The notes below the pieces were generated by a model. It saw nothing but the letters and a program-made list of their open reading frames with translations. It did no database searches and was not told the origin of the DNA. A stretch of DNA of 32,000 nucleotides from Nostoc punctiforme PCC 73102 (GTDB lineage Bacteria > Cyanobacteriota > Cyanobacteriia > Cyanobacteriales > Nostocaceae). The stretch covers positions 1-32,000 of the forward strand of contig NC_010632.1 of NCBI RefSeq assembly GCF_000020025.1, in the 5' to 3' direction. The first letter of the stretch is position 1. Each line of letters opens with the position of its first letter. Both the position numbers and the translations under genes were made by a program. This document shows positions 1 through 32,000 of this stretch, piece by piece.

Positions 1-102
1 TGTACCCCAAGGAGCCCCCATGTGTGCCCCACTTAGCAGTCATATTCTCCCAAAAGTACTGTTCTATGTTTGGGGTACATACAGCCCCCATATAGCCCCC
101 AT
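1..102. repeat. Iteron-like repeat cluster at window edge
   Basis: AGCCCCCAT occurs three times (13-21, 83-91, 94-102), with a related GTGCCCCAC at about 23-31. A 10-bp inverted repeat TGTACCCCAA / TTGGGGTACA lies at 1-10 and 70-79. The cluster is upstream of the partition genes. Any function (parS, iteron) is inference, and the cluster may continue beyond the window. Confidence 0.6.
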
Positions 103-243
103 ACAAATTTTAAAGTTTTTTCATGAGTAAAATAAAAGTGCTGCTTTTGATTGGTTAGTTAAGTATCTGAATATTTGAAAAGGCTAAGATTCAAGGAAAG
201 CGGTTAACTACGTTCAATTATTTAAACCGCAGTAAGCTAAACA

Positions 244-486
244 ATGGCAACCAAAGAAATCTTCGTTAAAGAATACACCGTCAAAGCGCATAAACGGCAA
301 ATCCACACGCGCTTATTCAACTTCGTCTGTTGTAAGCAATGCGATCAACCCACCAGTCGTGAGACTTACGCCCCATGCCCCTTGTACTGCGAAACCTGTC
401 GTCCACCTGCACCACCTAAGAAATCTTTAGTGGAGCCGGAGAAGAAGGGTAAGCCAAGACCCATGACTTATAAAAGTGATAAGTAG
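244..486 (+). CDS. Small zinc-ribbon-like protein (80 aa), paralog of 4424..4672
   Basis: Intact ORF with two Cys pairs (CCKQC ... CETC). It shares the block EYTV.AHKR.IHTR.FNFVC.QC.QPT.RET....PLYCE.CRPP.PKKS with the ORF at 4424..4672. Conservation between diverged paralogs supports real coding. Confidence 0.6.
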
Positions 487-557
487 GTCAACTCTGTGGT
501 ATAAGAGCAGTCATGCCAACTCAACAAATTTTTTTTTGGTTTATTTATGGCATATTA

Positions 558-583
558 AATCTCAGATTTTAAAATCTGAGATT
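558..583. promoter_or_regulatory. 26-bp perfect palindrome AATCTCAGATTTT|AAAATCTGAGATT just upstream of parA
   Basis: Perfect dyad read directly from the sequence. It ends 5 nt before the TTG at 589. It is a candidate operator or centromere-like site for the ParA/ParB pair; that function is inference. Confidence 0.55.
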
Positions 584-588
584 AAACT

Positions 589-1452
589 TTGACAAATATA
601 TTAGAAGTAGCTGTGCCAAAAACAGAAAATCAAAAGGTAGTCTTAGCTATTCTCAGTAATGCTGGAGGTAGTGGTAAAACTACTTTAGCAACACACTTAG
701 CTTATGAATTAGCTAATCGGAAAGTCGGTCGTCGCACTTGCTCAGTAGGACTTATTGATTTAGATCCTCAAGGCTCTCTAAGTTTATTTTGTGGATTAGA
801 GAAACCTTCAGATCCTGAACAGTCTGTTTCTGCTGTATTATCTGATAATTTTTCAGGTAATTGGCCTTTTGTATCATGTTGGAGCAAGTACAAGCTGAAA
901 GTGGAAGTTTGCCAAAGCATACAACAGCCTCTGCTAAAAACTGCTGATGATTTAGTTAATCATCCCCGTGGCCCTTATCTTCTAGCTGATAGTCTTAAAG
1001 ATTATCCTGTAGAGCATGATTTCATAATCATTGATTGTCCTGCTACATTAGGGCGACTCAATTTAGCTGCACTTGCAGCTAGCACTCATATTCTTATCCC
1101 TATACAGCTTGAGCCAAAAAGTGCTAGTGGAGCATCTGAACTACTCCAATTTTATTTTATTGAGTGTAGAAGATTACGATTAGATCCTTACCCACAAATC
1201 ATGGGAATAGTCCCTAATCAATATAGAGCAGATCAGGCTATTCATAACGAGATTTTGGCACAAATGCCGACTATTATTCAGCAGTTACAACTTAAAAATG
1301 CTCATTGTTACCCAGAGATTAGGTTTTCTTATGAGTTTAGCAATGCCTCGGGAGCAGGATTACCACTGCATCTTTATCGAAAGAGACACCCCGCTTGCAA
1401 AGACTTTGCCAAACTATCATCTGACTTATCGGCCATTATAGGAGCAAAGTAA
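589..1452 (+). CDS. parA: ParA/Soj-family partition ATPase
   Basis: P-loop VVLAILSNAGGSGKTTLA, DLDPQGS, and Walker B-like IIIDCPATLG, followed 1 nt later by parB. The start is uncertain: TTG at 589 or GTG at 613. Confidence 0.85.
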   Translation: MTNILEVAVPKTENQKVVLAILSNAGGSGKTTLATHLAYELANRKVGRRTCSVGLIDLDPQGSLSLFCGLEKPSDPEQSVSAVLSDNFSGNWPFVSCWSKYKLKVEVCQSIQQPLLKTADDLVNHPRGPYLLADSLKDYPVEHDFIIIDCPATLGRLNLAALAASTHILIPIQLEPKSASGASELLQFYFIECRRLRLDPYPQIMGIVPNQYRADQAIHNEILAQMPTIIQQLQLKNAHCYPEIRFSYEFSNASGAGLPLHLYRKRHPACKDFAKLSSDLSAIIGAK

Positions 1453-1453
1453 A

Positions 1454-2578
1454 ATGGCACGTTCAAAAGTAGATTTAACAAAAATGTTTAGTACTGCTGC
1501 TCAAATGTCAGATGCAGAAGTTGAGATCAATAAACTGCAAGTAGAAGTCGAGCGCCTGAGAGCTTTACAAGCCCCAGAGTTAGAAGCGCAAATTGCCGCG
1601 TTACGTGAACAATTAACAATGCAGTCGGGGCAACAGGAAATAGATATAACCTTAATTTGCCCCAATCCTGAGCAACCAAGAAAAACATTTTCTGCCCAAA
1701 GTATTAACTCTATGGCACGTACTTTGGAAAAAGATGGACAGCTACAGCCTGTAATTTTAATAACACAAGGTTCAGGTTTTGATTTATTTGATGGTGAAAG
1801 ACGATGGCGTGCAGGAATGCAACTGAACTGGAAGACATTAAAATCTGTTGTCATGCCTCGCCCTCAAGATTTGCATAGGAAAGCACTGCTTACAACACTA
1901 TATCGTGAAGACCTCAACCCTCTTGATAAAGCAGAAGCTCTTTTAAAAGAAATTTCTGAGCAAACAGAAGTTAACTTGGCAGAAGCCCCGCGTATTTTAG
2001 CTACTGCTGTTCGTCGTCTAGAATATCAAAAACGCATGAAACAGGTGGGTGAATTAATTGGAGAAAGTGATGAGAAACAAAATCAAGTTTTAAATGACCT
2101 CGATCTAAATGATGCAGAAAAGCAGATTTTCAAGGTTTTGTTAGATTTAGGTTTAAATCCAGCATCAGTGACAGCTAATGATTTTCGGATGTTATCGCTT
2201 TTTCCAGATTTGCAAGCGGCGATTCGAGATTCCAATCTTAAGGCTGCTCATGCGATGGTATTACAAAGATTGTCAGCTAAAAAGCTAGAAGTAGATGAGA
2301 AAAAAGTAGTAAAAATCAGAGTAGAAACTACCCAAAAAGTCGTTGAGCAAAATTTAACACTTCTAGAAACTCAAGAACTTGTCAATCAAATTATTTCAAA
2401 TAATGCACCCAAGCCTGCTAGCGATCCAAATGATAAACAAGTAAAAAATATAATGCGTGGCTTGAAAGAGCTTAGTGTAGATAAAATTGAGCGTTCTAAT
2501 CTCAAAAAGTTTCATCAATCTTTACAGCAAAAACTTAAAGAAATAGAAGCTGTACTCCAAGCGGATGATTATAGCTAA
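1454..2578 (+). CDS. parB: ParB-family partition/DNA-binding protein
   Basis: ParB N-terminal domain motifs (ICPNPEQPRK, LQPVILI, FDLFDGERRWRA). It is located directly after parA. The C-terminal half is long and helical. Confidence 0.8.
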   Translation: MARSKVDLTKMFSTAAQMSDAEVEINKLQVEVERLRALQAPELEAQIAALREQLTMQSGQQEIDITLICPNPEQPRKTFSAQSINSMARTLEKDGQLQPVILITQGSGFDLFDGERRWRAGMQLNWKTLKSVVMPRPQDLHRKALLTTLYREDLNPLDKAEALLKEISEQTEVNLAEAPRILATAVRRLEYQKRMKQVGELIGESDEKQNQVLNDLDLNDAEKQIFKVLLDLGLNPASVTANDFRMLSLFPDLQAAIRDSNLKAAHAMVLQRLSAKKLEVDEKKVVKIRVETTQKVVEQNLTLLETQELVNQIISNNAPKPASDPNDKQVKNIMRGLKELSVDKIERSNLKKFHQSLQQKLKEIEAVLQADDYS

Positions 2579-2618
2579 TAAGACTTTAATGCTGTTTAAG
2601 TTTGACAACTAACCGAGG

Positions 2619-3065
2619 GTGTTGCAGAAAATCTTCAGCGAATTCGTTAAGCGGCAGAATCCATTTATAGTCTTGATCCAAAAACACCCGATACGATGCA
2701 ATTATCGGTAGTGCTAAGTCCGTTGGCCTACCAAACCCAAATGAGTATTTACTGTCAGGGAGCAAAGTAGTTTTGCGTATATCAATAGATGCTAAATCGT
2801 TGACACCCTTTCTTCTGGGGTTACTAATATGATCTTGGATGATTTCATAGAGTCTTTGGTCTATCCACAAGGCTTGAGAGAGTAAAGGCAGTAGGGCAGT
2901 TAATCTTTCCCTCTCAGTGTCGCTAATTTAAGTTAATTAGAGTTGAGTTGGTCTTGAACTTGTGCAATCAGAAAATCTAAAATTATCTAAGCGGGACAGT
3001 TTATCTTTCACTAATTAACTGTAACAAGGCTTCAGTTGATATCTTGCCACTAATATCAGTAGCTT
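2619..3065 (-). pseudogene. Deletion-derivative remnant of the AIPR-like gene plus the SNF2 3' end
   Basis: 2619-2929 aligns by eye with 4994-5304 (the C-terminal part of the AIPR-like CDS). 2931-3065 aligns with 6008-6142 (the intergenic spacer plus the last ~20 codons of the SNF2 gene). About 700 bp encoding the AIPR N-terminus, including its start codon, is missing. The tracked ORF 2586..2870 is the residual frame. Confidence 0.8.
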
Positions 3066-3099
3066 TATTAGAACTTCATTCATCATTCACTAATCTATA

Positions 3100-4050
3100 A
3101 TGCTCAGTCCAACTACCGACTCAGTTCGCTCCTACCTTAAAGAAATCGGTCGCTATCCTCTGCTGACTCCTGACCAAGAAATTACAAACGCTCGACTCGT
3201 GCAGCAGATGATGGCGGTTGAAGAACAGCGCTCAAACCTCGCACTTCAACTCAACCGCCAACCAACTGACTTGGAATTAGCTACGTCGCTTGGGCAAAAC
3301 GAAGCTGAACTACAATCAGTCATCCAACAAGGCCAAAAGGCTAAACAGAAAATGGTGACAGCTAACCTGCGTCTAGTGGTTTCTGTTGCCAAAAAATACC
3401 AGAACTACAGTTTAGATTTTCTTGACTTGCTGCAAGAAGGGGCGCTGGGGCTGCAACGAGGGATTGAAAAGTTTGACCCTAACAAAGGCTACAAACTATC
3501 AACCTATGTTTATTGGTGGATCACGCAATCGATAACACGGGCTGTAGCAGATAAGTCTCGCACTATCCGTCTGCCAATCCATATAAACGAAAAATTAAAC
3601 AAAATCAGGAGAGTACAGCAGCAACTATCTCAATCTTTGGGTCGCCCTCCAGTTGTGGCAGAAATTGCCGAATCGTTGAATCTATCGCCCAATCAAATAC
3701 GGGAATATCTTCAGATTTCTAAGCCTCTAGTCTCCTTAGAAAAGCGAGTGGGAGATGAGGGTGAAAGTGAACTAGCCGATATTTTGCCGATGGATGGCAT
3801 TTCTCTAGATGAGCAAATAACTCTTGAGTCTCTACAGCAGGACTTAGCCAAGTTGCTGGCATTGCTTAAGCCAAGGCAACGAGAAGTATTGACTTTACGT
3901 TTTGGATTGTCAGATAATCAGCAGTTGACTTTGAGTCAAGTTGCAAAACGCCTAAACCTAAGTCGAGAAACAATTCGTAAAACTGAACATCTTGCTCTCT
4001 CTATTTTGCGCTCTCATCAAAATAAAATTAAAGACTATCTTCTTAATTAA
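3100..4050 (+). CDS. RNA polymerase sigma-70 family factor (group-2-like)
   Basis: Region 1.2 SVRSYLKEIGRYPLLT. Region 2 LVVSVAKKYQ..LDFLDLLQEGALGLQRGIEKFDPNKGYKLSTYVYWWITQSITRAV. RpoD-box-like TIRLPIHINEKLNKI. Region 4.2 LTLSQVAKRLNLSRETIRKTE. Confidence 0.9.
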   Translation: MLSPTTDSVRSYLKEIGRYPLLTPDQEITNARLVQQMMAVEEQRSNLALQLNRQPTDLELATSLGQNEAELQSVIQQGQKAKQKMVTANLRLVVSVAKKYQNYSLDFLDLLQEGALGLQRGIEKFDPNKGYKLSTYVYWWITQSITRAVADKSRTIRLPIHINEKLNKIRRVQQQLSQSLGRPPVVAEIAESLNLSPNQIREYLQISKPLVSLEKRVGDEGESELADILPMDGISLDEQITLESLQQDLAKLLALLKPRQREVLTLRFGLSDNQQLTLSQVAKRLNLSRETIRKTEHLALSILRSHQNKIKDYLLN

Positions 4051-4063
4051 GTGTTTCATTTGT

Positions 4064-4369
4064 ATGAGCAAAACCCGCTACTCCAAAGATTGGAAACAAA
4101 TCGCTACAGCTGTAAAAGATGCTTCCAATTGGCGCTGTACCAAGTGCGATCGCATCTGCTTGCGCCCTGGTGAGAAACCATCAGAGCTAACTCTATCCCA
4201 ACGCCGGGTTTATAACCTTCAAGTACACCATTACAACTTCGACCCATCTGATAACCGAAAAGAAAACTTGGGCTGTCTTTGCAGTGGCTGCCATCTTCAC
4301 TATCACCGATTTAGACGAGGCAATATTTCACCTGGGCAATTGTCACTGTTTCAATTAAATGATGCATGA
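4064..4369 (+). CDS. HNH endonuclease-like protein (about 101 aa)
   Basis: WRCTKCDR ... LQVHHYNFDPSDNRKENLGCLCSGCHLHYH gives an HNH/Cys-box pattern. I chose the ATG at 4064 because the tracked start at 3992 overlaps the sigma gene and encodes a hydrophobic, junk-like leader. Confidence 0.75.
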   Translation: MSKTRYSKDWKQIATAVKDASNWRCTKCDRICLRPGEKPSELTLSQRRVYNLQVHHYNFDPSDNRKENLGCLCSGCHLHYHRFRRGNISPGQLSLFQLNDA

Positions 4370-4423
4370 ATATATTGCTATCTAAAAACTATCCTTATAA
4401 ATAGAACACCGATTACAGAACCG

Positions 4424-4672
4424 ATGCCCAGCAAAACTATTGATGTCCGAGAGTACACCGTCAGAGCGCACAAGCGGGAAATTCACACCCGCGTTTTCAA
4501 CTTCGTATGTAAGCAGTGCGAACAACCCACGCAAAGAGAAACTTTTGGTGTGCGACCTCTATATTGCGAGAAATGCCGTCCGCCACAAGCACCCAAGAAA
4601 TCAGTAGTCCCGATAGACAAGAGGAAACCCAGAGCGATGAACTACAAAAGCGGGAAAGGCATTGCGGGGTAA
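4424..4672 (+). CDS. Small zinc-ribbon-like protein (82 aa), paralog of 244..486
   Basis: Same conserved block and Cys pairs (CKQC ... CEKC) as 244..486. Confidence 0.6.
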
Positions 4673-4798
4673 TATTTTTGTTTTAAGGTGGAGGCGATCG
4701 CAGGCTTTTTTGGTAAACCTCCAAACGCTCTCTAAACAAATATTTGCCCAGCCAAAAAGCCGGAACAAGTAGTATGATTTCTCTCCAGCTTACTGGTT

Positions 4799-6007
4799 TT
4801 AACCTGAAGTCAACGTTAATTTCTGACGCTGATTGCCAGAGTTAACCATTTTCACCAAGGAAGAATTCAAATAGCTTTGCGCCGAAATATACAAGCTTTC
4901 CCAAATGTCTTGGTTACGGCTAATTTTCGTACCTACGGTATTTCCTGCTGTTTTCTCCGACACTAAATATTTACGGAAATAGTTCGTCCACAAGTGTTGC
5001 AGAAAATCTTCGGCGAATTCGTTAAAGGGCAGAATCCATTTATAATCTTGATCCAAAAACACTCGATAGGATGCAATTATCGGTAATACCAGGTCAGTTG
5101 GCGCACCAAACCCGAATGAATACTTGCTGTCCGGCAACAACGTCGTTTTACGTATATCAATAGATGCTAAATCATTAACACCCTTTCTTCTGGGGTTGCT
5201 AATATGATCTTGGATGATTTCATAGAGTCTTTGCTCTATCCACAAGGCATGAGTTAGTAGAGGTAGCAGGGCAGTTAATCTTTCCCTCTCAGTGTCGCTA
5301 ATTTGAGAGGGGATACTCATACCTGCCGGGTGCTTGGTTCGTTTATTGCTGTCGGGGTTGTATTTATTTCTGTCCAGGCAGTAAAGGAGCTTCAGCAAAT
5401 GGGTTACATTGCACTGGGCATTTCTGGGAGCGCCACTTTGATTCTGGTAATAGGCAATGCGGAATTTTCTATCTTCTGCCTTTTCTAACTGAGCTAAATA
5501 CTGCTTGATGAATTTGTAATCCCCCCTGGCGTTGACTTTAGAGCGAGAATCTACTGGCGTTGTTGTATTTGATGCCAGGGCGATATCTTTGGCTTCATCT
5601 TCCACTAACCCAATGTGGATAGTGACTTTGACTCTAGCTTGGCTTAGGTCGTATTTGTAATTCTTCGCCTGCTCAAAAGCTAAAACTGTATGACCACCGT
5701 TAATAATCCCATCGCTTCCTCCCTCACTAGCTTCTAAGACTTCTAGTTCAAGTTCGGTTTTATTTTTATTGGGTTTAATTTTATTTACACACAGGGTTAT
5801 TCCACTGTGACGCGAGAAGAATTTATCTGGTTGTGTCGTCACTGAGTCGAAGATTTGCCTGTATGTCGCACTTTTGCGGTTTGGTTCCCTGATGTTTGGT
5901 TCTAGCGGTAGGTCTGTAGGGAATGTGTCTACATGGGCAGTGGCGATAATGCAATTAGGTGCGGCTTGAAAATAGCTATCTATTTTTAAGTTCCAAGTCT
6001 TGGGCAT
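4799..6007 (-). CDS. AIPR-like (abortive infection phage resistance family) / ParB-DndB-fold-like protein
   Basis: 402-aa intact ORF located 70 nt downstream of the SNF2 gene on the same strand. The motifs PNIREPNRKS, FFSRHSGITL and GIINGGHT resemble the N.R ... NNGIT ... NGGQT pattern I associate with Pfam AIPR (PF10592). This assignment is from memory of the family and has not been searched. Confidence 0.55.
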   Translation of the reverse strand: MPKTWNLKIDSYFQAAPNCIIATAHVDTFPTDLPLEPNIREPNRKSATYRQIFDSVTTQPDKFFSRHSGITLCVNKIKPNKNKTELELEVLEASEGGSDGIINGGHTVLAFEQAKNYKYDLSQARVKVTIHIGLVEDEAKDIALASNTTTPVDSRSKVNARGDYKFIKQYLAQLEKAEDRKFRIAYYQNQSGAPRNAQCNVTHLLKLLYCLDRNKYNPDSNKRTKHPAGMSIPSQISDTERERLTALLPLLTHALWIEQRLYEIIQDHISNPRRKGVNDLASIDIRKTTLLPDSKYSFGFGAPTDLVLPIIASYRVFLDQDYKWILPFNEFAEDFLQHLWTNYFRKYLVSEKTAGNTVGTKISRNQDIWESLYISAQSYLNSSLVKMVNSGNQRQKLTLTSG

Positions 6008-6077
6008 AGTTGATTAGAGTTAAGTTGGTCTTGAACTTGTACAAACAGAAAATCTAAAATTATGCAATCAGAACAGC

Positions 6078-9000
6078 TTATCCTTGACTAATTAACTGTA
6101 ACAAGGCTTCCGTTGATATCTTGCCACTCATATCAGTACCTTCTAAGAGACTGTCTGCTAAATCTCGCTTTTGGTGATGCAGTTGCACAATCTTTTCTTC
6201 AATAGTATCTTTTGCAACTAGACGATAAATTGTCACTGGGCGTTGTTGCCCAATCCGATGAGCGCGGTCTGAAGCTTGGTCTTCCACAGCGGGATTCCAC
6301 CAAGGGTCTGTATGGATGACATAATCAGCAGCAGTCAGATTGAGTCCTGTACCTCCGGCTTTGAGACTAATAAGAAAGACATCCCCTGAACCAGCCTGAA
6401 ACGCATCCACCCGTTTTTTACGCTCTGCCACTGAAGTACTGCCATCTAGATATTGATAATTAATCCCTTGCTGTTCGAGGTAATCGCGGATAATGTGCAA
6501 ATGGTCAACAAACTGACTAAACACTAACGCCTTATGACGATTTTCCAGCAGTTCACCCAGCACCTCACCAAAAAGTTGCAACTTAGAACTGGGTAATACA
6601 GTATCAGGCATCACTAAACTAGGATTACAACAAGCGCGACGTAATTTCATAATCTCAGCCAAAACTTGCAAATGTTTCTTTCCAGCATCTGCATCACTTT
6701 CGGTAAGTTTAGATATTGCTTGACGGCGCAATGCCTCATAAAATGCCTTTTCTTCTCGACTTAACTCTACATGAAGGAGAATTTCGGTACGAGATGGCAA
6801 CTCTTCTAACACCTGATTTTTTGTCCGACGCAACAGAAATGGTTGAATCAGTTTTTTGAGTTTATTACGTGCAAGTTTATCCTGATATTTTTCAATTGGG
6901 ACGGCAAAGCGTTGATTGAAGCTTTCAAATGAACCCAATAATCCAGGATTAATAAAGCGGAACAAATTCCACAACTCACCCAGGTGATTCTCAATGGGAG
7001 TCCCAGTAGTCAGCAACTTAAAATTAGATTTTAGGTTCATGGCTGCCTGAGAACGTTTAGTGGTCATATTTTTAATCGCCTGGGCTTCATCCAGGACAAT
7101 AGTTTGCCAGTGTACAACAGAGAGCATTTGAGCTACTTCTTCCTGCTGTAATAAACCATAGCTGCATACCAACATATCTAACGGTTGTAACCCATCCAAT
7201 AATTTTTGGCGGTTAGCACCAGAAAATTGAATAATATTGAGGGTTGGGGCAAACTTCTGCGCTTCACTCACCCAATTCATGCACACAGAAGTGGGGGCAA
7301 TAATTAGGGTTGGCCCTTCATGGGCATTTCTGAGAATGACCGCCAATGCCTGCAAGGTCTTACCGAGTCCCATTTGGTCTGCCAAACAAGCTCCTACACC
7401 CCAATGTGCCAAACGCGCCAGCCAACAAAAACCCTCCATCTGGTAGTCACGTAGTTCTGCTTGAAGGGTAGATGGCAGTTCTGGCTGGAGGTTTTTTACC
7501 TCATGGAGATGCTCTCTATGTGTTTTCCAGTGTTTATCTGCTTTTACCTTACCTACCTCATCGACAAAATCTTCTAACCCTAATGTTGCCAATGGGTGAA
7601 AACGAATACCTTTATTATGCTTTTCCGAAAACATCCGTAATTCGTCGAGGCGTTTCCGAAAAGCTTGAGTTAAAGCCAGAAATTGACCATCACCAAGGGG
7701 GATAAATCGGCTGGGGGTTTTCTCCAACAGTTCCAGGAGTTGCTGCATATCTAGCACAAGGTCGTTATTCAATTTCAACTCACCAGTGGCTGCAAACCAG
7801 TCTTGCTGACGTTGAATTGATAAATTAAAGTCTTTCAGGTCGGCATTGTGGCTAATATGCAGCTTTTCTCCTTCTGGCCACGCCATGACTACTTTATTTC
7901 CCAGCGCTTGCAGTTCTAGCAGCAGTTCTAAACATGACTCTGGGTCAACTATTACCCATTCACCATCTTGTTCTTCACTTTGAGCCAAGGTGGGACAGGC
8001 GGCTACAGCGTCGGCGGCAAGTTGCTTCTCAAGAGAAAGATTTCGTCTGGTTTGGAAACGTTTACCCTCAATCTCAGCAATGACAGTTTCACCACCTGTA
8101 CCAGGACGAAAGTAAGGGCCACCTTGGGTAAAAGGGCGCGACAACAGGGTGATTTTCAAGCCGACATTGGCAGGTAAAAGGTGAATATGGGGTAGAGTCT
8201 GGGCGGGTACTTCTTCTGCACCTTCTGAGCCGCCACCAATGTCAGAATGCACTGTGACGATGCCAGAAACGGCATTTATGGCTGCTAAAACTTGCTTTTC
8301 GGCGAAGGCAGGTACGTTTAATTTATTATCCTTACCTATAATCTGTGCGATGCGTCTGTGTTCGGTTGTAATTTCAATAACTTTGATGCGAGTTGGGGTT
8401 TCTTTGATATGCAGAATATTCTGTGATTCTGGTAATTTGGGAGAAAATTCCAAGGTGAGACGACCAAGTTTTTCTTTTTTAACTAGTAGTTCCGGTTCTC
8501 CCTTGACGATTTCTACACGAATATTGGGCATATCTTCCCAAAAAACTAAGGGGTGTCCAATTAAGGCAGAGATGGCTTTTTCGCCGAAGGTATAATCAAC
8601 TTTGCCATAATAGCCCTCACTATATACCTCAATACAACTGCATACCCGCATATCTTGGGGCGTGACGTAATCAAACTCAGCTAATCCACTGCTCAGGCGT
8701 TTGAGGGCTATAGGGCGACCTTTACTCCATTCTCCTTTGGCATTAACTTTTTGTTCCTTTGGTTGTAAGACACATTTGCTGGGATAGAAAGTAATGAACC
8801 ATGCTAAACGCAGTTGGGATTCTGGTTTTAGAGATGTTTGTGGTTGTTTTTGGAGATTTGCTAAGGCATTGAGGCACATTTCCCAAGCCTCTTGGGGTCG
8901 AATTAGGTCTACGATGGTTTGAATATTGCTATCTTCTCGCAGTGCTTCTGCTTCTTTTTGATACTTACTACTAGGTTTAAGCCGGGATAGGAGTTCTGCG

Positions 9001-10289
9001 GTTTCCATTGCCAACCAGTGATAACCGGAGGCGAACGAGCGCTGATATAATGGCTCTAATAACTTAGGTAAGCGTTTTTTCGCACCCTCAGCATCCATCC
9101 AGTAAAGGCATAGTGAACAAAACAATGTTTGTAAGCTATTTTCTTCTTCTACTGAAGAGATATGGGCGCTAAGTACAAATTGTTTTTGAGTAATATCACC
9201 CTGGTGTACTTGCAGCACTGTTTTCAATCTGCCATAAATAAACCTGAGCCAATGATCTCCTTGACGAGACATTAAATTGGTGTATTCTTCTGCTTCTTTG
9301 AGGCGTTGTGCTGAACCATCTTTTAACAACGCCAGGATAAAAAATAAGCCCCCCATTGTATTGAAATATATTTGGCGTTTGCCTGTAGCCTTTTTTATCG
9401 CTTTCAGGGCATCTGTATAATATTTTATGGCTTGCTCATTCTCACCCCGTAGAAAACTTAACCAACCCCAAAAGATAGCAGCGTTATTTTGATATTCATT
9501 CGATACCCGCTCCAGACTTTCTTGCGCTTCTTGGGTACAGCCCTGTAACAGCAGTTGTTCTGTTAAAATCAGGTGCAGATAATCAGAACAATGTTTTCCA
9601 CCTGTTGAACATTGTTCTGACAGCATCATTAAAGCATCCTCAGACACAGACAATTTTAATGCACAATTCAGGAAGATACTTGATATCCCACTTTCATATA
9701 ATCCTTGGGGTAAGGTGTTAAACCCATCTGCATCAAATGGGTTATTAAATATCTGCTCGAAAATATTTTCTATTACTAGCTTTTCTTCACTATCAGCATA
9801 CTTCTGGTAATCTTCAATTTGCTTATTAATAAAGTTAAGGTCTTGACGATAAATACCAATGCGGATTTCTCTGATACACTGGCGCAGACTGTAGAATATC
9901 CGAGAATCATGGTTCCAATGAGTACGTATAGGGAACTTTGACTCTACTGCTATTACTTGGATTTCAAACTGTCCAGTTTGTACAGCATGACGAGTAGCAA
10001 TTTCTGTGAGTAGCGGATGACATTCAGGGCTTTGCCTGCCTGACTGCACTAGCAAACCTACTTTTAACAATTTATCAATTTGGGGACTGAGAGTTTTAGT
10101 AACCCAAAGTTTATTCTTTTCATCTAAAGCACCCATTTTGCTAAGACAGCTTAGAAGTGAATTTTTGTCCACAGGTGCATAAATTATCGCCAAAAGCTGG
10201 ATAACTTTTTGTACAGAACTATCTAAATCAAAGTATTGATTCGCAAGTTTTGTTTGAAGATTTGTAGTATCATTTGCCAATTTAGTCAT
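6078..10289 (-). CDS. SNF2/Swi2-family ATPase with ~900-aa unassigned N-terminal region
   Basis: The C-terminal third carries LRDYQMEGF, ADQMGLGKT (motif I), LDEAQAIKN (II), LTGTPIENHLGELW (III), KALVFSQF, LISLKAGGTGLNLT (V) and QASDRAHRIGQQRPV (VI). Residues 1-900 have no motif I recognise. Confidence 0.9.
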   Translation of the reverse strand: MTKLANDTTNLQTKLANQYFDLDSSVQKVIQLLAIIYAPVDKNSLLSCLSKMGALDEKNKLWVTKTLSPQIDKLLKVGLLVQSGRQSPECHPLLTEIATRHAVQTGQFEIQVIAVESKFPIRTHWNHDSRIFYSLRQCIREIRIGIYRQDLNFINKQIEDYQKYADSEEKLVIENIFEQIFNNPFDADGFNTLPQGLYESGISSIFLNCALKLSVSEDALMMLSEQCSTGGKHCSDYLHLILTEQLLLQGCTQEAQESLERVSNEYQNNAAIFWGWLSFLRGENEQAIKYYTDALKAIKKATGKRQIYFNTMGGLFFILALLKDGSAQRLKEAEEYTNLMSRQGDHWLRFIYGRLKTVLQVHQGDITQKQFVLSAHISSVEEENSLQTLFCSLCLYWMDAEGAKKRLPKLLEPLYQRSFASGYHWLAMETAELLSRLKPSSKYQKEAEALREDSNIQTIVDLIRPQEAWEMCLNALANLQKQPQTSLKPESQLRLAWFITFYPSKCVLQPKEQKVNAKGEWSKGRPIALKRLSSGLAEFDYVTPQDMRVCSCIEVYSEGYYGKVDYTFGEKAISALIGHPLVFWEDMPNIRVEIVKGEPELLVKKEKLGRLTLEFSPKLPESQNILHIKETPTRIKVIEITTEHRRIAQIIGKDNKLNVPAFAEKQVLAAINAVSGIVTVHSDIGGGSEGAEEVPAQTLPHIHLLPANVGLKITLLSRPFTQGGPYFRPGTGGETVIAEIEGKRFQTRRNLSLEKQLAADAVAACPTLAQSEEQDGEWVIVDPESCLELLLELQALGNKVVMAWPEGEKLHISHNADLKDFNLSIQRQQDWFAATGELKLNNDLVLDMQQLLELLEKTPSRFIPLGDGQFLALTQAFRKRLDELRMFSEKHNKGIRFHPLATLGLEDFVDEVGKVKADKHWKTHREHLHEVKNLQPELPSTLQAELRDYQMEGFCWLARLAHWGVGACLADQMGLGKTLQALAVILRNAHEGPTLIIAPTSVCMNWVSEAQKFAPTLNIIQFSGANRQKLLDGLQPLDMLVCSYGLLQQEEVAQMLSVVHWQTIVLDEAQAIKNMTTKRSQAAMNLKSNFKLLTTGTPIENHLGELWNLFRFINPGLLGSFESFNQRFAVPIEKYQDKLARNKLKKLIQPFLLRRTKNQVLEELPSRTEILLHVELSREEKAFYEALRRQAISKLTESDADAGKKHLQVLAEIMKLRRACCNPSLVMPDTVLPSSKLQLFGEVLGELLENRHKALVFSQFVDHLHIIRDYLEQQGINYQYLDGSTSVAERKKRVDAFQAGSGDVFLISLKAGGTGLNLTAADYVIHTDPWWNPAVEDQASDRAHRIGQQRPVTIYRLVAKDTIEEKIVQLHHQKRDLADSLLEGTDMSGKISTEALLQLISQG

Positions 10290-10291
10290 AA

Positions 10292-10943
10292 CTACTTATT
10301 TAATTGTTTAAATAATTTTATTAAATTAAGTTTCTGTCTATGAGCCGCTTCTAATTGTGAATGATAGGCAGACCGTTCAGCTTTTCGTCCAAGTTGAAAA
10401 TAAGCTATTTTTACTTTTTTGAGCCAGTTAACCACAGCCTCATAACAGTACCAAGTTTCTCCTGCATAGTCTCGAATTTTACCATAGTCTCGAAACCACG
10501 GTCTGATTTTAGGTCTAATTTTAAAAGTAATAATGCCAGCAGTTAAGGCAGTAGCATTATCCTCTAATCCTTTGAGCTAAATTGCTAGTCCAAGCAGTAA
10601 ATTCATACAAACAGTTATCTGATACATATATACCAGTAAGACATATTGACAATGTTTTAACCAGATAGCTATCTTCTGGCAGTATTTTTGCCAGGGCAAA
10701 ACCCTCCCCTGCTCTTACGTGAGGATTTTAATTTTAGCCGCAGACATCGCCTCTTCTACTCTTCCCAAAGCTGCTAATTGCCTCAGTACAAAAAGTTGAG
10801 GTAATTCCACCTGCCTCAAAACGAATACTAGCTTGATATCGTGTTATTTTGTTTTTTGGTGTCCGACCGCAGGACTTTGGAAAAATGCTGCCCTCCTCAA
10901 CCTCCCAAGCAATTGATCGCACGTTCAAAGTGGGAATACTCAA
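10292..10943 (-). pseudogene. Degenerate reading frame directly upstream of the SNF2 gene
   Basis: The frame of ORF 10734..10943 continues past two close stops (TAA AAT TAA) into ..HVRAGEGFALAKILPEDSYL.. . After one frameshift it continues into a 94-codon stop-to-stop frame without a start (LKGLEDNATALTAG...AYHSQLEAAHRQKLN). That frame ends at TAG 10292-10294, 2 nt before the SNF2 ATG. Identity is unknown. A possible remnant of the SWIM-type partner common in SNF2 operons is speculation only. Confidence 0.35.
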
Positions 10944-10967
10944 TTTATGTAGTTGAGGTTATTTCCA

Positions 10968-11117
10968 ATGGCGGATAAACAAGAGATTAAATGTACATAC
11001 TGCTTTGGCAAAGGTAAAATAGAACAACCCGAATCAATAGGTTCATCTCCCATACCACAATATAAAACTTGTAGCTATTGTAGTGGAACTGGAAAAATTA
11101 TTAAGAAAAAGTCGTAG
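10968..11117 (+). CDS. 49-aa DnaJ-type zinc-finger mini-protein (two CxxCxGxG motifs)
   Basis: Translation is MADKQEIKCTYCFGKGKIEQPESIGSSPIPQYKTCSYCSGTGKIIKKKS. GAGG lies about 10 nt upstream of the ATG. The ORF is below the size cut-off of the supplied track. Confidence 0.5.
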   Translation: MADKQEIKCTYCFGKGKIEQPESIGSSPIPQYKTCSYCSGTGKIIKKKS

Positions 11118-11297
11118 AAATATCTAGTTTACGTCATTCGGGCATAACAAACTCCTACTCTCTCATTCTCTGTGACGGAAGAATAAGGACTTTTTGATGC
11201 GGTCTGTGGGCAATCGGATATATATTTTTGCTCAGATTGGGATTGTAGGCAGGTTGTAGTCCATTGTCGATGCTGTGAGGTTGGGGAAAATGTCGGG

Positions 11298-11406
11298 ATA
11301 GGTAGGTGATTTTGACGACATCTCTGTGAGTGAGAATTTTTTCCGGCTAGGAGGCGATTCGGAAGATTCATAGGTAGGTGATTTTGACGACATCTCTGTG
11401 AGTGAG
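11298..11406. repeat. Two copies of a 37-bp direct repeat, 72-bp period
   Basis: ATAGGTAGGTGATTTTGACGACATCTCTGTGAGTGAG occurs at 11298-11334 and again at 11370-11406. This repeat generates the apparent ORFs 11129..11419 and 11232..11498. Confidence 0.85.
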
Positions 11407-11626
11407 GAAGCAACCCCAAAAGACTCTGTTGGCAGACCGTTTAATGCCCGGTAAGCAATGAGTTCATCTGTGCAAATAGTCCATTGTGGCACTTCCACAT
11501 CAGAAGAGGGGCAATCAGTTCCAGCGTGCGTTTTTCCTTATCCACCGACGGTAGAACGTCCTCCCGCCGAGGAAGACGCAAAATCCAGCGTTCTCCATCA
11601 GTGTCCTTATTTAGTTTCTTGAGCAA
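11407..11626 (-). pseudogene. Fragment of an aminoglycoside/macrolide phosphotransferase-family gene (frameshifted, truncated)
   Basis: DGERWILRLPRREDVLPSVDKEKRTLELIAPLL, then after a frameshift DVEVPQWTICTDELIAYRALNGLP. This matches the N-terminal pattern of APH-family kinases (RLPR ... E...L..L ... vP.w ... aY..l.G.P). The frame runs into the 37-bp repeats and stops resembling the family. Confidence 0.45.
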
Positions 11627-12222
11627 AGATGCACTATTATTAGTTTTTTGAAAAAAGTGTGAGGAACTACAGTCAATTATTGGGAAATTGAGTGTACTAT
11701 AAAGCTATTAAAGGGGGGTGTGGAATTGAAAAAATTATACTAAGGGAATGTGAGAATATTAAAACTTATTTATCCAGTGTAATTGGCGCGTTTACACAAT
11801 TAGAATTAATGCAAACTAAAAATTTAATTTAAAACTGGTATGAACTCCAGAGACATTTATTTATTCAGATGGCTTGTGACTTTATTCTAGACATCTTAAA
11901 CAACAGATGGGCTTGAATTCAATTGGTCGAATTGCTGTCAATGCGTAAGTTATAACCCCGGTTGAAGGCAATGGAATGCTGCTAGCTAACTTCATCATTG
12001 CCGTTAATGGTAACGAAAGAGAACAAGTACTACCCTACTTGATAAAGTAAAACTGAAAACTTTGAAACTGGTAGACACATAAAAACTTAAGGTACTGACT
12101 AGTGATTAAAATTACGATTCACTCGTAAATAAGAATTGGTACTCTATTCTAAATATCTAAGTTGAAGGCACTTATTTTACAAGAACTTGCTTTCCAGAAC
12201 TATCTTGCAGTAGGTTTCTAAA

Positions 12223-12555
12223 ATGACACTTTTTAAATTAGTGTTTGAACTGATAGCAGACTTATTCCTTCGCTATCGCCAGTGGTATCGGCGTATCTGT
12301 GGCGGTACTTGGCACTATGTTGTGGTCTATTTATGTAAAGAAACTTACGACTGGCATGAGGATTCTATTCTAAAGCCTTTATACTACTGGCACAACGAAG
12401 ACATTCTAGACCCCTCAGAGATTGAATTACAAACAGAGGATTGGGGAGAAAAACGGTTTGAGTGTATGGCTAAGGTTGAAACACGAGATGTTCAAACCCT
12501 TCATGAGTCCACTTACAATAGCTCAGTCTATGGGAGAAGTTTTAACGAGGATTGA
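12223..12555 (+). CDS. Hypothetical protein (110 aa)
   Basis: It is the only sizeable ORF after a ~600-bp AT-rich spacer and is convergent with the minus-strand block. No motif recognised. Confidence 0.4.
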   Translation: MTLFKLVFELIADLFLRYRQWYRRICGGTWHYVVVYLCKETYDWHEDSILKPLYYWHNEDILDPSEIELQTEDWGEKRFECMAKVETRDVQTLHESTYNSSVYGRSFNED

Positions 12556-12563
12556 AACACCAC

Positions 12564-12752
12564 TTAAACCTCTAAAACCTTGTGAAAAATCTCCTGGCTG
12601 GAAAAAAGGACAGCCAGGTCATAATAATTACAAATGACGTAAAGTTGGGCATTTCGGCGCAAGAACATCTGCTGATTATGCCGCCGTCTAATCTCCTCTT
12701 CAGTCAGGTGTAACTGTTCTGAAAAGCTCAAATCATCGTATTGGTTATACAT
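12564..12752 (-). CDS. Hypothetical small protein (62 aa)
   Basis: The ATG at 12752 overlaps the stop of the upstream gene (ATGTATAA, 8-nt overlap). It is the last gene of the minus-strand block. Confidence 0.45.
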   Translation of the reverse strand: MYNQYDDLSFSEQLHLTEEEIRRRHNQQMFLRRNAQLYVICNYYDLAVLFSSQEIFHKVLEV

Positions 12753-13056
12753 CTTCGTGAACTCCAATAAAACTAAAGTATTCGGCTGAAAGTTCCATCA
12801 AGTATTTCAGAGCCAAGCAATCACCATAATTTGTATATATTTGAGCGATCGCCTGGAGGATGAACGGAATATTATCCGGTGTGACATTTTGGAACTGAAT
12901 GGCTAAATTAAATGCTGAGTTTTCATCTTCTGGCTCTAGGGGTTGTGCGTCAGTCCACACAATTAAACCTCGCTTATCCAGTTCTGCTAAAGAAATATCG
13001 TTTAGAGCATCCACAACGGAATCAGGTGCATATTTTATTAATAGCTTAATCACCAA
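12745..13056 (-). CDS. Hypothetical acidic protein (~102 aa)
   Basis: Intact ORF. The GTG at 13053 forms a GTGA overlap with the stop of the HNH-like frame upstream. The TTG at 13056 is the alternative start. Confidence 0.55.
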   Translation of the reverse strand: MVIKLLIKYAPDSVVDALNDISLAELDKRGLIVWTDAQPLEPEDENSAFNLAIQFQNVTPDNIPFILQAIAQIYTNYGDCLALKYLMELSAEYFSFIGVHEDV

Positions 13057-13325
13057 ATAACACCTCCATAAAGTAATTGATATCCCAGCCTCAATCTGGT
13101 AATAAATTCGTCAGTATTACGATTGTCCCAAACAGGATTACTACGGCTTTTTATCCAGTTGATTGGACTATGACAAACATCATCATGACAACGGTAGCAC
13201 GTAGGAAATGTAGATTGACCAATGATGTCATTGCCGTAGTAAGCGTGATGGATTTCTTCGCTTTTTCTAGTCAGACAAACTACACAATAATTGTGGGTTT
13301 TCCGGTGAGCGATGCCTACGGCGGG
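13050..13325 (-). pseudogene. HNH-like Cys/His-box reading frame lacking a start, preceded by an in-frame TAG
   Basis: The 91 codons read PAVGIAHRKTHNYCVVCLTRKSEEIHHAYYGNDIIGQSTFPTCYRCHDDVCH... with no ATG/GTG/TTG. The same frame is open upstream (..NWNARYGDPKKYRKQVALV) but is interrupted by TAG at 13326-13328. Confidence 0.45.
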
Positions 13326-13384
13326 CTACACCAACGCTACTTGCTTCCTATACTTCTTGGGATCACCATATCGAGCGTTCCAGT

Positions 13385-14926
13385 TTAATTGTCGTGAAAG
13401 CCGAGATTTTCTAGTAATAGAGTCACCCCCTTTTCGTTTAACTCTTGCCCTGTTAATTCGTGCCACTTTTGTTTGATTTCCTGAAAATGTGGTCTTCTCC
13501 CTAATTCTGTTGCCCATTTTCTAATTTCTTCATACCAGTCAACCTGCTGCTGTGAGGATTGCTGATTATTTTTAGAACTATTAACAGTGTCATTATTCGG
13601 CTTGGAATCTTGTTTTTGTTCCAGACCTTTGATATCAAATTCCGGGATTAGGGCAACAAAGGGATTACCACGAGTTGGAATTACTAGGGCATATCGAACT
13701 CCGGCTTTATCCAACATTTCGCAAGCCTGTCGCAAGATTTCAAGAATTTCTTTTTTGACATTCAGAAAATCCTGGGGATGGTCAAGGATATAACTCGATG
13801 TCTGCCCTACAGCAATAAAGCAAACGTTTTTCAGAGATGGGCGACTAAATCCGGTTTCTCCAGAGAGCGGGGACTGGCCCATAAACACCCCATGTCCTTT
13901 AAGTCCGGCGGTGAATTTGATGATATAGTTCCAAAAACCTTGCAAGTCTTTGGCAGTATCAGCATCAACCATTCCTGGAAGTCCCTTGCCACCACCATAA
14001 ACACTATCTACTTCATCCTGAGCAAGAAATAATTCGGGAACACCGTGACATTCACCACCAACAATTGATACTCTTGCTTTCTGCTTGTCAATTTGGTCTG
14101 TGGCAAAGGTAATCCAATCTCTTAACGCTTTCATACCGTCAAACTTACGGCTGAACTTGCACAACCATCTGGTGACATCATCTTTTGGATCGCTGCCGAT
14201 GACAATTGCTGGCGTTTGAGATTTTGCACCAATTTTGTTGATAATCACCCCAGCCAGCGTAGACTTCCCAGATTGTGTACCACCAGATAGGTAAAAATGG
14301 TGATTACTGCGAAGAGTCATATTTTGATTAGATGCAGCATCACACAGTTCATCAATCCAAGCACTATCAATTCTGATGTATTCAGGATAATTAGCTGCGA
14401 TCGCTTGCAGAACTTTCATTGCACCTGGATTGATGATGCTCTGTACAAACTCTTCATCAATGTCAGCAATATCAGGATTGGGAATACCAGTCCGCGAAGG
14501 TTGGTGTTGTGCTGGTGGTTCGGGCAGAGTTACCAAGCCTTGCAACTGGTATTCAGCTATCCACCGGGGGCGCTCAGTAATGGGCAGACGATTCACATAA
14601 TCAGCAACTCTGCGTTTGGCATCAATCGCTGTAGTTACATAATTGTATGCTGCTTGACCTTGCAAATGTTGTTTGAGTGCTTTCAAATCAGCTTCTAGCA
14701 AAGATTTGTAAACTTTTTCCTTACTTTCGCTGATTTGGGCAGATACCCCAAACAAACCAGCACTAATCGTCCCAGCGCCGAGTAAGATTCCGGTTGTTAT
14801 TCTGTCAGTATTTAAGAAAAAAGGAGCAGACAGACATAACACTGCACTCGCTCCTAAACTGCATAAGATAGTCCGTTCTGCATGAATTACACTACTGGCA
14901 GTTAGTCGTTCTAATTCAAAACCCAT
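13385..14926 (-). CDS. Membrane-anchored P-loop NTPase (FtsK/TraB/type-IV-coupling-protein-like)
   Basis: Two N-terminal hydrophobic segments (ILCSLGASAVLCLSAPFFL; GILLGAGTISAGLFGVSA). Walker A is FYLSGGTQSGKSTLAG and Walker B is PELFLAQDEVD, followed by GHGVFMGQSP. There is a basic helical C-terminal tail. The family assignment comes from motif order only. Confidence 0.6.
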   Translation of the reverse strand: MGFELERLTASSVIHAERTILCSLGASAVLCLSAPFFLNTDRITTGILLGAGTISAGLFGVSAQISESKEKVYKSLLEADLKALKQHLQGQAAYNYVTTAIDAKRRVADYVNRLPITERPRWIAEYQLQGLVTLPEPPAQHQPSRTGIPNPDIADIDEEFVQSIINPGAMKVLQAIAANYPEYIRIDSAWIDELCDAASNQNMTLRSNHHFYLSGGTQSGKSTLAGVIINKIGAKSQTPAIVIGSDPKDDVTRWLCKFSRKFDGMKALRDWITFATDQIDKQKARVSIVGGECHGVPELFLAQDEVDSVYGGGKGLPGMVDADTAKDLQGFWNYIIKFTAGLKGHGVFMGQSPLSGETGFSRPSLKNVCFIAVGQTSSYILDHPQDFLNVKKEILEILRQACEMLDKAGVRYALVIPTRGNPFVALIPEFDIKGLEQKQDSKPNNDTVNSSKNNQQSSQQQVDWYEEIRKWATELGRRPHFQEIKQKWHELTGQELNEKGVTLLLENLGFHDN

Positions 14927-14929
14927 AAA

Positions 14930-15217
14930 TTATCGCACCCCCAACGCAACACCAGCACAAACTAAAGTCAGAAAGGCAAACAGAAATATTACCCCAGGCA
15001 TCAAGCCGATGGTAAAAGTTTTGCGGTTAAATCCAAAACCTTTAACGACTAAACCGCCAAAGTTGAATAACCCCAGAAATATGCAGCAGATAGAGATTAT
15101 GCCGATAAACCAAAGAATGTACTTACTAACGGGGCTGGCAACCGATAAATAACCCATAAACATAGAAAAGCCAACCCCGCACACTGCATATCCTATATGA
15201 AAGAGCTTGATTTGCAT
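14930..15217 (-). CDS. Small integral membrane protein (95 aa, ~3 TM)
   Basis: Almost entirely hydrophobic, with three predicted helices. It ends 3 nt before the ATPase start. Confidence 0.7.
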   Translation of the reverse strand: MQIKLFHIGYAVCGVGFSMFMGYLSVASPVSKYILWFIGIISICCIFLGLFNFGGLVVKGFGFNRKTFTIGLMPGVIFLFAFLTLVCAGVALGVR

Positions 15218-15220
15218 AAT

Positions 15221-15255
15221 CAGAATCCAGAAGTCAGGAGCCAGGAGTCAGAATG
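15221..15255. repeat. Tandem heptamer array (5 x CAGRAKN)
   Basis: CAGAATC CAGAAGT CAGGAGC CAGGAGT CAGAATG. It is the inverted complement of the array at 15603-15636 and supplies the last codons and stop of the four-helix-bundle gene. Confidence 0.9.
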
Positions 15256-15599
15256 GAATTAGAATAACTTGTAAGCAGTTTACTAACTTCTTCAAGTAGC
15301 AGCATTAATTCTGACATATCACCATATTTCAGATCACTTGACAGAATTAAATAATAGCGACACTCTTCTAAAGAGCCTTGAGCAATATTCATAAATTTCG
15401 CTTTATCTGCTAATCCTTTTTTCTTAAAGCCTTCCGCAATATTTGCTGGAATAGAAATTGCTGCTCTTCTAAACTGTGATGTAAGCCCATATATTTCTGA
15501 TTTAGGAAACTCATTAGTTATTCGATACACTGATAAAACAAACCGATGCGCTTTTTGCCAAACTATCAAATCTTGAAATGTTCTTGCTGGTTGTCTCAT
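15234..15599 (-). CDS. Four-helix-bundle protein (23S rRNA intervening-sequence protein family)
   Basis: FQDLIVWQKAHRFVLSVYRITNEFPKSEIYGLTSQFRRAAISIPANIAEGFKKKG..AKFMNIAQGSLEECRYYL is the canonical signature of this family (TIGR02436 / PF05635). Confidence 0.9.
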   Translation of the reverse strand: MRQPARTFQDLIVWQKAHRFVLSVYRITNEFPKSEIYGLTSQFRRAAISIPANIAEGFKKKGLADKAKFMNIAQGSLEECRYYLILSSDLKYGDMSELMLLLEEVSKLLTSYSNSILTPGS

Positions 15600-15602
15600 T
15601 TG

Positions 15603-15636
15603 TTCTGACTCCTGACTTCTGACTCCTGACTCCTGA
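15603..15636. repeat. Tandem heptamer array (4.9 x TYCTGAC)
   Basis: TTCTGAC TCCTGAC TTCTGAC TCCTGAC TCCTGA. It is the reverse complement of the 15221-15255 array and abuts the stop codon (15638-15640) of the upstream gene. Confidence 0.9.
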
Positions 15637-15637
15637 T

Positions 15638-16078
15638 CTAGAACCTGAAACTATCTCCCACTTCATCAAATGCTTTCTCGTATCCTCCGAGTTGACGCTG
15701 CTGTTCAATAGAACCAAAGGCATGACGGATCACTGCCTCCCCATGTAATCCCCTGGTTCGCTGCAAATCTTCCTCAACCTTCATGGCTTCTTGGGAATAT
15801 GCCAATTGGTTTTTATACATCTCTGCCAAAGATTGCAACTGTTTGAGCTTGTGCCGGGAGAACTTTGTATGTAGCCACTTCTGTGCTTTTAAATTGCCAG
15901 CCACTTCTGCTTCATCCAGAACCTGCTGTGCTGTAGTGTAAGCTGGCAATGTGTAGCGATCGCGGATTGATGAAGGTAAATTACCCTCAATTTGTGTTGC
16001 ATCACCCACCCTTAAATCTGTTGACACTACTCCATCACCTTTACCGCCAAATAAACCAGGAAGCCATTTTCCTAACAT
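15638..16078 (-). CDS. Hypothetical protein (146 aa)
   Basis: Intact ORF in the operon series. No motif recognised. Confidence 0.6.
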   Translation of the reverse strand: MLGKWLPGLFGGKGDGVVSTDLRVGDATQIEGNLPSSIRDRYTLPAYTTAQQVLDEAEVAGNLKAQKWLHTKFSRHKLKQLQSLAEMYKNQLAYSQEAMKVEEDLQRTRGLHGEAVIRHAFGSIEQQRQLGGYEKAFDEVGDSFRF

Positions 16079-16094
16079 TCTTTTCTCCCCCCTA

Positions 16095-16415
16095 CTACTT
16101 AAAATTGGTATAAGTTTGCTGAACTTGTTGCACCTGCGACCCGATATAACGGGTTATGCCATATATCCCCATAAAGGAAAACATCAATACAGTAAAGGCT
16201 GCGATCGCAGTTTGAGCCATCATCCCTCGCTGCATCAGTTCCTCAATCTGCCTATTAGATTGCGATCGCACCTTTGACTCATCAATAAGTTGCTGGACGA
16301 CTAGGAACTCTTCTGTTGTCAGGTTTTCGAGTGTTAAACCGGACAGATTCAATTCGCCGTCCTTCTTCAGGTGAATATTTAATGCTTTGCGATGGGTTTG
16401 GTCTTGTTGCTCCAT
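16095..16415 (-). CDS. Hypothetical protein with C-terminal TM helix (106 aa)
   Basis: Acidic, coiled N-terminal part and the hydrophobic segment AIAAFTVLMFSFMGIYGI. It overlaps ORF 16282..16500, whose only protein-like part is an N-terminal TM segment. A frameshifted single gene is possible. Confidence 0.5.
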   Translation of the reverse strand: MEQQDQTHRKALNIHLKKDGELNLSGLTLENLTTEEFLVVQQLIDESKVRSQSNRQIEELMQRGMMAQTAIAAFTVLMFSFMGIYGITRYIGSQVQQVQQTYTNFK

Positions 16416-16480
16416 ATATTGCCACGCCCAAAACGAGGGTTAATAGCAGCAGATTTAGTACTGCTGCTACCAAGATGAAT

Positions 16481-16993
16481 TTATTCGGTCGCATCTGCAT
16501 TGCTAGCAGAGAGATAGAGCGATGTAATCTCCTGACCGAACCGAAAAAAGGCTTCTGGTTCTCCCTGGAATTCTTTGGCGAACTGTGCTACTTCTGCTAA
16601 ATACTCGTTAGAAACATTAGCTAAAGTTTCGATTGTTTCAACTGCCTCCTTGTGAGCAAACTCGCGTGTCCCTTGGGTAATTGCAGAATTAAAAGATTGA
16701 ATCTCTGCTAACGACTGCTTGGCCTGATTGGCAAGTGAAGTTTTATAATCACTCATGCTCTGTTGAGCTTTATTGGTTTTGGCAGTACGTTTGGTAGTTT
16801 TAGCTGTTTTACCATTGCTAGAAACAATTAAATTACTAGCTTTTTTGAGTGCCACAAGTTCGTCAGAGATGGCAATAATTTCTGCCTCAGTAATCGCATC
16901 AGGATCTACGCTTTTGTTTTGTAAGTACAAGCGTAGTTCTTCAGAACTCATTTCGATTCCATTAGCAATGAGAAGTTCTTGTAAATCGTTCAT
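16481..16993 (-). CDS. Hypothetical protein (170 aa)
   Basis: ATGA overlap with the upstream gene at 16990-16993. Lys/Thr-rich linker. No motif recognised. Confidence 0.65.
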   Translation of the reverse strand: MNDLQELLIANGIEMSSEELRLYLQNKSVDPDAITEAEIIAISDELVALKKASNLIVSSNGKTAKTTKRTAKTNKAQQSMSDYKTSLANQAKQSLAEIQSFNSAITQGTREFAHKEAVETIETLANVSNEYLAEVAQFAKEFQGEPEAFFRFGQEITSLYLSASNADATE

Positions 16994-17436
16994 GAAGTGG
17001 CTCCTATTGATTTAGGTTGACGAAATTTGAATTTAGTTTGAGAAGCAATTTTTTTGACCCATTGCTGAATTTCAAATTCGGTGTAAATCTTATCTACGGA
17101 AAATGGCACTCCAATTTCTTGACCCCATCTGTAAATTGTCGGTTTTGATGGTCGCGGTTCTAGTCTTTGTAATGCTTCAAAGAGTTGAGCGCCGTTGCAT
17201 GACAATTGTGGCAAGTTTGAACAAATAAATTCGTAGCGTTGAACATCTGATAATCGAATGGTGCGATTGGGATTTAAAAGCTTCAGTTGAGCATAAGCTC
17301 TTACCAGCAGAATTACCCCAGCTTTGGCACTGGTGGTATCAGATATTTCTAATCGACGAAGAATTCTTGGCCAAGTGTAATCACTAACTTGACCAACAAT
17401 TTTTTCATATTCGTTCCTCAGAATTGTTCCTGCCAT
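16990..17436 (-). CDS. Hypothetical protein with probable HTH (148 aa)
   Basis: First gene after a divergent intergenic region. SKPTIYRWGQEIGVPF resembles an excisionase/MerR-type HTH. Confidence 0.55.
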   Translation of the reverse strand: MAGTILRNEYEKIVGQVSDYTWPRILRRLEISDTTSAKAGVILLVRAYAQLKLLNPNRTIRLSDVQRYEFICSNLPQLSCNGAQLFEALQRLEPRPSKPTIYRWGQEIGVPFSVDKIYTEFEIQQWVKKIASQTKFKFRQPKSIGATS

Positions 17437-17484
17437 AGAAACAGCCGTAACATCTTTGCAATTCTAGATTAACATAAATAACCT

Positions 17485-17502
17485 ATCTATAATCCTATAG
17501 AT
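17485..17502. promoter_or_regulatory. Dyad ATCTATA-n4-TATAGAT in a divergent promoter region
   Basis: 7-bp arms read directly from the sequence. It lies between the divergent genes 16990..17436 (-) and 17585..17800 (+). An operator role is inference. Confidence 0.35.
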
Positions 17503-17584
17503 GAGGTATTGTTCTGAAAAAGTTCTCGGCAAAAACATAGAACTATAGGGGTAAAGTTAGGTAAGCGTTATTGTCGAGGAGAAA

Positions 17585-17800
17585 ATGCCTAAGAAAACTA
17601 CACCAAAAATGGTTCAGACTGGAGTTTCTATTCCAGAACCGTTGTATGAAGCCGCAAAGCGAGTTCAAGCAATGGAGGGCTGGAATGAGTCAGAAATGCA
17701 TCGCGTCTTTTGGGAAAAAGGATTTGCGCTTCACCTTCAAGGAACTCTTGCCCGTTACCAGTTGGGTTTGATTCCTGAAGCACAAAATACCGCCGAATAA
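17585..17800 (+). CDS. Small protein, possible ribbon-helix-helix regulator (71 aa)
   Basis: GAGGAG lies 4 nt upstream of the ATG. TGVSIPEPLYEAAKRVQAMEGWNESEMHRVFWEKG fits a strand-helix-helix layout. A terminator follows. Confidence 0.5.
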   Translation: MPKKTTPKMVQTGVSIPEPLYEAAKRVQAMEGWNESEMHRVFWEKGFALHLQGTLARYQLGLIPEAQNTAE

Positions 17801-17818
17801 GTTGACGGGATTTAGTCT

Positions 17819-17846
17819 AAAGGGGAGTATTGCACCCCTTTTTTTG
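17819..17846 (+). terminator. Rho-independent terminator-like hairpin
   Basis: AAAGGGG-agtattgca-CCCCTTT followed by a T-run, 19 nt after the stop of 17585..17800. Confidence 0.55.
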
Positions 17847-17864
17847 TGCCTTCGCTAAAAAGCA

Positions 17865-17988
17865 AGCAGACCATGAGACTCTGCTCGACCTCAAACACGT
17901 TAGCATCAAGGCTTTGGGACACGCGGATGATTTCGATGAGGCTCAAAACCCTAGTAATGCCGTGAAAATAACTGTCTCATGGTCTGCT
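17865..17988. repeat. Perfect 15-bp inverted repeat enclosing 94 nt
   Basis: AGCAGACCATGAGAC (17865-17879) and GTCTCATGGTCTGCT (17974-17988), in the spacer between convergent genes. Confidence 0.8.
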
Positions 17989-18034
17989 CAATCCCTTGCC
18001 CTGACTGATTCCGCGCCTCTATGAGAAAGAAAAT

Positions 18035-18391
18035 TCATTTTTTTGAATTTTGCAAAAAACCGTGGTTTTTGACTCTTTTATCTAAAGTGGGTTTTTCTAT
18101 TCGTCCTGCGGTCATTTTTGAAGCCTGACTCTGTTTGATTAACACCGAACGCAAGTACTGCCGACAAGCTGCTTCTCCCCGACAGATCAGAATCCGCAGC
18201 GCCTGTATTTCCTGCATTGGAGAAACACAGATTTCAGCGATGGCTGCAATCAAATTCTGTTGCTTCTGCACATAATCTTGATGCTGCTGCTCCAACACAG
18301 CAATCTTGGAGTTTAGCTGTTGTATCTGCCGTAATGCTTGCGTTAAGGACGATTCTTTGTTTTGAGAGCGATTATTCAGAGTTAACGTCAT
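18035..18391 (-). CDS. Hypothetical coiled-coil protein (118 aa)
   Basis: Intact ORF with heptad-like Q/L-rich sequence. A 240-bp upstream spacer carries repeated TTGCTTATT motifs. Confidence 0.55.
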   Translation of the reverse strand: MTLTLNNRSQNKESSLTQALRQIQQLNSKIAVLEQQHQDYVQKQQNLIAAIAEICVSPMQEIQALRILICRGEAACRQYLRSVLIKQSQASKMTAGRIEKPTLDKRVKNHGFLQNSKK

Positions 18392-18630
18392 TTTCTTACC
18401 CTTCTAAATTTAGATTCTTTCTGTTTACTGCAGGGCAAACGCATCTAAATTACTCTTGATCAGAACGAAGGTTAAAAACCAACGAAAAAATGAGGATTTC
18501 GCGTTTGCTTATTTTTCAAGCCCCAAAGCGATCACCTAAAATTTTCGCAATAAGCAAGAGTTAATGACATGATTTTTAACTCTATTGAGAATATACTTTG
18601 CTTATTGACATGATGCGGCCGCCCTGCTGT

Positions 18631-18843
18631 TTACTGTTGAGTCATCTGCTTCATATCATCGATTGCATTCAAGACTTCCCCCAAAATATTGAAAGCATCG
18701 TTTAAAACCACGTCATTCAATGTAGAAAAGTATTCGGAGGATTCGATATTGCGATAATCTTGACTACTGCTAATAAGCCGCAGTGTATATTGACAGCCTT
18801 GCAATATGGCTTGAATTTCTGAAGTAGTTAGCTTAATTTCCAT
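18631..18843 (-). CDS. Hypothetical small protein (70 aa)
   Basis: Located 9 nt after the preceding gene on the same strand. No motif recognised. Confidence 0.5.
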   Translation of the reverse strand: MEIKLTTSEIQAILQGCQYTLRLISSSQDYRNIESSEYFSTLNDVVLNDAFNILGEVLNAIDDMKQMTQQ

Positions 18844-18852
18844 TGGTGTGTT

Positions 18853-19065
18853 CTAACTTTGAAAAACTGAATCGATTTCGCCGTTATCAATAGCATTTTT
18901 GGCATGGCGAACAGCTTGCGTATGATTGTCAAAAGTTTGAGTTGAAGGTGATGCCCAAGTTGTTTTTAACAGACCTGTTTTTCCCACATGAACATCCACA
19001 GCGCCATCTGATAACTCGGCAGTCTCAATTTTGTAGCCGCCATGTTTGGTTTTGTACTCTTTCAT
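18853..19065 (-). CDS. Hypothetical small protein (70 aa)
   Basis: Part of the operon series. No motif recognised. Confidence 0.5.
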   Translation of the reverse strand: MKEYKTKHGGYKIETAELSDGAVDVHVGKTGLLKTTWASPSTQTFDNHTQAVRHAKNAIDNGEIDSVFQS

Positions 19066-19079
19066 TACCGTTAACTAAC

Positions 19080-19421
19080 CTAAAATTTATCTCGTTGAAT
19101 ACTGAGGCTTGCTCCGACTAAAGAACTTCCTAAGAAAGTGGAAAAACTGACCAGCATTGCACCCAGGCAAATATTTTTCTGTTGCTCCCAACCAGAGATG
19201 ATTATGTTGGGATTATTTGTCTCAATAATCTCCAGCCCCCAGCAAGCCATTGCTCCAACTCCTGCAAATCCGGTAAAAAGTAAAGATACAATTGCAGTTG
19301 TTTCTATGATGCGGTCGAGAAGAATTCTGGGGTTGAATCTTTTTCGAGTCCGACGAAGAACTAATTTATTACGAGTGTTTGAAGGCAAAGATGATTGATA
19401 AGTCACTTTCTGTGTTTTCAT
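19080..19421 (-). CDS. Small membrane protein (113 aa, 2-3 TM)
   Basis: Basic N-terminus followed by the hydrophobic segments AIVSLLFTGFAGVGAMACWG and LGAMLVSFSTFLGSSLVGA. ATGA overlap with the upstream ORF. Confidence 0.6.
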   Translation of the reverse strand: MKTQKVTYQSSLPSNTRNKLVLRRTRKRFNPRILLDRIIETTAIVSLLFTGFAGVGAMACWGLEIIETNNPNIIISGWEQQKNICLGAMLVSFSTFLGSSLVGASLSIQRDKF

Positions 19422-19618
19422 TTAGCATCCTCCAATTCAACAAAAAATCCCGCACCAGTATTTTTAATCTTTACCAACTTTTGATTTACCAATGTTTGAA
19501 TCACTCCTAGACTAAATTTGATACTGCCCAATCGTGCGCTACCCCCACAACGACCAAGATACTGTAGGCAGAGTGAGGACTGGTCAGTAGAGGTGGGGTA
19601 AGTAGATTTTCTCGGCAT
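19418..19618 (-). CDS. Hypothetical small protein (66 aa)
   Basis: I chose the ATG at 19618 (MPRKS...) to avoid overlap with 19630..19821. There is no clear SD sequence. Confidence 0.4.
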   Translation of the reverse strand: MPRKSTYPTSTDQSSLCLQYLGRCGGSARLGSIKFSLGVIQTLVNQKLVKIKNTGAGFFVELEDAK

Positions 19619-19629
19619 AATCTTGGTTA

Positions 19630-19821
19630 TTACTCTATGATTTGTAAATGATGTGCATTGAAAAAAATTCCCTGACCAGTTGGCATATCTGAGAAATGAA
19701 CACAAACCATGCCGTGTCCTGAATACTGGATTACTGTACCTGTTTGCCCTAACCTGGTGTCTTTCTCTACAACTGTTTTGATGACTTTGACAACTGAATT
19801 AATTGGTGGAAGGTTAGCCAT
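19630..19821 (-). CDS. Hypothetical small beta-rich protein (63 aa)
   Basis: First ORF of this sub-operon. The composition is SH3/KOW-like, which is an impression only. Confidence 0.45.
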   Translation of the reverse strand: MANLPPINSVVKVIKTVVEKDTRLGQTGTVIQYSGHGMVCVHFSDMPTGQGIFFNAHHLQIIE

Positions 19822-19960
19822 TTTTAATCCTTGGCTGAATAGCCGATTATTGATTAGTAATTTGAGTTTTCACCGATACCATATTGCAATTTTAGAAAAC
19901 TGACTGGAGTACAGATTTCTTGCCAATCACAAGCTCCCATTGGGGCATTCCAGTCATTTA

Positions 19961-20135
19961 CAATTCGCAATTCGCAGTTCGCAATTCGCAATTAAATACA
20001 AGAAATCACTTGTTATTTAATTGTTAATTAATGGGTCTTAATCCACCACTGATTCAAAAGAAAGTGGTCTTAAATCAGTGGTGGGTTTAAGCTCTCACTG
20101 ATTCAATCAATTGCGAATTGCGAATTGCGAATTGC
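19961..20135. repeat. Element bounded by inverted heptamer arrays (CAATTCG)n / (AATTGCG)n
   Basis: Left array is 19961-19993 (4.7 copies) and right array is 20109-20135 (3.9 copies, reverse complement). The 115-nt interior contains the hairpin CCACCACTGATT ... AATCAGTGGTGG. Confidence 0.85.
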
Positions 20136-20141
20136 TTTGAT

Positions 20142-20720
20142 ATGCCTTTTCGGATGGCTGATTACCGTTTGAGAGTATATCGCCGTTTTCCCAAGAAGCG
20201 AATGCACCAAGTCGTAATTTACTTAGATAAAACTGAATCGGAGAAGGTGTATCAAACTACTTTCATTGCTGGAAGTTTACAACATGAATTTTCAGTGATT
20301 CGTTTGTGGGAGCAACCGCCAGAGGTCTTTTTGACAGCGCCAGGATTACTCCCTTTTGCGGTCTTAAGTGCTACTGAGAACAAAGTTGCGACATTGCAAC
20401 AGTCATCTGCGGCTGTTGACAAAATTGCTGACAGGCGAACACAAAGTAATATTGCTGCCGCTTCTGCAATTCTGGCTGGGTTAGTATTAGAACAAGAAGT
20501 GATTAGACGTTTATTTAGGAAGGACATAATGCGCGAGTCTGTGATTTACCAACAAATTAAAACCGAAGGTGAAGAAGAAGGGAGCGATAAAAAAGCCCGT
20601 AAAATTGCTATTAACTTATTAGCTGAGGGCATCAGCGTTGATGTGATAGCTAGGTCTACTGGCTTATCAATAGAAGTAGTGCAACAATTACAGCAGGGAG
20701 AATTCGAGAACCAAGAGTAA
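20142..20720 (+). pseudogene. N-terminally truncated Rpn-family (PD-(D/E)XK putative transposase, DUF4351-type C-terminus) gene
   Basis: DMPFRMADYRLRVYRRFPKKRMHQVVIYL ... EFSVIRLWEQPPEVFL..PGLLPFAVLS ... QSNIAAASAILAGLVLE ... MRESVIYQQIK matches the middle and C-terminal parts of the cyanobacterial Rpn-like family. The N-terminal ~100 aa with catalytic residues is absent, and the frame starts inside the heptamer array. Confidence 0.6.
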
Positions 20721-20786
20721 TTTTGCTACTATCTCTATACTGAATCGCCTCAACGAGGGCTGTATTTTAAGTCCCTATTTTTTACC

Positions 20787-21158
20787 TTACTCAGTGACAG
20801 TGCGGCTTGTTGACAACAATGGCCGTGTTTGTTGTAGCTGCTTGTACTCATCCCAATTCCTGGGATTATGAGGCGATGACATTGACTCTTGAAATTCCCA
20901 GTTTTGAGAATTGGTATCGAAAAACTCAATGGCTGCATCAAAACCACATTGTAAAAATCTGGTGTATGATTCTTCAGAACAAAGGATAGACTCGACAATT
21001 GCAGTCAAGAGTTTGAGGTTGGTTTCAGTAGCAGCACCTTCTTTTTGGAGCCATTCGATTGTTTCAAGCAGTTGTTTTTTAGCAGAAGCCGCAGTAGATT
21101 CAGGTAATGCGGCAACGGGAATAAAACCTGTTATTTGTTTCATATTTGATTGGCTCAA
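20787..21158 (-). CDS. Hypothetical protein (118-123 aa)
   Basis: The TTG at 21158 overlaps the upstream stop (TTGA). The alternative start is ATG at 21143. No motif recognised. Confidence 0.5.
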   Translation of the reverse strand: MSQSNMKQITGFIPVAALPESTAASAKKQLLETIEWLQKEGAATETNLKLLTAIVESILCSEESYTRFLQCGFDAAIEFFDTNSQNWEFQESMSSPHNPRNWDEYKQLQQTRPLLSTSRTVTE

Positions 21159-21424
21159 AAATTATCTATTTCTGTGACACCTTCATCAGTTGCCACCTTC
21201 TTTTGAGATTTAGCTTTACTGATTTGAAATTCGTTAGCTTTAATTACGGGCATTGCAGCCTCTTTAACTGCTGCTTTTGCTTGGTAATAAAGAAATTGAA
21301 CTACGCCTGAAGCGTCTTCCTCTTCTTCCACTTGCGCCCATAAAGAACAACCTAATTCGATTGATTCGTAGTTGCCCAAGTTAAATTTTCTCGAATAACT
21401 AACTGAGACAGTACCGATTTTCAT
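21155..21424 (-). CDS. Hypothetical protein (89 aa)
   Basis: Intact ORF in the operon series. Confidence 0.55.
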   Translation of the reverse strand: MKIGTVSVSYSRKFNLGNYESIELGCSLWAQVEEEEDASGVVQFLYYQAKAAVKEAAMPVIKANEFQISKAKSQKKVATDEGVTEIDNF

Positions 21425-21490
21425 TGACTTGTTTGACCCGCTAATTTATGTAGTGGCGACTCACGTTTGAATCGCCTTTTTCGTGTTTAA

Positions 21491-22048
21491 TTACCGCTTG
21501 TTACCTTGCGGCATTGCTGTCTGATTCTGCCCTTGCAGAGATAGCCGTGCCTCAGTTTCCGAAACCGGGGGTAATGCAGGTGCAGTCACAGCATTACTAG
21601 CCCAACGTTCGTAAGTATCATTTGTGACCCAATGCAGTGTCGCTCCAGATTCAGCACCACTACGAATCATCTCGGCGGCAACGAGGGCATCCTTTTCAAA
21701 ATCAGATTGAGGATTGCGATAGCTCCACTGAATAAACCAGTACGTTCCCAGTGTTCCTTCTACTTTCTGAAACTCGGCACAGAAAATGTAGTTTTTGAGT
21801 ACGCTAGCGATCGCCTGATAACAGAATTCTTTGGGATCTCCTGGCATCCCTTCCTCGCACCACTGCTGGAAAGCGCGATGGGCGAAGTGGTTATACAATC
21901 CAGCAAAATTGTCTTTACTGCGACGGTGGATCAGAAAACTAAGCAGCATGGAAGCTGGGCCTTTAAATTGGTCTTTGAGTCCGCCAGCAACAGGAATCAC
22001 CCACAGTTCAGTGAATGGTTCGTTGGTGAAGTTCTCGTTGATGGTCAA
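21491..22048 (-). CDS. Hypothetical protein (185 aa)
   Basis: Intact ORF with protein-like composition. It starts 8 nt after the previous stop. Confidence 0.65.
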   Translation of the reverse strand: MTINENFTNEPFTELWVIPVAGGLKDQFKGPASMLLSFLIHRRSKDNFAGLYNHFAHRAFQQWCEEGMPGDPKEFCYQAIASVLKNYIFCAEFQKVEGTLGTYWFIQWSYRNPQSDFEKDALVAAEMIRSGAESGATLHWVTNDTYERWASNAVTAPALPPVSETEARLSLQGQNQTAMPQGNKR

Positions 22049-22055
22049 TGCACGG

Positions 22056-22274
22056 TCAGGACGAGAAATTGCGATCGCCTACGGCGGGCGGGTACGCCAT
22101 CGCAAAATCAGCCTTGTTACCTTTGAGATATCCTCCTGCTTGTGCTTCCAAAATTGTCAGCTTAGGAGGACAATCGAGAAGGAATTGCCCGTATTCTTTA
22201 GCGCAATTCGCTTGTAGTTTCGGTTGGCTGGGTGGAATGAGAAAGACGCTGTTGTTGATTTTGATGGTTTCCAT
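22056..22274 (-). CDS. Hypothetical small protein (72 aa)
   Basis: Part of the operon series. Its last ~12 codons are supplied by a HIP1-containing short motif that also occurs at 13309-13326. Confidence 0.45.
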   Translation of the reverse strand: METIKINNSVFLIPPSQPKLQANCAKEYGQFLLDCPPKLTILEAQAGGYLKGNKADFAMAYPPAVGDRNFSS

Positions 22275-22340
22275 AGTTGCGTTGTTGTTGCTAAAAATTG
22301 TGTTGATACTGGATACTGTTCGACTTAGCTATTTATTGAG

Positions 22341-22524
22341 CAGAATTTAGGAGTCAGGAGTCAGGATTCAGAATATAGGAAAGGTATTGTGACCGAAAAA
22401 ACGTCTGAATAATCGGCGTTTTTGCATCCCCACCAAATTGAAGTTTTAGTGGTGCAACAATTCAGTCATAGGTCTGAATCCCAGACTAAGAGCAAGTCTA
22501 AGAGCGCCTTGATTCTGACTCCTG
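22341..22524. repeat. ORF-less element bounded by CAGGAGT-type heptamer arrays
   Basis: Left array is CAGAATT TAGGAGT CAGGAGT CAGGATT CAGAATA (22341-22375), nearly the same 35 bp as 15221-15255. The short inverted right arm is TTCTGACTCCTG (22513-22524). The 137-nt interior has no ORF. The element sits between two operon genes. Confidence 0.8.
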
Positions 22525-22542
22525 TTAGCGGTAGCGGGGCGT

Positions 22543-22887
22543 TTAGCCCATTCTGACTTCTGAACTCTTCATAACAATTCCAGGAATTGTTTTTAACTCG
22601 TACTTCAGCATTTCAATTTGATATAGTCGCTTTTTAATCTCTGCTTCTAGAAGTGTTTTCAATTCCTGCGGTTTGAGCAATTTAATCTCGTTCTCTAAGT
22701 GATTTTCCTCTTCAATGGAATTCATGTCAGGCATGACTAAATACCGCCAGTTTTCATCGTATTCATAAGCTAAAAGACTATCGCTTGGGTAATACTTCAT
22801 GCCGATAATCATTCCTTGTTCTATACGTTGTCCGAAAGTGAAGCGGGGGTATTTCCAACCGTGTGGAATGGTGATTGTTGGTTGCAT
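22543..22887 (-). CDS. Hypothetical protein (114 aa)
   Basis: TAATG overlap with the upstream gene. C-terminal coiled coil. Confidence 0.6.
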   Translation of the reverse strand: MQPTITIPHGWKYPRFTFGQRIEQGMIIGMKYYPSDSLLAYEYDENWRYLVMPDMNSIEEENHLENEIKLLKPQELKTLLEAEIKKRLYQIEMLKYELKTIPGIVMKSSEVRMG

Positions 22888-23099
22888 TATTCTGCCTCCT
22901 GATTAAATTTGACCTCGACAATTTCTTCTACACAACCCATTGCCTCAGTCAAATAGTGCAATGTATCACCTAAATGTGTTGCTGCTTCTGGGTCAATCTT
23001 CTTGTCTGCAATCAACAAAAGCCAGTTTTCGTTTTGGGCAATTGCTTGGACCTTCAGGTAGCACGAGTTGAATTCTTGTAGTATTTCTATGGGTGACAT
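22887..23099 (-). CDS. Hypothetical small protein (70 aa)
   Basis: Part of the operon series. Confidence 0.5.
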   Translation of the reverse strand: MSPIEILQEFNSCYLKVQAIAQNENWLLLIADKKIDPEAATHLGDTLHYLTEAMGCVEEIVEVKFNQEAE

Positions 23100-23166
23100 T
23101 GTTATATTTGTGATGTAAGTAAAACAGTCTTATTGAGGAAGTGGGCAGCAACGCCCACCCCATTTC

Positions 23167-23553
23167 TTACGCTGCAACTAATCTTTCGCTTGACGCATCG
23201 GATTCTTTATCCAATAACTCGTCTTCTGTGGCTGGTTGTTCTGTAGCCGCAGTTGATATCTTTGCCACGTTCATGAAGTCGTCAAGCCCCACTGCTGCAT
23301 CAATCGGCTCGGCGTATCGAAGAGAATCCACTCCGTTTGACCAATGGGTGATGTACTGAAATATCACCCCAATCATGCAATCAGCCTTGTACACTCGATA
23401 GTTTCTGGGGCAAGCTCCGTTAACGTATACGAGTTTGTAGTGGAGGATTTCAAGCACCTCTGCATTGGGGTCGGTTGGAGGTAGGAGAATTTTCTCTTGG
23501 GAATCATCCAACTGAGCTTCTTTAAGAGAAAATGGGTTTATCGTGTGTGCCAT
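23167..23553 (-). CDS. Hypothetical protein (128 aa)
   Basis: Its start overlaps the upstream ORF by 16 nt. Confidence 0.55.
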   Translation of the reverse strand: MAHTINPFSLKEAQLDDSQEKILLPPTDPNAEVLEILHYKLVYVNGACPRNYRVYKADCMIGVIFQYITHWSNGVDSLRYAEPIDAAVGLDDFMNVAKISTAATEQPATEDELLDKESDASSERLVAA

Positions 23554-23765
23554 GATAATTTCGTTTGTCTAATTTCGTTGTAGACGCGATTGCATTTCTC
23601 TTGAACTGCGATCGCCTTTTTCGCTTCTAGGACTAGGGATTTCTTACACCTCTGTATCGCATCTGCTGGAGGTAGCACAAAATTCTCTTGGCAGTCAGAG
23701 AAACCTGAATCTGAAACTGTGATGTTACTTGCTAGACTATGTGCAATGATTATCTGTAATTGCAT
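23538..23765 (-). CDS. Hypothetical small protein (75 aa)
   Basis: Part of the operon series. The start is uncertain. Confidence 0.4.
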   Translation of the reverse strand: MQLQIIIAHSLASNITVSDSGFSDCQENFVLPPADAIQRCKKSLVLEAKKAIAVQEKCNRVYNEIRQTKLSWHTR

Positions 23766-23824
23766 ATTTGCAGGCGATGGCTCTTGTCTTGGGGTAGCAA
23801 TCGCCCTTTCTCACTTCCAGCAAC

Positions 23825-24391
23825 TTACGCCGCTACTGCCGTTCGGACTCCCAGAAACGTTATCGCCTCTTCTGCACTGTTGGCGAATCTGTTCATGCCG
23901 TATGTGCGGGGTCTGGAATACCAGCCTTCATAATTGCAACCGATGTAGCCCACTAACTGATTATTTCGGTAAAGTTTAGTACTGAAGGATAACCAATCAA
24001 TCTGCGGATGCCACAAGTTGAACTTGACGCAAGCTTCTTCCAATTCCTCGCTTAAACGTTCATTGCGCTCCAGGGGTGTTTCTGGGAGGGTTGCTTTGAC
24101 CTCTGCAACTCTTGTAGCGAACCAGTTTCTATCGAAGGGCAGCCGTCCGCCACAGACTAATTGCACCCATACGGTGATTCCGCCTTCAATCCAGATTGTG
24201 CGAACTGATTCGGGTTCCACTTCGATAATCTCACCGATGATGCGGCGATCTCTGCTGGTGAGAGGATCTTGGGTTGGAGCTACAGCTTCGGCTTGGGATT
24301 CGATGTATTTGTCAAGCTCGGCTTGTGCTGCGGCTTGCTTGTCAACAGAATAATCGACAATTGCTTGTCGTGTATGAGTTACATACGTCAT
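23825..24391 (-). CDS. Hypothetical protein (188 aa), first gene of the long minus-strand operon
   Basis: The ATG at 24391 has GGAG 9 nt upstream. The tracked start at 24406 is a TTG inside that SD sequence. Confidence 0.65.
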   Translation of the reverse strand: MTYVTHTRQAIVDYSVDKQAAAQAELDKYIESQAEAVAPTQDPLTSRDRRIIGEIIEVEPESVRTIWIEGGITVWVQLVCGGRLPFDRNWFATRVAEVKATLPETPLERNERLSEELEEACVKFNLWHPQIDWLSFSTKLYRNNQLVGYIGCNYEGWYSRPRTYGMNRFANSAEEAITFLGVRTAVAA

Positions 24392-24551
24392 AATAAAAAT
24401 CTCCAATTTATTTGGGTAAAAGGCGATCGCAAGTTTTCCAGGACAGGCGGTCGTCTTTTGTTTTGATAGATGAAAAAAAACTGTACTTTTGAGGCAATAG
24501 AAGGTCGGTTTGATTTACACGAGCCTTTCTTGCTCCTCATATTTTTATATT

Positions 24552-24566
24552 ATGATATTATCACTA
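24552..24566. promoter_or_regulatory. Operator-like palindrome (core TGATATTATCA)
   Basis: ATGATATTATCACTA is the exact reverse complement of 25025-25039. It lies in the divergent promoter region between 23825..24391 (-) and the RHH gene (+). Confidence 0.55.
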
Positions 24567-24649
24567 CATTGTCAATATATTCTTCATGAAATTGTCATTA
24601 CAAACAGTCATTGGTAAGCTAATATTTATAATTAAGGAGTTGAGCAAGA

Positions 24650-24904
24650 ATGACCAAAGGATCAAAAGCGTCTTCAGACAGGGTTTTCATTCAAATCCAG
24701 GTTGACCAAGAAAGGAAGACAAGGTTTGCAGAGAAAGTCCGCAATCAAGGTAAAACAATTACTGAAGTACTAATCTCGTGGATTGATGATTACATTGACG
24801 AATCTGAGAAGGTAGATGTTATAGACCTAAAAAAGCGAATAGAGGCTTTAGAGCGCAAATCAAACCAACAGGACTCTTTACTCATGGGGGAATTGCTCGC
24901 CTGA
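24650..24904 (+). CDS. Ribbon-helix-helix (CopG/Arc-like) DNA-binding protein
   Basis: AAGGAG lies 9 nt upstream of the ATG. RVFIQIQVDQERKTRFAEKVRNQGKTITEVLISWIDDYI fits strand-helix-helix. The -1 frame from 24889 continues the coiled coil up to TAA 24982-24984. Confidence 0.65.
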   Translation: MTKGSKASSDRVFIQIQVDQERKTRFAEKVRNQGKTITEVLISWIDDYIDESEKVDVIDLKKRIEALERKSNQQDSLLMGELLA

Positions 24905-24966
24905 GAGAAGAGAATGATTCTCTCAGGCAAAAACATTCACAACTAATGGATCTCCTTAAAGCGGAC

Positions 24967-25001
24967 AAGCCCGCTAATCAATAAGCGGGCTTTGTTTTTT
25001 T
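24967..25001 (+). terminator. Rho-independent terminator
   Basis: AAGCCCGCT-aatcaata-AGCGGGCTT followed by TGTTTTTTT. Confidence 0.7.
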
Positions 25002-25024
25002 GTAAGCAGTCTATATTGATTATA

Positions 25025-25039
25025 TAGTGATAATATCAT
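25025..25039. promoter_or_regulatory. Operator-like palindrome (core TGATAATATCA)
   Basis: TAGTGATAATATCAT is the reverse complement of 24552-24566. It is upstream of the 532-aa gene. Confidence 0.55.
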
Positions 25040-25244
25040 TATATAATGATAAAAACTGGAGAAGTAGAAGACGATCGCCGCCGACCAAAGCATTGCGATC
25101 GCCTGCTCAATCCGTTAACGACAAAGTGAGCTAACTATAATGCTGACACATTTTTGGAAAAATCCCCCAGATCAGTTGCTTGGTTCACTTTGGTTAAGTT
25201 GCAACACCTCAACTTTTAGGCATCTACCATAGTGAGCAAGAAAT

Positions 25245-26843
25245 ATGCTGACACTAGACAGAGAACAAACAACAGCACTCGATTACAGTGTTGTCAACAC
25301 CAGTATCCAGGAAACTTTCAGTGCTATTAACCGTTTTGAGTGGCAAGCAATAGATGAACTACGTCTAATGCGAGACAACCACTATTACAAAGATGGTGGA
25401 TATCTCAGCTTTGAAGACTATTGTGAAAAAGAGCTAATCAAACACGGTGGATATCGCCGAGTCAGAGATTTACTGTCTGCGAAGAAAGTAGTTGATACTC
25501 TGCCAGAGGAACTGAAAGACAAGATTACTAAGCCTTCTCAAACTCGCTCCTTGCTCCGACTGGTGAAAACTCCCGATAAGTTAGAGCAAGCTGTTGCGAT
25601 CGCAGCAAAAGAGAAACCCTTCCCCACTGCCGCCGACTTCACCAAAGCAGTACAGAAGGTCGTTCCAAAAAATACGTCACCCACTAGAACCAGTAGCACA
25701 AAACAAGAAAAAGTCAAAACGCAATTGTGTAATTCTGTTACTGTTTCTTCCCTTTCACATCCTCGTTATGGGGATTCGGGAGTGATCGAGGCAGACGCAC
25801 CCAATAACTATCAGCAGATTGTTACCTTTAGTGATGGTGAGAGGCTGCTGGTAAACAATAGTGATTTGGCTGGTTTAAATGACGCAATTGTGTCCGAATC
25901 GAGTGGGCGAACTTACCCAAAAGAGTACACCGAAGCGATCGCTGCTATTGAAGAACGTCATAAACAGGAGTTAGAGCAACTTTCCCAAGAATTGAGGATT
26001 GGTTTGCAAGCAGAAGCAGCTACCAGAGCCGAAGCTCAGGTACAAGAACAAATCCAATCCTTGCAGCAACTGTACAAGCAACAAAAGGAGCAAAACGTTC
26101 AGTTACAGCAACGCTTAGACGAGATGGAGGGGTTGAGAAAGTTAGAGATTGAGAATCAGCAACTCCAGCAACGTATCCAAGAATTGGAAAACGCGGTTGA
26201 ACAGCGCCCTTCCCAACAATGGGGAAATACTATGACCCAGCAAGCGACCAAAGCGTTAAACAAACAGGTGAAACAGGCGTTAGAGAAAACCATTGATTTG
26301 CGATCGCTAGCTGTTGAACCACCCAAAGAAAACGCCCAAGAATGTCTGCGGCTCATGGGCATGGCTTTGAAAAACTTAGCGAGTGCGATGAACAACACCC
26401 AAGCATTGGAGGCTGCGGCGATAATTCTGGGGAGTGAACCGACACAATCCGCGATCGCATATCGAGCCGAACAACTGGAAATGCTACCCCAGGCGGTTAG
26501 TGAGATTAAGGCAATATTAGCTAAACCTGGATGTACTTGGCATGAGTTTTTGAATGTTGCCCAAGAGTACGAAGTTATTAAACAGGACTATTGGGCAGAA
26601 CTTACCACCCAGGAAACAGATTTAATTGCCACACTCCAAAACGCATCCTCTCAACCAGACACCATTGGCATCGGCTCTATTGTTGCCCATGCCGACCCCT
26701 ACCGTACTTTGTATGTCGAGAGGGGTGAAGTTGTAGAGGATTTGGGCGAGGAAGTAGTGGTGGCATGGGATTGTTGGAAGGAGCAATCGAAAAAGACTGA
26801 CAGGTATTTCCGAGATGAGTTGCGGTTTTGGCAGCCTGAATAG
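25245..26843 (+). CDS. Large coiled-coil protein of unknown function (532 aa)
   Basis: Intact ORF. The N-terminal ~130 aa (YYKDGGYLSFEDYCEKELIKHGGYRRVRDLLSAKKV) resemble DNA-binding regions of plasmid/phage ParB-/KorB-like proteins, which is an impression only. There is a central Q/E-rich coiled coil and a small beta-rich C-terminal domain. Confidence 0.7.
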   Translation: MLTLDREQTTALDYSVVNTSIQETFSAINRFEWQAIDELRLMRDNHYYKDGGYLSFEDYCEKELIKHGGYRRVRDLLSAKKVVDTLPEELKDKITKPSQTRSLLRLVKTPDKLEQAVAIAAKEKPFPTAADFTKAVQKVVPKNTSPTRTSSTKQEKVKTQLCNSVTVSSLSHPRYGDSGVIEADAPNNYQQIVTFSDGERLLVNNSDLAGLNDAIVSESSGRTYPKEYTEAIAAIEERHKQELEQLSQELRIGLQAEAATRAEAQVQEQIQSLQQLYKQQKEQNVQLQQRLDEMEGLRKLEIENQQLQQRIQELENAVEQRPSQQWGNTMTQQATKALNKQVKQALEKTIDLRSLAVEPPKENAQECLRLMGMALKNLASAMNNTQALEAAAIILGSEPTQSAIAYRAEQLEMLPQAVSEIKAILAKPGCTWHEFLNVAQEYEVIKQDYWAELTTQETDLIATLQNASSQPDTIGIGSIVAHADPYRTLYVERGEVVEDLGEEVVVAWDCWKEQSKKTDRYFRDELRFWQPE

Positions 26844-26948
26844 GCTTTCAATGTACTGATAACTTTTTAGACAAATAAATGCAAGTACCAAGCCCCGCAT
26901 CACAGTGGGGGAAATTTCCGTGCGCCAACATAAACAGGAGATTGAAAG

Positions 26949-28151
26949 ATGACTGCAACTATTACCAGACCCAAGCCCAAAAAGCCTGCTACCGCTAGTA
27001 AACCGCAATCCCCCTACAAGCGGCTTCATGTGATTATCCCGATTGCAGATATGCTGTGGGCATCGCAACAAAAGCCGTCAGTTACGCAATTGTGGCAAGA
27101 ATGCTGGACGGTTGACCCCTACGGTTCCCGGTGGATGCCCTTATCCACAGCTTTAGGCTACAGCAGTTTTATCTGTGCAAAGAAAATTCTAGCTGAAAGT
27201 GGGCTGTTCATTTTCAAACCCGACAAATCTATTCAGGATGGACGCGAGACTGTTGGCTGGATGGTGCGGAATTTGCACGGCAGTCGAATGAAGGAATTTT
27301 GGGAGAAACCTAATGCTGAAAATCAAGAACTAGATGCTGAAAAACGAGAATCAAATGCTGGGGATTCAGAGATAGATGCTGGCTCTGAAGAAATGCGTGC
27401 TTCGTATAAAGCATCTATTTTAGGTGAAAGTCAGTCAGACAAGGAGTTTCAGGAAACCTCACGAACTACTCAGGAACAGCTAACGAACTCTTTTGAAGAG
27501 TTCGTTAGCTGTGTCTCTGACACGCTTACACAGATTTCGCATGAGGAGGAGACGGCGAGTGCGCCCTTGGGGGGCGCTTCGCCTCAGTCTGTTCAAGGCG
27601 TGTCAGAGAATGAGGAAGAATTGCCTGTGGCAATGGACTGTACATCGCTGGCGCTTGTGGATGCTGCACCGAGTCAATCTACTTCGTTGTTAGCTGAAAA
27701 CCAGAATTGTCGTGTTGAACCGAAAGACTGTCATGAAGGTACTTGTTCCGCCGCGTCTGTTGCCGTAAATGAATTATCTTCAAGTTCAGCGATCGCTAAT
27801 CAAACACAGGGGCAAGTAGAACAAAGTAATTCCGCTTCGTTGTTAGTTGAAAATTCAGTTTCGAGTGAAGGAGTCAAAGCAGTTGATGAGGGTGAAGGTT
27901 CCGCCGCGCCTATCCCCAGTGCTAAAAAATGGTCGCATGAGGCGATAGTTGCGCGGTCAAATATGCGACCTGTAAGAAGGAAGAAACTAAATCGAGCAGC
28001 AAATTCAGGGGAGAATCCGGGGTTTGACTTCTTGAAAGAGTGCTGGAATGATGATCCAGCTTTGCAGATTGTGATCAAGAAATTACTGGTGAAGTTTCCG
28101 CAATGGGGGGTTGCAGTTGTTGATGGGGTACTAGTTGATTGGAATGAGTAG
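26949..28151 (+). CDS. Hypothetical protein (400 aa); possible plasmid replication/maintenance factor
   Basis: AGGAG lies 8 nt upstream. A basic N-terminus is followed by a wHTH-like region (LSTALGYSSFICAKKILAESGLFIF) and an acidic, Ser-rich middle. A Rep function is a guess from context. Confidence 0.6.
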   Translation: MTATITRPKPKKPATASKPQSPYKRLHVIIPIADMLWASQQKPSVTQLWQECWTVDPYGSRWMPLSTALGYSSFICAKKILAESGLFIFKPDKSIQDGRETVGWMVRNLHGSRMKEFWEKPNAENQELDAEKRESNAGDSEIDAGSEEMRASYKASILGESQSDKEFQETSRTTQEQLTNSFEEFVSCVSDTLTQISHEEETASAPLGGASPQSVQGVSENEEELPVAMDCTSLALVDAAPSQSTSLLAENQNCRVEPKDCHEGTCSAASVAVNELSSSSAIANQTQGQVEQSNSASLLVENSVSSEGVKAVDEGEGSAAPIPSAKKWSHEAIVARSNMRPVRRKKLNRAANSGENPGFDFLKECWNDDPALQIVIKKLLVKFPQWGVAVVDGVLVDWNE

Positions 28152-28154
28152 TAA

Positions 28155-28180
28155 GTCTGTACAATAGGTCTGTACAATAG
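28155..28180. repeat. Tandem 13-mer GTCTGTACAATAG x2
   Basis: Exact tandem duplication between the 400-aa gene's stop and the Y1 transposase-like gene. Confidence 0.85.
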
Positions 28181-28217
28181 GCTATAAACTATACGTATTC
28201 TTGTTTGCGTATTTACA

Positions 28218-29091
28218 ATGTCTCGCCCAAAACGTAACTTGCAACCTGGATTTTGTTACCACATCACAACCCGTTGCAACAATAGAGAATTTCGCCTGAC
28301 TTGCCTGGAATGCCGTGAAGTCTTTCTCTACGCCATTAAAAAAGCGCAAGAAAAGTATAGGTTTAAGCTTTATGCTTTGTGTATCATGAGCAACCATGTC
28401 CACTACCTCCTGGAATCAAAGCAACCAGAAGACTTGCCTAAAATTATGCACTGGCTCAACTGGTACACAGCGATGTGTTTCAATCGGATGTTGAACCGCA
28501 CAGGGCATTTTTGGGAAAAGAGGTATCACAGCACGGGCTTTGCCAACACAGATTATCGACGAGCTTTGAATACTCTGCGGTACATTCACGCTAACCCGAA
28601 AGCCGCCCAGATGCAGCAGGGCTTTTTCTATGACTTTAGCAATTATGGGATTCACGACCGCTTGGGCAACGATGGTATTACTCCAATGGCATCCGGCATT
28701 TTTGCAGTTAGGCAGGACTTTAGAAGAATGTGCGGCGAGATATCGTAGGTTTTGTCAGAAATACCGATCACAGGCGAAGCCAGAGAAACGAAATCACTGG
28801 GGTAGCAACTTTTTGCCATCAGTAATGAAGGGTGGGAAGGCAAAAAAGCCATCACCAGGGCAGATGAGTTTATCTTGGGACAAGCAGCAAGTAACGGAAT
28901 CTACTGAGGTGCATGAGGTAGCAGCAAAATTTATTCAAGCGAATTGCTTAAAGCCGCCAGTGCCAGGTATCGGATTCCTGAATGTTGATTCATTCGTGGA
29001 AAATGAGGTGGAGATAAATGTTTACAAAATTCCCAAAGCTTTAGATGTTACACTTTACATCTCTGCGCGAGAGAAAGTTAAGCGCACCTGA
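28218..29091 (+). pseudogene. IS200/IS605-type Y1 (HUH) transposase-like / RAYT-like gene with a 1-nt frameshift
   Basis: HUH motif SNHVHYLL and Tyr motif LRYIHANP. The family-typical continuation QWHPAFLQLGRTLEECAARYRRFCQKY lies in the +1 frame. Removing one C of the CC at 28683-28684 joins ..GNDGIT to QWHPAF.. Confidence 0.7.
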
Positions 29092-29351
29092 CTTTCCCAT
29101 CTCAATTCCCCTATCCCAATTCCAACCACCCATCCCAAAGTTTTTGTATAAATTAACGCAGGTAGTAATGGCGATGCTGGCAACGGCAATGGCACATCAT
29201 CTGTTTTCTCGAACTTTTTCATTATTTCATAATAGCTCAACCAGCTATATTGTTTCCAACCAACGAGCTCACCAAAAACATCCCATTTATCATCGCTATA
29301 GCTCGGACTGCCTAAATTTCGATAAATTTTCGCTTGGATGCTGATGCCAAA
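29055..29351 (-). pseudogene. C-terminal (GUN4-domain) fragment of the IS-disrupted STAND NTPase gene
   Basis: FGISIQAKIYRNLGSPSYSDDKWDVFGELVGWKQYSWLSYYEI matches the GUN4 domain pattern (FGFSVQ..IW ... FG..VGW ... WL.Y). It joins in frame to 30777.. once the IS and one TSD copy are removed. Confidence 0.75.
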
Positions 29352-29358
29352 ATTATTA

Positions 29359-30776
29359 GGCTCTTCCAGAGTAGTTATGTTAAAATAGTATAAATAAATT
29401 CAATATATCTCAATAGAATAGCAGTAATCGGTGGCAACAGCCTGTGCAGAGAAGGAAATACAGAAGCAATTGAGAATATAAAACACAAGAAATATTGAAA
29501 ATAGAATTAATATTTTAATAAATATGCCTTCTAATCCCTTACTTCATTTTATTACTAAAGTTATTAATATTGAAGATATCAAAGTATTGAATTACGATTT
29601 TATCACTGATGATGAAATCGTAATTGAAATCCAAAATCAATCAAAAGTTGGTCAGTGTCCTCGGTGTGGAAAGACAACTAATAAAACTCATCAAAATCAT
29701 TGGTATATAGTCAGAGATATACCCATGAGTGACTATCAAGTATTTTTAAAAGTAAATCGTCGGCAATTAAAGTGTACAGAATGCCAAAAAGTATTTAGTG
29801 AGAAACTATCTTTTGTAAAAAGTAGAAGAACCTATACAAAAAGATTAGCGAACAAAGTAATTAAGGAAGTGTTAGAAACTGATGTAGAGAATGCAGCCCG
29901 AAGAAATAGAATGAGTTCATCTGAGATAGAAACAATATTAAAAGAATTAGAATCAGAACTACTAAAAGAAAAACCTAACCAGATAAAAAAGTTAGGAATA
30001 GATGAAATCACGCAATTAAAAGGAGGAAAGAATTATGCAGCAGTATTAGTAGACTTAGAAACAAGAAGACCGATAGCATTGTTAGAGAAGAGAAATAAAG
30101 CGGTTATAGCAGAATACCTATCCAGTCTGGGTTCAGAGATATTAAATCAAATAGAAGAAGTCAGCATAGACTTATGGATACCCTATAAAAGTTTAATCCA
30201 AGAAATGCTACCGAATGCTCAAGTAGTAGCAGATAGATTCCATGTCATGAAACAAATAAATCAGGAGTTAGACGCAAGAAGAAAACAGGAAAAAAGAGCA
30301 GCCTTAAAAATTAAAAATCGCCAAGAAAGAGAAAAGAAATTAACTGGCTTAACTCACAGTAAATACCCTTTGTTAAAGAAAAAAGAATGCCTCAGTTTTC
30401 AGGAACAAGCTCAGATAGATTTACTCAAAAAAGTTGCTCCAGACTTAGGAGAAATGTATCGAAATAAAGAAGCCATTAGAGATATATTTGAAAGTCCCAT
30501 AACCAGTGATGAAGCTTTAGATAAATTCCTGGAATGGACTCAAGGAGCTTATAAATTATTTCCCAAAAGTTGCCGAACTATAAGTAGATGGATAGATGAA
30601 ATTCTTGCTTATTTTGATCGCCGAACTACTCAAGGTATTGTAGAAGGAATTAATCAGAAGATTAAGCTAATTAAATGCAGAGCTTATGGCTTAACTAACT
30701 TTAATAGTTTTAGAAGAAGGGTTTTACTAAATTGGTATTTCTTTTGTTAATTTTACATATCTAGTCTGTGAGAGCC
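29359..30776 (+). mobile_element. ISL3-family insertion sequence (1418 bp) with 8-bp target-site duplication
   Basis: Imperfect terminal inverted repeats GGCTCTTCCAGAGTAGTTATGTTAAAAT (left) and GGCTCTCACAGACTAGATATGTAAAAT (right end, reverse complement). The direct repeat AATTATTA occurs at 29351-29358 and 30777-30784. Confidence 0.85.
29524..30750 (+). CDS. ISL3-family transposase
   Basis: N-terminal zinc finger CPRCG...CTECQ. DDE region LGIDE..., SIDLWIPYKS, PNAQVVADRFHVMK and GIVEGINQKIKLIKCRAYG are typical of DDE_Tnp_ISL3. Confidence 0.9.
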   Translation: MPSNPLLHFITKVINIEDIKVLNYDFITDDEIVIEIQNQSKVGQCPRCGKTTNKTHQNHWYIVRDIPMSDYQVFLKVNRRQLKCTECQKVFSEKLSFVKSRRTYTKRLANKVIKEVLETDVENAARRNRMSSSEIETILKELESELLKEKPNQIKKLGIDEITQLKGGKNYAAVLVDLETRRPIALLEKRNKAVIAEYLSSLGSEILNQIEEVSIDLWIPYKSLIQEMLPNAQVVADRFHVMKQINQELDARRKQEKRAALKIKNRQEREKKLTGLTHSKYPLLKKKECLSFQEQAQIDLLKKVAPDLGEMYRNKEAIRDIFESPITSDEALDKFLEWTQGAYKLFPKSCRTISRWIDEILAYFDRRTTQGIVEGINQKIKLIKCRAYGLTNFNSFRRRVLLNWYFFC

Positions 30777-32000
30777 AATTATTATTACTGTTTTGAAGCC
30801 AGAGACGATTGATTTCTCTAAGAGTTTCACAGGGGAAATTCTCCAGCAGTTCTCGCCACATTCTATAGTTTTCTCTAACCATGACTTGGTAAAAAATCCA
30901 AGCAGTTTCCTCATCTGCTTCTTTCCAGTGTTGTTGCTGAAGATAATTTTCTAATTTTGTGCATAGTTTATCTTCTAACAATTCATTCGTACATTTTCTT
31001 AATTCTCCTTCAAAAGCTTGATCGGCTTCAGAATTATATTGAACTGCCAGCATCTCAGAGAATCCTTGTCTGAATCGTTTGGGATTTTCTTTGTTAGCAA
31101 ACTTCAATTGGAAAATCTCTTGCCATTTTTCTTCGCTTTTGTTTTCTTTATTCCCCCACAACTGATGTAATTTTTCATGAGCTTTTTGGCAGAGAGAATA
31201 TACCTCTGGTGCTTCTGGTAGTTTAATATTGGGGATGAGGTGGGGAAGAATGCGTGAGGCTCGATAAATCCTGTTTTCTTCTTGAAGGTTAGAACTGACC
31301 TCTATGAGTCCCAGTTTTAGCCCCCTTTGTAATTGTTGTTGATAATTAGGAAGCTCGTCACAAGCGGCTTCTAAAGCCACCATAGGTACAGGAATCTTAT
31401 AAACTAAGCAATGGCTAAGAATTTTCTGTAGTGGCTCATCAATAAGCTGATACAATTCCTTCCAAATAATTTTGTATTTCCACAGTTCGGGACTTTGTTC
31501 CAATTGAGTCAGTTTAGCTTCTGCATCTACACAGCTTAAAATTCCATCAAAAAACTCTAATAAGCGAGGATTACCATCCGCTAAATCTAATGCCCGTCTC
31601 AGTAAACTATCAGAAATTTTACCAGAGCTAAAATGTTTTAACCGACTAAGTTTTTTAGTTAACTCAGCATCTTTCAATGGTTCTAGACCTTCTTTATAGA
31701 AAAACTCTAGTAATTCAGAATCAAAATCATAGCGACAGGTAATAATAATTCTATTATTAGTTCCTGTTTCTTGGATTGCTTGTACTAAAGCTTCTAAAAT
31801 TGGAGCTACTTCAGCTTTAAGAACATGTTGCCCTTCGTCGGGGTCAAGATTCCATTCAAAATCATCCAAAATTAAGAGAAATGGTTTTTCACCAATTTCT
31901 GCTAATTGGTTAAATAGATGAGTAAGTTTAATATCTAGACTTTTACCAGATGTTTCTAGAAAGCTACGAATTTCTTGTAATTCTGGCTTAATTAATTTAG
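30777..32000 (-). pseudogene. N-terminal/central part of a STAND (NACHT/AAA-like) NTPase-GUN4 gene, interrupted by the IS and running off the window
   Basis: The frame is open to position 32000. It has a Walker B-like GEKPFLLILDDFEW and a long helical array. It ends ..LREINRLWLQNSNNN at the IS junction, which is the start of the GUN4 motif. Confidence 0.75.

Follow-up and report, generated by a model that had tools for sequence, protein, structure and literature searches.

The analysed window, a 32,000-nucleotide stretch of DNA from Nostoc punctiforme PCC 73102, contains an intact gene of a giant SNF2-family ATPase and, 70 nucleotides downstream on the same (minus) strand, an intact gene of a short protein with AIPR as its only domain (Table 1). 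The locus is part of the region of a Nostoc megaplasmid that serves its maintenance. ParA (589–1452) and ParB (1454–2578) were identified by Pfam, and the 3′ end of parB adjoins a decayed second copy of the SNF2–AIPR junction, which is convergent with parB. A weak HNH match is located at 3992–4369 (Pfam, PADLOC), and IS200 and ISL3 transposases are encoded at 28218–30750. MITE as well as IS elements are present near the SNF2–AIPR locus. No Rfam RNA families were detected in the window, and promoter and terminator scans gave nothing exceeding background.

Table 1 Features of the SNF2–AIPR locus and its surroundings in the window.
Feature	Position	Strand	Evidence
Plasmid partition genes parA-parB	589..2578	+	Pfam AAA_31/CbiA, ParB_N/HTH_ParB
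Decayed second SNF2–AIPR junction copy	2619..3065	-	blastn, direct reading of sequence
AIPR-domain-only protein, intact, 402 aa	4799..6007	-	PF10592, AF2, Foldseek, dN/dS
SNF2–AIPR spacer, 70 nt	6008..6077	-	ORF coordinates, site scan, blastn
Giant SNF2-family ATPase, intact, 1403 aa	6078..10289	-	ORF list, Pfam, homologues, dN/dS
SNF2 ATPase core, residues 949–1347, Walker A K977, DEAQ 1067–1070	6249..7445	-	Pfam, motifs
SNF2 residues 495–930, predicted beta-rich domain and helical linker, SNF2_assoc-like	7500..8807	-	AF2, PF08455 in homologues, PADLOC
SNF2 residues 1–480, predicted helical TPR-like solenoid	8850..10289	-	AF2, Foldseek
SWIM zinc-finger gene remnant, pseudogene (intact form 588 aa)	~10295..10943	-	tblastn with intact L019 protein

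The preliminary description of this DNA had regarded the surroundings as typical of a defence island. The plasmid backbone, HNH gene, IS elements and decayed copy on which it relied are present, but none of the 31 further ORFs scanned with Pfam encodes a restriction-modification or abortive-infection protein. The PADLOC matches of five of nine further window ORFs were partial and weak (mad8, PtuB, PD-T4-6), with the exception of a stronger domain-level match to a ZorE-like HNH. Partner genes of known systems were absent among the scanned window ORFs (Pfam, PADLOC). SNF2 and AIPR belong to the part of Nostocales plasmids that serves replication, partition, and mobilisation, and not to an island of restriction-modification or abortive infection.

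The motor of the giant protein is confined to its last third, as was noticed before, because the Pfam domains SNF2-rel_dom (PF00176, residues 949–1225, E 3.8e-66) and Helicase_C (PF00271, residues 1243–1347, E 1e-25) span only residues 949–1347. The protein belongs to the SNF2/Swi2 family, since it has both RecA-like lobes and helicase motifs I, II, III, and VI, including GLGKT (974–978), DEAQ (1067–1070), TGTPIEN (1095–1101), and QASDRAHRIGQ (1338–1348). Its top sequence match in the PDB is the Rad54-like SNF2 protein of Sulfolobus (1z63, E 1.2e-97). Full-length homologues of about 1400 residues occur across cyanobacteria with 55–88% identity, and the dN/dS is 0.10–0.15 among the Nostocales loci compared. 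In Nostocales, the family carries the annotation 'DEAD/DEAH box helicase'.

The N-terminal part of the SNF2 protein had been described as a helical, TPR-like stretch followed by a beta-rich one, and the AlphaFold2 model of residues 1–930 (mean pLDDT 78.7) agrees: residues 1–480 are all-helical, with pLDDT mostly 85–95, and residues 495–800 are beta-rich, with pLDDT 70–90. Foldseek searches of the PDB matched the N-terminus to domain III of MalT, TPR subunits of APC/C, the TPR domain of a STAND protein, NprR, and AimR; in this search with the whole N-terminal model, generic TPR matches dominated and the beta-rich domain was left unresolved. Residues 495–930 are the best-conserved section of the N-terminus. 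The SNF2_assoc domain (PF08455) had no match at E≤0.1 in the Nostoc protein itself, whereas the equivalent region of the full-length homologues P0075, P0085, and P0092 scored 23–28 bits against a cut-off of 27. The PADLOC model PDLC02850 covers residues 475–1403, and residues 275–924 are about 31% identical to helicases of enterobacterial plasmids. The N-terminus, in which nothing nameable had been recognised, is therefore no orphan: it is predicted to consist of a TPR-like solenoid and a region resembling SNF2_assoc, and cyanobacterial homologues preserve both over their full length.

The suggestion that the short protein is AIPR- and ParB/DndB-like was borne out. PF10592 matches residues 35–354 with an E-value of 8.6e-48 (164 bits against a cut-off of 25; profile positions 1–304 of 308), and the protein contains the motifs NIREPN (38–43), SRHSGITL (65–72), and INGGHT (102–107). 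Residues N38, R40, G100, G104, N147, P227, and R315 are invariant in the family, and H106 is kept in at least 90% of sequences. The AlphaFold2 model (pLDDT 92.3) was matched by Foldseek to a phage AIPR protein (1e-8), a DndB-like protein (2e-5), the GmrSD N-domain (6.5e-5 to 3.5e-4), and further to ParB, Noc, and PadC (probability 0.69 for PadC); SspE was a weak match (E 0.42, probability 0.08). The Pfam DndB profile matched two of 28 AIPR relatives. The predicted fold is of the ParB/DndB/DUF262 type, and its assignment to the ParB/Srx group holds at the level of the fold only; PF10592 is the sole Pfam match, and no ParB helix-turn-helix or dimerisation domain was found. The Pfam search detected no HEPN domain. 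Because the AIPR domain begins at residue 35 of 402, there is no room for an N-terminal HEPN; the 34 residues upstream include beta-strands in the model (E3–16 and E19–25, within residues 3–25). The AIPR-only architecture of about 400 residues is represented by 360 clusters. A homologue search with a diverse AIPR profile mostly re-found the same Nostocales proteins. The dN/dS of the AIPR gene is 0.05–0.09, and the combined range of 0.05–0.15 against orthologues indicates strong purifying selection on both genes and shows that neither SNF2 nor AIPR is a chance ORF. We also considered whether AIPR travels as mobile-element cargo and rejected this: the copies cease to resemble each other within about 10 nt of the ORF, and what is conserved is thus the gene and not a transposon unit. 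In one assembly, AIPR copies are split by a MITE.

The spacer between the two genes contains no terminator-like or promoter-like sites on the coding strand. It is conserved at AIPR-linked loci, where contiguous blastn alignments run across it, and such alignments of the junction were obtained in two SNF2 clades, alpha and beta, with a mutual dS of about 0.65. The junction is thus homologous and old. The decayed second copy in the window comprises the last ~14 SNF2 codons, the same spacer, and AIPR codons ~236–336; in blastn, positions 2931–3065 correspond to the SNF2 3′ end and spacer, and 2619–2932 to the interior of AIPR (L010, L012, L013). Because it keeps the same junction, the SNF2–AIPR pair must once have been duplicated as a unit. 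Between the same pairs of loci, the dS of AIPR is about twice that of SNF2, and the histories of the two genes appear to be decoupled.

The SNF2 gene has a second neighbour on its upstream side, a SWIM zinc-finger gene that is reduced to a pseudogene in the window. The intact SWIM protein from L019 aligned by tblastn through residues 539–588 at 10295–10444 (70%) and residues 340–453 at 10451–10810 (47%), and the N-terminal 'YQASIRFEAGGITS' piece of the remnant lies within ORF 10734–10943. The intact gene carries a SWIM domain (PF04434). In 18 related loci it lies upstream of SNF2 in the same orientation, separated from it by a median of 11 nt; this count takes in L035, which was matched as two overlapping pieces. 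Only remnants are present in about 17 loci, including that of the window, where no intact SWIM gene adjoins SNF2. The order SWIM–SNF2–AIPR is intact in L013. Among the neighbours of SNF2, the SWIM gene therefore ranks first in frequency, ahead of AIPR.

The loss of the SWIM partner and the decay of the second copy, together with nearby IS and MITE elements and the MITE-interrupted AIPR copies mentioned above, could be taken to mean that SNF2 and AIPR are relics without current function and heading for loss. We consider this very improbable, since both ORFs are of full length with all catalytic and invariant residues intact, and their dN/dS values are low.

The distribution of the two genes was determined in both directions. 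A census of one-genome-per-species contigs yielded 248 relatives of SNF2, of which the 59 loci that had 1.4 kb or more of downstream sequence were used; the genes were counted as linked when an intact AIPR gene lay on the same strand within 2 kb of SNF2. An intact AIPR gene was present downstream of SNF2 at seven of the 59 loci and an AIPR remnant at one. The adjacency is rare but extends beyond the strain, recurring in at least seven other species-level genomes. Conversely, SNF2 lies upstream of AIPR at one of 43 AIPR-anchored metagenome loci. In PLSDB, AIPR occurs at 62 places on 45 Nostocales plasmids, six of them from Nostoc sp. C052, and SNF2 on 13 cyanobacterial plasmids. SNF2 adjoins AIPR at none of the 62 places on these complete plasmids, and the five plasmids that have both genes carry them 32–120 kb apart. 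The mutual co-occurrence and adjacency that define an obligate two-gene system are thus not observed.

Almost all loci of clade alpha retain AIPR. In L036, AIPR is reduced to codons 355–401 beside an intact SNF2 gene; in L023, a remnant of codons 1–30 is located about 6 kb downstream of an intact SNF2 gene; and L014 lacks AIPR despite its position inside the linked clade. The genes found upstream of AIPR elsewhere vary; among them are those for an ABC transporter, a plasmid protein of the DUF3854-plus-helicase type, a Mob_Pre-Toprim relaxase, and a pPIWI-RE module, directly downstream of which the homologue in L167 is located. No same-strand ORF precedes AIPR at 19 of 70 loci.

SNF2 and AIPR are unlikely to constitute an obligate two-gene phage-defence system, because intact SNF2 outlasts the loss of AIPR in most lineages and most AIPR copies were never linked to SNF2. 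The best-supported explanation, which we consider probable, is that two genes with otherwise independent distributions lie next to each other in the maintenance region of the megaplasmid, in an arrangement that is inherited but can be dispensed with. They represent two known gene families that are joined in some lineages only, and a functional link between them is possible. The age and homology of the junction, the retention of AIPR in clade alpha, the duplication as a unit, the site-free spacer, and purifying selection count against mere juxtaposition. Several SNF2 and AIPR paralogues are present per Nostoc genome, and therefore separated copies could still cooperate in trans.

The pair was originally put forward as a defence module of two genes. 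The AIPR identity, the recurrence of the pair, and the lack of a fitting named system speak for this proposal, and the low mutual co-occurrence speaks against it. In its fullest form, the proposal is a genuine operon of two or three genes (SWIM–SNF2–AIPR) acting in defence or against mobile elements, in which the ParB/DndB-like AIPR protein would recognise foreign or modified DNA on which the SNF2 translocase would act; it would be confined to certain lineages of Nostoc and would be eroding in the window. We regard such an operon as unlikely. The three-gene order of L013, the junction and spacer conserved in clades alpha and beta with no terminator between the genes, and the duplication of the pair as a unit count in its favour, but SNF2 stays intact after repeated loss of AIPR and, in the window, after loss of SWIM, and co-occurrence is low both ways. 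The SWIM protein matches the PADLOC candidate PDC-S62 (1.9e-21) and the SNF2 core resembles the ZorD, DrmD, and PADLOC 'DpdE' models, yet none of the SWIM, SNF2, and AIPR proteins has a recognisable effector such as a nuclease or HEPN. Publications that associate AIPR with defence (PMC2292703, PMC3506569) and its position beside pPIWI-RE have to be set against the absence of restriction-modification or abortive-infection neighbours among the scanned ORFs and against the sequence conservation and dN/dS of SNF2, which are unlike those of fast-evolving defence genes.

The proximity of both families to plasmid genes allows another explanation, in which SNF2 would be an accessory of the partition locus and AIPR a replicon-specific factor of ParB fold, both serving plasmid maintenance or replicon competition and neighbouring each other only through a shared plasmid core region. 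In L068 and L076, parA, parB, and SNF2 follow one another in the same direction with gaps of 4–5 nt, and L008 has this arrangement with a gap of 163 nt. SNF2 also adjoins par genes on pREB6 of Acaryochloris and on an IncFII plasmid of Serratia; however, par genes lie within 6 kb of SNF2 at only about 10 of 83 loci. The AIPR copies on Nostocales plasmids adjoin Rep-like, Mob, ParB, and sigma-factor genes, and the predicted fold of the protein is of ParB type, but it lacks the helix-turn-helix and dimerisation domains of ParB. Many copies of both genes are probably chromosomal, since they are located on multi-megabase contigs. We find this explanation doubtful. More speculative, and improbable in our assessment, is that the giant SNF2 translocase is a general accessory of DNA-loading proteins of ParB fold on large plasmids, being the third gene after parA–parB in some replicons and paired with AIPR in others. 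SWIM–SNF2–(AIPR or ParB) would then be an undescribed system of replicon maintenance or inter-replicon conflict, in which the short AIPR paralogues, present in multiple copies in Nostocales, provide replicon-specific recognition.

Returning to the juxtaposition of two independent genes, the activities of the proteins can be proposed. SNF2 is most likely an ATP-driven translocase of double-stranded DNA, and its solenoid and SNF2_assoc-like beta-rich domain would provide targeting or partner binding. If SNF2 requires a SWIM-type partner, it would be supplied in trans by a paralogue. AIPR most likely binds DNA and possibly nucleotides, and has no recognisable effector domain. The AIPR family is multi-copy in Nostocales, positioned beside plasmid Rep, Mob, Par, and sigma-factor genes and behind varied upstream genes. 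At the Nostoc locus, SNF2 and AIPR are probably co-transcribed, and they may play a role in plasmid or mobile-element conflict. An add-on role of AIPR to DNA-acting ATPases is plausible, because AIPR proteins are reported to ride on defence operons (PMC2292703, PMC3506569) and one homologue follows pPIWI-RE.

Should the pair prove to be a real system, the known anti-phage and anti-plasmid mechanisms would gain a module of SNF2 and a ParB-fold protein, and the large and uncharacterised family of AIPR-only proteins would gain its first functional partner. What the evidence shows is less far-reaching, namely a conserved SNF2 family of cyanobacteria for which SWIM is the more frequent partner, and a family of short AIPR proteins whose genes behave in Nostocales as multi-copy components of the plasmid backbone. 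The findings are useful for annotation and advise caution against calling defence modules from one adjacency. The most promising observation to follow is that plasmid Par, Rep, and Mob genes recur in the vicinity of both families.

The view that no named system fits the pair holds, and no NCBIfam score came close to its cut-off. Our literature search on SNF2 with AIPR, PF10592, and MzaE retrieved no account of a pair like this one. Zorya type I was rejected because ZorD (NF041790) scored 248 bits against 1500, with no ZorA, ZorB, or ZorC among the scanned window ORFs, and DISARM because the NCBIfam DrmD models scored 105 bits against 950 and 61 against 610, with no DrmA, DrmB, DrmC, or methylase partner found. 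Dpd was raised by the PADLOC 'DpdE' matches, but NF041062 scored 49 bits against 500, and neither DpdA (TGT-like) nor another Dpd gene was found; the strong matches result from a shared SNF2 architecture. BREX-helicase was rejected by curated cut-offs and missing partners. For MZA, MzaE scored 18.3 bits against 1050 (NCBIfam), and AIPR had no PADLOC match; MzaE is an AIPR-family protein, with distant similarity in the AIPR domain.

The SNF2 motor is homologous to those of ZorD, DrmD, and DpdE, with PADLOC E-values from 2.4e-190 ('DpdE' model PDLC02850) to 1e-42 and an E-value of 1.8e-59 to ZorD in the PDB (8qy7). The Nostoc locus differs in that no Mrr nuclease domain is present and no ZorABC, DrmABC, or DpdABC partner was found among the scanned window ORFs. 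AIPR proteins are reported to ride on operons of restriction-modification and defence (Iyer 2008, PMC2292703; Makarova 2012, PMC3506569), and in the classical AbiU1/AIPR proteins an N-terminal HEPN, predicted to be an RNase toxin, is joined to the AIPR domain (PMC3506569). The Nostoc protein has PF10592 in common with them and is likewise encoded at the 3′ end of an operon with a DNA-acting ATPase, but it lacks the HEPN, and its gene does not adjoin methylase or restriction genes. Its predicted fold is like that of DndB, DUF262 proteins (GmrSD, SspE), ParB, Noc, and PadC, and the (N/D)GGH(T/R) motif recalls DGQHR; it differs from this group by the absence of a fused nuclease (DUF1524/HNH), helix-turn-helix, and dimerisation domain, and of dnd or ssp genes nearby.

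Bacterial gene pairs of a SWIM zinc-finger protein and an SNF2 protein with SNF2_assoc (PF08455) exist, for example ywqB-ywqA of B. subtilis, for which we know of no characterised function. The Nostoc SNF2 protein differs from this type by the additional N-terminal TPR-like solenoid of about 480 residues, by scoring below the PF08455 threshold, and by its 588-residue SWIM partner, a pseudogene in the window. It resembles the type in that its SNF2 core follows a beta-rich domain of apparent SNF2_assoc type and that related loci have a SWIM gene upstream.

The SNF2 and AIPR genes of the window lie on the same strand, separated by 70 nt, and encode proteins of the lengths given in the preliminary description. 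In the SNF2 protein, the motifs are confined to the last third, where Pfam assigns residues 949-1225 to the SNF2 domain (E 3.8e-66) and residues 1243-1347 to Helicase_C. The motor motifs are complete (GLGKT, 974-978; DEAQ, 1067-1070; TGTPIEN, 1095-1101; QASDRAHRIGQ, 1338-1348). Residues 1-900 had been described as unnameable, and they gave no Pfam match, but they comprise a TPR-like solenoid and a beta-rich domain that are conserved in cyanobacteria. AF2 modelling of residues 1-930 gave a mean pLDDT of 78.7; residues 1-480 form a confident helical solenoid, which Foldseek relates to the TPR-type scaffolds of MalT domain III, APC/C subunits, NprR, and AimR, and residues 495-800 form the beta-rich domain. 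PF08455 ("bacterial SNF2 helicase associated") scored at or near threshold in the beta-rich region of several homologues, and the PADLOC model PDLC02850 spans residues 475-1403. A search with residues 1-934 retrieved hundreds of full-length homologues of about 1400 aa with 55-88% identity from Nostocales and further cyanobacteria, on plasmids and multi-megabase contigs. Helicases on plasmids of Serratia, Klebsiella, Aeromonas, and Legionella share about 31% identity with residues 275-924. The N-terminal region is no orphan. Screening one genome per species identified 248 SNF2 relatives, frequently several in one genome.

The 402-aa protein matches PF10592 (AIPR) over residues 35-354 (E 8.6e-48), as had been suspected from its motifs, and its proposed likeness to ParB and DndB was borne out by fold comparison. 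AF2 gave a confident model (pLDDT 92.3). Among predicted viral structures it matched a phage AIPR (1e-8), DndB-type "DNA-sulfur modification-associated" proteins (2e-5), N-terminal DUF262 domains of GmrSD (6.5e-5 and weaker), and ParB-like nucleases; in the PDB, ParB, Noc, and PadC recurred weakly, and SspE appeared once, marginally. Pfam DndB was also touched by two of 28 diverse AIPR relatives. The fold matches agree with the relationship of the DndB N-domain to AbiU1/AIPR reported by Makarova et al. (PMC3506569). The AIPR proteins described there bear an N-terminal HEPN toxin, whereas the window protein cannot carry one, because its AIPR domain starts at residue 35. The AIPR-only architecture of about 400 aa comprises 360 representative clusters at 50% identity, most of 380-420 aa. 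Residues N38, R40, G100, G104, N147, P227, and R315 are invariant; at least 90% of sequences have H106. Short AIPR genes are multi-copy in Nostocales, typically with at least one copy per large PLSDB plasmid and up to five places on one; six plasmids of Nostoc sp. C052 (CP040273-CP040278) carry AIPR, and some metagenome assemblies contain more than 15 AIPR-bearing contigs.

Comparison with orthologues gave dN/dS values of 0.10-0.15 for SNF2 and 0.05-0.09 for AIPR. Given the intact motor motifs, the AIPR domain match, and these values, the preliminary description of the two genes is accurate, and both are therefore functional or were so until very recently. It is very improbable that the locus represents decaying remains, because both genes are under purifying selection.

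The adjacency recurs beyond this strain, but it is rare from both the SNF2 and the AIPR side. Fifty-nine of 80 SNF2-anchored loci were usable, with at least 1.4 kb downstream, and seven of them contained an intact same-strand AIPR gene there; an eighth locus (L036) holds an AIPR remnant, and L083 is cut by the contig end. The AIPR-anchored metagenome test (68 loci, 43 usable with at least 1.5 kb upstream) yielded a giant SNF2 gene upstream in only one locus, and that is the contig of L074 itself. AIPR occurs on 45 complete-plasmid records (62 places) and SNF2 on 13 cyanobacterial records; five complete plasmids carry both, 32-120 kb apart, and none of these records shows them adjacent.

Trees place the adjacency mainly in SNF2 clade alpha with AIPR clade A (the window, L010, L012, L013, and L083) and also in SNF2 clade beta with AIPR clade B (L037 and L055); L020 and L074 are singletons. 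In alpha, beta, and L020, blastn alignments cross the spacer without a break. Therefore, the junction is homologous and old, with SNF2 dS of up to about 0.65. AIPR has been lost repeatedly from loci with intact SNF2: L036 retains a remnant adjoining SNF2, L023 retains one about 6 kb downstream, and L014 retains nothing. Between the window and L012, L013, L010, and L020, AIPR has roughly double the dS of SNF2 for the same locus pairs (e.g. 0.62 versus 0.28), which suggests exchange of AIPR among its many paralogues, or homogenisation of SNF2. The decayed second copy noticed earlier repeats the same SNF2-AIPR junction and is located directly after parB.

When the ORFs surrounding all SNF2 loci were clustered, the most frequent neighbour proved to be a gene upstream on the same strand (median gap 11 nt). 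Its intact form encodes a SWIM zinc-finger protein (PF04434) of 588 aa, which also matches the PADLOC candidate PDC-S62. The gene is intact in 18 loci, including L035, where it matches as two overlapping pieces, and is represented by remnants alone in about 17, the window included. The complete order SWIM-SNF2-AIPR is kept in L013. A true three-gene defence module would be consistent with the old junction, conserved in some clades, and with the known tendency of AIPR to ride on defence operons; we consider it unlikely.

The ParA and ParB genes identify a plasmid partition locus in the window. About 10 of 83 SNF2 loci have ParA or ParB within 6 kb. The co-directional order parA-parB-SNF2 occurs in L068, L076, and L008; SNF2 also adjoins par genes on Acaryochloris pREB6 (L164) and a Serratia IncFII plasmid (L163). 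The upstream neighbours of AIPR are diverse: an ABC transporter, a DUF3854-plus-helicase protein, a Mob_Pre-Toprim relaxase, a protein of about 320 aa (a "cytosolic protein" in the RefSeq record for L090, with no Pfam family), and a pPIWI-RE module. No same-strand upstream ORF is present in 19 of 70 AIPR loci, and the vicinity often includes plasmid sigma-factor, orf82, and ParB genes. The proximity of Par, Rep, and Mob genes suggests a role of SNF2 and AIPR in plasmid maintenance or competition, which we regard as quite unlikely.

In places, where the gaps are 4-5 nt, SNF2 resembles a third member of a parA-parB operon, and its position next to partition genes spans two phyla. On the Tolypothrix tenuis PCC 7101 chromosome (L167), a pPIWI-RE module (pPIWI_RE_Z and X, MID, and RNaseH-PIWI domains) is followed after about 300 nt by an AIPR-only homologue with 73% identity; xisH and xisI come after this homologue. 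The window sigma-70 factor recurs beside AIPR on other Nostoc plasmids. On many Nostoc contigs, homologues of the two paralogous ORFs of about 80 aa (about 70% nucleotide identity, no Pfam family) recur in the vicinity of AIPR, SNF2, and the plasmid sigma factor. Near-identical copies (97.7-100%) of a MITE-like element of about 177 nt, with the heptamer CAATTCG in terminal inverted arrays, break AIPR at about codon 201 in at least nine contigs of one metagenome assembly.

The remaining ORFs of the window are mostly unannotated, some with weak partial PADLOC matches. Defence-island surroundings had been proposed; the partition locus, an HNH ORF, and IS elements are present, but no restriction-modification genes were found in the rest of the window.

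Coordinates of features in the window and in related loci (L-numbers)
Feature	Position	Strand	Details
CxxC...CxxC ORF	244-486	+	paralogue of 4424-4672
ParA	589-1452
ParB	1454-2578
Decayed SNF2-AIPR junction	2619-3065
Sigma-70 factor	3100-4050	+	full; regions 1.2, 2, 3, 4
Small HNH ORF	3992-4369	+	overlaps sigma-70 gene end; ZorE-like in PADLOC, 5e-11
CxxC...CxxC ORF	4424-4672	+
AIPR ORF	4799-6007	-	402 aa
SNF2 ORF	6078-10289	-	1403 aa
SWIM pseudogene	10295-10943	-	directly upstream of SNF2
SWIM remnant	10295-10444		aa 539-588
SWIM remnant	10451-10810		aa 340-453
513-aa ORF	13385-14926	-	no Pfam family; sole match PADLOC mad8, weak, 3.7e-06, residues 204-272; heads small unannotated minus-strand ORFs to ~19.7 kb
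23S-rRNA-intervening-sequence/bAvd-like four-helix protein	15234-15599	-	PF05635, E 7e-37
CTGACTC heptamer array	15605-15636		precedes PF05635 gene
Related MITE-like element	19961-20135
IS200-type Y1 transposase	28218-28748	+
ISL3 transposase	29524-30750	+
380-aa protein	30727-31869	-	C-terminal GUN4-like domain; PADLOC PD-T4-6, 7.6e-12
AIPR downstream of SNF2	L010, L012, L013, L020		gap 81 nt
AIPR downstream of SNF2	L055		gap 130 nt
AIPR downstream of SNF2	L037		gap 141 nt
AIPR downstream of SNF2	L074		gap 1251 nt
Intact SWIM genes	L019:6639-8405; L013:3878-5644
SNF2 beside partition genes	L068:68-5944; L076:102-5981; L008:7006-13091
AIPR-interrupting MITE-like copies	L123, L134, L136-L142		e.g. 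L137:10604-10780
AIPR homologue after pPIWI-RE module	L167:1-7203

We favour, with moderate confidence, the reading that two plasmid-region genes, each distributed independently, were inherited side by side here and are probably co-transcribed, but that their juxtaposition is dispensable. The first would be the giant SNF2, a putative translocase (the SWIM gene, its more frequent partner, is decayed in the window), and the second the short AIPR, with a predicted ParB/DndB fold and no effector domain. Full-text literature searches found no description of SNF2 paired with AIPR, and the earlier view that the pair fits no named system was upheld. AIPR gave no PADLOC match, and its identification as MzaE was rejected (18 bits; cut-off, 1050). 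Zorya, DISARM, and Dpd were likewise rejected, since the curated NCBIfam scores were far under threshold (ZorD, 248/1500; DrmD, 105/950; DpdE, 49/500), and none of the partner genes of ZorD, DrmD, or DpdE was found among the window ORFs scanned. The likeness to these systems lies in the SNF2 core of the window protein, which is similar to the ZorD, DrmD, and PADLOC "DpdE" models.

Follow-up and report, generated by a model that had tools for sequence, protein, structure and literature searches.

The minus-strand genes at 12564-17436 of the window (the whole 32,000-nucleotide stretch analysed) very probably, at roughly 80%, form a self-contained module that mobile elements of filamentous cyanobacteria carry as an accessory; in it, an ATPase of the FtsK/SpoIIIE family anchored in the cytoplasmic membrane is functionally coupled to a small nuclease. 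From its N terminus the ATPase would have a transmembrane (TM) hairpin, then a coiled stalk and a RecA-type motor, and at the C terminus a DNA-binding-type domain of three helices. Its partners would be a 3-TM protein, one or two further small membrane proteins, a helix-turn-helix (HTH) protein and a pair of helical proteins. The module is not a classical type IV secretion system (T4SS), nor a plasmid replicon, nor a phage morphogenesis unit.

Open reading frames (ORFs) and translations, read directly, give a tight gene run with the 513-aa ATPase gene inside it:

17585-17800, plus strand: 71-aa gene, divergent from the operon (ORF)
17437-17584, no strand: divergent intergenic control region (positional basis only)
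16990-17436, minus strand: 148-aa protein gene, DNA-binding-type (ORF)
16481-16993, minus strand: 170-aa protein gene, helical (ORF)
16282-16500, minus strand: 72-aa frame, one TM helix (ORF, hydropathy)
16095-16415, minus strand: 106-aa protein gene, one TM helix (ORF, hydropathy; annotated in pNPM1)
15638-16078, minus strand: 146-aa protein gene, helical (ORF)
15234-15599, minus strand: 121-aa gene, inserted cassette (PF05635)
14930-15217, minus strand: 95-aa protein gene, three hydrophobic segments (ORF, hydropathy)
13385-14926, minus strand: 513-aa ATPase gene, FtsK/SpoIIIE family (ORF, AF2, Foldseek, profiles)
13050-13467 in full, minus strand: HNH-like (NinG-like) gene, with the open frame as described at 13050-13325
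12745-13056, minus strand: 103-aa protein gene, plasmid lineage only (ORF)
12564-12767, minus strand: 67-aa protein gene, plasmid lineage only (ORF)

Every gene listed in the original prediction is found on the minus strand. The run is tight, as claimed, but its junctions exceed the 1-16 nt first given: overlaps reach 134 nt (4 nt between the 148- and 170-aa genes, 20 nt between the 170- and 72-aa frames, 134 nt between the 72- and 106-aa frames) and gaps reach 38 nt (16, 38, 16 and 3 nt from the 106-aa gene to the ATPase gene). The start of the 103-aa gene overlaps the stop of the HNH-like gene (GTGA), and the 67-aa protein, with homologues in 34 loci, is about 100 aa long in relatives. The operon arrangement is far beyond chance: dozens of independent loci share the gene order, at protein identities of 20-95%.

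The 513-aa protein is supported as a membrane-anchored P-loop protein of the FtsK/SpoIIIE clade (TraB/TcpA-like). The motifs by which it was originally recognised are present in the translation (Walker A GGTQSGKST, residues 215-223; Walker B LFLAQDEVD, 299-307; GQSP, 350-353), and K221, D304, E305 and Q351 are invariant in an alignment of 54 homologues. Hydropathy places TM segments at 19-39 and 43-61, and the N-terminal hydrophobic anchor is retained in 178 of 190 full-length family members. A confident AF2 model (pLDDT 84) consists of a TM hairpin (19-61), a long helix to about residue 112, a disordered linker, a P-loop core (about 180-430) and a C-terminal three-helix domain (464-507). The fold search proposed with the original prediction returns TcpA (E 2e-5, TM 0.45 on target), FtsK (7.5e-5) and EccC as best Foldseek matches, with EccC/EssC among further ones, and a profile of distant family members searched against the PDB reaches Pseudomonas aeruginosa FtsK at E 1e-10. 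PF01580 matches in 10 of 21 distant members are all sub-threshold, and HNH_repeat HTH matches in the family are weak.

As in FtsK and SpoIIIE, the domain order is anchor, linker, motor and C-terminal DNA-recognition domain. Unlike these, the Nostoc ATPase is element-encoded and accessory, has two TM helices, not four or five, beside a separate 3-TM protein, and ends in a three-helix bundle with no predicted wing; GQSP presumably stands in place of their TQRP-type motif. TcpA, the FtsK-like coupling protein of Clostridium perfringens pCW3 (PDB 6o1w-6o1z) and the best structural match, shares the two N-terminal TM helices and the FtsK-type motor at an identity of only about 14-16%. TcpA works with the relaxase TcpM and a complete Tcp T4SS (TcpF/VirB4-like, TcpH, TcpC), all of them absent here and unannotated in the inspected phage regions.

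A nuclease accompanies the ATPase in three forms: an HNH-like ORF at the ATPase stop codon, a fused HNH domain and a fused PD-(D/E)XK domain. This systematic pairing with a predicted nuclease is new here; the HNH-like frame had been listed before, without the pairing. It can be likened to FtsK working with XerCD, which cuts and rejoins DNA. In the window the HNH-like gene lies in the -1 frame relative to the ATPase gene and overlaps its 3' end, with an uncertain GTG start at about 13467. A CxxC-x7-HH...N...CxxCH...H motif is invariant in alignment A6 of the HNH-like proteins, and the homologous nuclease CDS of phage Lbo402-yong5 is annotated NinG; Pfam and PDB searches gave no match for the HNH-like subfamily itself. 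A 21-nt insertion (13314-13334) breaks the gene and creates an in-frame TAG (13326-13328); the predicted nuclease gene is thereby inactivated in this window, the rest of the module being intact.

The 148-aa protein has two conserved motifs (RTW..., T.YRWA.E; alignment A2, 17 members), and one member of its family matches HTH_17 (E 1.8e-5). Its homologues span 55 loci, phages Lbo402-yong5 and CL131 among them, and the gene, codirectional here, is inverted or divergent in many relatives. The 170-aa protein (homologues in 59 loci) combines a small N-terminal domain, a Lys-rich linker and a helical C-terminal domain (alignment A3), with only weak Apolipoprotein-type matches and no informative relative in the PDB. 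In the 72-aa frame, which has homologues in phage contigs, the N-terminal 30 or so residues form one TM helix (hydropathy 5-33), and third-codon-position variability peaks there over the first 85 nt only; within the 134-nt overlap the coding signature is carried by the 106-aa frame, whose product has a C-terminal TM helix at 66-88. The 146-aa protein is the best conserved accessory protein (62 loci), with an N-terminal M-L-x-x-x-F-G-G motif and a C-terminal aromatic one (alignment A4); its AF2 model is helical at low confidence (pLDDT 56), and neither PDB nor Pfam yielded a relative. The 95-aa gene ends 3 nt ahead of the ATPase start, with a TAATG overlap in relatives, and its position is held by a small hydrophobic ORF in plasmids and phages; the 3-TM gene is translationally coupled to the ATPase gene.

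A survey of Nostocales plasmids finds the gene order conserved as a unit. Carriers of the core order (HTH, 170-aa helical, small membrane protein or proteins, 146-aa helical, 3-TM, ATPase) number 13 Nostoc/Halotia plasmids, some 40 Nostocales contigs and 29 viral contigs, and the six-gene synteny persists at identities as low as about 20-25%. Carrier phages are A-1(L), A1, N1, YongM, YongM2, Elbi, Dfl-JY23, CL131 and Lbo402-yong5, and the module is core in all seven A-1/N-1-type phages. The named hosts are all filamentous (Nostoc, Anabaena, Aphanizomenon, Dolichospermum, Nodularia, Halotia, Chlorogloeopsis and the phylogenetically distant Leptolyngbya); 50,697 phage records gave no match in phages of unicellular cyanobacteria, and 72,556 plasmids none beyond the carriers. 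A single strain may hold copies on up to three plasmids, and one plasmid holds five. The module is accessory and not the plasmid replicon, being missing from related plasmids such as PCC 7120 alpha. Seven of the 13 carrier plasmids are typed non-mobilizable and six conjugative; the former argue that the module is independent of a T4SS. As originally stated, the window has no detectable VirB4, relaxase or pilin. The module is not, however, plasmid-bound as first supposed: lytic tailed phages that infect filamentous cyanobacteria carry it at least as typically, which makes strict conjugation an unlikely general role.

What the module does is best framed, tentatively, as T4SS-independent DNA 'push' for export or spread, by analogy with TraB/Spd or TdtA/NurA. 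The HTH proteins and the ATPase C-terminal domain would choose the element's DNA, the nuclease would make or process a DNA end or branch, and a presumed hexameric motor would pump double-stranded DNA through a channel that it builds together with the small membrane proteins. DNA would then leave the producing cell toward filament neighbours via septal structures or the shared periplasm, and plasmids and replicating phage genomes could spread along the filament. In Streptomyces, an FtsK-like pump and small membrane proteins spread plasmids in a multicellular bacterium (pSVH1, pIJ101; PMC4447253). Like that TraB/Spd system of plasmid transfer and intramycelial spreading, the Nostoc module has a single membrane-associated FtsK-like ATPase that ends in a DNA-binding-type domain, encodes several small membrane proteins that fall into no recognisable family, has a repressor gene lying divergent or adjacent, lacks VirB4, pilin and relaxase, and resides in a multicellular filamentous host. 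Unlike it, the module has a nuclease partner, a regulator that is not GntR-type, a place in the core of lytic phages and a diderm host with a continuous outer membrane. The small membrane and helical proteins showed no detectable likeness to Spd proteins, Tcp proteins or T4SS components, and the proposed search for short repeats near the module found no clt-like 8-bp cluster. For ICEth1 of Thermus thermophilus, T4SS-independent donation (transjugation) has been shown experimentally to need the membrane-bound ATPase TdtA, a NurA-like nuclease and the restriction enzyme Tth111II (PMC5365140). TdtA, too, is an element-encoded ATPase of the FtsK/HerA superfamily whose operon includes nucleases, but it is HerA-like with no TM hairpin; the nucleases are NurA and a type IIG enzyme, as against HNH-like or PD-(D/E)XK, and the context is an ICE with no small membrane protein set, as against plasmids and phages.

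The export reading draws on the fold and profile matches, the family-wide anchor, the coupled 3-TM gene and further small TM genes, the FtsK- and TraB-like parallel of TM, motor and C-terminal helical domain, the independence of the three nuclease forms, the restriction to filamentous hosts and the co-resident plasmid copies. Microscopy of A-1(L)-type infection mentions 'potential cell-to-cell spread', which is weak support, and stresses that adjacent cells are in very different infection states, which counts against it (bioRxiv 10.64898/2026.02.14.705889). Also against export, no module protein has a predicted route across peptidoglycan or a second membrane, the accessory proteins have no Spd, Tcp or T4SS counterparts, no clt-like repeat cluster lies nearby, the nuclease gene is broken here while the rest is intact, and the host restriction could merely reflect gene exchange in one phage-plasmid network.

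The core position in strictly lytic lineages, beside replication and recombination genes, also weighs against export. In A-1(L) the module lies directly upstream of helicase and PolB, and elsewhere it adjoins SNF2 and PolB, Rep_1, RecT and DnaN, or ERF in pNPM1; with such neighbours, DNA processing fits at least as well. A membrane-tethered translocase and a junction-cutting nuclease (NinG/Rap-like or PD-(D/E)XK) might resolve or clear branched, concatemeric or multimeric DNA during replication or recombination, as a mobile-element analogue of FtsK plus resolvase at the membrane or septum. This somewhat doubtful alternative gains from the NinG annotation and from Streptomyces phages, in which an FtsK-like gene stands beside a Holliday-junction resolvase and is 'possibly used during replication' (PMC11536984). 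FtsK-like genes are found in actinobacteriophages such as the Streptomyces phages Geonosis, Mandalore and Naboo (PMC11536984, bioRxiv 10.1101/2024.02.16.580700), in at least one case next to such a resolvase gene, whole-module homology not being demonstrated. Processing leaves unexplained the family-wide TM anchor, the conserved small membrane proteins and the absence from the numerous sequenced phages that infect unicellular cyanobacteria and must deal with branched DNA just as well; neither a recombinase nor a dif-like site was identified, and related plasmids manage without the module.

Superinfection exclusion or defence is an unlikely role, in which the membrane motor would seize incoming foreign DNA at entry and the nuclease destroy it, shielding the resident plasmid or infecting phage from competitors. 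The pairing of ATPase and nuclease on mobile elements is typical of defence systems, the location is membranous, a repressor-like gene diverges from the operon, and an AIPR abortive-infection protein and a 1403-aa SNF2 protein are encoded nearby in the window. Yet PADLOC gave no significant match, and exclusion genes are usually patchy and variable, at odds with the deep synteny, the core status in lytic lineages and the multiple copies per strain and plasmid.

An early membrane translocase drawing the remaining element DNA into a newly invaded cell, by analogy with the two-step DNA entry of T5 or phi29, is improbable. The membrane location, the sharing between phages and partly conjugative plasmids, and the long unidirectional array of small genes around the plasmid module, resembling a leading or early region, would suit it; the gene, however, sits mid-genome by replication genes and not at a genome end, seven of the 13 carriers are typed non-mobilizable, the nuclease has no clear role, and conjugative DNA arrives single-stranded. 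Least probable of all is a coupling protein for a T4SS encoded elsewhere or a T7SS-like exporter of small helical proteins: despite the TcpA and EccC/EssC matches, the two TM helices, the conjugative carriers and small helical proteins with conserved C-terminal motifs, the window has no VirB4 or relaxase, the module is complete in lytic phages with no conjugation machinery annotated (in the inspected regions) or expected, there is one ATPase domain, not three, the operon translations have no WXG motif, and DNA is the substrate to be expected from the C-terminal DNA-binding-type domain and the nuclease fusions.

The 121-aa gene is codirectional with the operon but is not part of the machine. 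Its product is a four-helix-bundle/23S rRNA IVS protein (PF05635, E 7e-37) on a cassette (15219-15637) bounded by 35-nt inverted repeats (15219-15253 and 15603-15637) built of heptamer repeats, and in relatives the gene is missing or at other intergenic positions. The intergenic region at 17437-17584 contains TATAG-type repeats, a -10-like TAGAAT (17466-17461) and one promoter-like match (17489-17461), of a kind no commoner than in shuffles. The divergent 71-aa protein has no PDB relative found and is probably a repressor, with a ribbon-helix-helix fold as a guess from its sequence; its homologues adjoin the 148-aa gene family in 15 loci, and its gene is followed by a GGGG/CCCC hairpin and T7 run at 17820-17847.

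The ORF listing bears out a run of co-directional minus-strand genes at 12564-17436, with overlaps of 4, 20 and 134 nt and gaps of 16, 38, 16 and 3 nt at the junctions.

Genes of the module in the window (from the ORF listing unless a further source is named)
16990-17436, minus strand, 148-aa protein
16481-16993, minus strand, 170-aa protein
16282-16500, minus strand, 72-aa frame with one hydrophobic segment (also hydropathy)
16095-16415, minus strand, 106-aa frame with one hydrophobic segment (also hydropathy)
15638-16078, minus strand, 146-aa protein
15234-15599, minus strand, 121-aa four-helix-bundle / 23S rRNA IVS protein (PF05635, E 7e-37)
14930-15217, minus strand, 95-aa protein with three hydrophobic segments, the 3-TM protein (also hydropathy)
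13385-14926, minus strand, 513-aa ATPase with TM segments at residues 19-39 and 43-61 (also hydropathy)
13050-13467 (start uncertain), minus strand, interrupted frame with an HNH-type Cys/His pattern, overlapping the ATPase 3' end (also comparison with relatives)
12745-13056, minus strand, 103-aa protein
12564-12767, minus strand, 67-aa protein

The original prediction read this stretch as a ten-gene operon. The run itself stands, but the 121-aa gene is an insertion and the HNH-like frame is interrupted. The cassette carrying the 121-aa gene is bounded by 35-nt inverted repeats (15219-15253 and 15603-15637) with CTGACTC-type heptamers, and in relatives (loci L003, L037, L039, L042, L046, L048 and L068 carry it) the four-helix-bundle gene is either missing or found elsewhere between operon genes, namely before the 3-TM gene, in the gap between the 3-TM and ATPase genes, or behind the ATPase in place of the HNH-like ORF. 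Given the inverted repeats and this absence or shifted position, sequence comparison indicates that the gene is an inserted cassette outside the machine, and it behaves like a small mobile cassette.

Hydropathy identifies three small TM proteins in the module, conserved among relatives, for which scans of Pfam, NCBIfam and PHROGs detect no similarity to any described family. Codon-position variability over 31 loci indicates that the 72-aa frame is coding in its first ~85 nt, corresponding to its TM helix, and that the 106-aa frame is coding within the overlap between the two and beyond. Apart from the inserted four-helix-bundle gene, the operon proteins give nothing above threshold against Pfam, NCBIfam, PHROGs and PADLOC, and neither the family profiles of the 148-, 170- and 146-aa proteins and the HNH-like ORF nor the 71-aa gene (17585-17800, plus strand) have a meaningful match among PDB sequences. 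The AF2 model of the 146-aa protein reaches a pLDDT of 56 on a shallow alignment (14 sequences, at least 63% identity). An apparent fusion of the 3-TM gene to the ATPase in a related locus (L040) was rejected as a frameshift in the 3-TM gene.

What kind of motor is the 513-aa protein? Its two N-terminal TM helices, Walker A (GGTQSGKST, residues 215-223), Walker B (LFLAQDEVD, residues 299-307) and GQSP segment are all present as first described, and K221, D304 and E305 are invariant in 54/54 homologues (alignment A1). The motif criteria for FtsK/SpoIIIE are a Walker A of the form GxxxxGK[ST], a Walker B of the form hhhhDE and a RecA-type core; the protein has both motifs, and in its model beta and alpha elements alternate over residues 210-426. 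Direct sequence searches of Pfam, NCBIfam and PDB return P-loop noise only, and the Pfam scan gives no PF01580 match for the window protein. The AlphaFold model built from the 54-homologue alignment is confident (mean pLDDT 84) and predicts a TM hairpin extending into a long stalk (helices 4-37 and 42-112), a disordered linker, a single alternating beta-alpha P-loop core (~180-430), a second disordered linker and a confident three-helix C-terminal domain (464-507) with no predicted wing. Foldseek against the PDB ranks TcpA of pCW3 first (E 2.3e-5), then the FtsK motor (7.5e-5) and EccC-type ATPases, with KaiC, Rho and ClpX behind them, so that among ASCE ATPases the fold is nearest to FtsK-type motors. 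In BFVD, the protein's own cyanophage relatives are followed, as best matches, by A32-type packaging ATPases and by phage proteins named ‘DNA translocase FtsK’.

The family is small: an exhaustive HMM search of 1.84 billion representative proteins yields just 211 clusters at E ≤ 1e-3. Of 21 members chosen from the most distant ones, 10 match PF01580 below the gathering score (best 2.1e-5), and a profile of these 21 reaches, in the PDB, FtsK chains (1e-10 and 1.3e-7), EccC5 (3.7e-6), HerA (7.6e-6) and TcpA (5e-3). From the predicted fold, and with sequence-profile membership reached through transitive evidence, we place the ATPase in the FtsK/SpoIIIE clade, as a divergent member. The FtsK/TraB-like identity originally proposed from motifs is thereby supported: the fold and profile comparisons lead to the DNA-translocase clade and not to an unrelated family. 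The hydrophobic N-terminal anchor is kept in 178/190 full-length members. The C-terminal domain has weak matches to HNH_repeat, an HTH repeat associated with homing HNH endonucleases (0.026 for the ATPase, 0.00099 for distant members), and to phrog_38189 (6.5e-6); no cognate DNA motif was found for it. A metagenomic member of 612 aa (P0133) retains the N-terminal membrane/stalk region and a C-terminal HTH plus PD-(D/E)XK, while its P-loop core is seemingly swapped (VVYGPKGSGKS ... FICDEFEG) and the family profile matches the two ends only, which suggests modular motor exchange.

The second element of the module is a predicted nuclease. In several phage contigs, as in Nostoc plasmids, the ORF located at the stop codon of the ATPase has the invariant pattern CxxC-x7-HH...N...CxxCH...H (alignment A6). 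The gene is real and conserved in relatives, starting at or before the ATPase stop codon, and in phage contigs its ATG overlaps that stop as TGATG, TAATG or ATGA; the homologue in Leptolyngbya phage Lbo402-yong5 is a CDS annotated NinG. At a distant locus (L074) a bona fide HNH gene lies directly downstream of the ATPase (PF01844, 22.5 bits against a cut-off of 21.4), and in another family member (P0169) an HNH domain is fused to the ATPase C-terminus (20.4 bits). In proteins of the CL131 type (635-645 aa) the HNH ORF is absent and a fused C-terminal domain with a D...ExK motif matches PDDEXK_9 (E 1.5e-5, 25.4 bits, just under the cut-off of 25.5 bits). Because the plasmid-type subfamily itself has no Pfam or PDB match, its assignment as a putative HNH-like nuclease rests on the motif and on the parallels in L074, P0169 and the CL131 type. 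That three interchangeable nuclease forms occupy one and the same position speaks for joint action of motor and nuclease. The coupling is frequent and not universal, since the HNH pattern is absent within 2.5 kb downstream of the ATPase in A-1(L)-type phages.

In the window the HNH-like frame is interrupted by a 21-nt insertion at 13314-13334 (TTGGTGTAGCCCGCCGTAGGC), which creates a TAG codon at 13326-13328. The target is a GCGATCGC-like site (HIP1-like), and an independent, related 21-nt insertion, oppositely oriented, occupies the same site in another Nostoc contig (L052, ~1830-1850). The 16-nt core of the insertion occurs only once in the window, and the insertion resembles the tiny mobile repeats known from Nostoc genomes. 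A -1 ribosomal frameshift from the ATPase into the HNH-like frame at A-AAG-GGG was rejected, the heptamer not being conserved in relatives. The ATPase and all core accessory genes of the window copy are intact and highly similar to those of relatives; with the nuclease gene broken and an unrelated cassette between the 146- and 95-aa genes, it may not be fully functional.

The ATPase is found on 13 plasmids (12 Nostoc, 1 Halotia; 82-94% identity), with up to three carrier plasmids in one strain and five copies on one plasmid. Typing classes 7/13 carriers as non-mobilizable and 6/13 as conjugative. No other carrier was found among 72,556 plasmids, even with distant family members as queries. Pattern scans give 41 contigs from Nostocales genomes and 29 viral contigs from IMG/VR, and iterated HMM searches over these loci recover one order common to the plasmid and viral copies: 148-like, 170-like, small TM, 146-like, small TM, ATPase, the 148-like gene often being inverted and the 71-aa gene adjacent. 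The survey of Nostocales thus finds the operon conserved as a unit, and it is not confined to plasmids, for isolated lytic phages carry it too. In Aphanizomenon siphovirus CL131 it spans gp113 to gp108; in Lbo402-yong5 the ATPase is annotated ‘DNA translocase coupling protein’; and the module occurs in the Anabaena/Nostoc/Dolichospermum myoviruses A-1(L), A1, N1, YongM, YongM2, Elbi and Dfl-JY23. A protein of a Nodularia phage also matches in its fold. All named hosts are filamentous, no phage of unicellular cyanobacteria matched in 50,697 phage records, and wherever a host is named the family is confined to elements of filamentous cyanobacteria. The only chromosomal copy found (L064, 10248-13535, Chlorogloeopsis fritschii PCC 6912) is followed by radical-SAM and QueC genes, presumably the set typical of 7-deazaguanine DNA modification in phages, with TnpB-type genes on its flanks; it may be a prophage or integrated element.

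The module consists of an FtsK-family ATPase held at the cytoplasmic membrane, the 3-TM protein co-translated with it, other small membrane proteins, a pair of helical proteins and HTH proteins, together with the coupled nuclease. Two T4SS-independent systems in which an element encodes its own DNA pushing have been studied experimentally, Streptomyces TraB with Spd membrane proteins (PMC4447253) and TdtA of Thermus ICEth1, for which a restriction enzyme and a NurA-like nuclease are also required (PMC5365140). By analogy, the working of the module would be most like TraB/Spd or TdtA/NurA, although it lacks their specific marks (clt, Spd similarity, the HerA barrel and NurA). TraB/Spd, which transfers plasmids and spreads them within the mycelium, has a clt locus of clustered short direct repeats near the translocase, whereas the short repeats looked for around the ATPase did not appear: 12.4-18.1 kb holds no direct-repeat family or 7-9-mer cluster, in a search that is blind to a dispersed or degenerate motif. 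The Spd proteins are small membrane proteins of the transfer operon; the three small TM proteins here lack detectable similarity to them, and Spd proteins are themselves not known to be conserved in sequence. Genetic coupling of ATPase and nuclease is shared with HerA-NurA/TdtA, albeit with the nuclease gene broken in the window copy, but HerA has an N-terminal HAS barrel where the model shows a TM hairpin and long helix, and the nuclease is HNH-like or PD-(D/E)XK instead of NurA-family. Type IV coupling proteins (VirD4/TraG/TcpA) likewise have N-terminal TM helices followed by the nucleotide-binding domain, but they co-occur with a VirB4-type ATPase and relaxase, both lacking in the window, and seven carriers are non-mobilizable. 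EccC/EssC of T7SS have three tandem FtsK-like domains and WXG100 substrates, in contrast to one P-loop domain and no WXG. Within a known family, the ATPase forms a new and divergent branch; the searched literature describes neither the multi-gene module nor its phage-plasmid distribution or swappable nuclease, and holds no functional study of any member.

What might the module do? The motor would assemble into a ring, putatively a hexamer with a central pore, that pumps the element's double-stranded DNA, while the nuclease would provide or process a DNA end or branch. The membrane partners, and the membrane anchor found throughout the family, make a task in transport or at the septum more likely in our view than one confined to the cytoplasm. 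Taken with the TraB/Spd and TdtA precedents, they also lead us to rank first DNA export or spread to neighbouring cells, a tentative reading with a probability of about 0.3. A specific form of it, unlikely in our estimate, is a T4SS-independent pump (TM-anchored FtsK-type motor, small membrane proteins, nuclease) that moves plasmid or phage genomes from cell to cell along the filament, through septal structures or through the shared periplasm and the neighbour's DNA-uptake machinery. If so, a phage infection or plasmid could travel within a multicellular bacterium with no stage outside the cells. In a preprint on infections of the A-1(L) type, cell-to-cell spread is mentioned as a possibility and strong asynchrony between neighbouring cells is reported (bioRxiv 10.64898/2026.02.14.705889), observations that are compatible with export and do not constitute evidence for it.

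Alternatively, the module may serve replication-linked processing or resolution of DNA, which we place second, as possible if doubtful. In phages it adjoins genes for replication and recombination (in A-1(L), helicase and PolB; in phage contig L075, SNF2 and PolB; in L074, Rep_1, RecT and DnaN), it belongs to the core genes of lytic phages, and Streptomyces phages carry FtsK-like genes beside a junction resolvase (PMC11536984); the membrane anchor and partners weigh towards transport. A role in exclusion or defence is less probable again, and an entry motor, a coupling protein and a T7SS-like device together share the rest.

Several further readings were rejected. No VirB4, relaxase or pilin is detected in the window, as the original prediction had held, and no VirB4 or relaxase genes lie in the inspected regions of module-carrying lytic phage genomes; with the complete module in lytic phages, a classical T4SS is rejected. 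Phage morphogenesis, named at the outset as an outcome that would refute the prediction, is rejected on the phage regions inspected, which show separate terminase, portal and capsid genes elsewhere in Lbo402-yong5 and tail-fibre genes in A-1(L). T7SS is rejected on the single ATPase domain and absence of WXG proteins, the motif being absent from the 146-, 170-, 103- and 67-aa proteins, and a recognised defence system on a PADLOC scan with no above-threshold match. A plasmid replicon is rejected because the 532-aa backbone marker is on 31 Nostocales plasmids and the module on 13 only; the PCC 7120 alpha plasmid has the backbone protein and lacks the module.

Should the module move DNA, cyanobacteria would have in it their first device for DNA transfer between cells that an element encodes, its carriers would be the first tailed phages with such a device, and the Streptomyces TraB principle would extend to a diderm multicellular phylum, with a bearing on the spread of infections, plasmids and symbiosis-related traits in Nostoc filaments. 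Under conservative readings too, it represents a small family in which an FtsK-type motor with a membrane anchor is coupled to nucleases that are interchangeable. In the model Anabaena phages A-1(L)/N-1, which can already be edited by a Cas12a method (PMC11530783), it forms a core gene set.

The window resembles a Nostoc-type plasmid (ParA/ParB, a sigma-70 factor, AIPR, a 1403-aa SNF2 protein, IS elements), with 85-90% nucleotide identity to Nostoc plasmids. On pNPM1 the module lies inside a long one-directional array of small genes with ERF, BRO and zeta-toxin genes, an array common to the window but without ERF there. Inverted heptamer arrays (TTCGCAA, complement TTGCGAA) at 19961-19992 and 20109-20133, ~150 nt apart, lie directly upstream of a plus-strand ORF (20118-20720) where pNPM1 has its ERF gene; they may represent an iteron-like site, or else mark the two ends of a further inserted cassette. 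For the 532-aa protein (25245-26843), a backbone marker of this plasmid group, Pfam and PDB contain no relative; plasmids often have it in more than one copy, and one of 805 kb has it at 13 places. The 1403-aa protein (6078-10289) matches SNF2/helicase in its C-terminal third only (~950-1350), its N-terminal ~900 residues having no Pfam match; SNF2-type helicases also adjoin the module in L075 and A-1(L). Just downstream of parB, a partial second AIPR copy (2586-2927; compare 4799-6007) encodes 103 aa with 92% identity to residues 236-338 of the pNPM1 AIPR and is probably a gene fragment from rearrangement. At 3100-4050 and 30727-31869 the plasmid also encodes a sigma-70 factor, complete and group-2-like, and a GUN4-like domain protein.

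Follow-up and report, generated by a model that had tools for sequence, protein, structure and literature searches.

A four-helix-bundle gene between complementary heptamer arrays in a Nostoc plasmid operon is probably one copy of a widespread cassette family akin to 23S rRNA intervening sequences

How a gene of the family known from 23S rRNA intervening sequences (IVSs) came to lie between two tightly packed protein-coding genes is the question raised by a plasmid operon of Nostoc punctiforme PCC 73102, contained in the first 32,000 nucleotides of contig NC_010632.1, hereafter the window. The first-pass annotation had described the gene as a self-contained cassette, flanked by inverted heptamer arrays, inserted exactly between two operon genes and resembling an IVS or a MITE; the analysis reported here bears out this description and leads to the conclusion that the unit at window positions 15219..15637 probably belongs to a widespread family of small and selfish gene cassettes, kin to the ORF-bearing rRNA IVSs.

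The cassette (15219..15637, about 418–420 bp) lies on the minus strand, as do both neighbouring genes, and is composed of a 5' heptamer arm (15603..15637), an ORF for a 121-aa four-helix-bundle protein (15234..15599; S23p/23S_rRNA_IVP/TIGR02436) and a 3' heptamer arm (15219..15253). According to the ORF positions the cassette, as claimed, takes up all of the space between the two operon genes: it directly adjoins the stop codon of the upstream gene (15638..16078; 146 aa, without family match), and the downstream one (14930..15217; 95 aa, hydrophobic) has its start codon 13 nt past the ORF stop. On the sense strand, the 5' arm, ATCAGGAGTCAGGAGTCAGAAGTCAGGAGTCAGAA, begins directly behind the TAG of the upstream gene, and its five heptamers, which contain SD-like GGAG motifs, stop 4 nt short of the ATG of the ORF, the GGAG upstream of this ATG being part of the arm. 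The 3' arm, TTCTGACTCCTGGCTCCTGACTTCTGGATTCTGAT, holds the final six codons of the ORF (ILTPGS) together with its TGA stop, and ends 1–2 nt ahead of the ATG of the downstream gene; the arrays thus provide, as had been proposed, both the SD region and the last codons of the gene.

On the plus strand the left array (15221–15255) reads CAGAATC CAGAAGT CAGGAGC CAGGAGT CAGAATG, all five units matching CAGRAKN, and the right array (15603–15636) reads TTCTGAC TCCTGAC TTCTGAC TCCTGAC TCCTGA. The latter is called by TRF (15605–15636; period 7, 4.6 copies, 92% matches), and the left array, the more degenerate of the two, gives no TRF call at score ≥30. The arms, of 35 nt each, are 83% complementary and separated by 349 nt, in agreement with two mutually complementary arrays bounding the gene. 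Furthermore, a search of the window for CAGGAGTCAGGAGT, allowing up to three mismatches, gives 14 occurrences where 1.67 would be expected (100 shuffles, maximum 5), and the window holds four strong period-7 segments against 0.02 expected. In the predicted fold of the sense-strand RNA both arrays pair in one long terminal stem, in the MFE as well as in the centroid structure, with an MFE of -124.8 kcal/mol (z = -4.5) that none of 100 shuffles equals.

The encoded protein is a clear member of the 23S rRNA IVS four-helix-bundle family, as had been recognised, matching Pfam 23S_rRNA_IVP (PF05635) with 126.3 bits (E 7e-37, cut-off 33.8) and TIGR02436 with 118.1 bits (cut-off 24). Its AF2 monomer model (pLDDT 90) has helices at residues 8–28, 39–58, 63–89, and 96–117, and Foldseek with this model retrieved 2GSC (Xcc0516; TM 0.82, rmsd 1.5), which phmmer also found at E 2e-18, 2RLD (BT_0352; TM 0.77), Avd 4DWL (TM 0.74), and the DGR RNP structures 8UBE/8UB7. 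The proposed kinship with Avd is real but distant, with a shared fold and scores under the cut-offs of the Avd profiles (DivGenRetAVD 29.4 bits, cut-off 80; bAvd 25 bits, cut-off 40). Avd is a nucleic-acid-binding pentamer, and the structures of the 2GSC and 2RLD homologues were solved with five chains each. In particular, the 2GSC protein is a homopentamer (PMC4990558). The conserved family motif GxxRxxxSxxxNxxE (PMC3936711) is represented in part, by R45, S49, N53, and E56, invariant in both alignments, with Q42 at the G position in this subfamily, and dN/dS values of 0.08–0.18 for the cassette ORF show that it is under purifying selection. The PADLOC defence-system libraries gave no match for the protein. 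In 2.9 million viral contigs the family is nearly absent, with four distant matches only, and phage carriage was rejected on this basis. PF05635 comprises 21,572 clusters at 50% identity, and family members are annotated merely as 'four helix bundle protein'.

The insertion between the two operon genes is documented by empty sites. Three orthologous Nostoc plasmid operons (L009, L014, L010) have a 3-bp spacer between the 146-aa and 95-aa genes, reading CAT-AAC-CTA, where the window junction reads CATAA-TCAGAAT...CCTGAT-CTAG; the cassette takes the place of 1–2 nt of the original 3-nt spacer, 'GT' being lost at this first site. Further orthologous operons of Nostoc plasmids carry a cassette at the same junction, and at the next junction of the operon, the second site, one plasmid has a different four-helix-bundle cassette (43% identity, GGGGAAA arrays). 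In this comparison gene and arrays are missing together; neither of the two observations that would have spoken against the first-pass description, orthologous operons always holding the gene without flanking arrays or other genomic copies without the inverted-array architecture, occurred. The operon is present, for example, in Nostoc sp. C052 (pC052_D) and ATCC 53789 (pNsp_a). Between the window and an occupied locus (L011) the flanks are 89–95% identical and the ORF 78%, and the arrays are more alike than the ORFs. A T4SS identity for the operon was considered and is not shown, its genes being without family matches.

Plasmids of Aulosira, Trichormus, and Scytonema carry, at unrelated sites, cassette DNA 82–84% identical to that of the window, and the BLAST matches there span window positions 15222–15637 only, without any shared flank; at these other sites the same cassette again extends from array to array, and its inverted-array architecture is kept. 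At one of these, the third site (Trichormus/Scytonema), the empty counterpart plasmids have flanks 97.5–98% identical to the occupied ones, and a fourth, cas10|cmr3, is occupied in PCC 7003 and empty in PCC 7002. Moreover, L011 and L013 share a tract of near-identity (positions 2134–2558, 2 differences in 425 bp) whose two ends lie no more than 3 and 9 nt from the cassette borders, the flanks diverging by about 8%. At least four independent junctions have been hit, each directly after a stop codon and with the cassette in sense orientation, which is its orientation in all seven plasmid loci where the neighbouring genes are co-directional, as well as in the rRNA copy described below; the cassette typically occupies the entire gap from the stop of one gene to the start of the next. 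The target-site bases involve a possible GTAA duplication at site 3, 0–1 nt at the L012 insertion, and about 30 nt of replaced target in PCC 7003, and no consistent target-site duplication was found among the sites compared. The annotation of the 38-kb syntenic region lists neither a transposase nor an integrase, and the sole ORF of the cassette is the four-helix bundle. The surroundings of the insertions have no function in common (plasmid backbone genes, a gene beside TrbI/VirB10, cas10|cmr3, cas6|cas4, and rRNA), and each Nostoc strain has several large plasmids that are related to one another. These comparisons show a cassette that is present or absent at orthologous sites and that evidently moves as DNA with array-to-array borders, recently in Nostocales; the suspected mobility is upheld by the unrelated sites, by the empty counterparts with nearly identical flanks, and by the discordant divergence of cassette and flanks. 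In non-cyanobacterial hosts, cassette and flanks have diverged to the same extent and inheritance is vertical; since this is combined with strong conservation of the protein, a gene useful to the host fits as well as a purely selfish one.

The cassette type was found in a dozen or more bacterial phyla. Stems scoring at least 30 occur in 62 of 86 loci (median 35 columns), in hosts of 34–70% GC. The upstream and downstream arms of one locus score 39.3 against each other, compared with 28.4 for arms of different loci, and 62 of 76 loci have the higher score for their own arms (Wilcoxon p 8e-10). A period-7 signal was detected in 27 upstream and 32 downstream windows versus 0 of 74 controls, and of 79 loci, 42 have two or more CAGRAKN units upstream and 65 have two or more copies of the complement downstream, the wrong orientation giving 2–4 of 79. 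All 53 stems considered have a 5' arm that is rich in purines on the sense strand; in 35 this arm has an SD-like motif, and in 31 the ORF stop falls inside the 3' arm. The heptamer sequence is conserved across hosts of 34–70% GC, different protein subfamilies have different heptamer units, and variant units co-vary between both arms (L041, L060, L087, L097; L010, L018, L106, L108). Over the same range the GC3 of the ORF tracks host GC (r = 0.88), so that the cassettes are real residents of their hosts. The 5' arm is undetectable in about 28% of relatives, and in the Pseudanabaena subfamily of L104 the heptamer arrays are direct, not inverted. Among the non-Watson-Crick positions of 62 stems, G:U-compatible pairs number 105 on the sense and 101 on the antisense strand; this test of G:U versus A:C asymmetry gives no signal specific to sense RNA, and because the counts are equal on both strands the complementarity could persist at the DNA level and not by selection on an mRNA stem. 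Neighbouring genes are co-directional upstream in 64 of 78 and downstream in 52 of 76 cases, values obtained with a crude ORF caller and not clearly above the bacterial background.

In line with the proposed MITE-like nature, derivatives devoid of the ORF exist, and two of them, without assigned strand, are present in the window itself. The element at 22341..22560 is of the same repeat type, with CAGGAGT/complement arms around a core of about 130 nt and an extra insert of about 26 nt in the right arm; its type occurs at 47 places in 28 Nostocales plasmids, the element was also compared with L101, and its RNA fold has z -4.1. The element at 19955..20139 has a different heptamer, the arms (CAATTCG)4.7 and (CGAATTG)3.9 enclosing about 110 nt of core, and a predicted fold of -79.5 kcal/mol (z -11.9); no four-helix-bundle cassette with the CAATTCG repeat was found among the fetched loci. 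One ORF-less copy is inserted inside a four-helix-bundle gene. Decay products comprise the L100 remnant and the L043 mini-cassette, and L043 also has cassettes in tandem.

The link to rRNA is provided by L107 (Azospirillum lipoferum AZO_p2), the rRNA example from the plasmid collection, which is a genuine 23S rRNA helix-45 IVS (Rfam LSU 479.8 bits) with a homologous ORF in sense orientation between heptamer arrays of the CAGAGGA type, its arms being 36 nt long, 86% complementary, and 397 nt apart. The IVS of Coxiella burnetii has heptamers (GACAGAT x3 and GACAGAATG, ending ...CAGAATG) before the S23p ORF and a 28-bp stem with mapped RNase III cuts (PMC4990558). The ORF-bearing 23S rRNA IVSs (Coxiella burnetii, Leptospira, L107) equal the cassette in the homologous S23p/PF05635 ORF, in its sense orientation, in complementary arms of 28–36 nt made of tandem heptamers running into the start codon, and in a total size of about 420–470 nt. 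They differ in their site, which is helix 9, 25 or 45 of the rRNA rather than an intergenic spacer of an mRNA, and in the state of the ORF, which in the cassette is intact, with an SD and under purifying selection, whereas the S23p of Coxiella is apparently not made and its ORF is decaying (PMC4990558). Within the window no Rfam family reaches threshold and the cassette flanks are protein-coding genes; an all-against-all flank BLAST of 80 genome loci revealed no cross-phylum conservation of the rRNA kind. Taken together, the shared geometry supports the IVS-like nature claimed for the cassette, as an rRNA-IVS-type element residing in an mRNA. RNase III excision has been shown for rRNA copies only, and by analogy the transcript of the cassette may be processed by the same enzyme.

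In the explanation that we favour, the unit would be a promoter-less 121-aa S23p/PF05635 gene with an Avd-like fold, placed between two complementary arrays of about five heptamers, of which, on the sense strand, the purine-rich upstream one (CAGRAKN) runs into the ATG and the downstream complement begins in the last codons. The ORF-bearing rRNA IVSs would be units of the same type landed in 23S helix 45, and the window copy would have landed in the 3-bp spacer of tightly packed Nostoc plasmid operon genes. Transcription would occur by read-through from the host operon, and the 5' arm would supply the ribosome-binding site; the 3' arm would yield the stop codon, the 7-nt period setting TGA in successive frames, and termination beside the following start codon would limit polarity. 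In the transcript the arms may pair in a stem of about 35 bp that would bury SD and ATG and represent the type of substrate that RNase III cuts in rRNA copies. Constant association is seen only for the arrays and the small protein.

The same observations can be read at the level of DNA, with the arrays as terminal inverted repeats (multiple binding sites or an ssDNA hairpin) for a transposase or recombinase acting in trans, the four-helix-bundle gene as a passenger or regulator and the RNA stem as incidental. This reading is possible, if on the whole doubtful: the missing sense-strand G:U bias (105 versus 101), the exact borders, the two repeat types in one window, and the ORF-less copies dispersed in many Nostocales plasmids, one of them within a four-helix-bundle gene, speak for it, but it would require a single trans enzyme in a dozen or more phyla, no transposase is present within the cassette or annotated in the syntenic neighbourhood, and no consistent target-site duplication is seen; moreover, a pure DNA signal needs no such orientation rule as the purine-rich sense 5' arm of 53/53 stems and an ORF start and stop built into the arms. 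A further option, rather unlikely, is a self-recognising element whose four-helix-bundle protein would attach, in RNA or DNA, to the roughly five heptamers of its own arrays and move, maintain or auto-regulate the cassette. The median arm of 35 nt, equal to 5 x 7, would suit a protein with homologues solved as five chains (2GSC, 2RLD), one of them a homopentamer (PMC4990558), and with matches to Avd 4DWL and the DGR RNP 8UBE/8UB7; in addition, protein and arrays are the only constant companions, the heptamer is conserved over 34–70% host GC, the protein subfamilies have their own units, dN/dS is 0.08–0.18, and a mobility role of the IVS ORF was proposed by Ralph and McClelland (1993), as cited in PMC4990558, which likewise cites the idea of IVSs as transposition remnants or mobile elements. 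Nevertheless, strand-transfer chemistry is not known for a helical bundle of 121 aa, simple co-inheritance also predicts the protein-array correlation, and the Coxiella protein is apparently not made, its ORF decaying (PMC4990558).

Dedicated mobility might be dispensable altogether, if homologous recombination or gene conversion acted between related plasmids and shared arrays and the insertions were rare illegitimate events. The coexistence of several large related plasmids per Nostoc strain, the vertical inheritance outside cyanobacteria, and the arrays of the window and L011, more alike than the ORFs as expected of recombination handles, agree with such a scenario, which is nonetheless improbable in view of the 82–84% identical copies between unrelated genes without shared flank, of an L011/L013 identity tract ending 3 and 9 nt from the cassette borders, and of at least four independent junctions, all after a stop codon and in sense orientation, with rRNA helix 45 reached too. 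Hardly credible is an ordinary resident accessory gene of this operon, or of cas operons, amid ordinary cyanobacterial heptamer repeats; the association of 23S_rRNA_IVP genes with cas loci has been reported (PMC3936711; PMC10910872) and the intergenic DNA of Nostoc commonly contains tandem heptamers (PMC4692102), but this reading is contradicted by the presence/absence data, gene and arrays being missing together from orthologous operons, and the host contexts are functionally unrelated, with the same arrays flanking the gene in non-cyanobacterial phyla.

The favoured selfish cassette family can be compared with several known systems. It recalls REPIN/RAYT (PMC3116915) in the small gene between inverted repeats and in the many dispersed ORF-less hairpins of the same genomes; however, RAYT is an HUH/Y1 transposase homologue, whereas the cassette protein is a 121-aa helical bundle without known catalytic fold, and the arms are tandem heptamers instead of REP palindromes. 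Short length, inverted-repeat ends, presence polymorphism, multiple copies, and ORF-less versions are shared with MITEs, from which the cassette copy is distinguished by its conserved ORF and by lacking a consistent target-site duplication as well as any parent IS or transposase that could be identified. Integron cassettes are similar in having a promoter-less single ORF, a hairpin-forming recombination-type signal, an external promoter, and tandem arrangement (L043), but they have one attC 3' of the ORF, whereas here half-sites lie on both sides; no integrase or attI is annotated in the syntenic plasmid neighbourhood, seven neighbouring ORFs of the window have no such Pfam match, and the insertions are scattered among ordinary operons. 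Free-standing homing endonuclease genes show the same precise sense intergenic insertion in tight operons and a homing-like discordant divergence; the cassette, in contrast, has no endonuclease domain and its family is nearly absent from viral contigs. Regarding DGRs, the fold is that of Avd (4DWL TM 0.74; DGR RNP 8UBE), but the profile scores remain below cut-off, neighbouring ORFs have no RT domain, and no template/variable repeats are nearby. Finally, tandem heptamer repeats of Nostoc and Xanthomonas, GGGGAYT and GGGAATC, usually of about four units, have been read as G-quadruplex motifs, with 70–75 convergent inverted heptamer pairs per Xanthomonas genome (PMC4692102). In Xanthomonas, the start codon of XCC0516, whose four-helix-bundle product has been crystallised, is overlapped by one GGGAATC array, but most of these repeats do not adjoin a four-helix-bundle gene; their relationship with the cassette family is offered as a lead.

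No description of the cassette outside rRNA was found in the literature searched. The origin and mobility of rRNA IVSs have been a standing question since 1990–93, and the unit described here represents an IVS-type unit caught outside rRNA, whose sites are seen both empty and occupied, whose borders are exact and whose transfer is recent, which makes the question of IVS mobility testable in culturable Nostoc strains. The published 'association' of 23S_rRNA_IVP with cas4, cas6, and cas10 can be reinterpreted as insertions, and a new reading is offered, as a lead, for the inverted arrays of heptamers so far unexplained in Nostoc and Xanthomonas. Speculatively, and with small probability, the gene and its two arrays could constitute an autonomous mobile element of a new kind, without transposase, recombinase, reverse transcriptase or homing endonuclease, in which a pentameric protein reads about five heptamers per arm and directs the unit into stop/start junctions of transcribed DNA; rRNA IVSs, four-helix-bundle genes of cas operons, and thousands of heptamer hairpins of Nostoc and Xanthomonas would then be copies or relics of it. 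If the small protein is a mobility or recognition factor, the family would be a new class of mobile elements, and, if the inferred low polarity holds, it may offer a compact cassette for putting genes into operons.

The four-helix-bundle cassette lies on the window's minus strand at 15219-15637 and is formed by an ORF of 121 aa (15234-15599) placed, on the same strand, after a 146-aa gene (15638-16078), whose stop adjoins the cassette, and before a 95-aa gene (14930-15217), whose start lies just past it. The ORF is bordered by five CAGRAKN units (15221-15255, read from the sequence) and 4.6-4.9 TYCTGAC units (15603-15636, read from the sequence and by repeat finding), exactly the arrays and coordinates described in the first-pass annotation. 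The corresponding arms (15219-15253 and 15603-15637) are 35 nt each, 83% complementary and 349 nt apart, and in the predicted fold of the sense RNA they form a single terminal stem (z -4.5), in agreement, as a fold, with the long stem proposed there to enclose the ORF. The double heptamer occurs 14 times in the window with 1.67 expected, and strong period-7 segments four times with 0.02 expected, so the heptamer arrays are far beyond chance. On the sense strand the 5' arm begins right after the upstream TAG and bears GGAG ahead of the ATG of the ORF; the 3' arm codes for ILTPGS and a TGA stop and ends 1-2 nt short of the next ATG. Further downstream, a 513-aa gene (13385-14926) encodes a P-loop protein whose only matches, to mads_8 (E 4e-6) and TrbB (E 2e-3), are weak; all genes of the conserved plasmid operon are uncharacterised beyond this. 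All the short-read Logan contigs with the exact protein (L001-L008) stop about 40 nt past the gene, within the 3' arm, which is compatible with further copies of the arm elsewhere in those genomes.

The operon was compared with large Nostoc plasmids matching the window at 84-91% identity. The junction between the 146-aa and 95-aa genes is empty in pC052_A of Nostoc sp. C052 (L009) and in pNsp_b (L014) and pNsp_c (L010) of ATCC 53789, where both the four-helix-bundle gene and the arrays are absent and the spacer is 3 bp (CAT-AAC-CTA on the plus strand), and is occupied in C052 pC052_D (L011), ATCC 53789 pNsp_a (L013), N6 pNPM1 (L012) and two more assemblies (L110, L111); these empty orthologous junctions substantiate the insertion between two operon genes that had been proposed. 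In pNsp_c, a different four-helix-bundle cassette (L010 1880-2345, identity 43%), with its gene flanked by inverted GGGGAAA-type arrays, occupies the adjacent junction between the 95-aa and 513-aa genes, which in the window likewise has a 3-bp spacer. In pNPM1, the four-helix-bundle gene of the orthologous cassette is split (L012 2300-2500) by an element of about 190 bp that has no ORF and carries inverted CAGGAGT/CAGAATT arrays at its ends.

DNA matches of 82-84% confined to window 15222-15637 are also found amid unrelated genes on plasmids of Aulosira laxa, Trichormus variabilis and Scytonema. Seven listed plasmids (H59-H65: Nostoc PCC 7120 pCC7120beta, Tolypothrix PCC 7601 and PCC 7712, Microchaete, N. 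linckia, Aulosira laxa and N. carneum) match the Trichormus/Scytonema site in two pieces, with flanks 97.5-98% identical. In pCC7120beta (L099), the copy whose junction was read, the site is empty, with ...AAAAAGTAA directly followed by TTAACAAATAATTATG; the occupied form reads ...GTAA, then the insert from TAAATCAGAATTCAG to CTGAGTTCTTCTTTGTAA, then TTAAC, and C052 pC052_E retains a decayed cassette remnant there. In Picosynechococcus PCC 7003 (L018) a fourth site, the cas10-cmr3 junction, holds a cassette with GGAGATAA-type arms; the PCC 7002 junction is empty, and the flanks are 89% identical between the two. Copies between unrelated genes, empty counterparts and array-to-array borders, all in line with the mobile cassette of the first-pass annotation, show that the unit is self-contained and is gained and lost in transcribed DNA, in sense orientation and with exact borders.

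The divergence of cassette and flanks is discordant in Nostoc plasmid pairs. Between the window and L011 or L013 the flanking genes are 86-95% identical and the ORF only 78%, and in another Nostoc pair (L020 and L021) the values are 93% and 85%; L011 and L013 differ by about 8% in their flanks and at 2 of 425 bases over positions 2134-2558, a tract coinciding with the cassette to within 3 and 9 nt. At orthologous sites outside cyanobacteria, cassettes have diverged as much as their flanks, being old and stable residents there. No target-site duplication is consistent across the junctions compared, and no mobilising enzyme is recognisable within the element or annotated nearby. In each of the five junctions read, the upstream gene's stop codon is followed at once by the 5' arm; this position may be due to target choice or may be the survivor of selection in tight operons.

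The ORF belongs to PF05635 (23S_rRNA_IVP, E 7e-37) and to TIGR02436 ("four helix bundle protein"). Its AlphaFold model (four helices, pLDDT 90) is most similar to Xcc0516 (2GSC, TM 0.82), BT_0352 (2RLD), the DGR accessory protein Avd (4DWL, TM 0.74) and a DGR ribonucleoprotein (8UBE); the relation to Avd suggested earlier thus holds for the fold, the matches to DGR Avd profiles being weak and under the cut-off. The structures 2GSC and 2RLD each contain five chains as solved, and PMC4990558 describes the protein of 2GSC as a homopentamer. The dN/dS between cassettes (0.08-0.18) indicates a functional protein, for which no defence-system match was found. Close relatives number more than 8000, and the family comprises 21,572 clusters at 50% clustering (E <= 1e-3). 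One predicted protein of 2474 aa (P0158) contains 17 separate stretches matching the query and may represent a tandem fusion or a wrongly called run of cassettes.

Scanning a single genome for each species gave at least 593 loci, the best 80 of which (62-82% identity to the window protein) carry record titles from Nostocales, Nitrospirota, Verrucomicrobiota, Acidobacteriota, Thermodesulfobacteriota/Desulfobacterota, Clostridia, Lentisphaerota, Planctomycetota, Bacteroidota/Ignavibacteria, Balneolaceae, Elusimicrobia, Kiritimatiellia, Calditrichota, Fibrobacterota and others. The GC3 of the ORF follows the GC of the flanks (r = 0.88, range 34-70% GC), so the sampled cassettes are real residents of their hosts. 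Two loci labelled Bifidobacteriaceae and Limisphaerales (L036 and L039) have a common flank (82% identity over 714 bp), probably a mis-binned metagenomic contig. The cassette usually occupies the whole gap to the neighbouring genes; in most loci CAGRAKN-type arrays lead into the ATG and their complement begins in the C-terminal codons, encoding tails such as ILNSDS and ILTPGS. Two or more CAGRAKN units occur upstream in 42/79 loci, and two or more of the complement downstream in 65/79, compared with 2-4/79 in the wrong orientation; CAGAATG is the commonest last unit (22 times). A period-7 signal of at least 0.75 is present in 27 upstream and 32 downstream windows vs 0/74 controls, and the stem score reaches at least 30 in 62/86 loci, with a median of 35 columns, equal to five heptamers.

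Variant units change together in both arms, as in L041 (TAGTAGA/TCTACTA), L060 (GGAGACA/TGTCTCC), L087 (AGAAGCC/GGCTTCT) and L097 (GTAGCAA/TTGCTAC): an upstream arm scores 39.3 with its own downstream arm and 28.4 with those of other loci, the own score being higher in 62/76 (p 8e-10). Distant subfamilies use GGGAAAA (Geminocystis), AAGGTTC (Riemerella) and CAGGTGA (Anabaena sp. 90); one exception is Pseudanabaena (L104), whose arrays are direct, not inverted, with (AAAAGCT)14 upstream and (AAAAGCC)n downstream. In Xanthomonas campestris XCC0516/XCC0517 a GGGAATC array overlaps the start codon of XCC0516 (PMC4692102, supplementary file 2), the crystallised family member (2GSC), and each Xanthomonas genome contains 70-75 unexplained convergent array pairs (PMC4692102).

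The cassette would be expressed by read-through from the host operon, with the 5' arm as ribosome-binding site and the 3' arm as translation terminator. Of 53 stems, all have a 5' arm rich in purines on the sense strand, 35 have an SD-like motif 4-16 nt ahead of the ATG and 31 have the ORF stop within the 3' arm; owing to the 7-nt period TGA shifts through the reading frames, and 3' arms have stops in all three frames in 20/53 and in two frames in 17/53. A stop beside the following start codon would keep translational coupling, and pairing of the arms in the transcript would give a stem of about 35 bp concealing the SD and ATG, a candidate RNase III-type substrate. Selection specific to the sense RNA finds no support in the one discriminating test, on 62 stems, with 105 (sense) vs 101 (antisense) G:U-compatible pairs, and complementarity may instead be maintained in the DNA, by way of terminal repeats, hairpins or template-switch correction from arm to arm. 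Putative recognition by the pentameric protein of its own five-heptamer arms fits their co-travel, the unit conserved across GC contents and the arm length.

ORF-less elements are also present in the window. The one at 19955-20139 has (CAATTCG)4.7 and (CGAATTG)3.9 arms and a core of about 110 nt containing a CCACCACTGATT...AATCAGTGGTGG hairpin (RNA fold -79.5 kcal/mol, z -11.9). The CAGGAGT-type element at 22341-22560 has 47 matches in 28 Nostocales plasmids and, compared with the L101 copy, about 26 extra nt (TTAGCGGTAGCGGGGCGTTTAGCCCA) within its right arm, apparently a nested insertion of very small size, reminiscent of the cyanobacterial "small dispersed repeats". Locus L043 has at 1400-1500 a mini-cassette with an internal deletion (5' arm, ATG, a few codons joined to C-terminal codons, 3' arm), in tandem directly upstream of a full cassette; this seems to show how a cassette turns into an ORF-less hairpin.

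Cassettes are found within cas operons at cas6-cas4 twice and at cas10-cmr3 once (L104, Pseudanabaena galeata pPg_01; L105, Anabaena sp. 90 pANA02; L018, Picosynechococcus PCC 7003); with the empty PCC 7002 orthologue, they suggest that the published "association" of the family with cas genes reflects insertions. The rRNA intervening sequences (IVSs), the heptamers of Coxiella, the presence of 23S_rRNA_IVP genes in cas loci (PMC3936711, PMC10910872) and inverted heptamer arrays in Xanthomonas and Nostoc (PMC4692102) were each described before, separately; a search of the freely accessible literature found no work joining the four, and none on four-helix-bundle cassettes in mRNA operons with empty sites.

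One plasmid match, Azospirillum lipoferum AZO_p2 (L107), is by Rfam a bacterial LSU rRNA gene (479.8 bits; positions 874-1483 of the model) and carries in the helix-45 region a homologous ORF in sense orientation (42% identity, tblastn) between CAGAGGA-type arms of 36 nt, 86% complementary and 397 nt apart, the same geometry as in the window. The Coxiella burnetii IVS, also in helix 45, is 428 nt long with an S23p ORF and a 28-bp terminal stem within which RNase III cleavage was mapped, and has three tandem GACAGAT and one GACAGAA right before the ATG, in a copy number that varies by strain (PMC4990558). The Coxiella array thereby ends in CAGAATG, as the sampled loci do most often. A CPR study reports 23S_rRNA_IVP ORFs from several insertion sites, both 16S and 23S. 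The Azospirillum geometry, the Coxiella IVS and the CPR insertions indicate that the window element is the same kind of unit with an mRNA instead of an rRNA as host, and the rRNA copy with its homologous ORF and equivalent arms upholds the IVS-like cassette in an mRNA proposed at first reading. The element would be alike in its working to the rRNA IVSs and lacks one defining feature of an IVS, the location in rRNA; it displays the mobility that has so far only been hypothesised for IVSs.
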